DNA of 64,000 nt from Prorocentrum cordatum. Taxonomy: Eukaryota. A program made the position numbers and the translations under genes. Location: assembly GCA_963575745.1 (NCBI GenBank), contig CAUYUJ010000321.1, forward strand, positions 1 to 64,000, in the 5' to 3' direction. This document shows, in pieces, positions 1 through 64,000 of the stretch; within the stretch, counting starts at the first letter, position 1, and every line of letters starts with the position of its first letter. A model generated the notes under the pieces. That model worked only from the letters and a program-made list of their open reading frames with translations. It was not told the origin of the DNA and did not search any database.

Positions 1-213
1 TTGGTTGCAATTGGAACCGCCCTGCACGTAGCACCAGCTCTGGTTCCAATCCGCCGTGGCGCTGCAGCCCTCGTACGCCTCCATAACCCCGTCGCCATCG
101 CCATCGTAGGTCCACTCCGTCATGCAGTCGCAGTCGCCGTTTTCGCCGATCACGAAACTGACCAAGGCCGCGCAAAGGACGGCTGCGAACTCCATGACGA
201 TTGATTTGGCCAT
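1..213 (-). CDS. 5' part of Cys/Trp-repeat secreted surface protein, copy 1 (runs off the left edge)
   Basis: ATG at 213. Translates MAKSIVMEFAAVLCAALVSFVIGENGDCDCMTEWTYDGDGDGVMEAYEGC..., nearly identical to the gene starting at 8281 (offset 8068). Confidence 0.85.
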   Translation of the reverse strand, partial: MAKSIVMEFAAVLCAALVSFVIGENGDCDCMTEWTYDGDGDGVMEAYEGCSATADWNQSWCYVQGGSNCNQ

Positions 214-2639
214 CGGTAACCGCGCGCCTCTGGGGATTGCAAATTGGATCACGAGGCCAGCGTCGCAATTTTCTCGACTGAACCAAATTTGCTCGAGACG
301 AAATGTCCACGAAGGCTTCTATGTACGCGTTTCGGGAGGCCTCAGGACAGCCATATGGCACAAATGCAATGCTCCTCATCGCGTTCCTCTTCACACCCCC
401 TCGTCATTCCACTCCTCCTCGTCCTGCTTTTCCTTCTGCCCCCCCTCACATCCTCAGAATGATCACATTCGTCCTCATCCTCATCCTCGTCGTCGTCATC
501 TTCATCTTGCTCCTCCAATGTTCCAAGGCCGCCCGAGGACGGCGTCAAGGAAACCGAAAAAGCAGGAGGCAGGACGGCGTTGTGTCAACCGAAGACAGCC
601 ACAAAACAACCACGTGACAATGTGATGCCACAACAAACGTTGCTCAAACCGTCACTACATCATGACGCGTCGCATCGTTCGATGGGCACCCGTGCGCGGC
701 TTGCTGACAGGGCCCCCCAACAGCAAGCGCCGCATGTTAACGCATTCGTGTTCTAACTCCTGCTCCTCCTCCTTCTCCATCTCCCCAGAGGACACGAAGT
801 GTCACACATTACTGCCTACTCGTCGCCACCCAGAAAGCTGAGCTCGTACAATGGCGGGACTTGCCACAAGCAGCTGGATAACATCACAGCATCACCATAA
901 GGGCAAAATTAAATATTGTGGCGGACAACAACCACACCATCGCAAACAACCTGGTGTCTCCCCGCTTCCGGGACATCCAACGCTTTAATCCAGCGGGCAA
1001 TGCTTTCACTGGGGCGCACAGCATATCTGCCGACCCCCGCTTGCCAGGCGTGGGTGACAAGGCACGTGAGATGATTGGCTGCCTCCCTCCCCTGTCCCAG
1101 CCCGCTATGGTCCAGGATCAGGGCGTTAGGGTTAGGGTTCTAAGGTTAGGGCAGTAGCGGTAGGGTCTTTGGGTTCGGGTCTTGGGGACTTGTTCTGAGG
1201 GTTCGGATATTCCGACTGAGGTCTTACAAATCCGCAGATCTGGCGTGTGAGTTTCAAAGACCCTCAAATATAGCCTGAGCCTCAGTTATTGAGCTTCAGC
1301 TCTGCTGGGGGGGGGGCCGGGGGGGCTCTGCCAGGGTAGGGGGGGGGGAGGTCGAATCGACTTTGGTTGCAAAATCGGAGCTCCAGCTCACTCCAGGTCG
1401 GCCCCTCGCCCCGGAGAACTCGAACCCGGGCTCATAAAAAACCCAGCGGCCGCCCAGACGGCCCAAGAGGGCCTTGAGTGGCCGAAAGGTCGCCCCAAGA
1501 CGCTCAATATGTTCCTCAGACGGCTCCAGAAGCCTCCAACGTACCCTCCCGATACCTCCTAAGAGTGCCCAAAGACGGAACGTTTGCCCCACTCCTTTGT
1601 CTCGCGCGTGTTGCTCCGAACACTATCCGCCACCGTGCCCCCTGGCGCGTATGGCGCGCTCGAATGCTAAGTGATGTCTGGCGCGGTTTCTGTAAGCTCT
1701 AAGGGTTCCCCCTTCGTGGCGCGCATCGCCCGCTCTTCTCGAGGCTCCCTGGGCTCCCTCACGCCTGGCGCACACTCTCCAAGGCGTCCAAGATGCCTTT
1801 CATGACAGCCAAGGCAAGCCAAGAAGGCCTCTGAGATGGCCCAAGAGCGTTCAAAGACGGAACAAGATAGACCCAATATGACCCACGATGGCCTCAGGAC
1901 CGACCAAGAGGCCTGCAAGACGGCCCAAGGAGGTTCCCAAGAAAGTGGTGTTTGTCAATTGGTTTCCATTATGTTCGCATTGTGGTTTGTTTGAGTTTTC
2001 GTCGGCTCAAGACGACCCGGGAGGCTTTCAAGACGGCCTCGCGACGGTCCAAAAGGGTCCTTGGAAAGCCCAGGACGGACTCAGCAGGAGTGCCCTTAAG
2101 CTGCCCCTAAGGGCATCTGAGGACGCCAGTGGACGTAAGAGGACCCCGACGCCCAAGGAGACTCACGACGGCCCAAGGGAAACCCCAGGGTCTCCAAGAC
2201 TGCGCCTCGCGATCAAAGGACCACCATCTGATATCCATTGTGGTCCTGCAAAAGTGAAACGACGGTGTCACCTATGGTGGTGTTCCTCTTCGTTTTTGTC
2301 GTTGCCCTTCGCGTCCTCATCATCATCACCGCCATGATCGTCATCGACGTCCTCATGATCACCACGATCACCTTCATAACCACAACCACCACAACCATCA
2401 TCAGCAACATCATCAGCATCATCAAAATCCGCCGGCCCCCTTGTGGGGCCACCAGGCTGTAGGCGCGAGGTTCGCAGTTTCCTGTACCAGTCGTAGGTTG
2501 TAGTTTCCAGTGTTACAGTTCTGCTTCTTGCTGGTTACTGTAACTAGTTGATTGACCGCGCGAGGGGGGGGGAGGCCCAAACGGGATTTTTAGCACCCCC
2601 TGGGCGCGTTGTCTGAATTGCTGGAGGGGCTCGAAATCG

Positions 2640-3155
2640 ACACCCCTCACACAGATCCGCGGGGTCAGGGTCGAAAAACACATGGGATTTGCCACATTTC
2701 TGAAATTCGGTGCCACCCCTCACGCAGATCCGCGGGGTCAGGGTCCAAAAACACATGGGATTTGCCACATTTCTGAAATTCGGTGCCACCCCTCACGCAG
2801 ATCCGCGGGGTCAGGGTCCAAAAGCACAGGGGATTTGCCACATTTCTGAAAGTCGGTGCCACCCCTCACGCAGATCCGCGGGGTCAGGGTCCAAAAACAC
2901 ATAGGATTTGCCACATTTCTGAAATTCGGTGCCACCCCTCACGCAGATCCGCGGGGTCAGGGTCCAAAAACACATGGGATTTGCCACATTTCTGAAATTC
3001 GGTGCCACCCCGCACGCAGATCCGCGGGGTCAGGGTCCAAAAACACATGGGATTTGCCACATTTCTGAAATTCGGTGCCACCCCTCACGCAGATCCGCGA
3101 GGTCAGGGTCCAAAAACATACGGGATTTGCCATAATAAATGGGGGGGGGGGGGGT

Positions 3156-3193
<38 letters not shown>

Positions 3194-3360
3194 GGGGGAA
3201 AAATTGGGGTGGGGGGGGGGAGGGGGGGGGGGGGGGGGGTGGGGGGGGGGGGGTAAATTATCTGAAATCGGCGCCACCCCTCACGCAGATCCGCGGGGTC
3301 AGGGTCCAAAAACACATGGGATTTGCCACATTTCTGAAATTCGGTGCCACCCCTCACGCA
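2640..3360. repeat. 73-bp minisatellite, interrupted by a poly-G tract
   Basis: Unit cacccctcacgcagatccgcggggtcagggtccaaaaacacatgggatttgccacatttctgaaattcggtgc. The ORF track recurs every 73 nt. Confidence 0.95.
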
Positions 3361-3631
3361 CATCAATCGCAAGGCGTGGTAACCCAAACTGCGAGTACTC
3401 CCTCGGCCCTTTAATCCCATGGTGTGGTAACCAAGCTCGTAAACCATACACGTCTTACCAATCGCCCTGTGTGGTAACCCCTCTTGTGATCAGTTGGTTT
3501 TGCCGATTGCGAATCGGCCTCGCATGAATTTCCGATACTGCTGCACGACAGCGCCAAAGCCTCATGACTTAGCTCTTCCATGGCCCATTCTCCGAGAGAG
3601 GGGGCCGGCGGCAGGGGGCGAAGCCCTTACG

Positions 3632-3796
3632 GATCATCATCGTCGTCGTAATCCTTATCAGCATCAGCATCATCATGAGCATCCTCATCACCATCATCAT
3701 CGTCATCAACATCACCATCACCATCACCATCATCATCATCATCATCCTCATCATCATCCTCATCATCATCATCATCTTCATCATCATTATCATCAC

Positions 3797-3859
<63 letters not shown>

Positions 3860-3860
3860 G
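3632..3860. repeat. (CAT)n microsatellite
   Basis: Direct observation. A shorter version lies at ~11358-11465. Confidence 0.95.
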
Positions 3861-4539
3861 TTGTTCATCCAACCGATTCCGCCACAATCCCCTTCTCCTC
3901 CTCATCATCCTCATCTTCTCCCCGTCATCTTCCTGATCCCCTCATGGTGGTCTTACTCACGACCATCATCCGCGGAACCCAAACCAGAATGATCATCATG
4001 ATAATCAGTATCATCATCATCATCACCAGCATCACCATCGCCAACATGGCAATCATGCTGACGATGATGCTGGGAGCAACTGCCGCCGACAATGCTGGGC
4101 TAGCACGGTGGCGGGACTTGCCGCAGGCACCTGAATAGCTGCGACGAGATGATGGCATCCTCCATTGCTCAGCTGTCTTTCGTGCTATGTATGAAAACGT
4201 CAAATATGGCCCGATATGATCCACGATAATCTTCGTCAGGCCCCTATGTGGCCCCCGGAGACGGCGCAATGAGGCCAAGCAAAACTCACAATGTCTTACA
4301 GAGGCCACTACGCAACCCCAAAACAGAACAATGTGTCCACGAAGGCTCAGCTGGAAAGAACACAAACCAAACCCAAAAGTAAATATGCAAACAAATTTAG
4401 TTCCGATAAGTATGCTATGTATGTAGAACCTGTGTGAAACGCACTGTTTGTTGTAGGATTCCCAATACATGAACGCGTACGAAAACGTAGGTCGACAAGC
4501 CGCGGGTGCCTGCTGGAGCCCCGTCGCGCCTTCCCCTTG

Positions 4540-4770
4540 TCTTAAGGTCAGGGTCTCAGGTTTAGGATTTGATGGCTATGGTCTTAGGGCTAGGGGGTCT
4601 TAGGGGGTGTGTATTAGAAATGGGGTCTGCGGGCTAGGGCAAACGGGTTATAGTTGCAGGTTTAGGGTATGAGGCGTATGGCCGTAGGATTAGCACATGA
4701 GGGCTGGGGCTTCCGGGCTAGGGCATTCGGCTTGGAGTTCTAGGGCTAGGGCCTTCGGGTTGGGGTCTGC
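4540..4770 (+). repeat. Degenerate telomere-like (TAGGG-rich) tract
   Basis: Repeated tttagg/ttaggg/ctaggg words. A shorter tract lies at ~1123-1165 and ~9191-9233. Confidence 0.45.
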
Positions 4771-5694
4771 ATCATCATCGCCATCATCAACAGGATCATT
4801 GTGATCACCATGAACAACCATCAGCACAATGACCAGCATACTCATCAATCATCAACATCGCTATCATCATCATCATTCGCCCAGCCGTCACCAGAGTCAT
4901 CATCAGCACCATAATCATATTTACCACGATAGACATCATCACTACCATCATCAGAGGCAGCATGACCGCTACCACCACCAACATCATCACCATCACCAGC
5001 ATAATCATCCGCATCCTCATCATCACAATCAACATCATCATCATCAGCATCACCATCATCGTCACGGTCGCCACATTTACAACCAGCACCCTCAGCATCA
5101 TTTTCAGCGTCATCCCGTACCAGGGCATGTGTGCGGCTCGCACGCGCTTAAACTATCTTAAATGCGCGTTGCATGCTGGCGGGCATGGCATTGGTAGAAT
5201 GAAGAAGATGGAGAGGATCAGGAGGGAGCGGAGAGGAAACGGGGGGTAAGGACAATAACGAGGGGCAAAGGATGAGGAGCAGCAGGCAATGAGACAAACA
5301 ATGAACCAGCCAGCCCAGACAAAAGTCCTCGCGTGGGCCTCACGCGGGCTGCAACAGCGCAGCTGCGCAACAGCAAGTTCGCGGCTCGCGGCGCTTTCAA
5401 AGTCAAAATTAAAACCCAGAACTGGTTCGAAGCTTCGAGCCTCGAAAAGGACTCGCTGGATCCTCCCCCCCCCGTCGCCCTCCCCACAGATCTCAAGCAA
5501 AATTGGAAGGCAACATGGGAAGCGGCCGTTGGAACGCAGAAGACACTGGGCAGCAGGAGCGGACTCTCCAGTCAGAACAGAACTCTGTCCAGCTCGAACT
5601 ATAATCCCATGGTCAAGTACTAGATGGCCGCCCCATACGCAGGGGTCATGACCCCCCCCAAGCTCTGCCACATAATTATCTCTGCGCCCCAGCC

Positions 5695-8281
5695 TCACGC
5701 ACAGGCGGTCGAAAGAATAACAGCGATGATGGCTGCGGTCATGGTCGGCTCTCCAACGCCTGAGGCACTCTCGATGTCCGGCGCCGGCGTCGGCGAGGGG
5801 GTCGACGGGGTGCATTCAAGCCACTTGCGCGTCTCGCCGGCCACGGTGGAGTCCAAGGCCTGGTTGCAGTTAGAGCCGCCCTGCACGTAGCACCACGTCT
5901 GGTTCCAGTCGGCCGTGGCGCTGCAGCCCTCGTACGACTCCATAACCCCGTCGGCATCGCCATCGTAGTTCCACTCCGTCATGCAGTTGCAGGAGCCGCA
6001 CTCGCGCCACTTGCGCGTCTCGCTGGCCACGGTGGAGTCCAGGGCCTGGTCACAATTGGAACCGCCCTGTACGTAGCACCAGCTCTGGTTCCAGTCCGCT
6101 GTGGCGCTGCAGCCCTCGTACGACTCCATAACCCCGTCGGCATCGCCATCGTAGTTCCACTCCGTCATGCCAGTTGCAGGAGCGCACTCGCGGCCACTTG
6201 CGTGTCTCGCGGCCACGGTGGAGTTCAGGCTTGGTTGCCAATTGGACGCCCTGACGTAGCACCAGCCTCTGGTTGCCGAATCGCGTGGCGCTGCAGCCCT
6301 CGTACGACTCGCCAGCGTAGTTCCACTCCGTCATGCAGTTGCAGGAGCCGCACTCGCGCCACTTCCGCGTCTCGCCGGCCACGGTGGAGTCCAGGGCTTG
6401 GTTGCAGTTGGAGCCGCCCTGCACGTAGCACCAACTCTGGTCCCAGTCGGCCGTGGCGCTGCAGCCCTCGTACGACTCCATGACCCCGTCGGCATCGCCA
6501 TCGTAGTTATCCTCTCCACTCGGTCATGCAGTTGCAGGAGCCGCACTCGCGCAACTTGCGCGCTCCGCCAGCCACGGTGAGTCCTGGGCCTGATTGCATT
6601 GGAGCCGCCCTGCAGTAGCCACAGTTTGGTCCAGTTCGGCCGTGGCGCTGCAGCCTCGTACGCCTCATAACCCGTCGGCATCGCCATCGTAGTTCCACTC
6701 CGTCATGCAGTTGCAGGAGCCGCACTCGCGCCACTTGCGCGTCTCGCCGGCCACGGTGGAGTTCAGGGCTTGGTTGCAATTGGAACCGCCCTGCACGTAG
6801 CACCAGCTCTGGTCCCAGTCCGCTGTGGCGCTGCAGCCCTCGTACGCCTCCATAACCCCGTCGGCATCGCCATCGTAGTTCCACTCCGTCATGCAGTTGC
6901 AGGAGCCGCACTCGCGCCACTTGCGCGTCTCGCCGGCCACAGTGGAGTTCAGGGCTTGGTTGCAATTGGAACCGCCCTGCACGTAGCACCAGCTCTGGTC
7001 CCAGTCCGCCGTGGCGCTGCAGCCCTCGTACGCCTCCATAACCCCGTCGCCATCGCCATCGTAGTTCCACTCCGTCATGCAGTTGCAGGAGCCGCACTCG
7101 CGCCACTTGCGCGTCTCGCCAGCCACGGTGGAATTCAGGTACTGGTTGCAATTGGAGCCGCCCTGCACGTAGCACCAGCTCTGGTCCCAGTCGGCCGTGG
7201 CGCTGCAGCCCTCGTACGACTCCATAACCCCGTCGGCATCGCCCATCGTTAGTTCACTCGTCATGCAGTTGCAGGAGCCGCACTCGCGCCACTTGCGCGT
7301 TCTCCCCAGCACGGTGGAGTCTGGGCCTGGTTGCAATTGGAGCCGCCGCACGTTTAGAGCACCAGCTCTGGTCCCAGTCGTCCGTGGCGCTGCAGCCTCG
7401 TACGCCTCCTATAACCGTAGGCATCGCATGTAGTTCCACTCCGTCATTCAGTTGCAGGAGGCCGCACTCGCGCACTTGCCTAGTCTCGCCAGCCACGGTA
7501 TGGGTCCGGGCCTGGTTGCAATGGGAGCCGCCCTGCACGTCGGCACCAGCTCTGGTCCAATCTGGCCGTGGCGATGCAGCTCCGTACGCCTCCATAAAAC
7601 CCGGTCGGCTCTGGCACGAGGGGAGGTCCCGTCATGCAGTGCAGGAGCCGCACTCGCGCCACTTGCGCGTCTCGCCGGCCACGGTGGAGTTCAGGGCCTG
7701 GTTGCAGTTGGAACCGCCCTGCACGTAGCACCAGCTCTGGTCCCAGTCCGCCGTGGCGCTGCAGCCCTCGTACGACTCCATAACCCCGTCGGCATCGCCA
7801 TCGTAGTTCCACTCCGTCATGCAGTTGCAGGAGCCGCATTCGCGCCACTTGCGCGTCTCGCCGGCCACGGTGGAGTTCTGGGCTTGGTTGCAATTGGAAC
7901 CGCCCTGTACGTAGCACCAGCTCTGGTTCCAGTCCGCTGTGGCGCTGCAGCCCTCGTACGACCCATAACCCCGTCGGCATCGCCATCGTAGTTCCACTCC
8001 GTCATGCAGTTGCAGGAGCCGCACTCGCGCCACTTGCGCGTCTCGCCGGCCACGGTGGAGTTCTGGGCTTGGTTGCAATTGGAACCGCCCTGCACGTAGC
8101 ACCAGCTCTGGTTCCAATCCGCCGTGGGGCTGCAGCCCTCGTACGCCTCCATAACCCCGTCGGCATCGCCATCGTAGGTCCACTCCGTCATGCAGTCGCA
8201 GTCGCTGTTTTCGCCGATCACGCAACTGACCAAGGCCGCGCAAAGGACGGCTGCGAACTCCATGACGATTGATTTGGCCAT
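5695..8281 (-). CDS. Secreted, probably GPI-anchored protein with 13 tandem 62-aa Cys/Trp modules (fibronectin-II/kringle-like spacing); frameshifted as assembled
   Basis: Hydrophobic N-terminus (MEFAAVLCAALVSCVIG). 186-nt repeats encode CNCMTEWNYDGDADGVMESYEGCSATADWDQSWCYVQGGSNCNQALNSTVAGETRKWRECGS. Pro/Ser/Thr linker (TPSTPSPTPAP) and hydrophobic C-tail (TMTAAIIAVILSTACA*). Most indels fall at ~6170-6670 and ~7240-7640. Confidence 0.85.
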
Positions 8282-11200
8282 CGGTAACCGCGCGCCTCTG
8301 GGGATTGCAAATTGGATCACGAGGCCAGCGTCGCAATTTTCTCGACTGAACCAAATTTGCTCGAGACGAAATGTCCACGAAGGCTTCTATGTACGCGTTT
8401 CGGGAGGCCTCAGGACAGCCATATGGCACAAATGCAATGCTCCTCATCGCGTTCCTCTTCACACCCCCTCGTCTTTCCACTCCTCCTCGTCCTGCTTTTC
8501 CTTCTGCCCCCCCTCACATCCTCAGAATGATCACATTCATCCTCATCCTCATCCTCGTCGTCGTCATCTTCATCTTGCTCCTCCAATGTTCCAAGGCCGC
8601 CCGAGGACGGCGTCAAGGAAACCGAAAAAGCAGGAGGCAGGACGGCGTTGTGTCAACCGAAGACAGCCACAAAACAACCACGTGACAATGTGATGCCACA
8701 ACAAACGTTGCTCAAACCGTCACTACATCATGACGCGTCGCATCGTTCGATGGGCACCCGTGCGCGGCTTGCTGACAGGGCCCCCCAACAGCAAGCGCCG
8801 CATGTTAACGCATTCGTGTTCTAACTCCTGCTCCTCCTCCTTCTCCATCTCCCCAGAGGACACGAAGTGTCACACATTACTGCCTACTCGTCGCCACCCA
8901 GAAAGCTGAGCTCGTACAATGGCGGGACTTGCCACAAGCAGCTGGATAACATCACAGCATCACCATAAGGGCAAAATTAAATATTGTGGCGGACAACAAC
9001 CACACCATCGCAAACAACCTGGTGTCTCCCCGCTTCCGGGACATCCAACGCTTTAATCCAGCGGGCAATGCTTTCACTGGGGCGCACAGCATATCTGCCG
9101 ACCCCCGCTTGCCAGGCGTGGGTGACAAGGCACGTGAGATGATTGGCTGCCTCCCTCCCCTGTCCCAGCCCGCTATGGTCCAGGATCAGGGCGTTAGGGT
9201 TAGGGTTCTAAGGTTAGGGCAGTAGCGGTAGGGTCTTTGGGTTCGGGTCTTGGGGACTTGTTCTGAGGGTTCGGATATTCCGACTGAGGTCTTACAAATC
9301 CGCAGATCTGGCGTGTGAGTTTCAAAGACCCTCAAATATAGCCTGAGCCTCAGTTATTGAGCTTCAGCTCTGCTGGGGGGGGGGCCGGGGGGGCTCTGCC
9401 AGGGTAGGGGGGGGGGAGGTCGAGTCGACTTTGGTTGCAAAATCGGAGCTCCAGCTCACTCCAGGTCGGCCCCTCGCCCCGGAGAACTCGAACCCGGGCT
9501 CATAGAAAACCCAGCGGCCGCCCAGACGGCCCAAGAGGGCCTTGAGTGGCCGAAAGGTCGCCCCAAGACGCTCAATATGTTCCTCAGACGGCTCCAGAAG
9601 CCTCCAACGTACCCTCCCGATACCTCCTAAGAGTGCCCAAAGACGGAACGTTTGCCCCACTCCTTTGTCTCGCGCGTGTTGCTCCGAACACTATCCGCCA
9701 CCGTGCCCCCTGGCGCGTATGGCGCGCTCGAATGCTAAGTGATGTCTGGCGCGGTTTCTGTAAGCTCTAAGGGTTCCCCCTTCGTGGCGCGCATCGCCCG
9801 CTCTTCTCGAGGCTCCCTGGGCTCCCTCACGCCTGGCGCACACTCTCCAAGGCGTCCAAGATGCCTTTCATGACAGCCAAGGCAAGCCAAGAAGGCCTCT
9901 GAGATGGCCCAAGAGCGTTCAAAGACGGAACAAGATAGACCCAATATGACCCACGATGGCCTCAGGACCGACCAAGAGGCCTGCAAGACGGCCCAAGGAG
10001 GTTCCCAAGAAAGTGGTGTTTGTCAATTGGTTTCCATTATGTTCGCATTGTGGTTTGTTTGAGTTTTCGTCGGCTCAAGACGACCCGGGAGGCTTTCAAG
10101 ACGGCCTCGCGACGGTCCAAAAGGGTCCTTGGAAAGCCCAGGACGGACTCAGCCAGGAGTGCCTGAAGCTGCCCCTAAGGGGCCTCTGGAGGGACTCCAG
10201 AGGACGTAAGAGGACCCCTGGACGGCCCAAGGCAGACTCACGACGGCCCAAGGGAAACCCCAGGGGCTCCAAGACTGCGCCTCGCGAGCAAAGACGCACC
10301 AACTGATATCCATGTGGTCCTGCAAAAGTGAAACGACGGTGTCACCTATGGTGGTGTTCCTCTTCGTTTTTGTCGTTGCCCTTCGCGTCCTCATCATCAT
10401 CACCGCCATGATCGTCATCGACGTCCTCATGATCACCACGATCACCTTCATAACCACAACCACCACAACCATCATCAGCAACATCATCAGCATCATCAAA
10501 ATCCGCCGGCCCCCTTGTGGGGCCACCAGGCTGTAGGCGCGAGGTTCGCAGTTTCCTGTACCAGTCGTAGGTTGTAGTTTCCAGTGTTACAGTTCTGCTT
10601 CTTGCTGGTTACTGTAACTAGATGATTGACCGCGCGAGGAGGGGGGGAGGCCCAAACGGGATTTTAGCACCCCCTGGGCGCGTTGTCTGAATTGCTGGGG
10701 GGGCTCGAAATCGACACCCCTCACGCAGATCCGCGGGGTCAGGGTCCAAAAACACATGGGATTTGCCACATTTCTGAAATTCGGTGCCACCCCTCACGCA
10801 GATCCGCGGGGTCAGGGTCCAAAAACACATGGGATTTGCCACATTTCTGAAATTCGGTGCCACCCCTCACGCAGATCCGCGGGGTCAGGGTCCAAAAACA
10901 CATGGGATTTGCCACATTTCTGAAATTCGGTGCCACCCCTCACGCAGATCCGCGGGGTCAGGGTCCAAAAACACAAGGGATTTGCCACATTTCTGAAATT
11001 CGGTGCCACCCCTCAAAAACGCAGATTTGCCATTTCTGAAATTCGGGGTCAGGGTCCAAAAACACAGGGGATTTGCCACATTTCTGAAATTCGGTGCCAC
11101 CCCTCACGCACATCCATCGGGGTAACCCAAACTGCGAGTATCCGGCCCTTCTTGTGTGACAAGCTCGTAAACCATACACGTCTTACCAATCGCCTGTGTG

Positions 11201-12105
11201 GTAACCCTCTTGTGATCAGTTGGTTTTGCCGATTGCGAATCGGCCTCGCATGAATTTCCGATACTGCTGCACGACAGCGCCAAAGCCTCATGACTTAGCT
11301 CTTCCATGGCCCATTCTCCGAGAGAGGGGGCCGGCGGCAGGGGGCGAAGCCCTTACGGATCATCATCGTCGTCGTAATCCTTATCAGCATCAGCATCATC
11401 ATGAGCATCCTCATCACCATCATCATCGTCATCAACATCACCATCACCATCATCATCATCATCATGTTGTTCATCCAACCGATTCCGCCACAATCCCCTT
11501 CTCCTCTTCATCATCCTCACCTTCTCCCCGTCATCTTCCTGATCCCCTCATGGTGGTCTTACTCACGACCATCATCCGCGGAACCCAAACCAGAATGATC
11601 ATCATGATAATCATTATCATCATCATCACCACAATCACCATCGCCAACATGGCAATCATGCTGACGATGATGCTGGGAGCAACTGCCGCCGACAATGCTG
11701 GGCTAGCGCGGTGGCGGGACTTGCCGCAGGCACCTGAATAGCTGCGACGAGATGATGGCATCCTCCATTGCTCAGCTGTCTTTCGTGCTATGTATGAAAA
11801 CGTCAAACATGGCCCGATATGATCCACGATAATCTTCGTCAGGCCCCTATGTGGCCCCCGGAGACGGCGCAATGAGGCCAAGCAAAACTCACAATGTCTT
11901 ACAGAGGCCACTACGCAACCCCAAAACAGAACAATGTGTCCACGAAGGCTCAGCTGGAAAGAACACAAACCAAACCCAAAAGTAAATATGCAAACAAATT
12001 TAGTTCAGATAATTATGCTATGTATGTAGAACCTGTGTGAAACGCACTGTTTGTTGTAAGATTCCCAATACCTGAACGCGTACGAAAACGTAGGTCGATA
12101 AGCCG
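8069..12105. repeat. Tandem segmental duplication, copy 2 (partner 1-4502)
   Basis: Same sequence as 1-4502 with shorter 73-bp satellite and (CAT)n tracts. Confidence 0.95.
10715..11110. repeat. 73-bp minisatellite (second array, ~5 units, one rearranged)
   Basis: Same unit as 2640-3360. Confidence 0.95.
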
Positions 12106-12409
12106 GGCGCTTCATACCCGCGCGCGTTCATCTCTCATAAATTCGCTTTTTGTAATGCAAGTCTGAAAACAAAAAAGGACGTTACCTGTAATTTCAAAAG
12201 CATCGGCCGCACATAGTGATGATAAGCGTCATCCACCTGCCAGAGGAAAGCAGTGTGTCCTTATTAATATGGATGCATGAATATTCGGCTGATCGCCTCG
12301 GCTGAAAAACCTATAACGATTAATTTACGCCGTCGCTGTTGAACGTGATGGTGATGATGGTATGGTGACGCGAAGGGGAAATCGACGGCCAAAGATGAGA
12401 GGATGTCCA

Positions 12410-12720
12410 AGGCGAGACTGGCCCGACCACCTCACGGCAGGGGATCTCTGAACCCAGAGTTGCGAAGATATCGCAGTCGAGACTGGCCCGACGACGTCAG
12501 GCCAGGGGATCTCCAAACCCAGAGTTGCGAGGATGTCTCAGGCGGAATTGGCTGGACCACCTCGCGCGGGGCATCCCTGAGCCAAAGGATGGAAGAATCT
12601 CTCGGGCGAGACTGGCCCGACCACCTCCGGTCAAAGGATAACTGAGCCCGGAGTTGCGAAGATGTCTTAAGCGAAACAGGACGGACCACCTCGAACCTGA
12701 ACGGACCTCGGACGGACCAA
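12410..12720. repeat. ~65-bp degenerate tandem repeat
   Basis: gactggcccgac at ~12416, 12481 and 12610; gagttgcga at ~12457, 12522 and 12651. Confidence 0.8.
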
Positions 12721-14814
12721 CTCGTGTGGGGCGTCTTGGTAAAGTATCGGGGGGGAACGGGGGAGGAGGGCGGGAGGGCAGGTGTAGAGAACAGGAAGGA
12801 AGGGGGAAGGAAAGAGGGATTGGGAAAACTCAGCCCTGGGGGACTGTGGATTCGTCGAGTGCATCCTGATGGAGAGGTGGTCGAGGAGGGAAGGGGGAGG
12901 GACGGACGAAAAGAGGAAGGAGGGGAAGTGGGCGGAGGGAGAGGAATGGGGAGGAGGGACGGAGAAAACTCTGCATTGGGGGACTGTGGACTTATCGAGT
13001 GTAGCCCCCCCCCCCAAAAAAAAATGCAATCAATCCCTGGCGCGTTCCAAATTGCCACCGAACTCTAGAGTGCCAACCGCAAGCGTAATTACGAATCGCA
13101 GAACTCGAGTAACGTGCCTACGAAATTCAACGACACGCGCATCCATGAAAACATGAACATACCTGGTAAGCCCAAAAACAGACATCCTCGTCGCATGACT
13201 TTCTTCTTAAAAGGAAGCACCATGTATTTAGAGTACCGCCCAACCACGAAATGCTACCAAATAGATTCCAGTACGACACGTCAAACCCTGCACACGCCTA
13301 TGCAAATGCACAACAGCCGTCCCTAGAGAAAACATACCCTTCGGATCAAATAGCCCATACATGCCCAACCGAAAAACCACTGCACCTTTTTTTTCCTCCG
13401 CGCGACGACGGCGGCACGGCGACGGCGACGGCAACTGCGACGGCGACGGCGAAAACGACGACGACGACGACGACGACACCGACGACGACTAAAACGAAGG
13501 CGGCGACGACGGCGGCGGCGACGACGACGATGGCGACGACAGCCGCGACGGCGACAGCGACGACGGCGGCGCCGAGCCTGCCAGCGTCCAAATCTTGATG
13601 GCTGTAATGCTGATGGCGCGCACATAAACGCATGCACACACATGCGCACACAAACAACGGCGAACACGCGAGCGAATAGCGAAGGACGGGGTGCAAGCCG
13701 CGTCCATTGCCACCTGGGGGTGGCGCTCTCGCCTCCGCGTCGGCCACTCACCACATGGGCCCGCAAAGCTCCGACAAGAAAGATAAACTGAAAAAGTGCG
13801 ATAGCTCCCCCTTTTAGCGCAAATACTTTTCACTAGAACCATCGCGCGCGCTTCGCGACCGCACAAGTTCTAGCTAGGCTTCATGGGCTAACGAATGTAA
13901 GATCATGATGGTCGCTTCTTGCGTCCAGGGACCCCCTTGGAGGCCTTGCTTAAGCCTCGGAATCAGATAGAAGGGGAAGTGCGGAAACGCAGAAATCATT
14001 AATTGCTTTTAGATATTCAACGATGTGGGGCCCTCAATGGATTCCTGGGCTCTTTTTGGGGAGGTGAGGGGGGTCTGAATTGTGGTCTGTTGTGCAAGAG
14101 TAGACCGGGGCCAAACTTGGAAAAAAGGAATTGTGGGATTTCCATGCTCTTCCAATTCCTCGGCGCTGCTCGGCGCTGCCATTTGTTTGAGACAGCGATA
14201 GACAACAAAAAAAACCCTCAGCCACCGGGTGGGGGGGGGCTCAAAGGGGAGCCCCCCCCCCCCCCTCGCGCGGAAAAACAAGGGAGGGGCCCTTCACGGC
14301 ACCGTGACCACCGACCACCTTGAGCATCCACAGGCGGCGCTTTCCGACGGGCACGAAGGCTTCTACGCTCCCGCCGCCGCCCAAGGAAACATCGCGCCCC
14401 TCGCATTCCAAAGCGCATCCCGCTGCCCCCTCGCGTCTCCGGCACAGCCCGCCCGTCGCGCAGAGCACCCCCATGCTCGCGCCATCAAGGCGCGTTGCTT
14501 TCCCGACAACGACATCCCGCCACGTTTCCTCTGCCCTGCGTTTCATGCCGCCGCGCGCAAGCCCTCGCTGCTGCGAAGGCGCCCGCGTCCTCGGCGTCTG
14601 CCACCCTCGCCGGCGATCCGCCTCACCCGTCTGAGACACAAACGCCGATGGAAAAGCGGAATCCTCGTCTCCAACAGATCCTCCGACCCCTCCTCCACAG
14701 CATCAGTCCCCCTCCTCGAGTATCCTTCCATCTCATCGAACCGCTCCCCCTCCTTGTCTCTCCATCGAGCACGGCTGCCCTTCCCTCTCCAACGAGCGCG
14801 ACCAGGGCCGCCGC

Positions 14815-15002
14815 CGCCCCTCTGTCACAGAGGGGGGGGCCTCGTGATCCCGGGACCGCCCCTCTGTCGCAGAGGGGGGGCTTCGCGATCCCGGGGCCGC
14901 CCCTCTGTCACAGAGGGGGGGCCTCGTGATCCCGGGGCCGCCCCTCTGTCGCAGAGGGGGGGCCTCGCGATCACGGGACCGCCCCTTTGTCACAGAGGGG
15001 CC
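14815..15002. repeat. ~41-bp tandem repeat (5 units) with internal palindrome
   Basis: Unit gcccctctgtc(a/g)cagagggggggcctcg(t/c)gatcccggg(a/g)cc. Confidence 0.9.
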
Positions 15003-15445
15003 CCGCGAACAGGGCGGCAAGGCGATGGGCAGGACGACAAGAACGGAGAAAGAAAAAAAGGACACGGGAGGGAGGCAGGAACGGGCGAGGGGGGACGGAG
15101 ACGGAGGCGAGGCATGAGGGGAGGGCAGGACGAACTCAGAGGGAGAGGAGCAGGACGAGACCTGGGAGAGGGAGGGGAGCACGACGAACACAGAGGGAGA
15201 GGAGCAGGACGGAGACGGAGGCGACGCATGAGGGGAGGCATTTCTCAGCGACCGCCGCGCCGCCCTGAGAACAGCTGTGCCGCCGCCAATACTGCGGCGG
15301 AGGCGTGACCTCCCACGCCCCTGTCCTGTGCTGGTTCTGCTGCCACCCTACCCCCTCCCTCTTCGACCTCCCCCACCCGCCCCTATCCTCCTCCACTCCT
15401 CTCCTCGTCCTCCTCCAGCTGACGGCTCGTTCGGGGCCGTCGCGC

Positions 15446-17391
15446 TCAGGCGATCATCTGCCGCTGCCATCTGCCGCCCTGTTTCGCGCGCCCTCCGCTG
15501 CCGCGGCGGGATCGCACGGAGAGTGCCCCCTGACCAGGGATTGTCATCTTACCGCTCTTGGGCTCGGGGACTTTCCGCCCCTCCTCCGCGTCCTTCTTCC
15601 GTTTCTTCTCCTTCTCTTTCTTCTCCTTCTGCCATGCCTGCTTCTCCTTGTCGGGGTCGGGGGTCTTCTTCTCCATCATGATACGCAGCATCAGCCGATC
15701 TCCGCGCGCCAGAGGCACCGCGCTGCGCATGCACGGGACAAGCACGCTCCAGACGCGGATGAGGGCAGACGCCGCGCACTTTGTCATGGTCGCGAACTCT
15801 TGTGGTCGAATTGCCACGTTGAACTTCCAGCGCCCCTGTCCCTGCACTAGCTGGGCTCGGGCAAGTTCTTCTGCTGTCACCCCGTCAACTCCCCCAAAGA
15901 AGTGCAATGATTCGGCACCTCCGAACTTAAGATGGCACGGGTTCTCTTCCTGGTCGGCCTCGCCCTCTGCGCCCCCCGCTGCTGCGGGTGCCGCCCCGTC
16001 GAGCTCCGTTCCTCCAGGGGCCTCGCTCCGCGCCCCCTCCGCCGCTGCGGAGGCCGCCCCCTGCCGCGCGGGCTTGAGCTCCAGCTCTGGTAATTTGAAA
16101 TCGGGCAGTGCCCAATACTTTTCCATTTGCTCGACAAGACTCGGACGTTTCTCACCGACTAGCACCTCCACTGCCCGCGGGTTGCCCGAGGCTTCCGGGG
16201 AAATCTTCGCGGCGGGGCAGCAAGGGAAGAGCATTAGTTGCCCCTCGGCGATGTCCCCAGTAGCCACCACGTGGAAACTCTCGGCTTGAACGTCGCATTG
16301 CATATGGAGGGGTTGGGCGCTAGTGTCCGCGTGTCGATGGAAGGCAGCCATCACTTCCGCGATGCTTGCTTGGTGCCACCTTTCTGCGTCGAGATTGGCA
16401 GACGGAGCTGAAGCGCGCCGCGATTTCACTGGGACCACCATCAGGCTGTCCAGGGGCATTGACAGTTTAGACATCTGCTTGTTCAGAGGTTTGTCTTCTT
16501 CGTTGAACTCTATCAGTACGCGAACGTGCCCTCGAACCATTTGGCCTTCGCGTACTCTGGGTGTCGTTGCGAGCAGGCCTTCAGGATACTGTCGCACGGG
16601 ATATGCAAGGGCTGCCCTGTGTCAGATCCCGAGGCTGCTTTCTTGGCGCGGGCTGCTGCGGTGGCGACGAGATCAGCGACGGACGTCAGGAGCTCGATTT
16701 CGTGAGAGGTCACACCTTTTCCCTGCGGGTCGTTCAGGGCCGCGGAAATGAACGCGGGGCCTTGCGCGAAGCCGGCATCGAAGTGAATCTCCCACGAGAG
16801 CACCTCGCAAAGCAAACCGTTATCGAGCACGTCCATGAGTTCGCTGAACTTCGGTGCGCGACGCATCTGTGGGATATCCCAGGAGCCACCCGGACCTGTC
16901 TGGAACTCCTCCAAACCACACCCTTCGTGTTCTTCGGGAATGACCCACACTGCGCCGTGCTTGAGGCTCATCAGACCAAGGGTCAGCGTGCAGCGGCTCA
17001 ACGCCCCGTAGTTGTACGTTGACAGACTTGTGTGCGCCAGGCGGAGAACCTCCACGGACTCCGTGTTCTGCTTGTTGTGGTCCGCATGCGTTTTGTACGG
17101 CTTGCCATGGAGCCGCTCGTACTCGGCTTTTTTCTCGGCAGGGGCGTCCTGAACAACCACTGCCTCGTGCTGCGCCTCGTTCTTGAGGAACCTGTCTTTC
17201 AGAATCCCACACAGGAGATTCACCACTCTGGCAGCGGAGGGGTGCGTTCCACCCCTGTTCTGCGGGTGGACGCTGAAATCCTCCAAGGAGATCTTGGCCT
17301 TCAACCGCTGCCCCTCGGAGTCAATCAAGGCATAGCGGCTGCGCAACAAGGCGGAATCATCCAGGGGGCCTGACTTGATGTCCTCGGCCAT
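15446..17391 (-). pseudogene. Disrupted intronless gene: N-terminal VHPxNRGG (ParB-like) region and C-terminal SET-like region
   Basis: Two overlapping globular-looking ORFs (16513-17391, 15446-16597). Motifs FSVHPQNRGG, VVATGDIAEGQLML and VPCMRSAVPLARGDRLML. Domain calls come from motif resemblance only. Confidence 0.55.
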
Positions 17392-17598
17392 CTTTGCTGG
17401 TGCACCCGCTGCTGCGGGGGCACCCTCGAAACCAGATGCTCCGCGACGGTTGCCCCCGCTGCTGCGGGGCCACGCTTGAAGCGCGAGTGCGTGTCGCGCG
17501 CGAGGGCAGGAGGAGGGGCCTCACGGGGCCCGCGGCCTGCCCGCACTTGAGTGGCTTAATTGCCACAGAAAGCCGCTGCAATTGCGGATAAGAATGAT

Positions 17599-18655
<1,057 letters not shown>

Positions 18656-18809
18656 GGAAGAGGAGGAGGAGGAGGAGGAGGAGGAGGACGAGGAAGAGGA
18701 GGAGGAGGAGGAGGGGGAGGAGGGGGAGGAGGGGGAGGAGGAGGAAGGACACGACGACGACGACGTCTACGACGACGACGACGACAAGGAGGAGGGGGGA
18801 GGATCGGGA

Positions 18810-19127
18810 GGGGGAAATGATCCTGGAATTTGGTGCCAGTGGAAATCACTCGGCCATTTAAGAAGCCCGGGTAGCACTAGAGGAAGAATCAACACAGAAA
18901 CATAAGCTTTCGACGGTCCGCACGGATTTCCTGGATTTGCGCTGGGCCATCCTCCATGGCGCGCGGAGCGCGCGAGGGGCGGCCCAGGGGGCAGCGCGGA
19001 TCCGAGAAAACTGCGCGGAGCGCCGAAAGTTTATGCTGATGTGTTGATTATTCCTCTAGTACTACCCGGGCTTCTTGAATGGCCGAGTGATTTTCACTGG
19101 CACCAAAGTCCAGGATCATTTCCCCCC
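18810..19127. mobile_element. Foldback/MITE-like element with ~135-bp inverted arms
   Basis: Left GGGGGAAATGATCCTGGAATTTGGTGCCAGTGGAAATCACTCGGCCATTTAAGAAGCCCGGGTAG matches the reverse complement of the right end with few mismatches. Confidence 0.9.
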
Positions 19128-20092
19128 ATTGGAGAAATCCGCGCGGAACGCCGACAATTTATGCTTATGTGTTGTCTTCGAACTACCGCAATCACTGAGA
19201 CCGGAATCAGCCTCCTTCGGTGGAGGCAGTCACCGATGCCGAGGCCGTGGCCAACTCCCGAGCCTCCCGGGGCGCGCGGGCCCAGGGCGTCCTCCGCGTA
19301 CCTGAACTCCAGGTGCAGGTTCATCTCGGCCACCCTATGCGCGAGGAGGGTTTGACCAGAGGGGGGGCGAGGAGGAGAAGGAGGACGAGGACAAGGAGGA
19401 GGAGGAGGAGGAGGAGGAGGAGATCGAGGGGGTTGGGGGGGGGACCTCGAGCTTGAGTCGGCGGTGCATCGCCGACAGATCGGAGATGGGGCCTCGACAG
19501 CGAGTCTGGGCGGGGGGGGGCGCTCGGGCCCCCATCGGAGATCAAAGTTCTGCGGCAACTCACGGGAGCATTCCATGCCGTCTTTCGTCTTGCTGGCTCC
19601 TGCGAATCGATGCGAGCCTGCGCGAATCGAGGCGAATCGACGGCCATCGACGCTAAGTCGACGCTAAATCGGCGCTACATCGGCATTTCCTCATCGATGA
19701 CTCGACGCTTGCGCACGCTGGGTGCACTCTGAAGACAAAACTTCGAGCACACACAAGGCTTCATGAAATGCTGCCGAACAAAAGTGAACGTTTTCATATT
19801 TGGCGTTTCGACATTGGGCGGAAGACCGGGGGGACGGGGGGGGTCTGGCTCCCGACCTCTGCTTGGTGCGACTGTTTACAGCAGTGCGCCCAATGGGGTA
19901 GACCCCACCTGCTTGAAACAGGCGCCAAACGCAGCCAAAATCTACTCCATGGGGGCGGGAGGGGTGGGGAGGGGTGGGGAGGGCCCGCACCGATCGGTCA
20001 AACCATGAATACGCAAACCAACTTGAGGTGATTGGAGGTCCATGCGTTCCTCCACCCCCCGAGCCCATGCCCCCCCTCACGCTGCTCCCAAC

Positions 20093-20270
20093 TTGAGCAG
20101 GGACCGACCGTCCCGGCATTCCTGAAGGCCTACCACGAAATGTTGCTAGAACCCAAAAAGTTCAAACAACAATGCTGTTAGAGCATAAACCCCATGTGCT
20201 AAAACAAACGTTTCTTAGAATATTCATAGGTCGGCCTATGGGCACGCCAGGACGCTTCGCCACTGCTTGA
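20093..20270. mobile_element. MITE-like element bounded by TTGA|GCA...TGC|TTGA (short copy)
   Basis: Homologous to 31101-31333. Imperfect ~21-25-bp terminal inverted repeats. Confidence 0.7.
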
Positions 20271-20488
20271 CTAAAGGCTGAGGCACGAGCCGGGGGCCGC
20301 GCTGGCGCCAAAAACCGCAAGCGAGCGACAGAGCACGGGCGCTCACCGACGGTCCGACCTGCCCCCTCGAGGGCAGCGCGGGCGGACCAGGCTCTCCGAG
20401 AACAGACAAAAAACACCTCGAGCAAAGCAAACCGTTAGTGAAAACGACTTTTTGGAAAATCCAAAAGGGGGCTCAACTGAAAAGGGGG

Positions 20489-20657
20489 TGGTGCAATAAA
20501 TTTGAGGCAAATGTATTGCAAATTTATCGCGCCGAGCAATTGTATCGCATTGTATTGCAAGCAGTGTATAGCACGCGAAAATCCAGCAATAGATTTGCGC
20601 CGCAGCCTTAACTGCACACCCCAAATGTATTACGACCCCCACAAATCTATTGCACCA
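20489..20657. mobile_element. MITE-like element, 19-bp TIR TGGTGCAATA(A/G)ATTTG(A/T)GG
   Basis: Inverted repeats visible at both ends; AT-richer interior. Confidence 0.75.
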
Positions 20658-20660
20658 GAT

Positions 20661-20856
20661 TCGGGTCGGGCGAAAGGGGGGGATAGCAAAGGGGGGGTTT
20701 GAGAATCAGCTCGCGTAGCTGATTTTCCCGGCGCCTCCCGGCGCCGGGAGGCGCCCATGTATCGAGGAATGGGCCCCTCGGTGAGGCCGAAACCAGCTGC
20801 ATGCAGCAAATTCCGTAACCCCCCCTTTCCCAATCCCCCCCTTTCGCCCGGCCCGA
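20661..20856. mobile_element. MITE-like element, ~40-bp TIR TCGGG(T/C)CGGGCGAAAGGGGGGGAT...AAAGGGGGGGTT
   Basis: Inverted repeats at both ends. The interior (ggcgcctcc.ggcgcc.ggaggcgcc...gaaaccagc.gcatgcag) recurs at ~30088-30208. Confidence 0.8.
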
Positions 20857-21048
20857 GAGAAGATAGCACGACGGCAACGACACGACACGACTGTCGCAGG
20901 GTGGATTCAAGGAGCTCTGGAGTCTCTCCAGAGGCCCACGGCCATTCGCACGGGGCCACTCTCCTCCGGACGGCAGGGGACGACAGGAAAACCTTGAAAT
21001 CCAGGAACGTACCATTGTTGTTCCACGCCGCTCCTCTGACGGGGAGGA

Positions 21049-21281
21049 AAAGGAGACACGGACATCCGGGGGCGTGCAAGAGGGGGGCGTCGAAGACGGG
21101 GGGCGTAAATCATGGCCGGCGGCATGTGTGCGGCCCAGAAGATGCCCAGGGACGTGTTGAAATAAGAAGAGGCGCCATGCGATCTGGGGAGATGTCATGC
21201 CCCCGGCCATGATGTCCGCCCCCCTAGTCATCTCCCCCCTCTTGGCCGTGGAGGCCCCCGAAAGGAGACACGGACATCCGG
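21049..21281. mobile_element. Palindromic element (21077-21244) between identical 21-bp direct repeats
   Basis: AAAGGAGACACGGACATCCGG at 21049-21069 and 21261-21281. Arms caagagggggg...atcatggccgg.ggcatg and catgcc.ccggccatgat...cccccctcttg. Confidence 0.7.
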
Positions 21282-22829
21282 CGCGTAGCGCAAAATCGAG
21301 GCGGCCAGTTTGCAGCTTGTGACGGCCTCTGGAAACCGTGCCCGGGTTTCGGGACCGTCAGCGGACGGCCCGACTCAAAAAAGCTGCCCTGCGGTATGGG
21401 GCAAAGTGTCGAAATCGGCCCTGCAGGCGGTTCGAGAGGTCCTTGGGTTCAGGTCCCAGTGTTCGGGCTCGACAGGAGAGGAGGTGGCACTATGCCCAGC
21501 GCCTGCCTGAAGATCAACCTGAACGCGCTATCCCAATGCATCCTGCGAACTCTAGTCATAAGAGGTACTGCGGGAGCCTCAGGCGCTCCTTTGCGTTTGG
21601 CGTCCGTCGCCTCACAGGTCGCTCACTGCATTGGCCCAAACGTGGAAGGAAAGGCCATTGGCCTGCTCGGGATCGCGGACCGCTTGGGCTCGGAGCGTGG
21701 GCTGAACGAACCCACTGACGATCCGAACATGCCGGTCGGTTCAATCCGCTTCACACTGCCGCTTCGGCAGGGGGTCGGTGTCTGGACAAGCTGGCGGTCG
21801 TGTGGTCTCGGTGCTGCCCATCCTCTGCTTCCTCCTCCTCCTGCTCCTGCTCCTCCTCCTCCTCATACTCCTCATCATCCTCCTCTTCCCTAGGCTGCGA
21901 ACAATGGTGGACGGACGGCTTGAGGCCCAGGTGTACTGGCATCCTGGCCTCGAATGCTGCTCGTGGAGTTGGCGGCGGTATCTCGAGTATAGCTGACCGG
22001 CGTGAGATGTTGCCAAATGTCCTGCCTCGGCGTGGCATCCCTGCTGTAAAGGTTCACCCGCTGCCTTGGGCCAGGTAAAACAATTCAAACCCGCCCAGAG
22101 TTACCCTGTGCGACCGTGGCGCATGCGTGGTGCACGCTGGAACCAGAGCCGCTGCTAGCCGCAATGGCCAAATGCCTGGGCAGAGGTAGCTCCGACACGA
22201 ATGGTGCAGGAAATGCCAAACAATAGTTGTTGCCTGCCCTAAATTCGCCTTATGTTGCGACCCGAATATGTCACTGGCGTCACCGGGTCCCTTTCCCCCC
22301 CCTGTGACACCCCTTACGCTGGGAAGATAAAACAACAGGCTCCAACCGCCTCATCCTCCTCGTGCTACTGTGGAGCGGAAGAAAAGCAAACAAAAAAACG
22401 AATATGGGTGAGAAGGGGGACATCGAGTGGACCTCCTCATTCTTCCAACTGCAACAGTTACTGGTGCTACTCCTACCACTGCTTGAAAGGTTAGAGAGAA
22501 CGCGTTTCACGGGCGCTCGCCTGGGGAACATTCGGCTGCGCGTTTCGAACCGGGGGGTGGGCCGTCCCCCAAAAAAACACTCTGCGCCGTCGATCAAAGC
22601 CAGGGGGACCCCCCTCCCCCACAAAACCCCCCCTCCCGAACCCCCCCCCCTCCCAACAGGCGGGGGAGGTTCAAATCCCCCCCCCCTCGGCGCCGGCGGC
22701 AGCCAGCAGCGCCCACGGCGGGGACGCAGCGACGATGCACAAAAGCAGCGAGGAGGGGGGGGGGGTTCAAACCCCCCCTCGCGCCGGCGCCGGCGCTGGC
22801 GGCGGCGACGGCGGGAACGCAGCGACGTT

Positions 22830-23735
22830 TACCACCACTACCACCACCACCACTACCCACTACCACCACCACCGCTTCAACCCACCACCACCACTACCAC
22901 CAACAGTACCACACCACCACCACCACCACAGCCACCACCATCACCACAACCACCACCACAACTCACCATCACAAAAAAACACCACCCACCACCACCACCA
23001 CAATCGACCACACCATCACCATCACTGCCAAAACCACCACCACCACCACCACCAGCACAACCCACCGCAACCACCACAAACCACCACACCAATACCACCA
23101 CCACCACTACCCGCCACCACCACCACCACAGCAATCGTCCAAAACCACCGCCACAACCCACCACCACCACAACCACCACAAACCACCACCACACCACCAC
23201 CACCACCGCCACACCACCACCACAACCACCACCACCACAACCCACCATCATCACGACCACCACCACCACAAAAACCCATCACCACTACCACCACCACCAC
23301 CACTATCTACCACACCACCACCACCACCACCACCGCCACAACCACCACCACTACCAGCAGCACAACTCACCACCACCACAAACCACCACAAACCACCACC
23401 ACCACCACCACCACCACCGCAACAACCACCGCCACAAGCACCACCTCCACACACCACCGCCACAACCACAACCCACCACCACCACCACAAACCACCACCA
23501 CACCACCACCAAACCACCACCACCACCACGACTACATTCCACCACCACAACCCGCCACCACCACCACCACAAACCACCACATCACCACCAAACCACCACC
23601 ACCACCACTACAACCCACCACCATCACCACCACCACAAACCACCACCACACCACCACCAAACCACCACCACCACCACAACCACCACCACCGCCACCACCA
23701 CCACCACAACCCACCACCACCACCACAACCACCAC
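22830..23735. repeat. Degenerate (CCA)n/(CAA)n microsatellite
   Basis: Direct observation. Flanked by GGGGGGTTCRAACCCCCC-type palindromes at ~22760 and ~23885. Confidence 0.95.
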
Positions 23736-25701
23736 CGTCCTCGTCGACGCTCCCCGCCACCGCCGCCCGCGGCCGCAAGCGCTGGCGCCGGCCCAGAAAT
23801 AGAAATCGTCGTCACCGCCGCCGTCGCCAGCCGCCGCCGACGCAAGCGCCAGCCCGAGGAGAGGGAAGCAGGGGGGGGCGGCGGGGGGGGTTCGAACCTC
23901 CCCCCCGCCCTGTCACGGGAGGAGGGGGGCGGTTTCACTCCCCCCCCCTTCAAGCGACCACAGAACGCGCTCTTTCAAAGGTTAGGGCTCGCCTTTCGAA
24001 GCTTGCACAGCATTTGAGAGCCTCGAAAGGCCTGATGGGTTCGCTGCGTTTCAAATTTCGACGCGGAGGGAAGAAAGGGATTGTTTGTCGCCCAGACGTT
24101 TGAAAGGATGAAAGGTGACGGGGGTGGTGGGGGAAAAGAGGAGGAAGAGGCGGAGAAGGACAAGGAGGAGGAGTGTCGAGGAGGGTACTGGGGAGTTACG
24201 TGCATAGGCGTGGGGCGGGAGGGGGAGGAGAGCGGAGAGGGGCGGCAGGAGGACGAGGAGCAAGAAGAGAGGGAGGCAGATGAGGACGAGGATGGGCCGG
24301 CTTCGAGGGCTTCGAGGGCCCGCCGGCTCTCCAATGGCCTCCGTCCCAGGGCCCCTCGGCCCCACCCCTGCTGCTCAAGACCGGCCTCGTGATTGCAGAC
24401 AGAGTCACAAGCTCTGCTGCAATCCTGATGACTTCAGCCTCCGCGGCGCGATCGCCGTCGTCTGGTACCAGAGATAGCTCGGCACTGTGGCGGCAGCCCG
24501 AAGTGGGCAAGGTTCGCCCATGCAGGCTCGTTGTCGGAAAGAGGGCGGAACTGAGGAACTAGATGCAGCACGTGTTCCTGCGGCAGCACAGGGCCAGTTC
24601 AGGACAATGAGGTACTCAAGAAACGCGCCACTACAAAACATCCATCTGGCACAAGTCGCGTGGGGTGCCGCGCGAGCTGCGCACATCAAATGCCACGCAC
24701 ATCTAGCGCACACTGCCGAACATGAGAGCTCGCGCAACTGAAAATCGCATCAACAAAATCCACTGCCCGTCTCGGTCCACCCCGCCATCTCTCCGCCCAG
24801 TGAAACTCGAATCTGTGCTGTTTTTCCTTGCGAGGCTGCTCTTGCTAATTCCCCCAAGGCGTGCACTTCAACTTTGGCGTTGGCTTCAGCTTTGGATGCA
24901 CCGTGAAGCGACTTTGGGCCAGTTCACCCGAGTCGGCTTTTCCGCTCGCAAAGGTACCCCCCCCCCCAAGGCGCGCCCTGTGTCTGGTGCGCCATCGGTG
25001 TAGAGACGGGCGTCATCTGGATGCAGATGCAGCCACCTCGCACCGAATATTGTCAGAGAGCGCATACCGCACCGATTGCATCCCTGGCTGCCCAAATCTG
25101 CCATGCAAGCTGCGCGCCAAGGACAGAGGCTTGGAAAAAATCCAACCCTACGCCTGATCTCACACTACGTCAGCTTACTCCGTCGCTCCCTTGCACACGA
25201 GCTTCGCAGTTAGCCCTGCCTGCCTGCCTGCGAAGATCCAGCATCCCCAACCCCCTAAGTCCGCAAAACTAGGAAGGAGAGAAGAAGAGAGAGAGATAGG
25301 GAAAAAGAGAGAGAGAAAGAGAACAACAACAAATACACACCTATCCCCTCCATTCCAAACCTACCCCTGGCGTCTGGGCTCCCAACACGCAGGGCCCCGC
25401 ATCTGCCCATGTCCGCAAGCCGCAGGTCCCCAGATGTCCTCGGAGGTCCCTCGGGCCACAAGCCCCTCGAGGCGACTAGACCCCCAGAGAACGCCAAAAA
25501 GCGCCCGAACGCCTCCATGCCTTCGAGATTCCAACGTCCTCGACTCAACCCAAATCGGGCGGCGGCACTGGCGGACAGGCGGTGACCACGAATGGATGGG
25601 GAAGGCGGACGAGAGGAGCGCGAAGCTGGGGAGGGTGAGGGGGAACATGGGGTTCAGGAGGAAGAGAGCCGTAAGACACGGGGGAGGAGGGAGAAGGAGG
25701 A

Positions 25702-28700
25702 TTTTTTTGACACGGCCATGACTGACACAACGTTGGTGCCAGTAAAAGAACCTCTGGCGGTGACTGAGCGGGACGGGCCGCACGGACACGGAAGGCGCCA
25801 GAGGTCAGTCGGAGTCACCAGACTCCACGGCGCTTACACGAGCAGCTTGCAAGGGAGCCTCGTCCTCCTCTTGGTGAATAGGCGTGCACTCACGCCTCGA
25901 CTGCTCTCGCTCGGACGCCACACCCTCTTCGTGGGGAATGGCGCCCTGCTCTGCAGGTGGCCCTTCTTGTGGGGCAAAAAGAGAAAGACCTTCGAGATGG
26001 CCCGCAGCTCTGATGGTACCAGACGACGACGACAGGTCGACGACATGATCTCTCTGATTGGCACACTCAAGAAGGGGCTCCACAACTGGAGCCTGCTCGG
26101 CAAAATGCCTTGTACGATGGACCTCTTGGTCCCCAGCAGCAGCGACGATGGCCGACGACGAAGACGACTGGTCGACGACAGTATCGTGCTGCTGGGGATC
26201 CTCGCCCACCGCCTGCAGGTCCTCTGGAGACGCCTCAATCACGACTCCGTCGATCTTGGGATGGCGTCCATTGAGCACTCGATACTTCCAACGCTCGAGA
26301 TTGTTCCTCGTTGGGGCCCTGCAAACCTTAGCTAGCAGCGCTAGGGGTCCCAACGTAGATATAGCGTTGCACCTAACACAAATGAACAGCTGAGATCGAT
26401 CGCTGCGATCGAAACTCAAAAACATGTGGCCTCTGGCGGCCACCTGTAAGAACGGCTCAGGCACCTTCCCCGTGCAACCTCCAGTTGACGGCGCATCGCT
26501 TTCACCGAAAACGAAGACAGGGCTGGGCCGACGTATCCTGAGGCATACAGCACACCTCCAGTATGACCTATGCCATTCCCATTCGTGCTCAAAAGTCTCG
26601 GGGCCCGCGGGCTTCTGGCGGGGCTCTCTGGGGTTCAAGTGGACTCCTGTGAGATCCAGGGCGGGCCACTTCGGCAGCAAACGGGCCGCCAGCCTACAAA
26701 CCGCACGAGAAACCTTGACTTTCCTGTCAACTTCATCAAGCTCAGCCTTGGAGCCTGTGGGGTGGGCGAGCAGTCCTTGACGTGCGGCACGATCCGCGTC
26801 ATCCCCGAATTTCTCCCAGCGTTGCTGGGCAGTTAAATCAGGACTGTCGGCCACATGCGCTTTTACTTTCCTAAGGGCAGACAGGCCGCACGATTGGGCA
26901 AATAACATGGTGCCCGAATACATTTTCTTATATGAGAACCTGGCCTCCGGAGGAAACGCGAAGGTGCTGACCACATTCGCGCAATCCGAAAAACCTTCCG
27001 AGGGGCCTCCTAGGTTCTGTGGGACCATGGCGAGGGCCGCAAACTCTCCAGCTTGGGGGGTCTGGGGGAGCGGAGCCCAAATAGGCCCACACACCGAGCA
27101 GGTCTCCTGAGCGTCCTGGGTGACCTGTACATAGCCCCAAGTGGCCCTACTCAGCTCCTTGATAGGGTGTCTGGTACAGGACCCGTCCATGAAGATATAT
27201 CCCTTAACCTGGCCAGGATCTACGACGTCTTCTGTTCCTTCGGGCGCGTGAGTGATAATACCTCCTTGCTGTCGTGGGCGTGGTAGCACATCTCCAGGGT
27301 GTTCAAACAGCCCCTTAGAGAAAAGCAGTGTTTCCTTAGCGTCCGATCGATCGATACTTCTAGCCTGGGTGATCAAACCGCCATCGTCGACCAAAACCCT
27401 CCTATCATCGTCGACCGCACTGCACTCCCACAGACGGTGGAAGACCGTGTCACGCGCTCCGCAGCCTAAAGGACACTGAGCAAATGGCAGAGCGCACCCC
27501 AAGTCGAGCGCACGCTCGTTGGTCCACACCGCTCCGCACACCAGCGACTTGATACAACCCTTCTCGTAGTATGTATACCGTGACGAACGAAGCTGTGACG
27601 ACACCACATCATAACACACTCGACAAGGTACATTGTGAACTTTACCTGCCTCCCTTTCGAGCTGTCTCAAAACTCCATCGTGCAACATCTGTTTTATGAG
27701 CGCTGGGGAACATGACGTTAAAATGATGTCTTCTCCGAAATCGTTGACCATGACGCAGAAACTCTTCATGTCCCATTGGACCCTGAGGAGGCTGAGGCGG
27801 AGCGCTGAGAGGGGACCCGTGACCTTCTTCCAGACGAGTTCTTCTTTGGGGACCCCGTAAGCCGACTCCCAAGCTTCCCTCAAAACTCCGAACGACAAGG
27901 TGTTAGGCGAGGATCTAACTTGGTTCGAGAAGACCTCCTTAGCGTAGCGCACCACTGGTGCCACTGATCCATACCACGATGGATCCCCGTGCAACAACAA
28001 CAGAGAGGTGAGGGACCTCATGCCTGCAGACGGCCGTAAGATAGAGCCCACAGCACGCCGAGCAGCCGCCAACTCGTGATCAGACTGGCCGTGCACTTCA
28101 GCTCCATAAGACAGGCCTGCTAGAGGTCCACTCGTGAAAATACTTGGGCAGTGCTTGCCCAGCACCTGGTTGACTCTCTTGAAACGTTTCGTTCTCTTCT
28201 TGAAAACAGCTGCTCTCTTCTGCTGCTTCTGTCCTCGTCCCTTTCTCCTCCTGCTCTTCCCTGCCGTATCATCGATTCCCAAAATCACTGCAGACTCCAC
28301 GTACGAGGCTCCACCGTACTCTCCTAGAGCTTGCCTGATGGCTTCTCCAGTCTTGTGTGATGAACATATGACCGACGCTTTGTCCTGGGCAACTTGTACG
28401 CACATCTCCTCAGTGAGTCCACAGAAGCTCTCGCCGCGGCTGCTCGACGCGTGGGCTCGCTGCGACTGCCGAGACAGAAAAGGCGGGGAGCCCGCCAGGG
28501 TGTGCCCCGGGCGGTCCAGAGGCTTCCGTCGAGCGGGTTACGGATACAGTCGGGGCGTTGACCTCCTCCTCCTCCTCCTCCTCCTCCTCCTCCTCACCTC
28601 CTCCTCCTCCTCCTCCTCCTCCTCCTCCTCCTCCTCCCATCGCAGTAAGCTGACGCAAGTCCGTCCCCCCGAGCTCGAACGGCCACAGTAGTCAGTCTCC

Positions 28701-28960
28701 ACTCGCCTTCTCCCCTCGCCTGCCTCACAGAGACGTCCCCCACTACAGTCGAGGCGTTGACCTGAGGAACACAAAATAAGGAACGAGGCCCCTGTTCTCC
28801 AAAAATTAAACTTCGACTTACGATCGAAAACCTGAGGAAAACCCGGGGCAAGCTACGAAACACTTAAGGAACGCGGAGCCCCTCCCCAACGAAAAGGATT
28901 CCTTCTTCAAGACCCCGACTGTACTGCTGTTGCTCCTCTGGAGTCGGAGCCGAGCCGCGA
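25702..28960 (-). mobile_element. Non-LTR retrotransposon with RNase H (LINE C), lacking endonuclease and RT catalytic core
   Basis: 866-aa ORF followed by a short A-run at 25702-25708 (minus strand). The 5' boundary is approximate. Confidence 0.75.
25805..28405 (-). CDS. LINE ORF2 C-terminal half: RT thumb, zf-RVT-like knuckle, RNase H, C-terminal Cys/His clusters
   Basis: SAVILGID; CPLGCGARDTVFHRLWEC; RNase H motifs IFMDGS, QTPQAGEF, FSDC, KVKAH, DADRAA; WRCAVC; FICVRC. Confidence 0.85.
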   Translation of the reverse strand: MCVQVAQDKASVICSSHKTGEAIRQALGEYGGASYVESAVILGIDDTAGKSRRRKGRGQKQQKRAAVFKKRTKRFKRVNQVLGKHCPSIFTSGPLAGLSYGAEVHGQSDHELAAARRAVGSILRPSAGMRSLTSLLLLHGDPSWYGSVAPVVRYAKEVFSNQVRSSPNTLSFGVLREAWESAYGVPKEELVWKKVTGPLSALRLSLLRVQWDMKSFCVMVNDFGEDIILTSCSPALIKQMLHDGVLRQLEREAGKVHNVPCRVCYDVVSSQLRSSRYTYYEKGCIKSLVCGAVWTNERALDLGCALPFAQCPLGCGARDTVFHRLWECSAVDDDRRVLVDDGGLITQARSIDRSDAKETLLFSKGLFEHPGDVLPRPRQQGGIITHAPEGTEDVVDPGQVKGYIFMDGSCTRHPIKELSRATWGYVQVTQDAQETCSVCGPIWAPLPQTPQAGEFAALAMVPQNLGGPSEGFSDCANVVSTFAFPPEARFSYKKMYSGTMLFAQSCGLSALRKVKAHVADSPDLTAQQRWEKFGDDADRAARQGLLAHPTGSKAELDEVDRKVKVSRAVCRLAARLLPKWPALDLTGVHLNPREPRQKPAGPETFEHEWEWHRSYWRCAVCLRIRRPSPVFVFGESDAPSTGGCTGKVPEPFLQVAARGHMFLSFDRSDRSQLFICVRCNAISTLGPLALLAKVCRAPTRNNLERWKYRVLNGRHPKIDGVVIEASPEDLQAVGEDPQQHDTVVDQSSSSSAIVAAAGDQEVHRTRHFAEQAPVVEPLLECANQRDHVVDLSSSSGTIRAAGHLEGLSLFAPQEGPPAEQGAIPHEEGVASEREQSRRECTPIHQEEDEAPLQAARVSAVESGDSD

Positions 28961-29817
28961 AGCGCGAACAACTTCGCGCTCTGGAGGGCGCCCTTGCTCC
29001 CTGACGGGCGCTTCCCTCAGCGAAAAGAAATTATTGCAGTGGGCCGCGAAGAGGGAACTTGGAGGGAGGGTTTATTGCAATATAGTTGATGAGTCTTGGG
29101 TGTACACTGGTCCTCCTCCTCTCCTCCTCCTCCTCCTCCTCCTCCTCCTCCTCCTCCTCCTCCTCCTCCTCCTCCTCCTCCTCCTCCTCCTCCTCCTCCT
29201 CCTCCTCCTCCTCCTCCTCCTCCTCCTCCTCCTCTAGGGTCGGGGTTTGGGACATGCTTGGTCCTCTGGCAGACCTCCAGACGCTGTGGGGGCCTCCTTG
29301 GGCTCCCGACGACGAATGGCGCGCGGCCAGCGGATGGAACGCCCTCGCCCCGCCGCCTGTGTGGGACAGGCGACGCGCAGGGCGTCGGGCCGTATGTCGA
29401 GGCACGGCCCAGGGGCTCCGTGCAGGGAGCCCGCGGAGCCTCCGTGGAGGGCTCTGAAGGGCTGCAGGCCCCACTCGACCGACGATCAAGAACGAGTATT
29501 ACGGAAGGGGCCCCAGGACACACAAATAAGTGCACACAAAGAGAAGGATTCCCCATGTGTTCCCACATCTTCTGGGTGTTTGCCTCCCCCCCACTTCCCA
29601 TATTCTCCCATCTTCTCCTGGGAGTCGACGATTCATTGTGTCTGTGTGCTTCTTTCCCTCCTGAATTACGCGAGATGGCACAGCGACCTCTCGCGGCGGC
29701 CTGCGCGGGCCGACAGCGCGGCGAGCTGCGGGGGAGACGAGGGCCCTGACGCGCGACCTTGCGCGGGCAGCCTGCGCGCCAGTGTCGGCGCAGACGCTCC
29801 CGTTGTGCTCGCGCCGC

Positions 29818-29933
29818 AGGATTGGAAAAAAAAACAGGATTGCAAAACAAAAAACCTAGGATTGCAAAAAAAAACCCAGGGTTTTTTGCAATCCTGGGTT
29901 TGTTTGCAATCCTTCGGTTTTTGTTGCAATCCT
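29818..29933. repeat. Inverted arrays of GGATTGCAAAA / TTTGCAATCC
   Basis: Three forward then three reverse units. A forward-only array lies at 58209-58295. Confidence 0.85.
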
Positions 29934-31047
29934 TAGTCCTTGTGGGAGAGCGGGGCGCAGAGAGAGCCTCTGCTGGGCAGCACGCGGTTCGGTTGCTGCT
30001 CGCTGCTGGCGCCTGCCCGGGCGGACAGCTCCTGCCCCCCCCTCGGACAGACAGAAGCAGCCAGCATCGGGGGGGGGGTCGTCTTCCTGGCGCCTCCGGG
30101 CGCCAGGAGGCGCCTCTGCTTCGAGACGCGGGCCTGGCGGCGGGGCCGAAACCAGCCGCATGCAGTGTATTTCGTGCCCCCCCCTTCCCTGTCCTAGCCC
30201 GGCCCGACAAAAAAAACAAGATCTGAGTGCGAGGTTCTCCTTGAGGCCCGCCGTGACTCCTGCACTACGGGCTCTGTACGTAACGGCCAGCGCCAACCCT
30301 TAGGGGAGAAGCCCTTGGTGCCCCTCCCCCATAGAAAGGAGGCGAGCGGTATCAGTCACGCCACGACAAGTTCTAGACAGTGGATGCGGACGATATGTGA
30401 ATGTATGCCCGCGGGCGCATTGCGTCACGACGTCAGAATCAAAAATGCCCCAGGCCTCCACTTGGGTCCTCGGGGCCATCGGGGATTCAAGAAGTTACTT
30501 CGGGCACCCGCTAGCTGGCCGTACTCTTACTTGATGTGCGTGCATGAGAAAAGGGACGGAAATCAAGAAGACCTCGATTCGGGAACATGGGTCAACCCAA
30601 ACCTGGGTTAATCGGGCCTTGTCAGATCCTGCAACATCCTGCACCCAAGCCCAGGTCAGTGCTCCCCTGGCTCTGCAGGGTCCTGCAAAATCCGGCGCTC
30701 TGACTGACCCTCGTTTGCACTGGCCCCCGTCTCTTGAGCCCCGATCGATCTCTGATCGGACTCGGGCGACGGTCCTCCCCACAACTTAGGCGGCCGGCCA
30801 CCCTGGGAAGGCGCCCCCACCGACCAGGGTGCCCGTGCAGCGCAGGGGCGCGTAGTCGGCCGACTCCTTGACAAAAGCCCTCGCGGGAATACCTCGGCAA
30901 CAAGAACCGCAGCACAAAACAAACTCAGCACCACCACCACCACCACAAGACCACGCATCTCAGCTATTGATGGCATCACTTGCACACCACGGTCGATACA
31001 ATCTGAGGCGGGAACGCCAATGTGGATGTGGGCACGTCGATGGTCAC

Positions 31048-31388
31048 AATAGTATTGCTCACACCGAAAAGTACTCCGACGGTGGGACCATGAGAATACA
31101 TTGAGCATGGACCGACCGTCCCAGCATTCGTGTAGTCATACCCCGAAATGTTCTTGGAACCCAAAAATGTTCTAAGAACAAAAACAATATTCTTAGAACA
31201 AGAACCCGGTGTGATAAAACAAGACAGTCCCAGCCAGAAATGTTCTAAGAACATTTCGTGGAAACCACAAAAGGTTCTTAGAACATTGTTTGGTAGGGCT
31301 ATAGGCGAGCCAGGACGCTTCGCCACTGCTTGAAATAGTATTGCTCACACCGAAAAATACTCCGACGGTGGGACCATGAGGATACATT
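31048..31388. mobile_element. TTGA-bounded MITE (31101-31333) with TGTTCTWAGAACA palindromes, between 55-bp direct repeats
   Basis: Direct repeats at 31048-31102 and 31334-31388 (2 mismatches). Homologue at 20093-20270. Confidence 0.8.
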
Positions 31389-32199
31389 TACCTTGCCCCT
31401 CGATCTTGCCTCTTCGCCCGGCCGGAGGCCCTCCTCCAGCCCTCTGCTGCGCCTCCGCCTCCACCTCCTCCTCGTCCTCACCCTCCGTCGCCTCCTCCTT
31501 CTCGTCCTGTTCGAGATGTTTCGTTTCATCCTGCCCTACTCCTCCACCTCCTCCTCCTCCTCGTCCTTTTTCCTCTGCTCCTCAACCACTGCCTCCTCCT
31601 CCTCCTCCTCCTCCTCCTCCTCCTCCTTCTCCCTCTCCTCATCTCCATCCCGCATTTCTCCTCATGCACGCATTTCGATGTTCCTCGGCGCCCTCGCCGC
31701 CACGGCTGGCAGCAGCGCGCTCGCCGCAGGCTAGACCAAGAAGCCGTTGGGAGAACCCCGCGGGCCAGGCCGTTGAGACAACCCAAAGGGCCGTTGGGTC
31801 GCGGGAGCAAGCCGTCGGGACAACCCCGCGGGCCTCGAGCTGGGCGCAGCCGCGCTCACGCGGGAGACAGCCCGAAGCAGAACTCTGCCGCGAGCTGCTC
31901 CGCCTCAGCCCGGCCCGCCGGAGACTGCCTCGCGACTCGGATTCGAACATGGAGGTGGGACCCCATGTGGAGGGGCTCCCGTTCGAAACTTCCTGGCGAT
32001 TCGCTCGCAGGCGAGGCTCCAGATCGAGACTCTCTCCATAATCAAAGGGCCCAGGGACACACAAATAAATAGACACAAGTCCCATGATTCCATATAGTTT
32101 CCACTATTTTCTGGTCCCTCGTCTCCACCCCACTCCCCATAGTTTACCATATGTTCGTCGGGATCGGCGAGTGGTGTCTATCTCTATTGTCCCCTCCTG

Positions 32200-32900
32200 C
32201 CATACTCAGGTCCCGAAAATCCAAACGCAACGACACTTACGAGTTTGAACATGGCCGCCTCGGATTGACAACATGAAGTGCAGGTCCCATGAAAAGGGGG
32301 TCCCGCATGAAACCTCCTAGTAATCCACTCGCAAACAAGGCTCCCGCTTGAGACTTCCTCCAAATTCAAGCCTGGGGAGCCCAAAAGCGACGACAGTTTC
32401 TGGTTTGGGGATAACCTGCTGGGATTGAAAACGTGAACTGCGGGTCCCATAGGGAGGGGCTCCTGCCTGAGACATCCTCGCAATTCACTCACACACGAGG
32501 CTCCCGCTTGAGACGTCCTCAATGTTCTGGCCTGGGAAACCCAGAAGCTACGACAATTACGAGTTTGAGGATGACTCGCTGGGATTAAAAACGTGAACTG
32601 CGGGCTCCATTGGCAGGGGACTCCCCCCTGAGACCTCCTCACAATTCACTCACGCAGGAGCCTCCCGCTTGAGACTCCAGATTCAAGCCCGAAGAGCCCA
32701 AACGTGGCGACAGTTAAACTTCTGCTGATGGCCACCTGGGATTAGCATGAACTGCGGGCCCCATAGGGAGAGGGCCCCCCGCCTGAAGTTCCTCGTAATC
32801 CACTCACACACGAGGTTCGCGCTGGAAACTTCTTCCATATTCAAGCCTGATGAGCACAAATGTTGACATTTACAGGTTTGAGTAAGACCCGCTGGGATCA
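32200..32900. repeat. ~158-bp degenerate tandem repeat
   Basis: gaactgcggg at ~32435, 32595 and 32750; ctcccgcttgagac recurs. Confidence 0.8.
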
Positions 32901-33019
32901 AAATTACCCTGTCGACGTACCCATGCCCTGCGCAATGCGGGGCACGAGTACCCTGGGACACGTCATGCAGAGGTGATGACGTGACATTGGCGCATACAAT
33001 TCTGCGAGCGGCATTATTG

Positions 33020-33640
33020 AGGCTGGCAGCCCCCCAGGGATGGCGAGGTCCCGCTCAGATCTGCGTGGTGCCTCACTCCGCTGGACCCGCCAACAGCCTT
33101 CGAAAGTGGCGACAGTTCCGCAGTCCGCAGCCCCCCAAGGACGATGAGGTCTCGCTCAGATCTGCGTGGTGCATCACTCCGCTGGACCCACCAGCAGCCC
33201 TCCGAAGTGGCGACAGTTCTGCAGATCGCGGATCCCCCCCCCAAGGGCGGCGAGGTCTCGCTCAGATCCGCGCGGTGCCCCGCTCCGCTGGGCCCGCCAG
33301 CAGCCCTCGAAAGTGGCGACAGTTCTGCAGATCGCGGATCCCCCCCCCAAGGGCGGCGAGGTCTTGCTCAGATTTGCGCGGTGCCTCACTCCACTGGACC
33401 CACCAAGCCCTCGAAAATGGCGACAGCTCCGCAGATCGCAGCCACCCAGGGACGACGAGGTCTCGCTCAGATCTGCGCGGTGCCCCACTCCGCTAGACCC
33501 ACCAGCAGCCCTCTCAAATGGCGACAGTTCTGCAGGTCGCAGCCCCCCAGGGACGGCGAGGGTTCGCTCAGATCTGCGCGGTGCCTCACTCCGCTGGGCC
33601 CGCCAGCAGCCTTCGAAAGTGGCGACAGTTCCGCAGTTGC
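33020..33640. repeat. ~103-bp tandem repeat, 6 units
   Basis: gctcagat recurs at ~33053, 33154, 33260, 33366, 33465 and 33566; gaaagtggcgacagttc recurs. Confidence 0.9.
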
Positions 33641-34623
33641 AGCCAGGCAGGAGGAGGACGCGACCGAAGTGCTCTTTGCAAAACGAATACCCAGACGATC
33701 GGGAACCATCGGGAGGGGGTTCCTGTTCGAGACTCCCCTCGAGGTGACAATGTGAGTGCGCAGTGGTGTGCGACAGCAAGAGCAAACGCGTGCGTGCACC
33801 CGACATGAAGATGGTGTGTGCGAGATGATTACGATGATGGTGAGGACAAGAAGGGGTGGGATCTCCTGCGCGGTGTTCAGAAAAAAGCACGAGCCCTGCT
33901 TTGCATGTGGAGAATGATGAACGTGACTTTCCTTGATGGGTGCACATGATCCACATGATGACACAGATGGTGATGGTGATGACGATGATGATGATGCTGC
34001 TGCTGCTGATGATGATGTTGACGATGTTGATGATGAGTGTGATGATGATTATGATGCTGGCGATGCTGGTTATGACTGTGTTGATGACGCTGGTAATGAT
34101 GATTTTGTTCACACAGCATTGGCTCCGATGTCTGAGCGAGATCAGCTTGGCAGCAAAAAGTTCGGCGCGAAACTCATTCATTAAACTCGAAGCGGTGTCC
34201 CTGCTCGCGGCGGTCGTGCGGCCTCCACCCTATGTGACGGCCTCGATTGCCAACGGGCTTGCAAAAGCCCTAGCCTGAGACCCACGACCTCTGAGCGCGA
34301 AGAAGCCGAGGGGGTCAAATCAAGGGGGGGCGGTTACTTCTGAGCTCGATGCCATTGCCGGGCCTGCTCTAAAACTCGCGTGCTCAAAACCACATTGTCA
34401 AAAACACGGCTACCTGGGAAAACGCCCCGAGAAGCCAAATACATAGCTATCATCCTCAGGTCCGACACAGGGGGGGGAGGAGGAGGAGGGTGCTCCTCAG
34501 CGGTAGCCGTCAGTCTTACCGAAGATGATCGTGCGCGGCTGGAAGACGAGATATCCATCAGATTTGAAGTAGCCGCCATTCTGCCGGTGTCGCACTGGTC
34601 GCCGCTGCCACCCCAGCCGGCGT

Positions 34624-35290
34624 TTACTGCAGTAGCTGTTCCACCCATTCCTGTAGTTCCCTCTCCACGTGCGTGGCTGGCGCTCTCCCGTACTTGCGCT
34701 TCGCCCCCGTCGTCCTGAGCGATTCCATCAAGTGGTTGCGAAACTGCGTGCCCCTCACTGCCAGCGCGAGGCGCTTCTTCTCCTTCTCGTACATACGATC
34801 TACCTTGCAAAAGCGAACCAATTCTGACTTCTGCTCGCCGTTGTAGCCGTCGTAGCCCGCGCACATCTTTTGCACCACCTGCTTCAAAGGGCCGCCCAAA
34901 GCCAGAGCCAATACCGCTGCCAGTAGTCCTCCCATCGCGTATATCTGTGGTGGGCCCATGTCGTGGTTTTTTCCCTTTATGCTTTGTTATTTTTCCAGGC
35001 GCAGCCGTCTGCTCCTGAATGCGAAGGGTAATCGGGCCGTCGCCCCTGAGGATAAGAGTGTCGAGAATCACGCTGCTCATGTCCCTGCTCTGCTGTGCGC
35101 ACCGAAGGAGCTGTTTGACGATCAGGCACATCATCAGCATCTTGGTGCGGCGTGGGAGTTGGGTTTTTGCCGCCTCCATGGTCTTCTTGTTTCCTTCGGC
35201 ATCGCCCTCCTGTGTGCGTTGGCGCTGGCTCCGCTGAAATCCCCCATCCATCGGCGCGTCTAGGTTGCTTGTCTGTAGGAGAGCTGGCAT
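34624..35290 (-). pseudogene. Frameshifted ORF of unknown function, probably LINE-associated (ORF1-like)
   Basis: Joined frames give ...LIVKQLLRCAQQSRDMSSVILDT.../GPPQIYAMGGLL...LVRFCKVDRMY...KYGRAPATHVERELQEWVEQLLQ*. Co-oriented and just downstream of LINE B ORF2. Confidence 0.55.
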
Positions 35291-35657
35291 AATCCAAGAT
35301 CGGGTGCGGCGTCGGTAAGCGAGACCACCGATGGCGTTCTCACAAGGCGGCCAGGTCCGAAAAGGCTGCGTCTCATATTGAACATGTTAGATCAGAAACC
35401 ATTTGTAGTGGCCATTTCATACTATTCCTTTCCATTTTGCACCGGCCCTGGGCATAAGCAAAGACTAGATGATTTTGCGCGCACAACTTGCTTTTCAAAA
35501 CCGTGTAACAACTCGGGCACTGGTTCGTGATCACGCTGCTCGGGATCGCGAAGCGAAGTCTATGTCTAGCTGCTTGATGGGTAGTACGCTGCCGATGGCT
35601 GGGGGAAGTATGATCGCAATTCGTCCCAGTTTCGTGACCGATAAGTTCGCATTTGTA

Positions 35658-37803
35658 TTATTTGGGGTTCGCGTCTATCATGTGGCTCGGTTGGTCATAG
35701 AAGCGGGCCCATATGCTGCTTCCTGGGGCGTGGGCTGCTGCTCTTAGGATAGCTGGATCGACTCGTAGAAATTCTCGTTCGGCTTCGGAGTTCGGGGTGA
35801 GGAGGCCCTTCCACGATTCGTTTGATCGGGCCCAGGCCCCCCAGAAGGTCTCGGCGCCACTGATGTCCCTGAAGAGGTTCAAGTCCCGAGCGAACTGATG
35901 GGCCCATGGGTTCGCTTTAGCTTCTAACCTCCCGTGTTCATCTAGCGTCGGGGGCTCGCTCGGGATACGTCCCAAGATAGCGACCAGGAGTTTGTCGGTG
36001 TGCAACACGGTGACGACACATCGACCGCAAACATTTAACTCGTCTGACCGCAAGCTCTGCTCTTACTGGGAGTATCTTCCAATGCTTAAGAACCTCGACG
36101 TTACTCATGGCGGTCATGCGTGAGTCCGCGCGTACCGTCTTAGCTCTGCCTTGCGCAAGGGCACAGGAGTATTTTACCGAATGGGAGCCCAGCTTTTTTT
36201 CTTCGGTTTTCGTCAAAACGAACGCTTCGAGCCCTGAAACTCAAGCCTCCAGCACCTTCCCCAAGAAAATGTCTCGTCTGGGCTCCCAGAGCCCTCTGTC
36301 ATCCCAGAACTTCCCAAGTTGACACCATCCCACTGTCATAGACCGAATACGGATCGAGACCTCTAACTGATTGCTGGCCGTCATCGTGTATCTAGCTCCC
36401 AAGCGTCGCGCATCTGGAACTACCTGTCCCTGGGAAGAGGGGCGTATTTCCTGGAGCTTCCGATTCTCGATATGCGGTCCGAGAGCTGGGACGATGTCCT
36501 CGTTTGATTTACTCTGTGCAAAATGCCAGCGTTTGAATATATAATCGAACTGCTTGTCGCCCGATTGAATCATCCCCATTGCATCCTCGGCCTTGCCTGG
36601 CGGGCATAGTCGCTTCTTCAGTAGATCACCCGCGAGGCCCGAGAGGGATGCGTCCTGGTGAAATCCCTCGATCCCGTCATACATGACTATGGGGTCCTGT
36701 GTAATAGTTCGCCAGTCTGAGATACAATCACGATAAACTCCAGTGAACTGCTTCGGCGCCTCGCTTGAACCTTGTGGGCCTCCGTTGCGCTGTAGAAAAG
36801 CTTCCTCTTTGTCGCCCCCTGGGGTGAGTACTATGCTGTTCACCAATCTCTGATGTGCTAGAGCGCGTAAGTCTTCTCGAACGAGCTGGTGCGAAATACA
36901 AAGAAGACCTCCTGTGCGAGGGCGAAGACATGCGTTGGAAAGGTCGTGTAGCCAATTGGCGTGGTGCTGCTTCTGCCGTCTAAGTGACCACCCAGTGCGT
37001 CTCTGAACCAAGATTGCCCCCTCACGTCGTCGATGTGGTAGAAATCCGTGCCAGTGACTTGGCATAGCGTTTGTCCATGCTTCCCTTTTGTCCCCCCAGC
37101 CGTCGGGCACGCCATGGAAACTCTTCCATATCGCGTCGGAGAGGTGAATGATGCGCTGACTATCCACCCTGTGCTTCTGATTCCGCTTGTCGAGAAGGAC
37201 GCCCTCCGTCATGCTGCTCTTCGTCGGTCGCTGATTGGCCCGCAAGCAGTGCACCAAGACCTCCACGAAGAGTGATCGAGCCTTTGTATACGCCAATGCA
37301 GCTTCCATGACGTTCTGGCGTCCGTCTCTTGCGCGGCCTCACTCATTCTCAGGCTGGGGGGTGCGTTCTGACCGCCAGTTTGGGGCCTCGCCACCTGTTG
37401 ACCCGCTGGGCCTGTTAGCGCGGTGGTCGAAACTGTCCAAGGACTGGCCATGGGGCTGGGCATTCCCGAGACTTCCCCGCCTAAGTCCAGCAAACTTCCT
37501 CGGCGATTGGCGGAAGCCGAAACCTGAGTAGGATACAGAGACTCCTCCCATTGTAGGTCGTCGTGGTCTGCGAGGGGGTCGTCATCCATGTCGAAGAATT
37601 CGAAAGGGCCCGCCTCCGGGTCGCCCAGGTTTGTCCGAGCTCGGCCCTGGGGATCTTGAGAGATATCCATCTGATCTGAAGTAGCCTCCACAAAGCTGGC
37701 GTCAATACTGGGCGCCGCTGCCGCGTTTACTGCAATAGCTGTGTCTTCCACTCCTGTAGCTCTGACAAAGTGCATCGGGGGTAGTCTGACATCTGGTCGG
37801 CGT

Positions 37804-37842
<39 letters not shown>

Positions 37843-40798
37843 AGAGTCGGCACCCGCTGCCGCCCAGCGCCCAGGGGGGCTGAGGCGGCGCGCTGCGCGT
37901 GCTCTCGGGTGCTAAAAGACTCATGCCTTCAGCCTCCTCAGGAGGCTCACCATATCCCACTCCGCCCTGCGCTGTCAAGTGACTTGGAGAGACATGTGGG
38001 GCCCAGGCTCATCAGCGCGATCTCGACGGGGACGCTCCATTTAGTTGTGTTTCTGCGTTTCTTCGCATTGCGTAGGCGATAAAGGAGCTGTTGGAGTAGA
38101 ACGCCCGCTGCCACTTCCATCGTACTGTTGCGCATTTTGCGAAAATCGTCCGCCTGAGGTGCCAAAAACTCGTTAATCTCCTTTTGCAAGTCAACCCGCG
38201 TTGCCTCCACGCCTCCGCCTGGTCCTGGTTGAGCGATATGTGTTTGCAGTTCTGGTAGAGAAGGTTTGTAGCTTGGTAAATGACAATATTTTCTGCGTTT
38301 AACTCCCATTGCTTTCCCCGCCAACTGTCGTGCAATACGACGCACATCAGCTGCGTGCCCTAGTCTTCTGGATTCCACCAGGTCCCCGTAGAGATGCTTG
38401 CGGCATGCTGCGTGCACACGTCTTGCAGCACGACGTATATGATACGCAAGGCTGCGGATCTCCACTTCCAGGTAATCCAGGTATTATTTGTGTCATCCTT
38501 GAACTAGTCCGTGATCCTGCCGCTGGTGGGCAAGATGATCTCGGTACTTCCGTCGTTCGTGGAGTTGCTCGAGCCCAACGTCACGCCATTGTTTTACTTC
38601 TGCATATGCTGATGAGCGGGCAACACGCACCCATACTCATAAGGAAGCCCGAGCGAGGAGGACGGACGAGAGGTGAACCGATGAATGGAGCACAAGAGCG
38701 GTCAGGAAGGATTGCGCACTCGGGGATTGCAGGAGGACGGAGGGCGGAGAAGGCGACGGGGGAGAGTTAGGGACAGGCGAAGCGAAAAGAAGATCCGAAG
38801 GCGGGCGATCGGGCGAGGGGGATAGGGGAGCAGAGAGGGACAGCGGGATACCTAGAGAGGGTGGGAGGGACAGGAAGACCGTTTTGCGCGCAATCGGAAG
38901 GCTGGTTGCCCGCCTCGTTCCGCCCCCCCCCCACCCGCGCCACCCCCCGCCGACCTGGCGAGCGGGGGCGTCGCAGCGGGGGGCAAGGGCCAACCGCCGC
39001 AAGTAGCGAATCGCGGGGCCCCGATTTGCAAATTTTGGGGCTGGAAATTCCAAGGGCCTATGGGTGCGCGTTGTCGGATGGGGCCCCCGCCCGAGAAACG
39101 GCGCGCCTCGGCGTCCGACAACGCGCGCCCATACCCATAGGACATCCTCAAATCCGGAGTCGCGAATCAGCAAATTCCGAGGTCGCCCTCCAGCCCACCG
39201 CCGACCCTCTCCGGCTCGCTGGGTCGGCGCGGGCGCGCCACGACCTGAGGAAAGGCGTGGAGAAGAAGGCGGCTCGCCATCCGACCACGCGCCAGACCCC
39301 GCCCCCATGTCCTTTCTATTCCGTCCCTCGCCATCCCGCTGCCGCCCTCCCGGCATCCCAGCTCACCCCACGCGAGCGCCCCCCTTCGCATCATCTTCTC
39401 ACTGCACCCTGTCCCTGATTCTCTATTGTCGTCTTCCTGGCCCTCCGTCTTCCACGCATCCCCGACTGCATCATCCTTCCACTCCCCGTTCGTTTTCCTT
39501 TTTCCTCTTTGCCCCATCCCTTGCCCTCCTCCCTCGGGACCCCCCTATGGGTATGTGTGTGTGTTGTTCGTTCATGATGCATGATCTGGTCGACTGCCTC
39601 GTTCGCCAAAATGGCCCCGGGCTGTCTCGAGCAGGGTTGTTGCCCACAGGTCGTTATCATAATCCGCGTGGGCCAACTCTGAGTACTCCGCTAGCTGATT
39701 CGTTATGCTTGCCATTCGGTTATATAGAGCGCGGTGAAAATCGAGTCGACCCACGCCGCTCTGAAGTGCTTGTGCCATCTTCGTATAATCCCAGCGAGGA
39801 CGTGGTTTGTGATGAACATACGTTGGCATCACGTAGTCGATGGTAAAAAATAAGGGTAGGTGGTCTCGAGGTTTTGAGTCTGGAATCATTTGCAACTGCC
39901 GTCCTCGCTGCCAGGCTACCGTACACGTTTGCACTCCATCTAGCAGGTTTGTCGGGATAATGGCCACGTCGATCGTGCTGGTCTCGCCGTTCATGCCAAA
40001 GTAGGTTGGCCCTGCCGATGGGTGATAAGTGCTCAAACCAGCCATGTCGTAAGAGAAAAGAATATCATGTAGTCGTTGTCCTGCTTGTCCGCTTTTCTTC
40101 AAGTGATAAGTTCCAAAATTGCATTCATCTGGGTCGCACTTGGTGTCCGAAGTCTGCCCCAATCCAAATCCTGAAGTAATATCAAATCCTCAAATTGGCG
40201 TGCATCGTGAGGGCGCGCTCGAAATACGCTGTTGAATGTAGCACATCGTCATACTGATGCTCTTCATCTGCGCCTTCATCGCGGCGCCCGTCTCGCACAA
40301 GGGTGGAGGGTAGCCCGATATCGCCATTATGTCGAAAGACCCCGATCTGATCCGTACATCTCCTGCTCGTCCCTCCAATCCCTTTGGCCCAGGCTGAATT
40401 GCTACGATATGTTGCCGTCTGAGCCGTCGTCCCATCACGATGCACGTGCCCGCGCAATTCGTCACATATGGTGGCCGCTTCCACCCAAAATGAATCGCTG
40501 CCCGTCGCTCAGGTATGTTCTGCACATGATAAACTCTATCCTGCCACTCTCGGACCCTCGTGCCATTCAGTATCAGCAGATCAACGCCCATCACCTTTGC
40601 GATCTCCTCTAGGCGGGAAGTCTGAATAAGAGACAATGGGTTGTAAACCGCCCCTCGTAAGAGAAACCTCATTGACCCCCTCCACGGCTTGCATTCACTC
40701 GTCGGGGGCGGGTGGGGGGTAGCGGGAAGGCGCGAGTGTCTACGGGGCCTTCTGAACGCTGCCTGCTGCTTCGCTTGGGCCGAGGTGGCAGCTTGGCA
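35658..40798 (-). mobile_element. Degenerate non-LTR retrotransposon (LINE B): EEP endonuclease plus RT, with two insertions
   Basis: EN motifs AVYNPLSL, GRAG, SGYPPP, PTYFG, STIDVAII, RDHLPL. RT motifs QRIIHL, WHGFLPHRRREGAIL, HDLSNA, GGPQGS, LAGD (decayed xADD), RRLGA. Many stops and frameshifts. Confidence 0.85.
38613..39574. mobile_element. Non-autonomous TIR DNA element, ~32-bp TIRs, 3-bp TSD (TGA), inserted in LINE B ORF2
   Basis: TGAGCGGGCAACACGCACCCATACTCATAAGG versus reverse complement TGAACGAACAACACACACACATACCCATAGGG. TGA on both sides. Removal restores the frame ...PDHAS|AYAEVKQW... Confidence 0.9.
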
Positions 40799-40899
40799 AT
40801 GATAGCGATGATGATGATGACGACGACGACGATGATGATGATGACGACAATGATGACGATGATGATGATGATGATGATGATTTTTGAAGCCCGCGCACC

Positions 40900-43800
40900 C
40901 CCGGTGGCGACCCCATTGTTTCTCAGTTCCGTCCAGGCCTTGCAAATGGCAGCGCGCCGTCTCGAATGGAGCCTCAGGCGCGCGCGAAGCGCCTGCTCCA
41001 CATCGGCACTGCTGCCAGTTCGCACTGGCGAGTGCGCGCGAACAAAAGCATCGCAGCAGCTTGCGTATCTGAGCATTGCAGAGGGAGAAGGGGCGAGGGA
41101 GGAGGTGAGGATCAATTCCGAGAACCATTCATCATCACCAGGAGCATGGAAAGGACCCAGATGGGATATACAGAGAGCACGGAGCCGCTGACAGATAGAA
41201 TCGTGCTTAAGATCGCCATAATCAACACCTGCAGGGGCATCACAGCCGAAGACACAGCCTCTAGGGGCACAGTGGAATCTGGAGGTCGCGCAAATACCCC
41301 GACACGAAATACGAAGGACAACACTCCCAAGATACGCCTGTGATTTCTTAATGACAGAGCGGATCCTCTGGATCAGGAGAGCAACCGTGCCGGGGGAAAT
41401 CCCAGGACGCCACGCCTGAAGACGTCTCAGTAAACCGGTTTCGGGGCAGTCCTTGAGGGCGACGGGCAGGGAAAAGCGAAGCTTACGATAAAAGTAACGC
41501 TGAATACTCTTGCTGTTAATGTCCTGCGGCAACGAAGCCTACATGTCGGCATAAATTGTCGCCGTCTGCTGGAAAGCCATCAAGAGACTCCTCTGCCACC
41601 ATCCCCCCCTTCCCCTTGCAAAAATCATCTCGCCCCCCTCCCTCGCTTGCTTGAGGTGCTCGAGCGACGACTGCAGCACAGAGCACTTGGCGAGCAAACG
41701 TAACTGACAAGCGTGACCAATACTCTGCAGGCAGGGAAACTCGATGCTGCTGCCGAGCGCACGCAATCCAGTGAGCATGCGCTAAGAGAAACTGAACCGC
41801 GGGGCGGCGTTCAGCAACTGCATCGCACGGTCATGACTGGCAAGCAGAGCAGGTGAGGGAGGATAACATTGCAGGGTAAATTGGAGCTTGGAGAGGCAGA
41901 GCGACTGGTATGATGAAATAGACACTGGAAGACCAAAGCCCTGCTGTCGAACTGCACGATATCGCCCAACAAAGGCTGGAATAACTTCATCCCAAGCATA
42001 GTTTGCAGCCTCAGGGCCTATATGGATGCCTAAGTACTAACAGTGTTTCACGATGCACAGGAGCGAGAAGGGTTCCCGAGGTCTTTGCACACGCGTTGGA
42101 GCCACGTCACTTTCGCATCACCAACGAGGAGGATAACACACATCTTAAGATTAAGTTTCAAGCCGACAGCCTCCTCCAATAGGGTAATAAGCTGAGGAAG
42201 AGTAGGAAGATCAGAGAGGACATTGTTGAGCATAAAGAGCCAGTCGTCAGCATAGGCTAACATACGATGCACGAAACGACCACCGCGCCAGACAAGCCAA
42301 CGGGTTATGGGGTCAGTCGCCAGGGCGAATAAAACCATTGAGGCAGGGCCCCCTTGCCGAACACCACGCTGGATCAGTATTTTAGTTAGCCTCCTCCCCC
42401 CAAGGGTAATCCACGCCGAATTGACATCATGCAGGCGACTGAACAACGAGATTACTTCACGTGGGATATCGAGACGGGATAGCACCATGAGAACCCAATG
42501 TACAAAGATCGAGGGGAACGCGGCCGAGAAGTCAGTGAGGAATTCGGCCGCATGCTTCTGCCCAGTGCCCCACATCTCCAGCCCCCACGCCTTCGCCTCC
42601 ACAATGTTAGCTAACATGTCCCCCCCCTCTGATCCCTCCCTTCTGACGCTCATGTACGGCGGCGGCCGCCACTTCATTCGGCGGCTGAGCGAAGGCGAGC
42701 GGCAGGGCTTTGCAATCCGTGTCGGAGAGAGCAAGCGGTCCGGTACAGTCGGCTGCGCGAAATGCACCAGCAGCCGCGTCATTCGGGCTCGTGCCCTTTG
42801 GAAGAAATACGAGCAACATCTCCTGCATGCTAGACGGCATGGTGGTGCTGAAAGAGTCGTGCATAGATTCAAATACATCATAGAGTATGTCAAAGGCATC
42901 ACTATCCTGCCAACATGAATATGGTATGCCGTCTGGACCAGGAGCAGCGTTGCGTCGTGCAAGTAAATATTGTGAAAGCTAGGCCTGGTTAAGAACCGAG
43001 TAGGCGTAATCCCAAGATCCTGAACAGGCGGAACAAACCCAAGAATTTCAGCCCAAAGCTCACGATCAACAGGAGTGGCCTTGAAGACCTCAGACCAATG
43101 GTCCGCCAGGACCTTTCCAGACGCCTCCAGGGACCCACAGGGGGAACCATCAGGATCCAGGACCCCAACAAGGTAAACTCGACGACGAAGTTTAGACCAG
43201 AGTTCACGTTTCCGACAAAATCGTTCAATATGATGCTGGGTTCAAGCTTCTTCCGAAATATCTTCAGCTACGCAGGCTTCCAGCCCGTGGAGCCCATCGT
43301 CAATCGCAGCCTGCTGCAGCAAACGCTCGCGCTCAAACAACTGCGGGAGGTCGCTACAGGCCTCGGTTTCGACGTCAAAGAAGGGGAGGAGGGCAGCATA
43401 AGTACGGAGGGCGGTAATGCACATATGAAACTTGTGATAACGTAGACCACGGAGCGCATGCATGGTCCAGTAATGTTTTCCCCATGAGTGCGCGCAGGAC
43501 GATGTTTGATACGTATGCGAGCGGGCTTAACTTGTTCATGACATATACATTTAGCAGCAGCATGACGTTTAAAGGGGCCCCACTCAGCAGGGATCCCCAT
43601 GAGATGCTGGCGGGCGAGGGCACGATACTCGGGTGAGCGCGCAATAACATTCGGGATGACACGCGAGCCTTCCCATGGAACGTGACGCTGGAAGGTGGCC
43701 ACGAGCGGGCGATGATCGGATGGTGTCTTGCCTCCAAGTGAGCCCCAGACTTTGGCCTGTGTGGTGAGGTCCTGCAACATGGCACTGGGCATGTCTGAGT

Positions 43801-44668
43801 ACAACCGATCAAGCCGCGAGGAGTGCGTCTGCCTGGCGTTGTTCCACTCTTGCCGAGTGGGTCCATCCTGCACAAATTCTATCCAGCTGCCGCAGAGCTG
43901 GTTAAACGCGTCGTGATGCAATCGATCACCACTGTGCCATGTACGACCGTCATATCCCATCCTTCCTTCCTCTTCTAAGGCGAAATTCCAGTCCCCCCCC
44001 CCGATCAAGTTGAAAGAGACAGTGGCCGGCGGCAGGGCAGCTAAAATGGCGGACAGGATGCGGCGATAGAGCGGAGTGCCATCACTTGTGTTGGGCATAT
44101 GACAATTGACGATACACATCATACCATGCTCACCAATGCAGCGAGAGAGGACACGACCAGGGATGATAGGAACATGACGAATGGACTGGAAGTGAAAACA
44201 AAACTGCTCATGAAGGACAGTGAGGACACCACCAGTGTTGGCTTCCGCACGCGAAGAAATACATACGCTGCTCCCACGAAGCTGACACTTGATCTCCTCT
44301 GCATCCCCAAGGTGCCCATGGGTCTCCTGAGCGCACACAATACTGTAGCGTTTAGCTAGAGACAAGAGTTGTGAACATCGACGCGAAGCTCGACCATCCC
44401 CACCTCCCACAGCCGCAAATAAACCTTGAGTGTTCCATGTTACGTAAGATATCGCAGTACTCGGTAAGAACGGAGACGGAGTAGCCGACAACGAAGACGT
44501 CGAGGAGTCGAAGGAGGAGGAGGAGGAGGACGAAGACGAATTGCTAGAGCTACCCGAATTCGAAGAGGAAGAGCTAGAGCTACTCGAATTGGAACTGCTA
44601 CTATGTTGCGTGCTGCCAGGGCCGTCTCTAGACACCTCAAAAGGGACGGCGGGCGGCGACCTTGGCAA
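40900..44668 (-). pseudogene. LINE A ORF2: APE endonuclease, reverse transcriptase, Cys/His knuckle (frameshifted)
   Basis: EN motifs VTWNTQGL, CAQETH, GGDWNF, SRLDRLY, SDHRPL. RT motifs VFLPKG, PLALSDTDCK, DFSAAFPSI, GVRQGGPAS, YADD (42243-42254), GLKLNLK, YLGIHIG. Knuckle CVFGC...KHDSIC. Confidence 0.9.
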
Positions 44669-45626
44669 CCTGAATCAGTGCATCGGCGTGAGCCTCAAGG
44701 CCAAACTCAGGAAAAGCGGCCTCCTCCAGGTCCACGAGGATGTCTTCGCTGACGTCACTGGCAGCGAGGTGGGCGATTCGCGCGGGGTCCTCGGCCGACC
44801 TGAGGATGAAAACGTCGCCGCCGAGGCCGTTCTATCCTACCTGGAGCTGCGTGCTGGCCAAGAGCGTCTCCGCCTTGTTGCGGAGCTTGCCCATGGCGGG
44901 GAACAGGCGCCTGCTCTTCAAATCAAGATCGCACCGAAGTTTGAGATGAAGCGGCTGTCCGCCGCGAGGGTCCACGAAAGTCGTACCCTGATCGAAATTA
45001 GATAAGAAATTAGTGGCTGTGAGAGCGTCACCGAACTCAAAGACAGCTTTGCGATTCATGTCGAAAGCCTTGGCGATGCACTTGTTGTGGTCCGCTATGG
45101 GCATGGCCTGGTTGCGCACCTGCTCCGCGGCACGCCAAAGTGTGGAGGCCATCATCGGTCTTGGGAAGCCCAGCAGCACAAGCCTACATGCACCTTCCTG
45201 TTGATTGCGACTGCGAGAGGCCGGTGCCCACACCGATGAGCTGGCTGTGGTCGAACGGGTTGATTCGGGACTGCGCAGCCGACGACGAGAGCCTGGTGGG
45301 TACTCAGCAGCAGGCGGGCGTTCAGAAAGCTTTTTCAGCGACTCCCCGATGTTCGCGACCGTGTTCTCGAGCTTGATGACTCGATCAGCACGTTGTGATA
45401 ACCCTGTCGCACCTCGCATGCTGGAGTCCGTGTCTTCTTCGAGGGCGTCGAGACGTGCTTCTAGGATGTCCATGCGAGCTGCTGTGGCATTGACGTCTTC
45501 ACGCAATGAGGTAATGCCGCCTCGCATCTCCTCACCCAGCGATGGCATGCGGGCCTCGACGTTCGTCATGGCCACGATGAGCGAGGCGGCCCATGGTGGG
45601 GTGCCCTCGGTGGCCATGGCGGCCAT
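44637..45626 (-). CDS. LINE A ORF1 (coiled coil plus RRM-like), one in-frame stop at 44832
   Basis: Heptads LREDVNATAARMDILEARLDALEE and RVIKLENTVANIGESLKKL, then RLVLLGFPRP...AVFEFGD. The frame continues past the TAG to TGA at 44637-44639. Confidence 0.75.
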
Positions 45627-45781
45627 GGGGCGGCTGTGTGATGGGCGAAGGCCTGGACGGAAGGATGCCGAGCCGCAAAAGCGGGCGCAGTGTGCACCTC
45701 CAAGCAGCTCGTGCCTGAATGCTGTGGAGTCGCCAAGACTAATCAGGTTGCCTCGCAACTTCGTTGCTTCCCCCGTTTAGT

Positions 45782-45802
45782 CTTGAGCCAAATGGCTACG
45801 GC
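45782..45802 (-). other. Genomic copy of dinoflagellate spliced leader (DinoSL)
   Basis: The minus strand reads GCCGTAGCCATTTGGCTCAAG versus consensus DCCGTAGCCATTTTGGCTCAAG (one T fewer). Confidence 0.95.
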
Positions 45803-45859
<57 letters not shown>

Positions 45860-46976
45860 CGACAGGAGGAGTGGGTGACGGGTTCCTGCGCGGGGTGTCC
45901 AAAGAAAACAAGAACCCACCTTAAAATGTGGGGAAACACACTACCACCAATTGCCCAATTGATGTACGTCGCTATCGTAGCGAAGCGCGTAGAATGCGGA
46001 AAATAAACAAGATACTGGCACAGTTCCGTTCCGGACCTCTCCATGGCGCCTGGTCAACAGGATTCCGAGGCGAATCCAGCCGTCGCAGCGAGGACCACCT
46101 AGAATGCCCAACAAAACGCGAAATCGAGGGCGGGCAATCAGCATTGGTATGTTAATTCCCCCTGAGAGAAGGCATGCGGTCAGGCCGCAGAACGTGAGAA
46201 GAGACGCGACAAGCAGGCGATTCCGTGACAGCCACGGACTAGTGTTTCGGGTCACTTCGTTTTTCCTCCTCCTCCTCCTCCTCCTCCTCCTCTTTCATAG
46301 CCTCTCCCTCCCTGCTGCGTCGTGCTCGCTGCCGAAATGCGCTGCCTCTGCGTTCTCGCCATTCCATGAATTCTGCTGGCCCGGGAGGGATCCGATGGGG
46401 GGGTGGCGATTGGGCACGGCAAGGAAGGGAGTGGAGAAACCAAAAGATACCGATACCGCTGCTCCCTGGACTTCCCCCGGGGCGCGTTCGGACCAAGATT
46501 TCAGAGCGACTCCAGCGGTGGCGACGAGGGCCTCCCGGGAAGCCCAGAGAGGGGAAAGCGGGCGGGGGGGGGCAGAGGTACGGGCGCCTCCTCCTCCTCC
46601 GAGGGAGGTGGGGCCGAGCGGCTGCGGCGAGGGGGCAGGGCAGGGACCGGGGGGGGGGGGGCGAGCGGCCGCGGCGAGGAGGGGCGGAGGGCCGAGCGGC
46701 CGCAGCAGGGAGGCGGGGGCGGGAAGGGGGGGCGGGCGAGCGGCCGCGGCGAGGGCGGGAGGAGGGCCGAGCGCCCGGCGCGCCGCCCGCGCGCCGCGGG
46801 GAGCTGCCGTGCGCCGGGGTGGGGGGGGGGCGGGGCACGCACGGCGTGGCTTTCCGCCGCGCGGGGGGGGGGGGCGGCGGGGGGGGGGGGAGAGCGGGGG
46901 CGGCGGCGCCGGCAGGGGAGGAAGGCAGGATCTGGACAGAGGCAGAATCGAGTCAAGATCGGACCGATTGAAATCG

Positions 46977-47155
<179 letters not shown>

Positions 47156-50100
47156 AAAACTGGCGGGTTCGGGTGATGCCTCTGGCGCCGCGGCCTTCCC
47201 AAAGCGTTCCGGAACGCGATGCACATGTTTTCCGGAACGCTTTGGGACGGATCAGTTTCGATTCTGAGCCCGTCCGGCCCGTCTGAAGAGCGACGATGGC
47301 GACAGCGACGGCAGCGTGGGCTACGCCTTCTGAGGGTTCGTCTTGCCTTTCGGGGCCAGGGCGCTATTGCACCACCGGAGGCGTTCCCCATCTCCACCTC
47401 CTCCGCCTCCTCCTCCTCTGGTCCCCCGCTTCCCAGTGCGAAGGACGCAGAGCCTGACCACCGTCTATGAGCTGATGTGGTCCCCACGACAATGCCAGCG
47501 GGATCCACGATTTGCCCTGGAGATACCGGCCCTGCGAAAATGCCTGGAGCACCCGTGGCCCCCAAACAAAAGGACGGCGACCGCGAGCACTCCTGGACCT
47601 GGGCGAGATGGCGATTCCCTCTGCCCCACACACCGCGCAGAGAATGCCTTTGGCGCCCTTGGAGAGGGAGATGGGAAACGCCCGGCGCGACACGCGCCCG
47701 CCACGGCGGAAGCTGACGAGAGCCACGCCGGCACGAGAGAGCACGGGGGGCGCAACGACGGGCGGCGGCTCCACGACAAAAAAATGTTTTCAAGAGGGAC
47801 AGAAACACATAGACACAATTAATCCTCCATTCCCGTGAAAATAAAGGCAAATATTGGAAGTGGTGGGGAAGACAAAAACCGAGAAAATATGATAACATAT
47901 ACGTAACCCTTATACTTGTGTGTATTTACTTGTGTGTCCCAGGGCCACTTCGGGTTTGGTCTCTGCTTTCGCCCGCTGCTCTGAAACGCGCACGGCATCA
48001 ATGCCTACTACGTTCGATCCGACGCGCTCGGCCCGTGAGAAACGAACGCACCGTCGCCTGGGAGCGGGCGCTGTTTCGAAAGCCCAGCGGACCACGGGCG
48101 TAGCTGGCGCCATGCATCGCCGTCTTAGAAGCAAGCAAGTTGCCCTCACGCTGCCTCGCTGTTATCCGCCCCCGCCCAAGGTCAGCAACAGTGGAGTAGG
48201 CCTTGACCTCGCACAGGCGGGAATTTAAGACCACGACTACCCCGCGATCTTCGATGGCCGCCCACGCTACTATCCAAATATGAGCCGCGCGGCTGTGGCC
48301 GAAAGACAACGCACGCTACCGCGCTCGCGCATTCCGCCGAACACAAAATGAGTCGGCCCAGAACGAGGCACTGGACAAAGCAATACGCAACGCGAAGGAA
48401 GGCCCAGAGCTCTACAGCGTCGGCATCGCAGAAACTCGACGGGGGCCCCAAACAGGCACCGCGGCCGACGCCGGCCGCTTCTACTGAAGGGCGACGACGG
48501 CCCAGCCAAAACTGCAGGCCTCGGACGGAAAGCTTCCGCCAAGGAGGCCGCCGCCCAAAAACGCATTTCCGCCCAGGGGCCCAGGCTGACGCATCAACCA
48601 GAGCTCGCCAGGAGAAGGGGGGCGAGCAGGAGGGAGAGCAGGCAGCCTCTCCACTTTTTTTACACAGCCGCAGGCGGAAGCGCCAGCGGCGGGAGGTCGC
48701 GAACGGGCCGCGGACGCGACTAAATTACCTAACGCGCGCGGGGCCGCGGATCAGGCGGCTAGGCAGCCTCTCCACGCGAAGTGGCGAGAATTCTCCCACC
48801 ACGGGGGCCTCGAACTGGAACGCGCCCCCGCGCCCTGCGCGGGCAGGGCGCCCGCGGGCGAGGGCCCCAAGACCATCGAAAAACCTGGCGCGCGAACTGA
48901 AAGCTGGCGCGCCGCCTGTCTCGGCGGACGGCGCTGGCTGCCTGGCGCCACAGATGCAACGCGGACCTTCTCGCGCGGCTCGAGCATCCTCACGGCTGCG
49001 AACACTCGGACAAGCATGGGCCATCGACTGAACTCTGGCTGTCCGCGATGCGCGGCGACGCGATGCCAGCGCCTGGACTCCGCAGTCCTCTCGAAACCTC
49101 AGGCAGCGGCCCTGGGACAGAGCCCCGCTGGCGCGAAGCTGCCGACGACGAGGCGGCGCCAGTTGAGCATCGAGGACTACGCCGAGCCTGCAAGCTGAGG
49201 CGACGCAGCGGCGAAAAGGGGCCCCTGGACGGCCATCCACGGCGAAGAGCGCCCCTCAAGAACCCAGTCAGCCCCATGGACACCGGCCAGGACGACGCCC
49301 CTCGGCGCCCCCGACACCCAGACAGCAAAAGCGAGGTGCAGGAGAAGCGCCAAGCACAGGGCACAGGCGGAGCCCATCTTTCCGACGCTTGTCACGCGCA
49401 GAAAACGCGCGAGGCCTCGCCCAGAAAACTAGCGGGGCTGGGCGCCGCCCCACGCGGCAGCGCGAATGTGGGCGCGCGCCTGGCGCCCGCGAACTCGACG
49501 GCAAAACCGAGGATCTTGCGATGACCGCATCAACGGCTCGACGACCGCATCGACGGCTCGACGGGGCCCCCAGCAGCAATGTCCACCCCCGGGTTCCTCT
49601 CGGACTGGAACGCGCGACCTCGAGAGCTGAGAGCGGCGGCGCGCTCCCGACACGGAACGGGGGCGGACGCAGGCTCTGCTGTAGGGGCGACGGAGTGGAG
49701 GCTGAACCTGCTGCAGCCCATGCGAAGGACAGCCGACTTCGCTCCGTGGAGCCGACCATGAGAGCCAGATCCATCGACTACAATTCCGAACTACACCTCC
49801 TGCGCCGCAGGCGCAGAGCACCTGGCCTGCACCGCGTCGAGAGGGCCCCGAAAGCGCGGCAAACTGGCAGACTGCCGGGTGGAAATGGGGAGAGACCTGG
49901 CGCCAGTACATTCGAGCACGGAAAGCGACCGATAAAAGCAAATAAACTGCCGCAGCCGACGCGGGGGAAAGCAGGACCTGCGAGCTGCTGCCAACGAGGC
50001 CTGAGAGAAATGCCCCCAGAACCCTTGCGCAAATCATGCAGGACCGCGCTCGCGGCACGATTGCGACTGACAACCCTCTCGGCGGGGGCAGATTGCGCCC

Positions 50101-52685
50101 GCGCCATGCGCTGCCGAAAGTTGCCCTGCCTCTCGCGCCCGAGCTGGGGGCGGCGGAGGCGCCCCTGAACGCGGGGGCGCGCAACGCGAATGTTTGCTCG
50201 ATTCGAAGAATGGGCTGCCCGAAGCACTCGGGGCCCTCGTCGCGTGGCTCTAAGAGCAGGCGGGGGCCGACCTGGTCGAGACCAGATCCAACGGTGGGCT
50301 TGAGAGGCAGAAGACTCGCAGCAATCCGAAATACTGAGATCGGGCAACGGCGGGCTCGCGTCGGCGGGCCAATCGAAACGACCAAAACCCGCGCCCACCA
50401 GCGCCGACCCCGCCCCCCCGATGAAGGCCCTCTCTTTTGCCCCCGAGACGCAGGCACAGGTCTGGGAACTCCTGCCTCTGAGAAGGCAGGGCTGAATTGC
50501 CGCGGCGCGACTGGCTTTGTGGCGAGGCGGAGACCTTCGCCGCAAGCGCTGCCTCGGCTGCGGGCCCGCTCGCGCCGCTCGACCCTTGCGCCGCTCGGCG
50601 CACCGTTGATGAGGCCCGGCTGCAGCTTTGATGAGGTAGAGACCTTCACCGCAAGCGCTGCTGCGGCTGCGGGCCCACTCGCGCCGCTCGACGCCTGCGC
50701 CGCTCGGCGCGCCGTCGGCGAGGCCCGGCCGCAGCGCGAGCCCCTGGAAACGAAAACTCGGCGAGCCCCCCATCCAAATCAGCCGCCGCACTCAAGCAGA
50801 TGCACCAGGGCCCAACAAGGGCCATGGACAAGGGCCAACAAATGATGCTGCTGACCAGCGTGGAGGGTAGAACCAAGATCATCTGGTTTCGGGAAACTGG
50901 CAAGCTCGCCCAGCGCCTGACTGCGACAGCGGAACGACAGCGCAACGCCGGATCTGGGCGCAAGAACTGGCGGGCAGACAGCCCCCTGCGACGGCGCCCT
51001 CAAAGAGGACGAGCTCGTCCGACGCACGCCCTGCACTCGACGTCAGGGATCCGGTAGATATCGACAAACTCCTGCCCCACCTCAGAGAAAAAGCCGCGCC
51101 GGACCTCCGCGGCACCGGAGGGGCGCTCGGCGGGCGCGCGCCTGCTGCAAGCGCCGCGAGGGAAAGTGGCACCCGCGAGGCCTCTGCCGAGGGAAATGAC
51201 GAGGGACTGTGACATGCGGAAGCGCGACATGAAACTTGCTGCCGCAATGCGTGACCTGCACCAGTTCGCACGGCTTGGCCCCCTACCGCCAGCACATGGG
51301 CGACGGAGCGATGGCGAAGATCACGCGGCGCCGCCGACCAATCGAGCGCGCGCGGCGATTTTGGGCGCCAGCTACACAGCTATAAGGGCCTCGAGCCATC
51401 CCGAACCCAGCACCTCCTCGGGCGCCATGATCCAATCTCCCGCAATCACGAAGGGTAGTCCGCAACTGCGAAGAACGCCTCCCGGCGCCTTCAGCAAGCG
51501 AATTTTGCGGGCGCGACCCGGGGGGACATGAGGGCACGCGTTGGCCTGGAGCACGCTTCCATGCACAAAGGCTGATCGGAGCAACGCGCGCACTCGAACC
51601 GTCGCGATCAGTAAATTCTGATGCGCTCACTCAACGAGACCGAACCTGCGCTGCACCATCTAGATGAGACCTCCACTGGTGACGCCCAACCCTCAACCTG
51701 AAAAGAATGATGCTTCTGCACTGAGATCGCGCAACTGTCGAGGACCTGCTGGCACTCGAGAAGACGCTCTGGGACGGCGCGGCCTGCGACGTCAGAGGAC
51801 GCGAAGGAGCTGGCTGAAAGGGGCTCGACGACTGGCGCAAACGCGCTTGACCTGGCGCCCCCGCGTGGAATGATCAGCCAAGCCCACGAAGACCTCACGA
51901 GACATCCGCGCGGCTGGTCGCCCGTTATATCACTGCCTCTCGGGCGCGCTTCCCCCATCGACGGGCATGGCCCGGGCAGGAGAGAACTCGCTGAAGAAGA
52001 CTCCATCGGGGTCGATGAAGAACGACAAATCTGGGCCCGCAGGGAGGGGCGGCACCGCCACCACCTTCACCTGCGGCAGCAGCAGGAGGCAGCGCCCCCG
52101 CGGGCAATCCGCCGCCGCCAGGTAGCGCCCCCGCGGGCAATCCGCCGGCCACCGCCGCGGCGCCTGCGACGGGCGCAGGGGCGGCCCCGCCGGCGCCGCG
52201 CTTCGCCTGCCGCCCCCCCTCGGCCTTGCCGCGGGGCCCAGGGGCGATCGCGCCGCCGCGAGCGGGCGCGGGCAAGGCCGCCGCGGCGCCAGCAAGCAGC
52301 GCGCGGAAGCCGCCTGCCCCGGCCGGGGCGCCGCCTCCAGGGCCGCCGCCGACACTGTGGTCACGCGGCCCAACGCGCCGCGCGGGCGGCCCTGAGGAGG
52401 CGGCGCCCGGCCTCCTCTAAGAGCGAAGCCCGCGGCGAGGTTGCGACGCGGGCGAGCCAGAAAGGGGCCCCAACTGATTCGAAACAATCATCATGATAAA
52501 TAAATCTTTTGTCGAGACGGAAGGGGGGCACTGGGCGGGGGCCCCGATGCGCCTCTGGGGAACGCCGGGGAGAGGGGGAGGTGGCGCGGTGCGACGCGGG
52601 TAAAAATGGCCAGGGCGGAGGCCCCGCGGGGCCGCTGGGGCTGGGGAGGGGCGGGGGGGCCGGGGGGAAAGGCGCGCCTGCTTTG

Positions 52686-52877
52686 GGGCCCGCCGCTCGT
52701 TGGAAGTCTGCTCATGCGGACGTTGCAGTGTCCACAACGTCTTGCATTGCATTGCAGCGCAACCGCGCTGCACTGCATTCAGGGAAGGCGGATGGAAAGA
52801 TGATGGAGAGGCGGGCGGGGAAGGATTGAGGAGGGAGGGGGCAGGGGGCGGAGTCACCCAGTGCCGCCAAAGTGGCA
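52686..52877. repeat. ~200-bp arm, inverted partner of 55389-55625
   Basis: ...ggagtcacccagtgccgccaaagtggca versus tgccactttggcggcacttggtgactcc... Confidence 0.85.
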
Positions 52878-53534
52878 TGTATGTATATATATATATGTAT
52901 GATTCGGAATTTATGGTGATGTCCGATCACGGAGATTCTCTGTCTGAGCCTTGATGAATAGTTTGTTTTGTGCCCCGTGCCAATGTCGCGGCCGATAGAG
53001 GCGGGCACGTTCTGAACTTTCTCGATCTTCGAAGCACGCTTTTTGGCGTCGCGAAGCCACTCCGCAGAACTCGGCATCTCCTCGGCACAGGAATAACCAT
53101 CGGCGCTCGGACTGGCCGAATAACCTGCTCGAGCCTGAACGGCACAACGGCATGCATGAGCGTTGGCTTCAATATGATTCAACATCTCCCATTCACCAGG
53201 CACCAAGAGGCTGCTAATATATATATATATATATATATATATAATAGAGAGAGACGTAGACCACCGGGGCTTCTGGCTTATATTGCCGCATATCGGAATG
53301 CGAAGGCAGGAAGCGGACGGAAAGGGATTCAGCGAGTCGGCAGCACATTGGCAACGTGCGTGTCTTGCTGAGTTCCTTCTGACAACACTCATGCAATGTT
53401 CTCATGTTCCGCGCAACTTAATCCCACGCAAGTGCACCTGCCCTGGAAGAACGGACGCGCGGAGGATGACAGCGCGCACGCTCCTCCACGAACCTGACGC
53501 GACGGTTGGCAAGTGCGGCTTCCGAGTGGAACGT

Positions 53535-54554
53535 CGTCCTCTTAGCATATCGCGGCGGTCGTTAAACAAACTGGCGCAATCAACCACTAGCTCGAGGGAC
53601 AAAACAAAAAACAGTTCAGAAGTGAAAAAGAAGACGGAAGACACACGCAAGACAAGACAATACCTTGGCAATTGCTCTGCTGATAAAATTTCGCTTCTAT
53701 GGCATAGCACGGTCTGCGTTGTTATGTCAAGAGCGGGTCAGAATGGAAATACGCCGGAGGACGATGGATGAGGGAGACAACACAAGGCAATACTTTGGCA
53801 GCTGTTGCCTCCTGCGGGGATGGCGGTCCAACTGTTACCTCCGGATGGAACGGGCGTCATATGTGCGTAGCGCAGTGATCATTACAAACATTTTCGTCTA
53901 GTCTGGACACCCGCGGCTTCTAGTTCAATGTGATTGAAAGTTTCTCGGAAGGTTCATTCGCCTTCCAAGAGTGGATGCGCGGAAATCCGCCGACCCTGTC
54001 GGCGTGTGTGAGGGGCTTCTCCGTTCGACTCGTCGTCTCCGTCGTCTCAGTTCTCCCCCTCCCAGGGCTCTCCTCCTCAAGCGCGCTATCCAAAGCGAAA
54101 TTAAACGACGTCGTAGCTTCCCCGCAGGGGGGGGGGAAGGGAGGGGGGGGCCGGGGCAGATACGACGCCCGCCGGGGTGCACTTTCTTCGAGCGGGCACG
54201 CACGGGATGCATTTCCTCCTCCTCCTGGTCCTCCTCCAACTCCTTTTCCTCCTCCTCCTCCTCCTGCTCCTCTCCTCCTTTTCCTTTTCCTCCTCCTCCT
54301 CCTCCTCCTCCTCCTCCTCCTCCTCCTCCTCCTCCTCCTCCTCCCGCAGAGGCGTCCCGGGAGTGGGCCCCGAGTCAAAGTACCACCCCCGTAGGGCGCA
54401 TTTTCCTCGAGCGGGCACGCCCGAGATGCACTTCTTCCTCTTCCGGGAGCACGTCCCAAGTCAGAATAACACACTCCCGGGGTGCACTTTCTTCGAGCGG
54501 GCACACAAAGGATGCACTTCCTCCTCCTCCTCTTCCTTCTCCTCCTCCTCCTCC

Positions 54555-54589
<35 letters not shown>

Positions 54590-55180
54590 CTCCTCCTCCT
54601 CCTTTTCCTCCTCCTCCTCCTCCTGCTCCTCCTCCTTCTTCTCCTCCTCCTCCTCCTCCTCCTCCTCCTCCTCATACTCCGTTTCCTCCCCCCACTCGTA
54701 GCCCTTTCGATCAGGGTCGGCGGCACCGGCCGTCAGGCCTCTCCAACATGTTGTATACAGGCTTCTCAACGAACCTGGTGCACTGGAGAGCAACTATGGT
54801 TTCCGAGAGGAAAATTGTCCTCTTAGCATAGCACGGTGGTTATTGAGTCAGCTCGGTGCAATCAACCGCTCAGTGGAGGATATAAATGAAGAGATCAAGG
54901 AGAGGAAGGATGATATGTACAGGACAAGACAATACCTTGGCAATTGCTGTCTCATGTGTCGATTGGTTTCCTATGGTGTGTCAGTTTGTCTGTGCATCGA
55001 TTGGACGCAATATTTCTCCCAAGGGCGGATCATAGTGTAAAGAGGCAAGAGAACGATGGATGAGAGAGACAAGGGGGGGCAATATGTTGGAAAGTGTTGC
55101 CTCCTGTGGGGATGGCGTTCCAACTGTTACCTCCTGATGGAGTGGGCGTCCTCCGTGTAGCGCAATGCAATTACAAACAA
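53535..55180. repeat. Two diverged ~350-bp direct repeats (53535-53890, 54816-55180) around a (CCT)n-rich block
   Basis: Shared caagacaataccttggcaattgct, acgatggatgag, ccaactgttacctcc and attacaaaca. Confidence 0.85.
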
Positions 55181-55659
55181 GGTCGTCGCATATAATCAAT
55201 CGAGGCTTCAGAATCAATATGGTTGAATTGAATCACGCCCTGGAGAAAGGGGAAAGGGTGCATAATCAGACGCTGCTTGTCTGATTGCCCGCCAGCATAA
55301 GTTCGGAAACCGACTCTTTTTATGTGTTTTAAACCTGTCGATGTGTTTTGGGTTTATTGTTAGGATCTCTATGGTGTTCTAAAACTGTTGCCACTTTGGC
55401 GGCACTTGGTGACTCCGCCCCCTGTTCCCGTCCGCCTCTCCCAACCTTCCCCGTCCGTCTCTCCATCCTCTCTCCATCCACCCTCCCTGAATGCACTGCA
55501 ATGCGATCGCGCTGCAATGCAATTGCATCTCAATGAAATGCAGTGCGATTGCACTGCAATGCGATGCGGGACACAACAGACAACGCAGCATCCGTATGAG
55601 CAGACCTCCAAAAAACGGTGGGCCCACGGATGGGCCCACCTATTCCCCCGAGGGGAAGG

Positions 55660-58110
55660 GCAGGCGCGGTGCGACGCAGAATCAATTGATCGGAGCGGGA
55701 GGGGCGCTGGGTGGAAATTTCATTGGGCTGTTGGCGCGCCGGGGATGGATGGGGGGCGCGTGGGCATGGGGCGGGGGGCGCGCGGTGCGACACGGAATGA
55801 GGAGGAACTTGGCGGAGGGCGCAGGAGGAACTTGGCGGAGGGCGGAGGAGATCTGGGCGGAGGTTCACTGGGCCACTGGGGAATGCCGGGGAGGGGTGCG
55901 AGGGGGTTGCGGTGCGACGCGGAATAAGATGGCCCAGGCGGAGTGGGCATTGGGCGGCGGTTCCACTGGGCCACTGTAGAATTCAAAGAATCAAACAATC
56001 CCCCCCCCACACAATAACCACCCCGACATGCGAAATCGTTTAGTACAAACGCCCAAAGAAGGAATCAAACAGGGCCAAGGCCGCTTAGTAAACAACGCCA
56101 ACTGTCCGGTCCAGGTGGTTTCCCCCCCATTGACACTGGGGAACGCTGGGAGGGGTGGGGTGGGTGGGGCGAGGGGGCGCGGTGCGACGCGGGGTAAAAT
56201 TGTCGGAGCTCCAGACAGCCTGCGTAAGAGAAGAGCATTGTCGGTGCGGACGAGGCACTGGGCGGCGGTTCCACTGGACCACCAGGGAACGCCGGGGCGG
56301 GGGGGGGCGGGGAGAGGGGGGGGCGCGGCAGGGCGGGGCGCGATGCAACGCTTAAAAAATATGGTCGGGTTGGAGGGGTGGGGGCACTGGGAAGAGGTTC
56401 CACCGGGCCGCCGGGGGTCGCTGGGGCGGGGAGGGGAAGGGGCGAGAGTTTGGGAGAAAGGCGCGGCGGAACGCTGGGGAGCGGTGGGGGAAGGGGGGGG
56501 GCGGAGAAGCGGATGGCGCGGCGCTACGCTGCGTAAAATGGTCGGGGCGGAGGGGGCGCTGCACGGATGTTCACCTGGGCCGCTGGGTAACGCAAAGGAA
56601 AAAACAGGTTAGGGGGCGGGTAAAGGGGGCGCGCGGTGCGACGCGGAATAAACATGTCTGGGCGAAGGTGCGCCGGCGGAAGGTCCACTGGACTGCCAGG
56701 GAACGCTGGGAATGAGCGAAGGGGGCGGGGAGGGGGGTCGCGGAGCGACGCGGAATGCATTTGCTGGTGCGAAGAGGGCACTGGACGGGCGGGTGTGAGC
56801 CGCTGAGGAATGCTGGGGCGGGCCGGCATGGGGCGCGGGGTAGGAGGGATGCGGGGGGCGGGGGGGGGGCGGGGGAGGGTGCGACGCGGAATGAAATGGT
56901 CGGGGCGGAAGGGGCAGTGGGCCGAGGTTCCACTGGGCCGCTGGGGAACGCCGGGAAGGGGAAAGGGGGGCGGGAAGGAGGGGGGCGCGATGCGACGCGG
57001 AATACGATGGTCGGGGCGGAGTGGGTACTGGGCAGAGGCTCCACTGGGCCGCTGGGGAACGCTGGTGAGGGGGAGGTGGGTGCGGGGAGGAGGGGGGGGG
57101 CGGGGTGCGACGCGGAATGAACTGTTCGGGGCGGAGGGGCACTGTGCGAAGCTTCAACTGAGCCGCTGGGGAACGCTGGGAAAGGGGCAGGGGTGCGCGG
57201 GGAGGGGAGGGGAGGCGGTGCGACGCTGAATAGAGTGGTCGGGGCGGGGGGGCATCGGGCGCAAGTGCCACTGTGCCGCTGGGGAGGAGTAGGAGGAGGG
57301 TGGGGGGGGGAGGGGCGCTGTGCGACGCGGGCCAAACTAATCGGAGCGGGGGGGGCCTTTGGCGGAGGTCCCACCGGGCGGTAGGAAGGGGGCGGGGAGG
57401 GGGGGGCGCGGTGCGGCGCGGAATAGAGTGGTCGGGGCGGAGGGGGCACTGGGCGGGTGCTCCATTGTGCCCACTGGGGAGCGCTGAGGAGAAGTAGGAG
57501 GGGTGGGCGCGTAGCGACGCGGAATGAGTTAGTCGGGGCGGAGGGGGGCACTGGGCGGCGGTTCCACTGGGCCGCTGGGGAACGCTGGGAAGGGATTAGG
57601 AGGTGGGCGGTGGGCGGAAAGGGGGTGGGTGCGGTGAGACGCGGGATAACATGGTCGGGGCGGGGAGGAGGGGGCACTGGGCAGAAGTTCGACTGGGCCG
57701 TTGGGGAACGCTGGAGAGGGGCAGGAGGGGGGCGGGAAAAGGGGGGCGCGGTGCGGCGCCAAATACGATGGTCGGGGCGGAGGTGGCACTGGGCGGAGGT
57801 TCCACTGGGCCGCTGGGGAAGGCCGGAGAGGGGTAGGAGGGTGCGGGGAGGGGGGGGGAGCGCGCTGCGACGCGGAATAAAATAGTCCGGGCGGAAGGGG
57901 GCCTTTGGCGGAGGTTCCACTGTGCCGCTGAAGAGGAGTAGGAAGGGGGCAGGGAGGGGGCGCGCGGTGCGACGCGGAATAAAATTGTCAGGGCGGAGGG
58001 GGCACTGGGCGGAGGTTCCACTGGGCCGCTGGGGAACGCTGGGGACGGGCAGGAGGGGGGGGGCGGGAAGGGGATGGTGCTCTGCGACGCGGAAGAATAT
58101 GGTCGGGGCT
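55660..58110. repeat. ~120-bp G-rich degenerate satellite, roughly 20 units
   Basis: Recurrent gcggtgcgacgcggaat...atggtcggggcggagggggcactgggcggaggttccactgggccgctggggaacgctggg. Confidence 0.9.
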
Positions 58111-59049
58111 ATAGACACCACCCTCTGCAAGAGAATCAGACCCCCTGAGTGGCAGCTCTGCTTGGTGAAGGAACGCCAGTGGAAACTAAATAGGAAAAGT
58201 GCGCGCGATGGATTGCAAAAAAAACCCAGGATTGCAAAACAAACCAGGATTGCAAAAAAAAAAAAAAGGATTGCAAAAAAGGATTGCAAAAAAAAAACCT
58301 TCGAGCTTGGTTGATGGGATCGAGTCTACCCGTCGGTCGGAGGAAGCAAGGGAAAAAACATTGCGTGAGAAGGCGGTGACAGCAGATTGCGTTTCCGCCC
58401 GCCCCCTGCAGAGGAGGGAAGTGGGAAAGCCGCTCGACCCTTGAAGCAGGATGGCGTTGAAGCAGACTGGGCTTCCGTCCGCCCCCCGAAGAGGAGAGAG
58501 GAGGGAAAGCCGCCCGATCTGTGAAGTAGGAAGGCGCCTGGAGCAGACTAGGATCGGGAAATCAACAACTACCCACTTTCCACGCCCGGCGTGTGCTGCT
58601 CGCGAAACGCAACGAGACTGCCTTCTGCAATCCGAAAGTGCCACCAGCGCATGGCGCGGCGACGAGGTGGCGACGGGCGCCCACCAAGCGACTCCCTGAG
58701 CACTGCGTGGAGCCCCGGCGGGTCTGGTATTACGTCGGGCTTGTCCCTCTACAGGGGCAAATTCAAAAGTAGCCAAAAAATAATATGGGAACTATTTCTG
58801 ATTATGTCTGACCATTTGGGAGTTTTTTCTGGGATATTTTTAATTTTTTGTCGAAAATCCCCCTGTAGGGGGCCCCAACGGCGGCGACACGGCGGCGACG
58901 GGCGCCAAGTCGTGCGAAGACCAGGGGGGCAACCCACCCGCGTACGGTCCGACCTAGGTCAGCAAAAGAAAACTTCAAGGACAGGATACCCTCCGCGAGC
59001 CCAACACGCACACCAAGCCATACGATCGCTCGAGGGTAGCCTCGCCCGG

Positions 59050-59660
59050 GATGCACAAGAGAACCCGAACCCAAAAAAAACACCAGGAAATCTTGAAACC
59101 AAAACCTGGGGAAGACGACATCCTGACAAAAAATCAAACACCGAACCTGCGGAAAAACTCAAACCCACAAACACAAAGAAAAAACCTGAAGCTCAAACCA
59201 GGGAAAAAAAAACTCGAACCAAACAAAAACTCCAGAAACTCTCTAAGCCGAAACCTGGGGAACAACCCTGGAACAACTATGGAAAAACTCTGGAAAACTA
59301 TGGAAACAAAACTTCTTCAACAAAATATTGCTGGTTTTTTAACTATTAAAAAAAAAAACCCGGACTTAAACAATTGGGAAACTCTGAACGGCATTTTTAA
59401 AAAATAAAAAAAAACGCTGGAATACCTTACAACAAAAAACTCTAAACGCTTGAAAAAACTACAAAACTGTATAAACAACTACGGAACACATAAAAAACTA
59501 ACAACTCTGAACAACCAAACACAACTTCTGGGTTTGAGTTGTTTTCCCCCGGGTTTGAGCTTCAGGTTGTTTTCTAAGTATTTGTGGGTTTGAAGTTTTT
59601 CCCAGGTTTAGGTTTCAAGATGTTATGTAGTTTCTTCTGTGTTTGAGTTGTCCCCAGGAT
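59050..59660. mobile_element. AT-rich foldback-like element
   Basis: The A-rich left arm (aaacccacaaa...aacctgaagctcaaacc; atcttgaaacc.aaacctggg) is mirrored by a T-rich right arm (ggtttgagcttcaggtt...tttgtgggttt; cccaggttt.ggtttcaagat). Confidence 0.75.
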
Positions 59661-60949
59661 TTGTTTTTGAGATTTTCTAAGGTTGTCTCGGATTTTGAGT
59701 TTCCCGTTCAAAATTCTTTAACTTTTTGGGGGAGTCTGAATTTCCGGCCGAATATGCTTGAAGATTTCGGCAGGTTTTCCTATGGACCGCCTGAAGTCAA
59801 TTCACGAACCTGACACTAGGGTATCCGGGTACCCTCCCCGAGCCGACCTCGATCGTATTCCTCGGTCCGACCGTCCTGAGGACGGCAGTGAAGAGCCAAC
59901 CCCCTGGTGAGCGCAAGCGCTGCCCGGGGGAAACGCCTGACTGGACGAGCCGCCACCGAAGACCGCACGACGACGACGCCGACGGCGACGGAAAGCGGCG
60001 TCGACGGCGACGGCGACGGCGGCGCGCGGCCACGGCGGGCGGTCAACGGCGGCGGCGGCGGCGACCAGGGCGGCCTTCAGCGAGTGGAGCGGGATCTTCT
60101 TCAAGGCCGCCGCTCTGCGCCCGCGGGCGCCGCTCGGGCCCAGCCCCCCCCCCCCCGCCCCGACCCCCGAGGGGGGGCGGGCAGCTGGGACGTGCGGGAG
60201 AGGACGGGTGAGGCGAGAGGGGGGGATCAGGAGGGCAGGAGGAGGAAGCGGGGAAGGAGGAGGAGGAGGATTCTTCTGTTCAACATGATTTGGCGGCCTA
60301 CCCAGTCCTCCCATCCCTTGCCTATGCGCTGATAGTCTCCAGGTCCGCGGAGGTGTGTCATAGCGGACCTGGAACTCCCAGAAAGACACTGTCGTGTTAT
60401 GCGCGAACAGGACGAAGGGGAGCAGGAGGAGGAGGAGGAGGAGAAGGTGGAGGCGGATGAGCAGGAGGACGAGCAGGAGGAGGAGGATGAGGATGACGGA
60501 GGGCAATGAAAGGCAGCAGCAGCAGCAGCAGCAGGAGCTGGAGTGGAAGGAGCAGGAGGACTGGGGAAGATAGAGGAAGGGAAATGAGGGGGGCGACAAC
60601 GATGAAAAAACTCCGATCCCGAAAAGTGGCCCGCGCTGGGGCGAGAACACCACTCTGAAGCACTTGAGCAAAGCGCCGATCCAAAAATGGGGCCCGCGCT
60701 GCAGCGGGAGCACCGTCCTGAAACTGTTGACATCCTGTTCGAAAACAAGTGCGCGGAGAGGGCCGGAGGTTGTGGACAAAGTCAGGGGAGGGAGGCGAGA
60801 GGAGAGTAGTCTTCGTAAGCTGGGAAAAGTGTCAAGGGAGAGGAAAAGTCAGGAAGAGGAGGGGACGGATAGAGGAGGAGGGAGGCGGAAAATAGCGAAC
60901 ATCGGGAGAGTCAACGGGGACGGGGAGAAGGGATTCTTCATCAGTCTAC

Positions 60950-61858
60950 GTCCTCCCCCCTCCTCCGCAACATCGTCCTCCCCCCCCCCCCCCCCCGCAT
61001 TCCCTATCCAACTCCTCCTCCTCCTCCCCCTCCTCCCTCCTCCTCCTCCTCCTCCTCCTCCTCCTACTCTCCTCCTCCTCAGTCTCCTCCTCCTCCTCCT
61101 CCTCCTCCTCCTCCTTCGCCTCCTCCTTCGCCTCCTCCTCCTCCTCCTCCTCCTCCTCGACCTCCGCTTCAATCATGCTCCACTTCTTTACCCTCCTATC
61201 CCCATCCTCCTTCTCCTCCTTCTCCTCCTCCTACTCCTCCTACTTCTCATTATCCTCCTTCCTCATCCCCTGTCCTGCTCGGGCCCTCCTCTTCTGGGCA
61301 CCTGGTCTTGCAGACCGTGGAAGACTGCCACAGGACTCCCTCCCCCTCCTCCTCGTCCTCCTCATCCTGCAACTGCTCATGCTCCTCCGTCCCCCTCTCG
61401 CCAACACCGTTCACCTCCGTCCTCCCCTCCGTCCTCCTCCTCCGTCCTCCTCCGTCCTCCCTCCTCCTCCGTCCTGTTCCCTCCTCCTCCTCCTCCGTCC
61501 TCCTCGTCGCCACCGCTCACCCTCCCCGCTCGCCTCACACCCAGGGGCCCGAGGAGAGCAGGGAGGCTCCGCGAGCTCTCCCTCTCTCTGCCCCTCCTGC
61601 CCCGCCTCCCTCGCCTATGCCGCACCCGTTTATGTCGCCCTCCTCCTCCCTCCTCCTCCTCCTCCTCCTCCTCCTCCTCCTCCTCCTCCTCCTTCTCCTC
61701 CTCCTCCCGATGATCATCCTTCTCCTCCGCCTCGGCCTCGCCGTCCTTCCTCATCCCTCACCCTCGTTCTCCTCCCCCTCCTCCTCCTCCTCCTCCTCCT
61801 CCTCCTCCTCCTCCTCCTCCTCCTCCTCCTCCTCCTCCTCCTCATCATCATCATCATC

Positions 61859-61941
<83 letters not shown>

Positions 61942-62120
61942 GCATCATCATCATCATCATCAGCAGCATCAGCATCAGCATCAGCATCATCATCATCAGC
62001 ATCATCATCACCACCACCACCATCATCCACATCATCTTCCTCTTCCTCCTCAGCGTCCTCTCCGTCCTTGTCACCCTACCCACACCGTCCTCCTCAATAT
62101 CCTCATCATGATCTTCCAAC
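60950..62120. repeat. (CCT)n and (CAT)n low-complexity tract
   Basis: Direct observation. Confidence 0.95.
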
Positions 62121-63288
62121 TCCTCCAACTCTTTCTCCTCCTCCTTCCCCACTGCTCCCATCCCGCGTCCTCTCTCCATCTCTCCTTCGAGATCCCACCA
62201 TCCCTCCCTCCCTCCTCGGCTTCGTCCTCCTCCCTCCCGTCTCCCTCGCGCCCTCTGCCCTCCCTCTTCTGTCCTTGCGGCCCCATCCTCCCTCCCACAT
62301 GTCCTCCCGTCCCGCCCTGGTGATCCCGAGCACTGGCGCTCCCAGGCCGCCCCGACGCCCCCCTCTGCCGGGAGGAGGCGCATCGATCCGCTGACGCCCT
62401 CCGCGAGCTTCACCGCAGCGTTGGCGTGCGGCGAGTCCTGGCGCGGCGCCGACAACTGCCCCCAGCGGAAGGGGGCGGGCCTTCTGGGGCCGCGCACTCT
62501 CAAACCCGCCTGCCGAGGAGCCAAACGCCACGCGCATGGGCGGGGGAAGTGCGTGGCAGGACACCCGCCCCGAAACCAGCGCACCGCGAGATGTTCGAGC
62601 CCTCGGGCTGGGAGAGGACCGGGACGCAGGAGCAAGGAAGAGCAAGGACGCAAGGGTACCCTGAGCAAAGTTGCGCGTCCTTACCAGGGTTTTTGACTGT
62701 AAAGGATTCTCGCTCCGAGGGCCGTCGTCGCAACTGCGGAGTCCGCCTCGACGTGCTGGTCACAGCACGTCCCAGGACGGGTCCAGGCGGCGGCCGTGCC
62801 GGCGAGGAGGACGGCGACAGGCGGCGGCGACCATGAGCAGGAGGGGCGGGCAGGACGGAGCGGGCGGGGGCAGGGCGGAGGAAGGGAAGGACGGCGACGA
62901 CGGCCATGAGGACAAGGGGCAAAGGACGAGGGTCAGAACGATGAGAACGAGGAAGCGGAGGTCGAGGAGGGAAGATGAGAAAACCGACGGGGACAAGGAC
63001 GAGGAGGAGGAGGGGGAGGAGGGGCAGGGAGACCTGGAAGAGGACGATAAAGGAGGCGCTACGCGGGGGAGAAGCATATTATTCAGAGACAAGATGGAGG
63101 AAGGAACAGGGAGGAGGAGGGAGACGGCAGGATTGAGGAGGGTGCAAGGAAAAGGGAGGAGGGAGTAGGTGGGAGGGAGAGGAAGGGAGGAGGAGAAAGA
63201 GTCTCTACGACAGCCCTTGGAGATACTTGAGGCTCATGACACGTCGGGAGTTTCACACGACGACCTCCTGACGTTCAGATCAGAGTGA

Positions 63289-63950
63289 GGGGGCCGAACG
63301 GTCATTCACTGTCCCTGAATGCGTGGCTGAAATGAGATTCCGCGATGCGGAGTATTGTTATTGTTTGTTTGTTTGTTTGTGTGTTTGGTTGTTTGTGTGC
63401 TTGCTTGGTTTTTTGGTTGGTGTTGTTGATATTGGTGTTGGTGATGGTGTTGATGTTGTGGTGGTGGTGCTGTTGTTGTGAGTGTTGCTGTTGCTGTTGG
63501 TGTTGGTGTTGGTGTTGTTGGTGGTGTTGTTGCTGGTGATGTTGTTGCTAGAGTTGTTCAAAGTGGTGGTGGTGGTGGTGGTGGTGGTGGTGGTGGTGGT
63601 GGTGGTGGTGTTGTTGTTGTTGCTGGTGGTGGTCGTGGTGCTGTTGTCCGCATTGTCGCTGTTTGGCGTCGTCCCCCCCGCGACCTGGCCCGCGACTCAC
63701 CCGCGACCCGGCCCGCGACCCACCCGCGACCCGGCCCGCGACCCGCCCGCGCGACCCACCCCGCGACCCACCCGCAGCCGTCACGCGACCAACCCGCGAC
63801 CCACCCGCGACCCACCCGCGGCCGTCCCGCGACCGTACCGCGACATGGCCCGAGACCCACCCGCATTGCTTCATCAACAAAAATCGGCGCCTGCGGCGGG
63901 CCCGCTGTGCAGTTTAGAAAAATTGGGCGCCCGCGGCGGGCTTCTTCAGA
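63289..63950. repeat. Composite repeat, second copy (head, (TTG/TGG)n, (CCCGCGAC)n)
   Basis: Head ggggccgaacggtcattcactgtccctgaatgcgtggctgaaatgagattccgcgatgcgg matches 17599-17660. Confidence 0.85.
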
Positions 63951-64000
63951 GACTCGCAGACTGCAGACGTCCCCGCCGCCCCCGTCACTCTCATCCGCGA

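Follow-up and report, generated by a model that had tools for sequence, protein, structure and literature searches.

Two LINEs arranged head to tail on one strand of a dinoflagellate contig, with (TCA)n repeats at their borders, raise the question of whether the repeat was the DNA into which the elements inserted or a tail of their own making. The window, that is the whole 64-kb stretch of Prorocentrum cordatum DNA that was analysed, had been described from its letters alone as carrying such a minus-strand array, and all of its parts were recovered nearly where this sequence-only reading had placed them (TRF, sequence). The target reading is favoured here over self-made tails, and a probability of roughly one in two is assigned to separate insertion of LINE A and LINE B into one pre-existing (TCA)n tract, as part of a general leaning of dinoflagellate LINEs towards microsatellites.

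Layout of the locus

The minus-strand order is a pure (TCA)19, LINE A with AAAAA, a (TCA)n-like tract, the LINE B block with AAAA, and a degenerate (TCA)n-like tract. The same microsatellite is therefore found on both sides of each: (TCA)19 and the middle tract enclose A, while the middle and 3' tracts enclose the B block.

45860-45935, minus strand: U-box 1, the unit directly upstream of (TCA)19 (blastn against 33824-33914; alignment A1)
45803-45859, minus strand: pure (TCA)19, adjoining the LINE A 5' end (TRF, 19 copies, 100% matches; sequence)
40881-45802, minus strand: LINE A, 4922 nt, full length but decayed (RVT_1; ORF frames and translations)
45782-45802, minus strand: DinoSL-like 21-mer, the exact LINE A 5' end (sequence)
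~45626-44832, ~44440-43700 and 43241-42048, minus strand: ORF1, APE-like region and RT of LINE A
40807-40880, minus strand: middle (TCA)n-like tract separating A from B, interspersed with TCG, TTG and GCT variants (TRF, 25 copies, 88% matches; sequence)
34103-40806, minus strand: LINE B block, a decayed composite with an undefined 5' end (profile matches of relatives of the RT ORF)
33966-34102, minus strand: degenerate period-3 (TCA)n-like tract 3' of LINE B (TRF, 46 copies, 69% matches)
33817-33914, minus strand: U-box 2 (33914-33855) and, after it, a short TCA-like tract of its own (33854-33817); no adjoining LINE (blastn; alignment)

LINE A terminates in GGGCTTCAAAAA and the LINE B block in GTGTGAACAAAA. 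The string CAAAA(A)TCATCAT is common to both 3' junctions (AAAAA at 40885-40881 for A, AAAA at 34106-34103 for B), confirming to within one base the signature previously noticed at 40882 and ~34104. Agreement in junction phase counts for little, since after a run of A two of the three repeat phases look identical. Any target duplication of A is invisible, since (TCA)n lies on both flanks. For B, whose 5' end is undefined, a 12-nt match (ATCATTGCCAAGC versus ATCATTACCAGC) is a candidate target duplication, but it lies in repeat-like DNA and has no value as proof.

The two elements

LINE A begins exactly with its DinoSL-like head (GCCGTAGCCATTTGGCTCAAG), the sole match in the window against 0.01 expected, which we take to be a leader one T short of the usual form; this exact start indicates that the element was copied from trans-spliced RNA. 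Decay is evident as two frameshifts and at least two in-frame stops. The RT matches RVT_1 (E 2.4e-9, 37.7 bits versus the Pfam cut-off of 29.6). The APE-like motifs WN.QG, QETH, GDWN and SDHRP are readable in translation and match the EN part of profile A2 at E 0.004, with a probability of only 8.5; the best PDB match of the APE-like region is an AP endonuclease, weak at E 0.28, and a Pfam scan for the endonuclease gave zero domain matches. In the protein collection the C-terminus of A has only three transcript-derived relatives, from one EukProt set and with 59-86% identity, and viral contigs searched with it gave no match. One EukProt relative ends in ...GAF, at about A's own end; as a protein it is silent on any DNA tail. 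A 256-nt contig (X3) aligns with the leader and 17 nt of the repeat, but with 6 mismatches in 39 nt the match is too poor to be relied on.

'LINE B' is not a single clean element. Its recognisable parts and two interrupting stretches are as follows.

~40668-39578, minus strand: APE piece
38601-39577, minus strand: 977-bp insertion of two adjacent ~450-bp units with terminal inverted repeats (inverted repeats I3, I4 and I7)
38483-37947, minus strand: linker
37310-37950, minus strand: extra stretch of ~640 nt separating the linker from the RT, lacking in distant relatives (profile columns)
37338-35658, minus strand: RT
35657-35373, minus strand: zinc-finger region
34986-34624, minus strand: small downstream ORF

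At E 0.001 or better the RT ORF matches 274 relatives, and LDK..GK, NAF.S and FADD motifs are recognisable in their consensus. RVT_1 was detected in one of 12 scanned relatives (E 4.8e-5, below cut-off), and a Pfam scan of LINE B itself found nothing. Atlas matches of B fall mainly (26/30) in one cluster set, with RVT_1 on 15-72% of members in the listed clusters. The APE piece matches columns 79-259 of the relatives' profile (99.6%, E 1.3e-24) and the linker columns 297-456 (99.3%). Moreover, the N-terminal part of the B family profile matches the L1 endonuclease in PDB at E 0.005, with L1-type endonucleases coming first. Searches with the B RT returned one protein of 26% identity in the protein collection and no match in viral contigs; a single 17-residue match in metagenome contigs was taken as spurious. 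No spliced-leader relic was recognisable at the B 5' end, the best stretch being no better than random windows (p 0.11-0.25).

The composite nature of B is also visible in run X1, of which 352 contigs cover the region outside the repeats at 37796-37850, 40798-40890 and 44501-44544; 260 of these contigs have less than 95% identity. Position 38600 is joined to 39578 in three X1 contigs, and five letters fit either side of the 977-bp insertion. The ~640-nt extra stretch holds G37 at 37841-37805 and, at 37762-37660, a second copy of the end of the small ORF with the next 60 nt (like 34659-34548; blastn 73% over 113 nt). One X1 contig spans 37332-37754 of this stretch.

Within the window A and B have no detectable similarity, and blastn and tblastn found no further A or B sequence in the 64 kb. 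Judged by their sequences, A and B are two unrelated LINEs with APE-type, not restriction-like, features. The lack of detectable similarity points to two independent events at one tract.

A U-box unit with repeat and no LINE

The ~95-nt unit upstream of (TCA)19 has a paralogue downstream of LINE B, U-box 1 and U-box 2 matching at 72% over 97 nt (blastn, E 5.5e-6). The paralogy rests on this match, because the U-box 12-mer proves nothing when taken alone (two matches versus 0.81 expected; 16 of 100 shuffles reach two). U-box 2 is followed by a TCA-like tract, detected at a 70% threshold, without a LINE, suggesting that the repeat after the U-box unit was not made by A or B. Homology between the sequences that follow the two U-box tracts is not significant (p ~0.06). 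Alternatively, the U-box may represent the 3' terminus of a third retroelement that carried a (TCA)n tail.

Microsatellites across the window

At a threshold of at least 80% match per 30 nt, the minus strand of the 64 kb holds only three (TCA)n-like tracts (272 nt), all of them at LINE borders, which makes chance unlikely. The odds of two independent insertions both falling in tracts that cover ~2% of the window are ~4 in 10,000 by our own estimate, and the apparent rarity is inflated by selection, since the locus was chosen for its striking look. The plus strand holds 14 such tracts (1041 nt) with no A- or B-like sequence or element end beside them. It had been suggested that (TCA)n tails could explain the abundance of (CAT)n in the window; this does not hold, as 14 of the 17 tracts are on the other strand and away from A or B sequence. 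Nor do the other microsatellites help, for among all those of the window an oligo-A/T run of at least four leads into an element end only at the two LINE junctions. A TTTT preceding (TCC)n at 46264 and an A3 following it were set aside as junction parallels. The degenerate tract 3' of B shares 76-80% identity over 140-162 nt with two LINE-free plus-strand tracts, 3707-3868 and 61864-62003.

Spliced-leader retrocopies in other contigs

A parallel is provided by L142 (9096 bp), a contig that comes from another dinoflagellate although it is filed under a bacterial MAG, and that was picked without regard to repeats. It reads (AGAGAGAC)15, a spliced leader at 117-137, a 2536-aa ORF, GGGTAAAAAA and (AG)35. 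The ORF contains Exo_endo_phos (E 5e-9), RVT_1 (E 5.4e-11) and RNase_H (E 1.3e-5) domains, and BLAST shows no relationship of its protein to A or B. Like A, the element starts exactly at the spliced leader, indicating that it was copied from trans-spliced RNA. It has an A6 end and (AG)n on both sides, and the contig has no further microsatellites. Another contig with a LINE (G001:C59) covers an internal part of the element and neither of its ends.

Among spliced-leader retrocopies in public contigs, a perfect microsatellite adjoins three of 15 informative 5' junctions, namely (TCA)10 directly before the leader in L141, (AG)n in L142 and (GACA)6 in L144; counting the imperfect (GT)n of L143 as well raises this to four of 15. 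Microsatellite background was 0.26% in ten MAG contigs. The chance of 3/16 junctions is 0.10 at p = 0.07 and 0.004 at p = 0.02, and the enrichment is weak if microsatellite density equals that of the window, where microsatellites of period 6 or less make up 7.2%. A leader search of five MAGs with up to two mismatches gave two new sites, neither adjoining a repeat.

Target or tail

The alternative that survives best is that A, B and perhaps a third, U-box-ending element carry (UCA)n after their oligo(A), through read-through or slippage of the reverse transcriptase, the array arising as new copies primed in older tails. Repeat tails are a familiar feature of LINEs such as UnaL2 and the I factor. 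Each tract is 3' of an element-like end (U-box, A, B), the CAAAA(A)TCATCAT junction is common to two unrelated families, and tract purity falls (100%, 88%, 69%) in parallel with the apparent age of the element upstream. However, oligo(A) does not precede the repeat at the U-box ends, the tract of U-box 2 is short with no element after it, and plus-strand tracts of like make-up have no adjoining element end. Tails would also leave a repeat at the 3' end only, beside an unrelated 5' flank, whereas the leader-capped 5' ends of both A and L142 adjoin the same repeat as their 3' ends. The intact leader of A abuts the repeat, so a 3' tail cannot account for the repeat on the 5' side; in L142 the repeats on the two sides are both (AG)n, and a GAC interruption recurs on the 3' side. 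Even then, new copies would still land in (TCA)n, leaving the repeat as target. The sequence-only reading had left target and self-made tail side by side; the target half is strengthened by the LINE-free U-box paralogue, and further support appears to come from the likeness of the B 3' tract to LINE-free plus-strand tracts and from the position of L142 in (AG)n, whereas a pure tail model is now rather unlikely.

Strict specificity, in which the endonucleases of A and B would cut (TGA)n/(TCA)n and nearly all copies would reside in (TCA)n, as in Kibi, Koshi, Waldo and Mino, is considered improbable. Two families do lie in one tract with the same orientation and junction phase, and the (TCA)10 of L141 is found in another public contig. 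Nevertheless, it is unparsimonious to assume one rare specificity in two unrelated families, other repeats are involved in the parallel cases ((AG)n, (GACA)n and (GT)n-like), and the proposal rests on a single locus of A and B with no second copy seen in the window.

Coincidence, or passive accumulation of LINEs in a microsatellite patch of repeat-packed neutral DNA that tolerates insertions, is very improbable: it draws on the 7.2% microsatellite content and on Waldo-A and Waldo-B of Drosophila, thought in the available text of PMC3812793 to gather passively near CA repeats, but both insertions occupy the single minus-strand (TCA)n tract, point the same way and have clean A4-5/TCA junctions, and L142, found regardless of repeats, has the same layout.

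Proposed order of events

If the repeat was the target, two unrelated APE-type LINEs would have integrated in the same orientation into a (TCA)n-rich tract following the U-box unit, A from a spliced-leader-capped full-length RNA and B as a probably older, composite element. The three tracts would then be pieces of target DNA. A cut in the bottom strand, (TGA)n, may have left a 3' T that paired with the short oligo(A) at the RNA 3' end and primed reverse transcription, and such priming would give A4-5 and then directly TCATCA. The cDNA would subsequently have been joined upstream, inside the same repeat. Rather than a strict (TCA)n code, the preference probably reflects a broad tendency of dinoflagellate LINEs towards microsatellites, and it may stem from annealing of the T-ended nick or from break-prone, accessible repeat DNA.

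Dinoflagellate genomes have been shaped by retroposition on a very large scale, and to our knowledge the landing sites of the retrocopies have hardly been described. A wider proposal, which we hold as doubtful, is that microsatellites of many motifs are preferred landing pads in dinoflagellates for reverse-transcribed, spliced-leader-capped RNAs, both LINEs and mobilised retrogenes, with priming on very short oligo(A) at a T-ended nick or break. Repeats would in that case fill with head-to-tail retrocopies, tandem gene arrays would be spared, and the unusual microsatellite load of these genomes would be linked to massive retroposition. A preference shared by LINEs and retrogenes would amount to a simple insertion-site rule in a genome without nucleosomes.

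Comparison with known systems

Template-made repeat tails of the 'stringent' type, such as (TGTAA)n of UnaL2 and (TAA)n of the I factor, resemble the present case in having a short repeat directly after the element 3' end. They differ in that their 5' flank is unrelated DNA, whereas the capped 5' end of A abuts the same repeat, which is part of a host unit with a LINE-free paralogue.

Slamovits and Keeling reportedly described, in 2008, dinoflagellate retrocopies headed by relict DinoSL. Such retrocopies are also treated in the available text of Song et al. 2017 (PMC5585692) and of PMC6050394, and LINE A and the L142 element are like them in beginning exactly with the spliced leader. Neither PMC5585692 nor PMC6050394 uses the term 'microsatellite' in its full text as available (0 occurrences), and a literature search on non-LTR microsatellite targeting in Symbiodinium returned only unrelated papers; an association of microsatellites with retrocopy junctions would be a new finding.

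The RLE-type LINEs Dong, in (TAA)n, and Togen, in (TG)n, share the use of microsatellite DNA as a safe multicopy target (PMC3812793 and PMC4640811, as far as available). They belong to another endonuclease class, whereas A, B and the L142 element show APE-type features.

Closest are the APE-type microsatellite LINEs, namely Kibi in (TC)n and Koshi in (TTC)n of fish, and Waldo in (ACAY)n and Mino in (AC)n of insects, assigned to clades Tx1 and R1 (accessible portions of PMC3812793 and PMC4640811, respectively); the examples listed in the sequence-only reading agree with the former review. The likeness lies in an APE-type LINE with one microsatellite on both flanks and a clean junction, and the (AG)n of L142 is the (TC)n of Kibi read on the other strand. 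The differences are the dinoflagellate host, the spliced-leader-capped 5' end of A and the several motifs apparently used by unrelated elements, the likeness being known from single copies. (TCA)n is not among the targets named in the available parts of PMC3812793 or PMC4640811 and, if the target reading is true, (TCA)n and a new eukaryotic supergroup would join the short list of microsatellite-targeting LINEs.

Organisation of the locus

Two LINEs, LINE A and LINE B, lie head to tail on the minus strand and are bordered by (TCA)n-like tracts. The arrangement described in the sequence-only reading was borne out, with the tracts, the leader head, LINE A, the LINE B block and the A-run ends all found:

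45859-45803, minus strand: pure (TCA)19
45802-45782, minus strand: spliced-leader-like 21-nt head
40885-40881, minus strand: AAAAA, end of LINE A
40880-40807, minus strand: (TCA)n-like tract, 88% matches
34106-34103, minus strand: AAAA, end of the LINE B block
34102-33966, minus strand: degenerate period-3 tract, 69% matches

The leader-like 21-mer is the sole match within the window, where 0.01 would be expected by chance, and the sequence CAAAA(A)TCATCAT is present at the 3' junctions of both LINEs. The window is dinoflagellate-type DNA, with a GC content of 0.59 and with microsatellites of period up to 6 occupying 7.2% of its length. Also present are a segmental duplication, at about 1882-3938 and 9950-11540, tandem arrays of a 73-bp unit and of a 186-bp unit (12.9 copies, 5820-8201), 113 consecutive G residues at 3141-3253, and (ACC)n, (TGT)n and (CTC)n tracts of great length.

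The two elements

LINE A is 4922 nt long and comprises ORF1, a region with endonuclease motifs (WN.QG, QETH, GDWN, SDHRP) and a reverse transcriptase (RT) above the Pfam cut-off (RVT_1, E 2.4e-9). Two frameshifts and two or more in-frame stops mark the element as decayed. Its endonuclease is putative; the assignment draws on these motifs, on a profile match that is weak (E 0.004) and on a best PDB match to an AP endonuclease at E 0.28. The only close protein relatives of the LINE A C-terminus are P0001-P0003 (59-86% identity), all from one EukProt set that bears the name of the green alga Pyramimonas; either contamination or mislabelling has put dinoflagellate-type LINE transcripts into this set, or the LINE A family extends beyond the dinoflagellates.

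No similarity was found between LINE A and LINE B, and a Pfam scan of LINE B itself gave no match. As judged from sequence comparison, LINE B is a genuine yet divergent APE-type LINE, because its RT ORF has 274 relatives in the representative library, with RT motifs visible in the consensus of an alignment of LINE B and 27 of them, because its upstream ORF pieces match the N-terminal part (E 1.3e-24) and the linker part (E 1.2e-20) of these relatives, and because the top matches of their N-terminal profile are L1 endonuclease structures (E 0.005). Downstream of the RT/zinc-finger ORF are a 120-aa ORF and an ORF of about 75 aa (34624-34986 and 34334-34560, minus strand), neither of which has a Pfam match. 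A leader-like stretch at the 5' end is no better than chance, and the 5' boundary of LINE B is undefined.

LINE B is also composite. A 977-bp insertion (38601-39577) consists of two adjacent units of about 450 bp with terminal inverted repeats (CAACACGC.CCCATA...), and ATGCA is found at both of its borders. Three contigs of X1, a public sequencing run whose contigs match the region, do not have the insertion, the left part of which recurs in the same run at high copy number. An extra segment of about 640 nt (37310-37950), containing a G37 run, lies between the linker and the RT; it repeats, at 73% identity, the end of the small downstream ORF together with the start of the next ORF (ATS.QMDIS versus MAATSNLMDIS at 34560). 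One X1 contig covers 37332-37754, indicating that other copies share this segment, which may have arisen as an internal duplication, by a template switch or as a nested fragment. In X1, the one public run found to contain these families, 352 contigs match at 80% identity or above, and 260 of these fall below 95%; both families are therefore multi-copy and diverged. Neither was found in the metagenome or viral contigs, nor in the protein collection apart from P0001-P0003.

Target or tail

The sequence-only reading had proposed that (TCA)n was either the insertion target or a self-made tail, and it is the target side that gained support. The best reading, with a probability of about 0.5, is that the LINEs inserted into pre-existing (TCA)n. 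The unit of about 95 nt directly upstream of (TCA)19, the U-box, is paralogous to 33914-33824 (72% over 97 nt, E 5.5e-6). This paralogue lies 50 nt downstream of the LINE B tract, and next to it comes a short TCA-like tract of its own but no LINE, indicating that a repeat after the U-box is a host feature. In addition, the capped 5' end of LINE A adjoins (TCA)19, and a repeat in this position cannot be explained by a 3' tail. The LINE B 3' tract is 76-80% identical to degenerate plus-strand tracts that likewise have no LINE. Four points count against pre-existing tracts: tract purity (100%, 88%, 69%) declines with the apparent age of the element upstream, as expected of tails; the U-box might itself be the terminus of a third retroelement; homology beyond the tracts is not significant (p about 0.06); and the candidate target duplication of LINE B falls in repeat-like sequence.

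That the tracts are instead tails carried by the elements is unlikely, given the capped 5' junction and the LINE-free tracts beside the U-box paralogue and on the plus strand. Read-through RNA may in addition have been the template for part of the 3' tract, alongside insertion into an existing repeat.

Spliced-leader junctions in other contigs

The sequence in front of genomic spliced leaders was surveyed more widely, using the canonical 21-mer as query. Among contigs listed under bacterial MAGs, 20 stretches contained it. Nine sites (in 8 stretches) were followed by GT and resemble SL RNA genes, and two were set aside as their upstream sequence was too short. A perfect microsatellite adjoins the leader in 3 of the 10 remaining sites, namely (TCA)10 in L141, (AG)n in L142 and (GACA)6 in L144, and an imperfect (GT)n in L143 makes a fourth case. 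No microsatellite was present at two leader sites found with mismatches or at three GC-rich loci of the viral collection, giving 3/15 overall (4/15 with L143). L141 is chimeric, with bacterial genes and a GC of 0.40 from about 100 nt onward, so that only its repeat-leader junction is usable. At locus L010, the same 19 nt (TTTTGCTTGCAGGCGTGAG) lie on both sides of the 21-mer, as if the leader alone had inserted with target duplication.

The strongest single item of evidence from other contigs is L142. This 9096-bp contig reads, in order, (AGAGAGAC)15, spliced leader, 383-aa ORF, 2536-aa ORF with Exo_endo_phos, RVT_1 and RNase_H domains, GGGTAAAAAA and (AG)35, and has no further microsatellite. 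This makes it a third LINE, unrelated to the other two, which has the same architecture but sits in another repeat. Because the repeats differ among elements that are unrelated to one another, a general preference for microsatellite DNA is a more likely explanation than an endonuclease specific to (TCA)n, and strict (TCA)n specificity of the elements is correspondingly improbable.

AT-rich MAG contigs of giant viruses (L022-L140) also contain the exact 21-nt leader core, at 139 sites in all and often many per contig. At 126 of these sites the 70 nt upstream include an AAA[AT]TGA box, mostly as AAAATTGA about 40-45 nt ahead of the leader, and varied gene starts follow. The pattern reads as though the giant viruses' own transcription units start with a virus-encoded copy of the host leader; a literature search found no description of this.

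Likelihood of a chance association

With a threshold of at least 80% match per 30 nt, (TCA)n-like tracts in the 64 kb number exactly three on the minus strand, all bordering LINEs, and 14 on the plus strand. The two sets also differ in position, the plus-strand tracts lying near the window ends (1-12000 and 61800-62100) and the minus-strand tracts within 33900-45900. Two independent insertions into tracts covering about 2% of the sequence would, by our estimate, occur by chance a few times in 10,000; the locus was selected for its striking appearance, which weakens this figure but leaves it standing. Coincidence or passive accumulation is the least probable account. The shared phase of the junctions adds little evidence, because two of the three repeat phases look identical after an A run. 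The suggestion that LINE tails account for the abundance of (CAT)n in the window did not hold: 14 of the 17 tracts are on the opposite strand, the window has no further LINE A or LINE B sequence, and its other microsatellites have no adjoining oligo(A) end of the element type.

For the leader junctions, the rate is far above the microsatellite content of the 10 MAG contigs (0.26%). Three of 16 junctions would arise by chance with a probability of 0.004 at p = 0.02 and of 0.10 at p = 0.07, and the enrichment is only borderline if the real microsatellite density is 7%.

Possible mechanism and comparison with known elements

In LINE A, LINE B and L142, the base right behind the A run is interpretable as an A that came from the target, with T or G next to it. 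An end in T is thereby implied for the bottom strand, (TGA)n or (CT)n. A nick or break ending in T could pair with the short oligo(A) at the RNA end and start reverse transcription, which would give clean junctions between A4-6 and the repeat. Completion of the cDNA at the cap and joining inside the same repeat would then produce the repeat-leader 5' junctions. The preference for microsatellites could stem from annealing, or from the repeat DNA being accessible or prone to form structures or to break. A genome-wide count could yield a general rule for the landing sites of retrocopies in dinoflagellates; in the limited library searched, no literature was found linking dinoflagellate LINEs or retrogenes with microsatellites.

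Microsatellite-targeting LINEs described in the relevant passages of PMC3812793 and PMC4640811 include the APE-type Waldo (ACAY), Mino (AC), Kibi (TC) and Koshi (TTC) and the RLE-type Dong (TAA) and Togen (TG). (TCA)n is absent from the targets named there. This locus behaves like the known microsatellite-targeting LINEs, a likeness of behaviour seen at a single locus.

Follow-up and report, generated by a model that had tools for sequence, protein, structure and literature searches.

Retrogenes that carry relics of the dinoflagellate spliced leader (DinoSL) were reportedly described from dinoflagellates by Slamovits and Keeling in 2008. Spliced leader (SL) sequences are also associated with SLACS, CZAR and CRE, which are site-specific retrotransposons in SL RNA genes and in which the SL is split target DNA that flanks the element on both sides. 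According to excerpts of four papers, DinoSL is trans-spliced to the nuclear mRNAs of dinoflagellates and is retained by retroposed cDNAs (PMC5585692, PMC7245778, PMC6050394, PMC12014239). The DinoSL-relic retrogenes resemble the element described here in that a retroposed cDNA begins with a DNA-encoded SL, and the same excerpts describe truncated relics (CCATTTTGGCTCAAG, CTCAAG) that are stacked after repeated cycles, as in one of our comparison loci, L124 (PMC5585692, PMC6050394, PMC12014239). In contrast to these retrogenes, the unit examined here appears to be a retrotransposon's own mRNA in cis, with ORF1, an ORF2 that encodes an APE endonuclease and a reverse transcriptase (RT), and an A-tail. 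In the available part of Song et al. (2017), SL-relic genes show enrichment of the GO term 'RNA-dependent DNA replication', and LINE 5' ends are not described (PMC5585692). The source of the RT that made dinoflagellate retrogenes is called unknown, or Ty1/copia is favoured, in the excerpts that treat it (PMC6050394, PMC5585692).

The SL-containing retrotransposons of Schistosoma mansoni, like our element, consist of a genome-encoded SL exon fused to transposable elements, and the accessible part of that study suggests trans-spliced and retro-transcribed elements while allowing for assembly chimeras (Boroni et al. 2018, PMC5832876). These cases, six in number, concern another phylum and another SL and are given there without junction anatomy (PMC5832876), whereas insertion boundaries are visible for the dinoflagellate-SL LINEs (microsatellite, target-site duplication (TSD) of locus L189, A-tails). 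The trypanosomatid elements L1Tc and ingi are likewise APE-type LINEs in hosts with SL-trans-spliced mRNAs, but their transcripts are described in the excerpt as unspliced, without SL and derived from the Pr77 internal promoter (PMC1874656); the SL on our element is the opposite 5'-end solution. The LINEs of Symbiodinium, including SymbioLINE-Dnmt, are also two-ORF dinoflagellate LINEs with Exo_endo_phos and RVT_1 in ORF2 (de Mendoza et al. 2018, PMC5890265). The portion of that paper at hand gives TSDs and conserved 5' UTRs, reports no poly-A tails and has 0 occurrences of spliced-leader terms (PMC5890265). Unlike that of SymbioLINE-Dnmt, ORF1 of our element is not a DNMT. Our literature search did not turn up DinoSL-headed LINEs; its nearest results were the tentative Schistosoma parallel and the DinoSL-relic retrogenes.

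Boundaries and coding regions of the element

The window, which is the whole stretch of 64 kb that was analysed, contains a non-LTR retrotransposon of 4.9 kb on the minus strand, from 45802 to 40881/2 by direct reading. The inserted unit consists of G-SL (21 nt), a 155-nt UTR, ORF1, ORF2 (APE, RT), a 3' UTR and A4-5, and its features and flanks are as follows.

45803..45859, minus strand: 5' flank, perfect (CAT)19 microsatellite, the target DNA (TRF, direct reading; TGA on the plus strand)
45782..45802, minus strand: DNA-encoded DinoSL, G + CCGTAGCCATTTGGCTCAAG (direct reading, mismatch scans)
45627..45781, minus strand: 5' UTR, 155 nt, starting ACTAAACGGGGG (direct reading; Rfam)
44832..45626, minus strand: ORF1, 264 aa plus stop, intact (open frame)
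43271..44674, minus strand: N-terminal open frame of ORF2, Ser-rich at first, then the APE domain and linker (hhalign, tblastn, motifs)
42051..42978, minus strand: reverse-transcriptase region, spread over two reading frames (Pfam, PDB, tblastn)
40886..42050, minus strand: C-terminal part of ORF2 plus 3' UTR; intact relatives are homologous over their C-terminal third
40881..40885, minus strand: short A-run (A4-5) closing the element (direct reading)
40807..40880/40881, minus strand: 3' flank, (CAT)n resumed, 25 units, 88% matches (TRF, flank comparison)

At the 5' junction (minus strand, 45802-45782), direct reading gives ...CATCATCA, then G CCGTAGCCATTTGGCTCAAG, then ACTAAACGGGGG..., and the 3' end of the element reads ...GGGCTTCAAAAA with the A-run at 40885-40881. 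Whether the run is A4 or A5 depends on the final A, which can also be read as microsatellite, so that the 3' limit may shift by one base. TRF and flank comparison revealed that the element interrupts a single (CAT)n microsatellite. Because the same (CAT)n lies on both sides, the SL belongs to the insert, of which it forms the start. In such a microsatellite target, the flank comparison does not single out one TSD; lengths of 3k+1 nt up to ~22 fit. The A-tail, the TSD of L189 and the interrupted microsatellite would be signs of target-primed reverse transcription.

The DinoSL copy lacks one T of the TTTT run, for which a mutation, slippage of the RT and an assembly error in the homopolymer are candidate causes. 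When we scanned the window at up to 3 mismatches, the SL 20-mer gave 1 match against 0.01 expected, while the canonical DinoSL 21-mer (TTTT) gave no match because the absent T is an indel. By direct reading, the SL passes straight into the LINE UTR, and SL-intron sequence is absent from the junction. No other SL-like piece stood out in the window, where scans with a 15-mer and a 10-mer stayed at chance level, and direct reading found no SL relic in the 155-nt UTR. A degenerate GCCACCTCGGCCCAAG at 40789-40774 was considered as an SL piece and rejected, as it agreed at 12/16 positions by direct comparison and was not significant. A sense SL at the extreme 5' end, joined directly to the transcript body, is the arrangement of a DinoSL-tagged retrocopy. 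LINEs headed by HDV-like ribozymes instead have a self-cleaving fold at the 5' end, and no ribozyme or other Rfam family was matched in 40500-46300 at E up to 1, except for a sub-threshold snoRNA-like match located in the microsatellite.

ORF1 is coiled-coil-like in its N-terminal part and matched no Pfam family. The protein search returned a single match, the fragment P0001, which is 94% identical and represents a second copy, and the ESM Atlas held no named look-alike for ORF1 (best score 0.89). In ORF2, the APE motifs WN, QET, GDWNF, SRLDR and SDH are readable. The APE region aligned by hhalign to a LINE ORF2 profile, A2, with a probability of 96.9% and an E value of 1.7e-10 over 321 columns, and the first member of this profile matches Exo_endo_phos at 2e-12. 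Other searches with the APE region gave little: Pfam alone had no match even at E 10, the PDB match was weak (E 0.28), and no match was found among proteins of 257-819 aa. The RT region, in which the frame changes near a G-run at ~42620, matched RVT_1 above the curated cutoff (E 1.3e-9), and its best PDB matches were the RTs of R2 and LINE-1 ORF2p (E 4.7e-8 to 9.4e-6). The element thus has the non-LTR-type RT and the N-terminal APE of a LINE. The C-terminal region of ORF2 is broken by one frame change and three in-frame stops, and over ORF2 as a whole the frame changes four times and is interrupted by four in-frame stops. The window copy is dead though structurally complete.

The preliminary description had given the element start as 21 of the 22 nt of DinoSL, which fits a copy with one T absent, and had put the UTR at about 155 nt, the length that we obtained between the SL and the first ORF1 ATG (45626). 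The ORF1, APE-RT ORF2 and A5 tail that it listed were recovered as the 264-aa ORF1, the RVT_1 and APE matches and A4 or A5, and the single SL without stacked relics was borne out by direct reading behind the SL and by the short-piece scans. The microsatellite that it noted just outside the SL is there, but flanks both element ends and not the SL side alone. Its term "full-length LINE" is right for extent, since intact relatives align to ORF2 by tblastn from residue 4 to ~1125, but not for integrity, given the lesions of ORF2.

Spliced-leader-headed LINEs among metagenome loci

For comparison we used 80 metagenome LINE loci (394,167 bases, organisms not assigned) from a sample other than that of the window. 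A strong SL match was present in two of them, L124 and L189 (local scores 19 and 17), while the other 158 locus-strands scored 12 or less. Both matches lie on the sense strand, 85-115 nt upstream of the ORF1 ATG. No SL was found in the other 78 loci, and this includes those among them that retain an upstream ORF; just about 10 of the 78 extend over 1.2 kb beyond ORF2 on its 5' side.

In L189, the SL directly follows a 16/17-nt TSD. The locus reads TSD ACAAAAAAACTACCAC(T), then (T)CCCGTATCCATTTTGGCTCAAG CATGCTCAAG ... GTGAAAA, then ACAAAAAAACGACCAC(T). The 5' end of L124 reads CTCAAG/CCATTTTGGCTCAAG/TTTGGCTCAAG/CTCAAG..., which corresponds to stacked SL relics, and it is followed by an intact ORF1 (317 aa), an intact ORF2 (1221 aa; Exo_endo_phos 2e-12, RVT_1 1e-25) and A13. 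The stacked relic pieces in L124 and L189 measure 15, 11, 10 and 6 nt. Since relics stack in these two loci, re-splicing in those lineages probably took place inside the relic and not at the last AG. L124 and L189 provide independent support for a trans-spliced origin.

Origin of the 5'-terminal spliced leader

Based on these observations, we suggest, with a probability of roughly 0.8, that the element is a structurally complete, dead L1-like copy (APE and RT, two ORFs) that arose when an SL-trans-spliced LINE mRNA underwent target-primed reverse transcription. That the LINE RNA was SL-trans-spliced and reverse-transcribed to its 5' end had been proposed in the preliminary description, and the SL-first unit, the lack of SL intron and the same layout in L189 and L124 support the proposal. 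The LINE transcript would be handled like any dinoflagellate mRNA, with the 22-nt capped SL exon joined at an acceptor immediately 5' of ACTAAACGG. The RT of the element would then copy the RNA up to the capped end, and the SL would be carried in the new DNA copy. With the 5' end supplied by the host, the element would need no promoter of its own to define the start site, and any read-through transcript entering it could mature into a full-length LINE mRNA with a cap. In subsequent rounds, a fresh SL could be joined at or within the DNA-encoded relic, giving relic stacks as in L124 and L189; splicing at the internal AG of the encoded SL, for example, would yield a transcript of the form SL + CCATTTGGCTCAAG + ACTAAACGG. 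The window copy would have gone through one cycle only and decayed since. Weighing against this reading are the sparse cover of the family's 5' end by other copies, the microsatellite target that does not single out a TSD, the T absent from the SL, the Pyramimonas label of the nearest proteins and the 78 metagenome loci that lack an SL.

A further step would be that the encoded SL is itself a functional 5' module, whose terminal AG is reused as acceptor on read-through transcripts, so that an identical capped end arises each generation with no promoter and no stacking. The one complete SL with no relic behind it in the window copy would fit such reuse, short CTCAAG relics are common in the accessible part of a 2025 survey (PMC12014239), and the relic series of 15, 11 and 6 nt in L124 has a zero-length relic as its conceivable end. 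However, if the master had no SL, its first-generation copy would leave the same trace and equally show a single SL, and relics stack in both other SL-headed LINEs, so the last AG is not regularly the splice site. L124 and L189 show that AG reuse without relic stacking is not general, and we consider it unlikely for the window copy. It is considerably less probable that the copy derives from a host transcript with a LINE in it, joined to the SL at a host acceptor and passively retroposed in trans; the SL would then mark a host exon boundary. SL-bearing host mRNAs are often retroposed in dinoflagellates, according to excerpts (PMC5585692, PMC12014239), and the 155-nt UTR matches no known family; but the SL is just 155 nt from ORF1, it stands at a similar distance in two other LINEs (85-115 nt before ORF1), and both the 3' end and the A-run of the unit are those of the LINE.

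An artefact seems very improbable, whether by chance similarity, by misassembly into a chimera at the microsatellite or by a template switch of the RT onto free SL RNA. The junction does adjoin a repeat, and read support at 45654-45815 is thin. Template-switch chimeras of the U6/L1 type occur in mammals. However, chance is excluded by the mismatch scan, the microsatellite resumes beyond the A-run as a real insertion predicts, a switch onto SL RNA would carry the intron part that is absent here, and L189 has the same architecture with a TSD. A LINE end that adjoins SL sequence is also what SLACS, CZAR and CRE share with our element, and the SL might accordingly be target DNA of a site-specific insertion into an SL RNA gene. 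In contrast to those elements, the SL is whole, not split, and within the insert, SL-intron sequence follows neither junction, and the DNA outside the SL and beyond the A-run alike is (CAT)n. We rejected membership in this type, which would place SL-gene sequence on both flanks, and regard such an origin as having a negligible chance.

If a trans-spliced origin is true, the LINE machinery copies SL-capped RNA to the end and inserts by target-primed reverse transcription, a third LINE route to 5'-end definition beside internal promoters and ribozymes. The SL and the relic stacks would be a built-in counter of retrotransposition generations, and SL relics would record the acceptor sites used, readable from genomes alone. 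An SL-headed LINE would also point to LINEs as the RT source of the retrogenes. Trans-splicing affects all nuclear mRNAs in these organisms, which would make the result neat rather than astonishing to the specialist. More tentatively, and with the odds against it as a whole, dinoflagellate L1-like LINEs as a class might have no promoter of their own to define the start site and depend on read-through or polycistronic transcription, with SL trans-splicing giving an exact and capped 5' end every generation and the relic in each new copy acting as acceptor in the next round, perhaps also providing a T-rich core promoter; they might also be the source of the RT and endonuclease for thousands of SL-relic retrogenes.

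Family copies and host

On 40869-45815, 73 contigs of the DNA sequencing run X1, which contains 27% of the words (two sister runs contain next to none), matched the element at 80-100% identity: 9 at ≥99%, 8 at 95-99%, 20 at 90-95% and 36 below 90%. The family is multicopy and diverged; a second copy was not found in the 64-kb window. The X1 contigs are all short and cover 45489-45815 scantily (depth 0.3-1.6), leaving the 5' 330 nt nearly bare, and a 39-nt contig of X3 on 45763-45801 with 6 differences is uninformative. An RT protein fragment, P0002, is 84% identical.

In a viral contig collection, the scan with profile A2 found no relative of the LINE, and the junction 17-mer GGCTCAAGACTAAACGG had one chance match, in AT-rich DNA with no SL upstream. 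The DinoSL 21-mer occurs there in 119 stretches at 143 distinct sites, and no relative of the window LINE lies within 6.5 kb downstream of these sites. Within the window, no host genes were recognised, and Pfam on the 25 other ORFs gave 0 families above the cutoff. The only near-identical proteins bear the EukProt label Pyramimonas sp. (a green alga), and the next named protein relative is from Prorocentrum cordatum (34%). The SL sequence and this relative point towards a dinoflagellate, or a relative of one, as a candidate host.

Anatomy and boundaries of the inserted unit

The LINE lies on the minus strand within a CAT microsatellite, and the region has the following parts.

45859-45803, minus: 5' flank, perfect (CAT)19 microsatellite (TRF)
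45802-45782, minus: spliced-leader copy, G CCGTAGCCATTTGGCTCAAG (direct reading)
After the leader, minus: 5' UTR of 155 nt, starting ACTAAACGGGGG, without a long ORF (direct reading)
45626 (ATG) to 44832 (stop), minus: ORF1, 264 aa
After ORF1 down to about 40950, minus: ORF2 region
40885-40881, minus: A-run of the 3' end, ...GGGCTTCAAAAA
40881-40807, minus: 3' flank, (CAT)n, 25 units, 88% matches (TRF and flank comparison)

The 20-mer after the first G is the core of the dinoflagellate spliced leader (DinoSL, or SL) minus one T of the TTTT run. Allowing up to 3 mismatches, this 20-mer has a single match in the window, 0.01 being expected from shuffled sequence. The copy differs from the canonical DinoSL 21-mer by an indel, which is why that 21-mer has no match at the same tolerance. 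Shorter SL fragments are no more frequent in the rest of the window than chance predicts. The preliminary description had placed an SL at the very 5' end of the LINE, followed by a UTR of about 155 nt, ORF1, an APE-RT ORF2 and a short A tail, with microsatellite outside the SL; this layout held throughout, with a tail of A4-5 and (CAT)n at both ends of the unit.

When we compared the flanks, the upstream repeat terminated in ...TCATCA and the downstream repeat restarted with (A)TCATCATC; therefore the inserted unit is exactly G-SL...A4-5, and the SL belongs to the insert and opens it at the first base. The target-site duplication (TSD) is obscured by the microsatellite target, any length of the form 3k+1 being compatible up to about 22 nt. 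Neither a second copy of the LINE within the 64-kb window nor an Rfam ribozyme in its 5' UTR was found.

Coding state and family of the LINE

The RT region matched Pfam RVT_1 (E 1.3e-9), and its best solved relatives in the PDB were R2 and human LINE-1 ORF2p (E 4.7e-8 to 9.4e-6). The endonuclease of ORF2 is too diverged for Pfam, where it had no match even at E 10, and its PDB likeness, to plant APE, is faint (E 0.28). Its catalytic motifs are legible by direct reading, and a profile built from intact ORF2 proteins of LINEs (A2), whose first member carries Exo_endo_phos at 2e-12, matched it over 321 columns at the N-terminus (hhalign, probability 96.9%, E 1.7e-10). ORF1 is intact and without assignable family, with weak coiled-coil-type matches below cutoff and nothing named found in the ESM Atlas.

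Since intact ORF2 relatives (1059-1242 aa) align from residue 4 to about 1125, corresponding to 44452 to 40948, the copy is neither 5' nor 3' truncated. The earlier term "full-length" is thus right for extent and wrong for coding state, as the ORF2 alignments pass through 4 frame changes and 4 in-frame stops. Judged from these alignments, the LINE is complete in extent and dead. The stops are substitutions. A G-run near 42620 marks the site of one frame change, so that some indels may be long-read homopolymer errors. Runs of 8-9 G stand within ORF2 at about 42619-42627, the frame-change site, and at 43996-44004, where one related contig of the DNA sequencing run X1 is without 3 bases. Assembly homopolymer errors may inflate the apparent ORF2 decay, and such an error could also account for TTT versus TTTT in the SL.

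In X1, where 27% of the sampled words occur, 73 short contigs lie on the LINE (9 at 99% or more, 8 at 95-99%, 20 at 90-95% and 36 below 90%; X1-X3 compared), and the first 330 nt are almost without cover. The LINE belongs to a diverged multicopy family. A search of 5.8 billion clustered proteins gave ORF1 one relative, a fragment of 172 aa that is 94% identical. The RT has 1581 at E up to 0.001 (HMMER, 1.84 billion representatives), the top one being 84% identical. These two, the only near-identical proteins in the collections, and a 40% one (P0001, P0002 and P0005; LINE stretches 44835-45626 and 42051-42620) carry the EukProt label Pyramimonas sp. CCMP1952, and the next named relative is from Prorocentrum cordatum (34%). 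Pyramimonas is a green-alga label, yet the LINE carries a dinoflagellate-type SL; the label could reflect contamination, mislabelling or the source of the window itself. The SL points to a dinoflagellate host, or to another organism using this leader.

Spliced leaders in other LINEs and the origin of the 5' end

A metagenome scan with an alignment of twelve full-length ORF2 relatives (A1) matched 598 stretches, 327 of them confirmed, and the best 80 of the 327 were taken (L121-L200, 394,167 bases). Among their 160 locus-strands, two had SL scores of 19 and 17 and the rest 12 or less; both matches, in loci L124 and L189, are on the LINE sense strand just 5' of ORF1. No SL was found in the other 78 of the 80 loci, about ten of which keep more than 1.2 kb 5' of ORF2, so that two in 80 is not a rate.

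L189 reads ...CCAT ACAAAAAAACTACCAC(T) / (T)CCCGTATCCATTTTGGCTCAAG CATGCTCAAG... at its 5' junction and ...GTGAAAA / ACAAAAAAACGACCAC(T) at its 3' junction, giving a TSD of 16/17 nt, which puts the SL at the very start of the insert. Its ORF1 ATG is at 2253, and its ORF2 has degenerated, 89 aa of the RT matching that of L124 at 41.6%. L124 begins, nine bases from the contig end, with CTCAAG CCATTTTGGCTCAAG TTTGGCTCAAG CTCAAG CACTTTCAAG CTCAAG CACAAG, ends in an A13 tail and contains two ORFs.

L124, 115-1068: ORF1, 317 aa
L124, 1129-4794: intact ORF2, 1221 aa, with Exo_endo_phos and RVT_1

Its closest named relative is from Prorocentrum cordatum, at 44% with 32% of the query covered. The relic stack before intact ORFs shows what is probably a LINE lineage that passed through several SL-addition cycles, in which new SLs would have joined inside the previous relic, leaving pieces of 15, 11 and 6 nt. 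The piece CATGCTCAAG stands beside SL material in both L124 (1-70) and L189 (2139-2148), a recurring short relic type that may reflect a favoured splice site in the leader other than an AG; TG has been suggested as acceptor in a 2025 survey (PMC12014239).

We suggest, with a probability of roughly 0.8, that a LINE mRNA was SL-trans-spliced at an acceptor immediately 5' of ACTAAACGG, copied by reverse transcriptase as far as the cap, and integrated through target-primed reverse transcription. We infer this mechanism because DinoSL trans-splicing onto nuclear mRNAs is established and retroposed cDNAs keep DinoSL (PMC5585692, PMC7245778, PMC6050394, PMC12014239). Since the SL would be added by host trans-splicing, the host would supply the 5' end, and the LINE would not need to set it by a promoter or ribozyme. 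The anatomy of the SL-first unit, its multicopy status and the recurrence of the layout in two further LINEs, L189 with its TSD and L124 with its stacked relics, support the original proposal of a trans-spliced, fully reverse-transcribed LINE RNA. Template switching onto SL RNA, which could also place an SL at a LINE 5' end, is disfavoured by the absence of SL-intron sequence after the SL of the window copy, and insertion of the LINE into an SL RNA gene is excluded by the position of the SL within the insert. The preliminary description further proposed that the terminal AG of the SL is reused, regenerating an identical end each cycle without stacking. This is compatible with the single SL of the window copy, which is however indistinguishable from that of a first-generation copy, and as a general rule it is contradicted by L124 and L189; we consider it unlikely.

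The LINE combines two known kinds of sequence, a LINE and a DinoSL-tagged retrocopy, and is expected in hindsight; it is useful in connecting LINE machinery with SL-capped templates. The literature searched (main texts, non-subscription journals) yielded no statement of dinoflagellate LINEs beginning with DinoSL. Song et al. 2017, for whom the RT source was unknown, noted that genes with SL relics are enriched in the term 'RNA-dependent DNA replication' (PMC5585692). A 2018 review favoured Ty1/copia (PMC6050394). The Symbiodinium LINEs of de Mendoza et al. 2018 have TSDs and conserved 5' UTRs, and the SL is not mentioned there (PMC5890265). Six SL-containing transposable elements of Schistosoma mansoni were tentatively regarded as trans-spliced, retro-transcribed copies (PMC5832876). 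Trypanosome L1Tc/ingi, by contrast, have an internal promoter and unspliced transcripts (PMC1874656), the opposite of the window LINE.

Possible further elements in the window and DinoSL in viral contigs

Directly 3' of the microsatellite, at 39575-40675 (minus), two ORFs resemble by eye the halves of an endonuclease domain (...DLLILNGTRV..., ...RDHLPLFFTIDY), and an ORF at 36244-37338 has RT-like motifs. Neither Pfam nor queries with the LINE ORF2 relatives matched there; if real, these stretches belong to another retroelement, older and oriented the same way. Just before this possible element, GCCACCTCGGCCCAAG (40774-40789, minus) resembles the SL 3' part GCCATTTTGGCTCAAG at 12/16 bases in our own comparison, all 4 differences being T to C, and is by itself at chance level. 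A 910-aa open frame at 25808-28537 (minus) matched no Pfam family. It contains Cys/His clusters and a stretch resembling RNase H (MDGSC...EFAALAM...KVKAHV), and may be part of a further mobile element.

IMG/VR viral contigs (within L002-L120; e.g. L014, L025, L054, L072, L082) carry the exact DinoSL 21-mer in their DNA at 143 distinct sites, mostly in AT-rich 'GVMAG' giant-virus bins, and a conserved AT-rich box, TTTTTATTTTTAAATATAAATTTTA or ...TTTTACTAAACCA, often lies 5' of it. At 106 of 129 sites the ATG of an ORF of at least 100 aa comes next, at a median of 49 nt (shifted control 12/122), and DUF4116 repeat proteins account for many of these ORFs. The pattern looks like that of viruses, or of AT-rich dinoflagellate-related DNA, with the host leader encoded at gene starts, of which the literature searched gave no description. 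In L068 (IMGVR_UViG_3300008016_000003), a DinoSL at the contig end is directly followed by a 759-aa ORF (2929-5205, minus) with a viral RdRP_1 domain (E 4.5e-7), resembling the endogenous dinoflagellate RNA-virus elements treated in PMC10235124.
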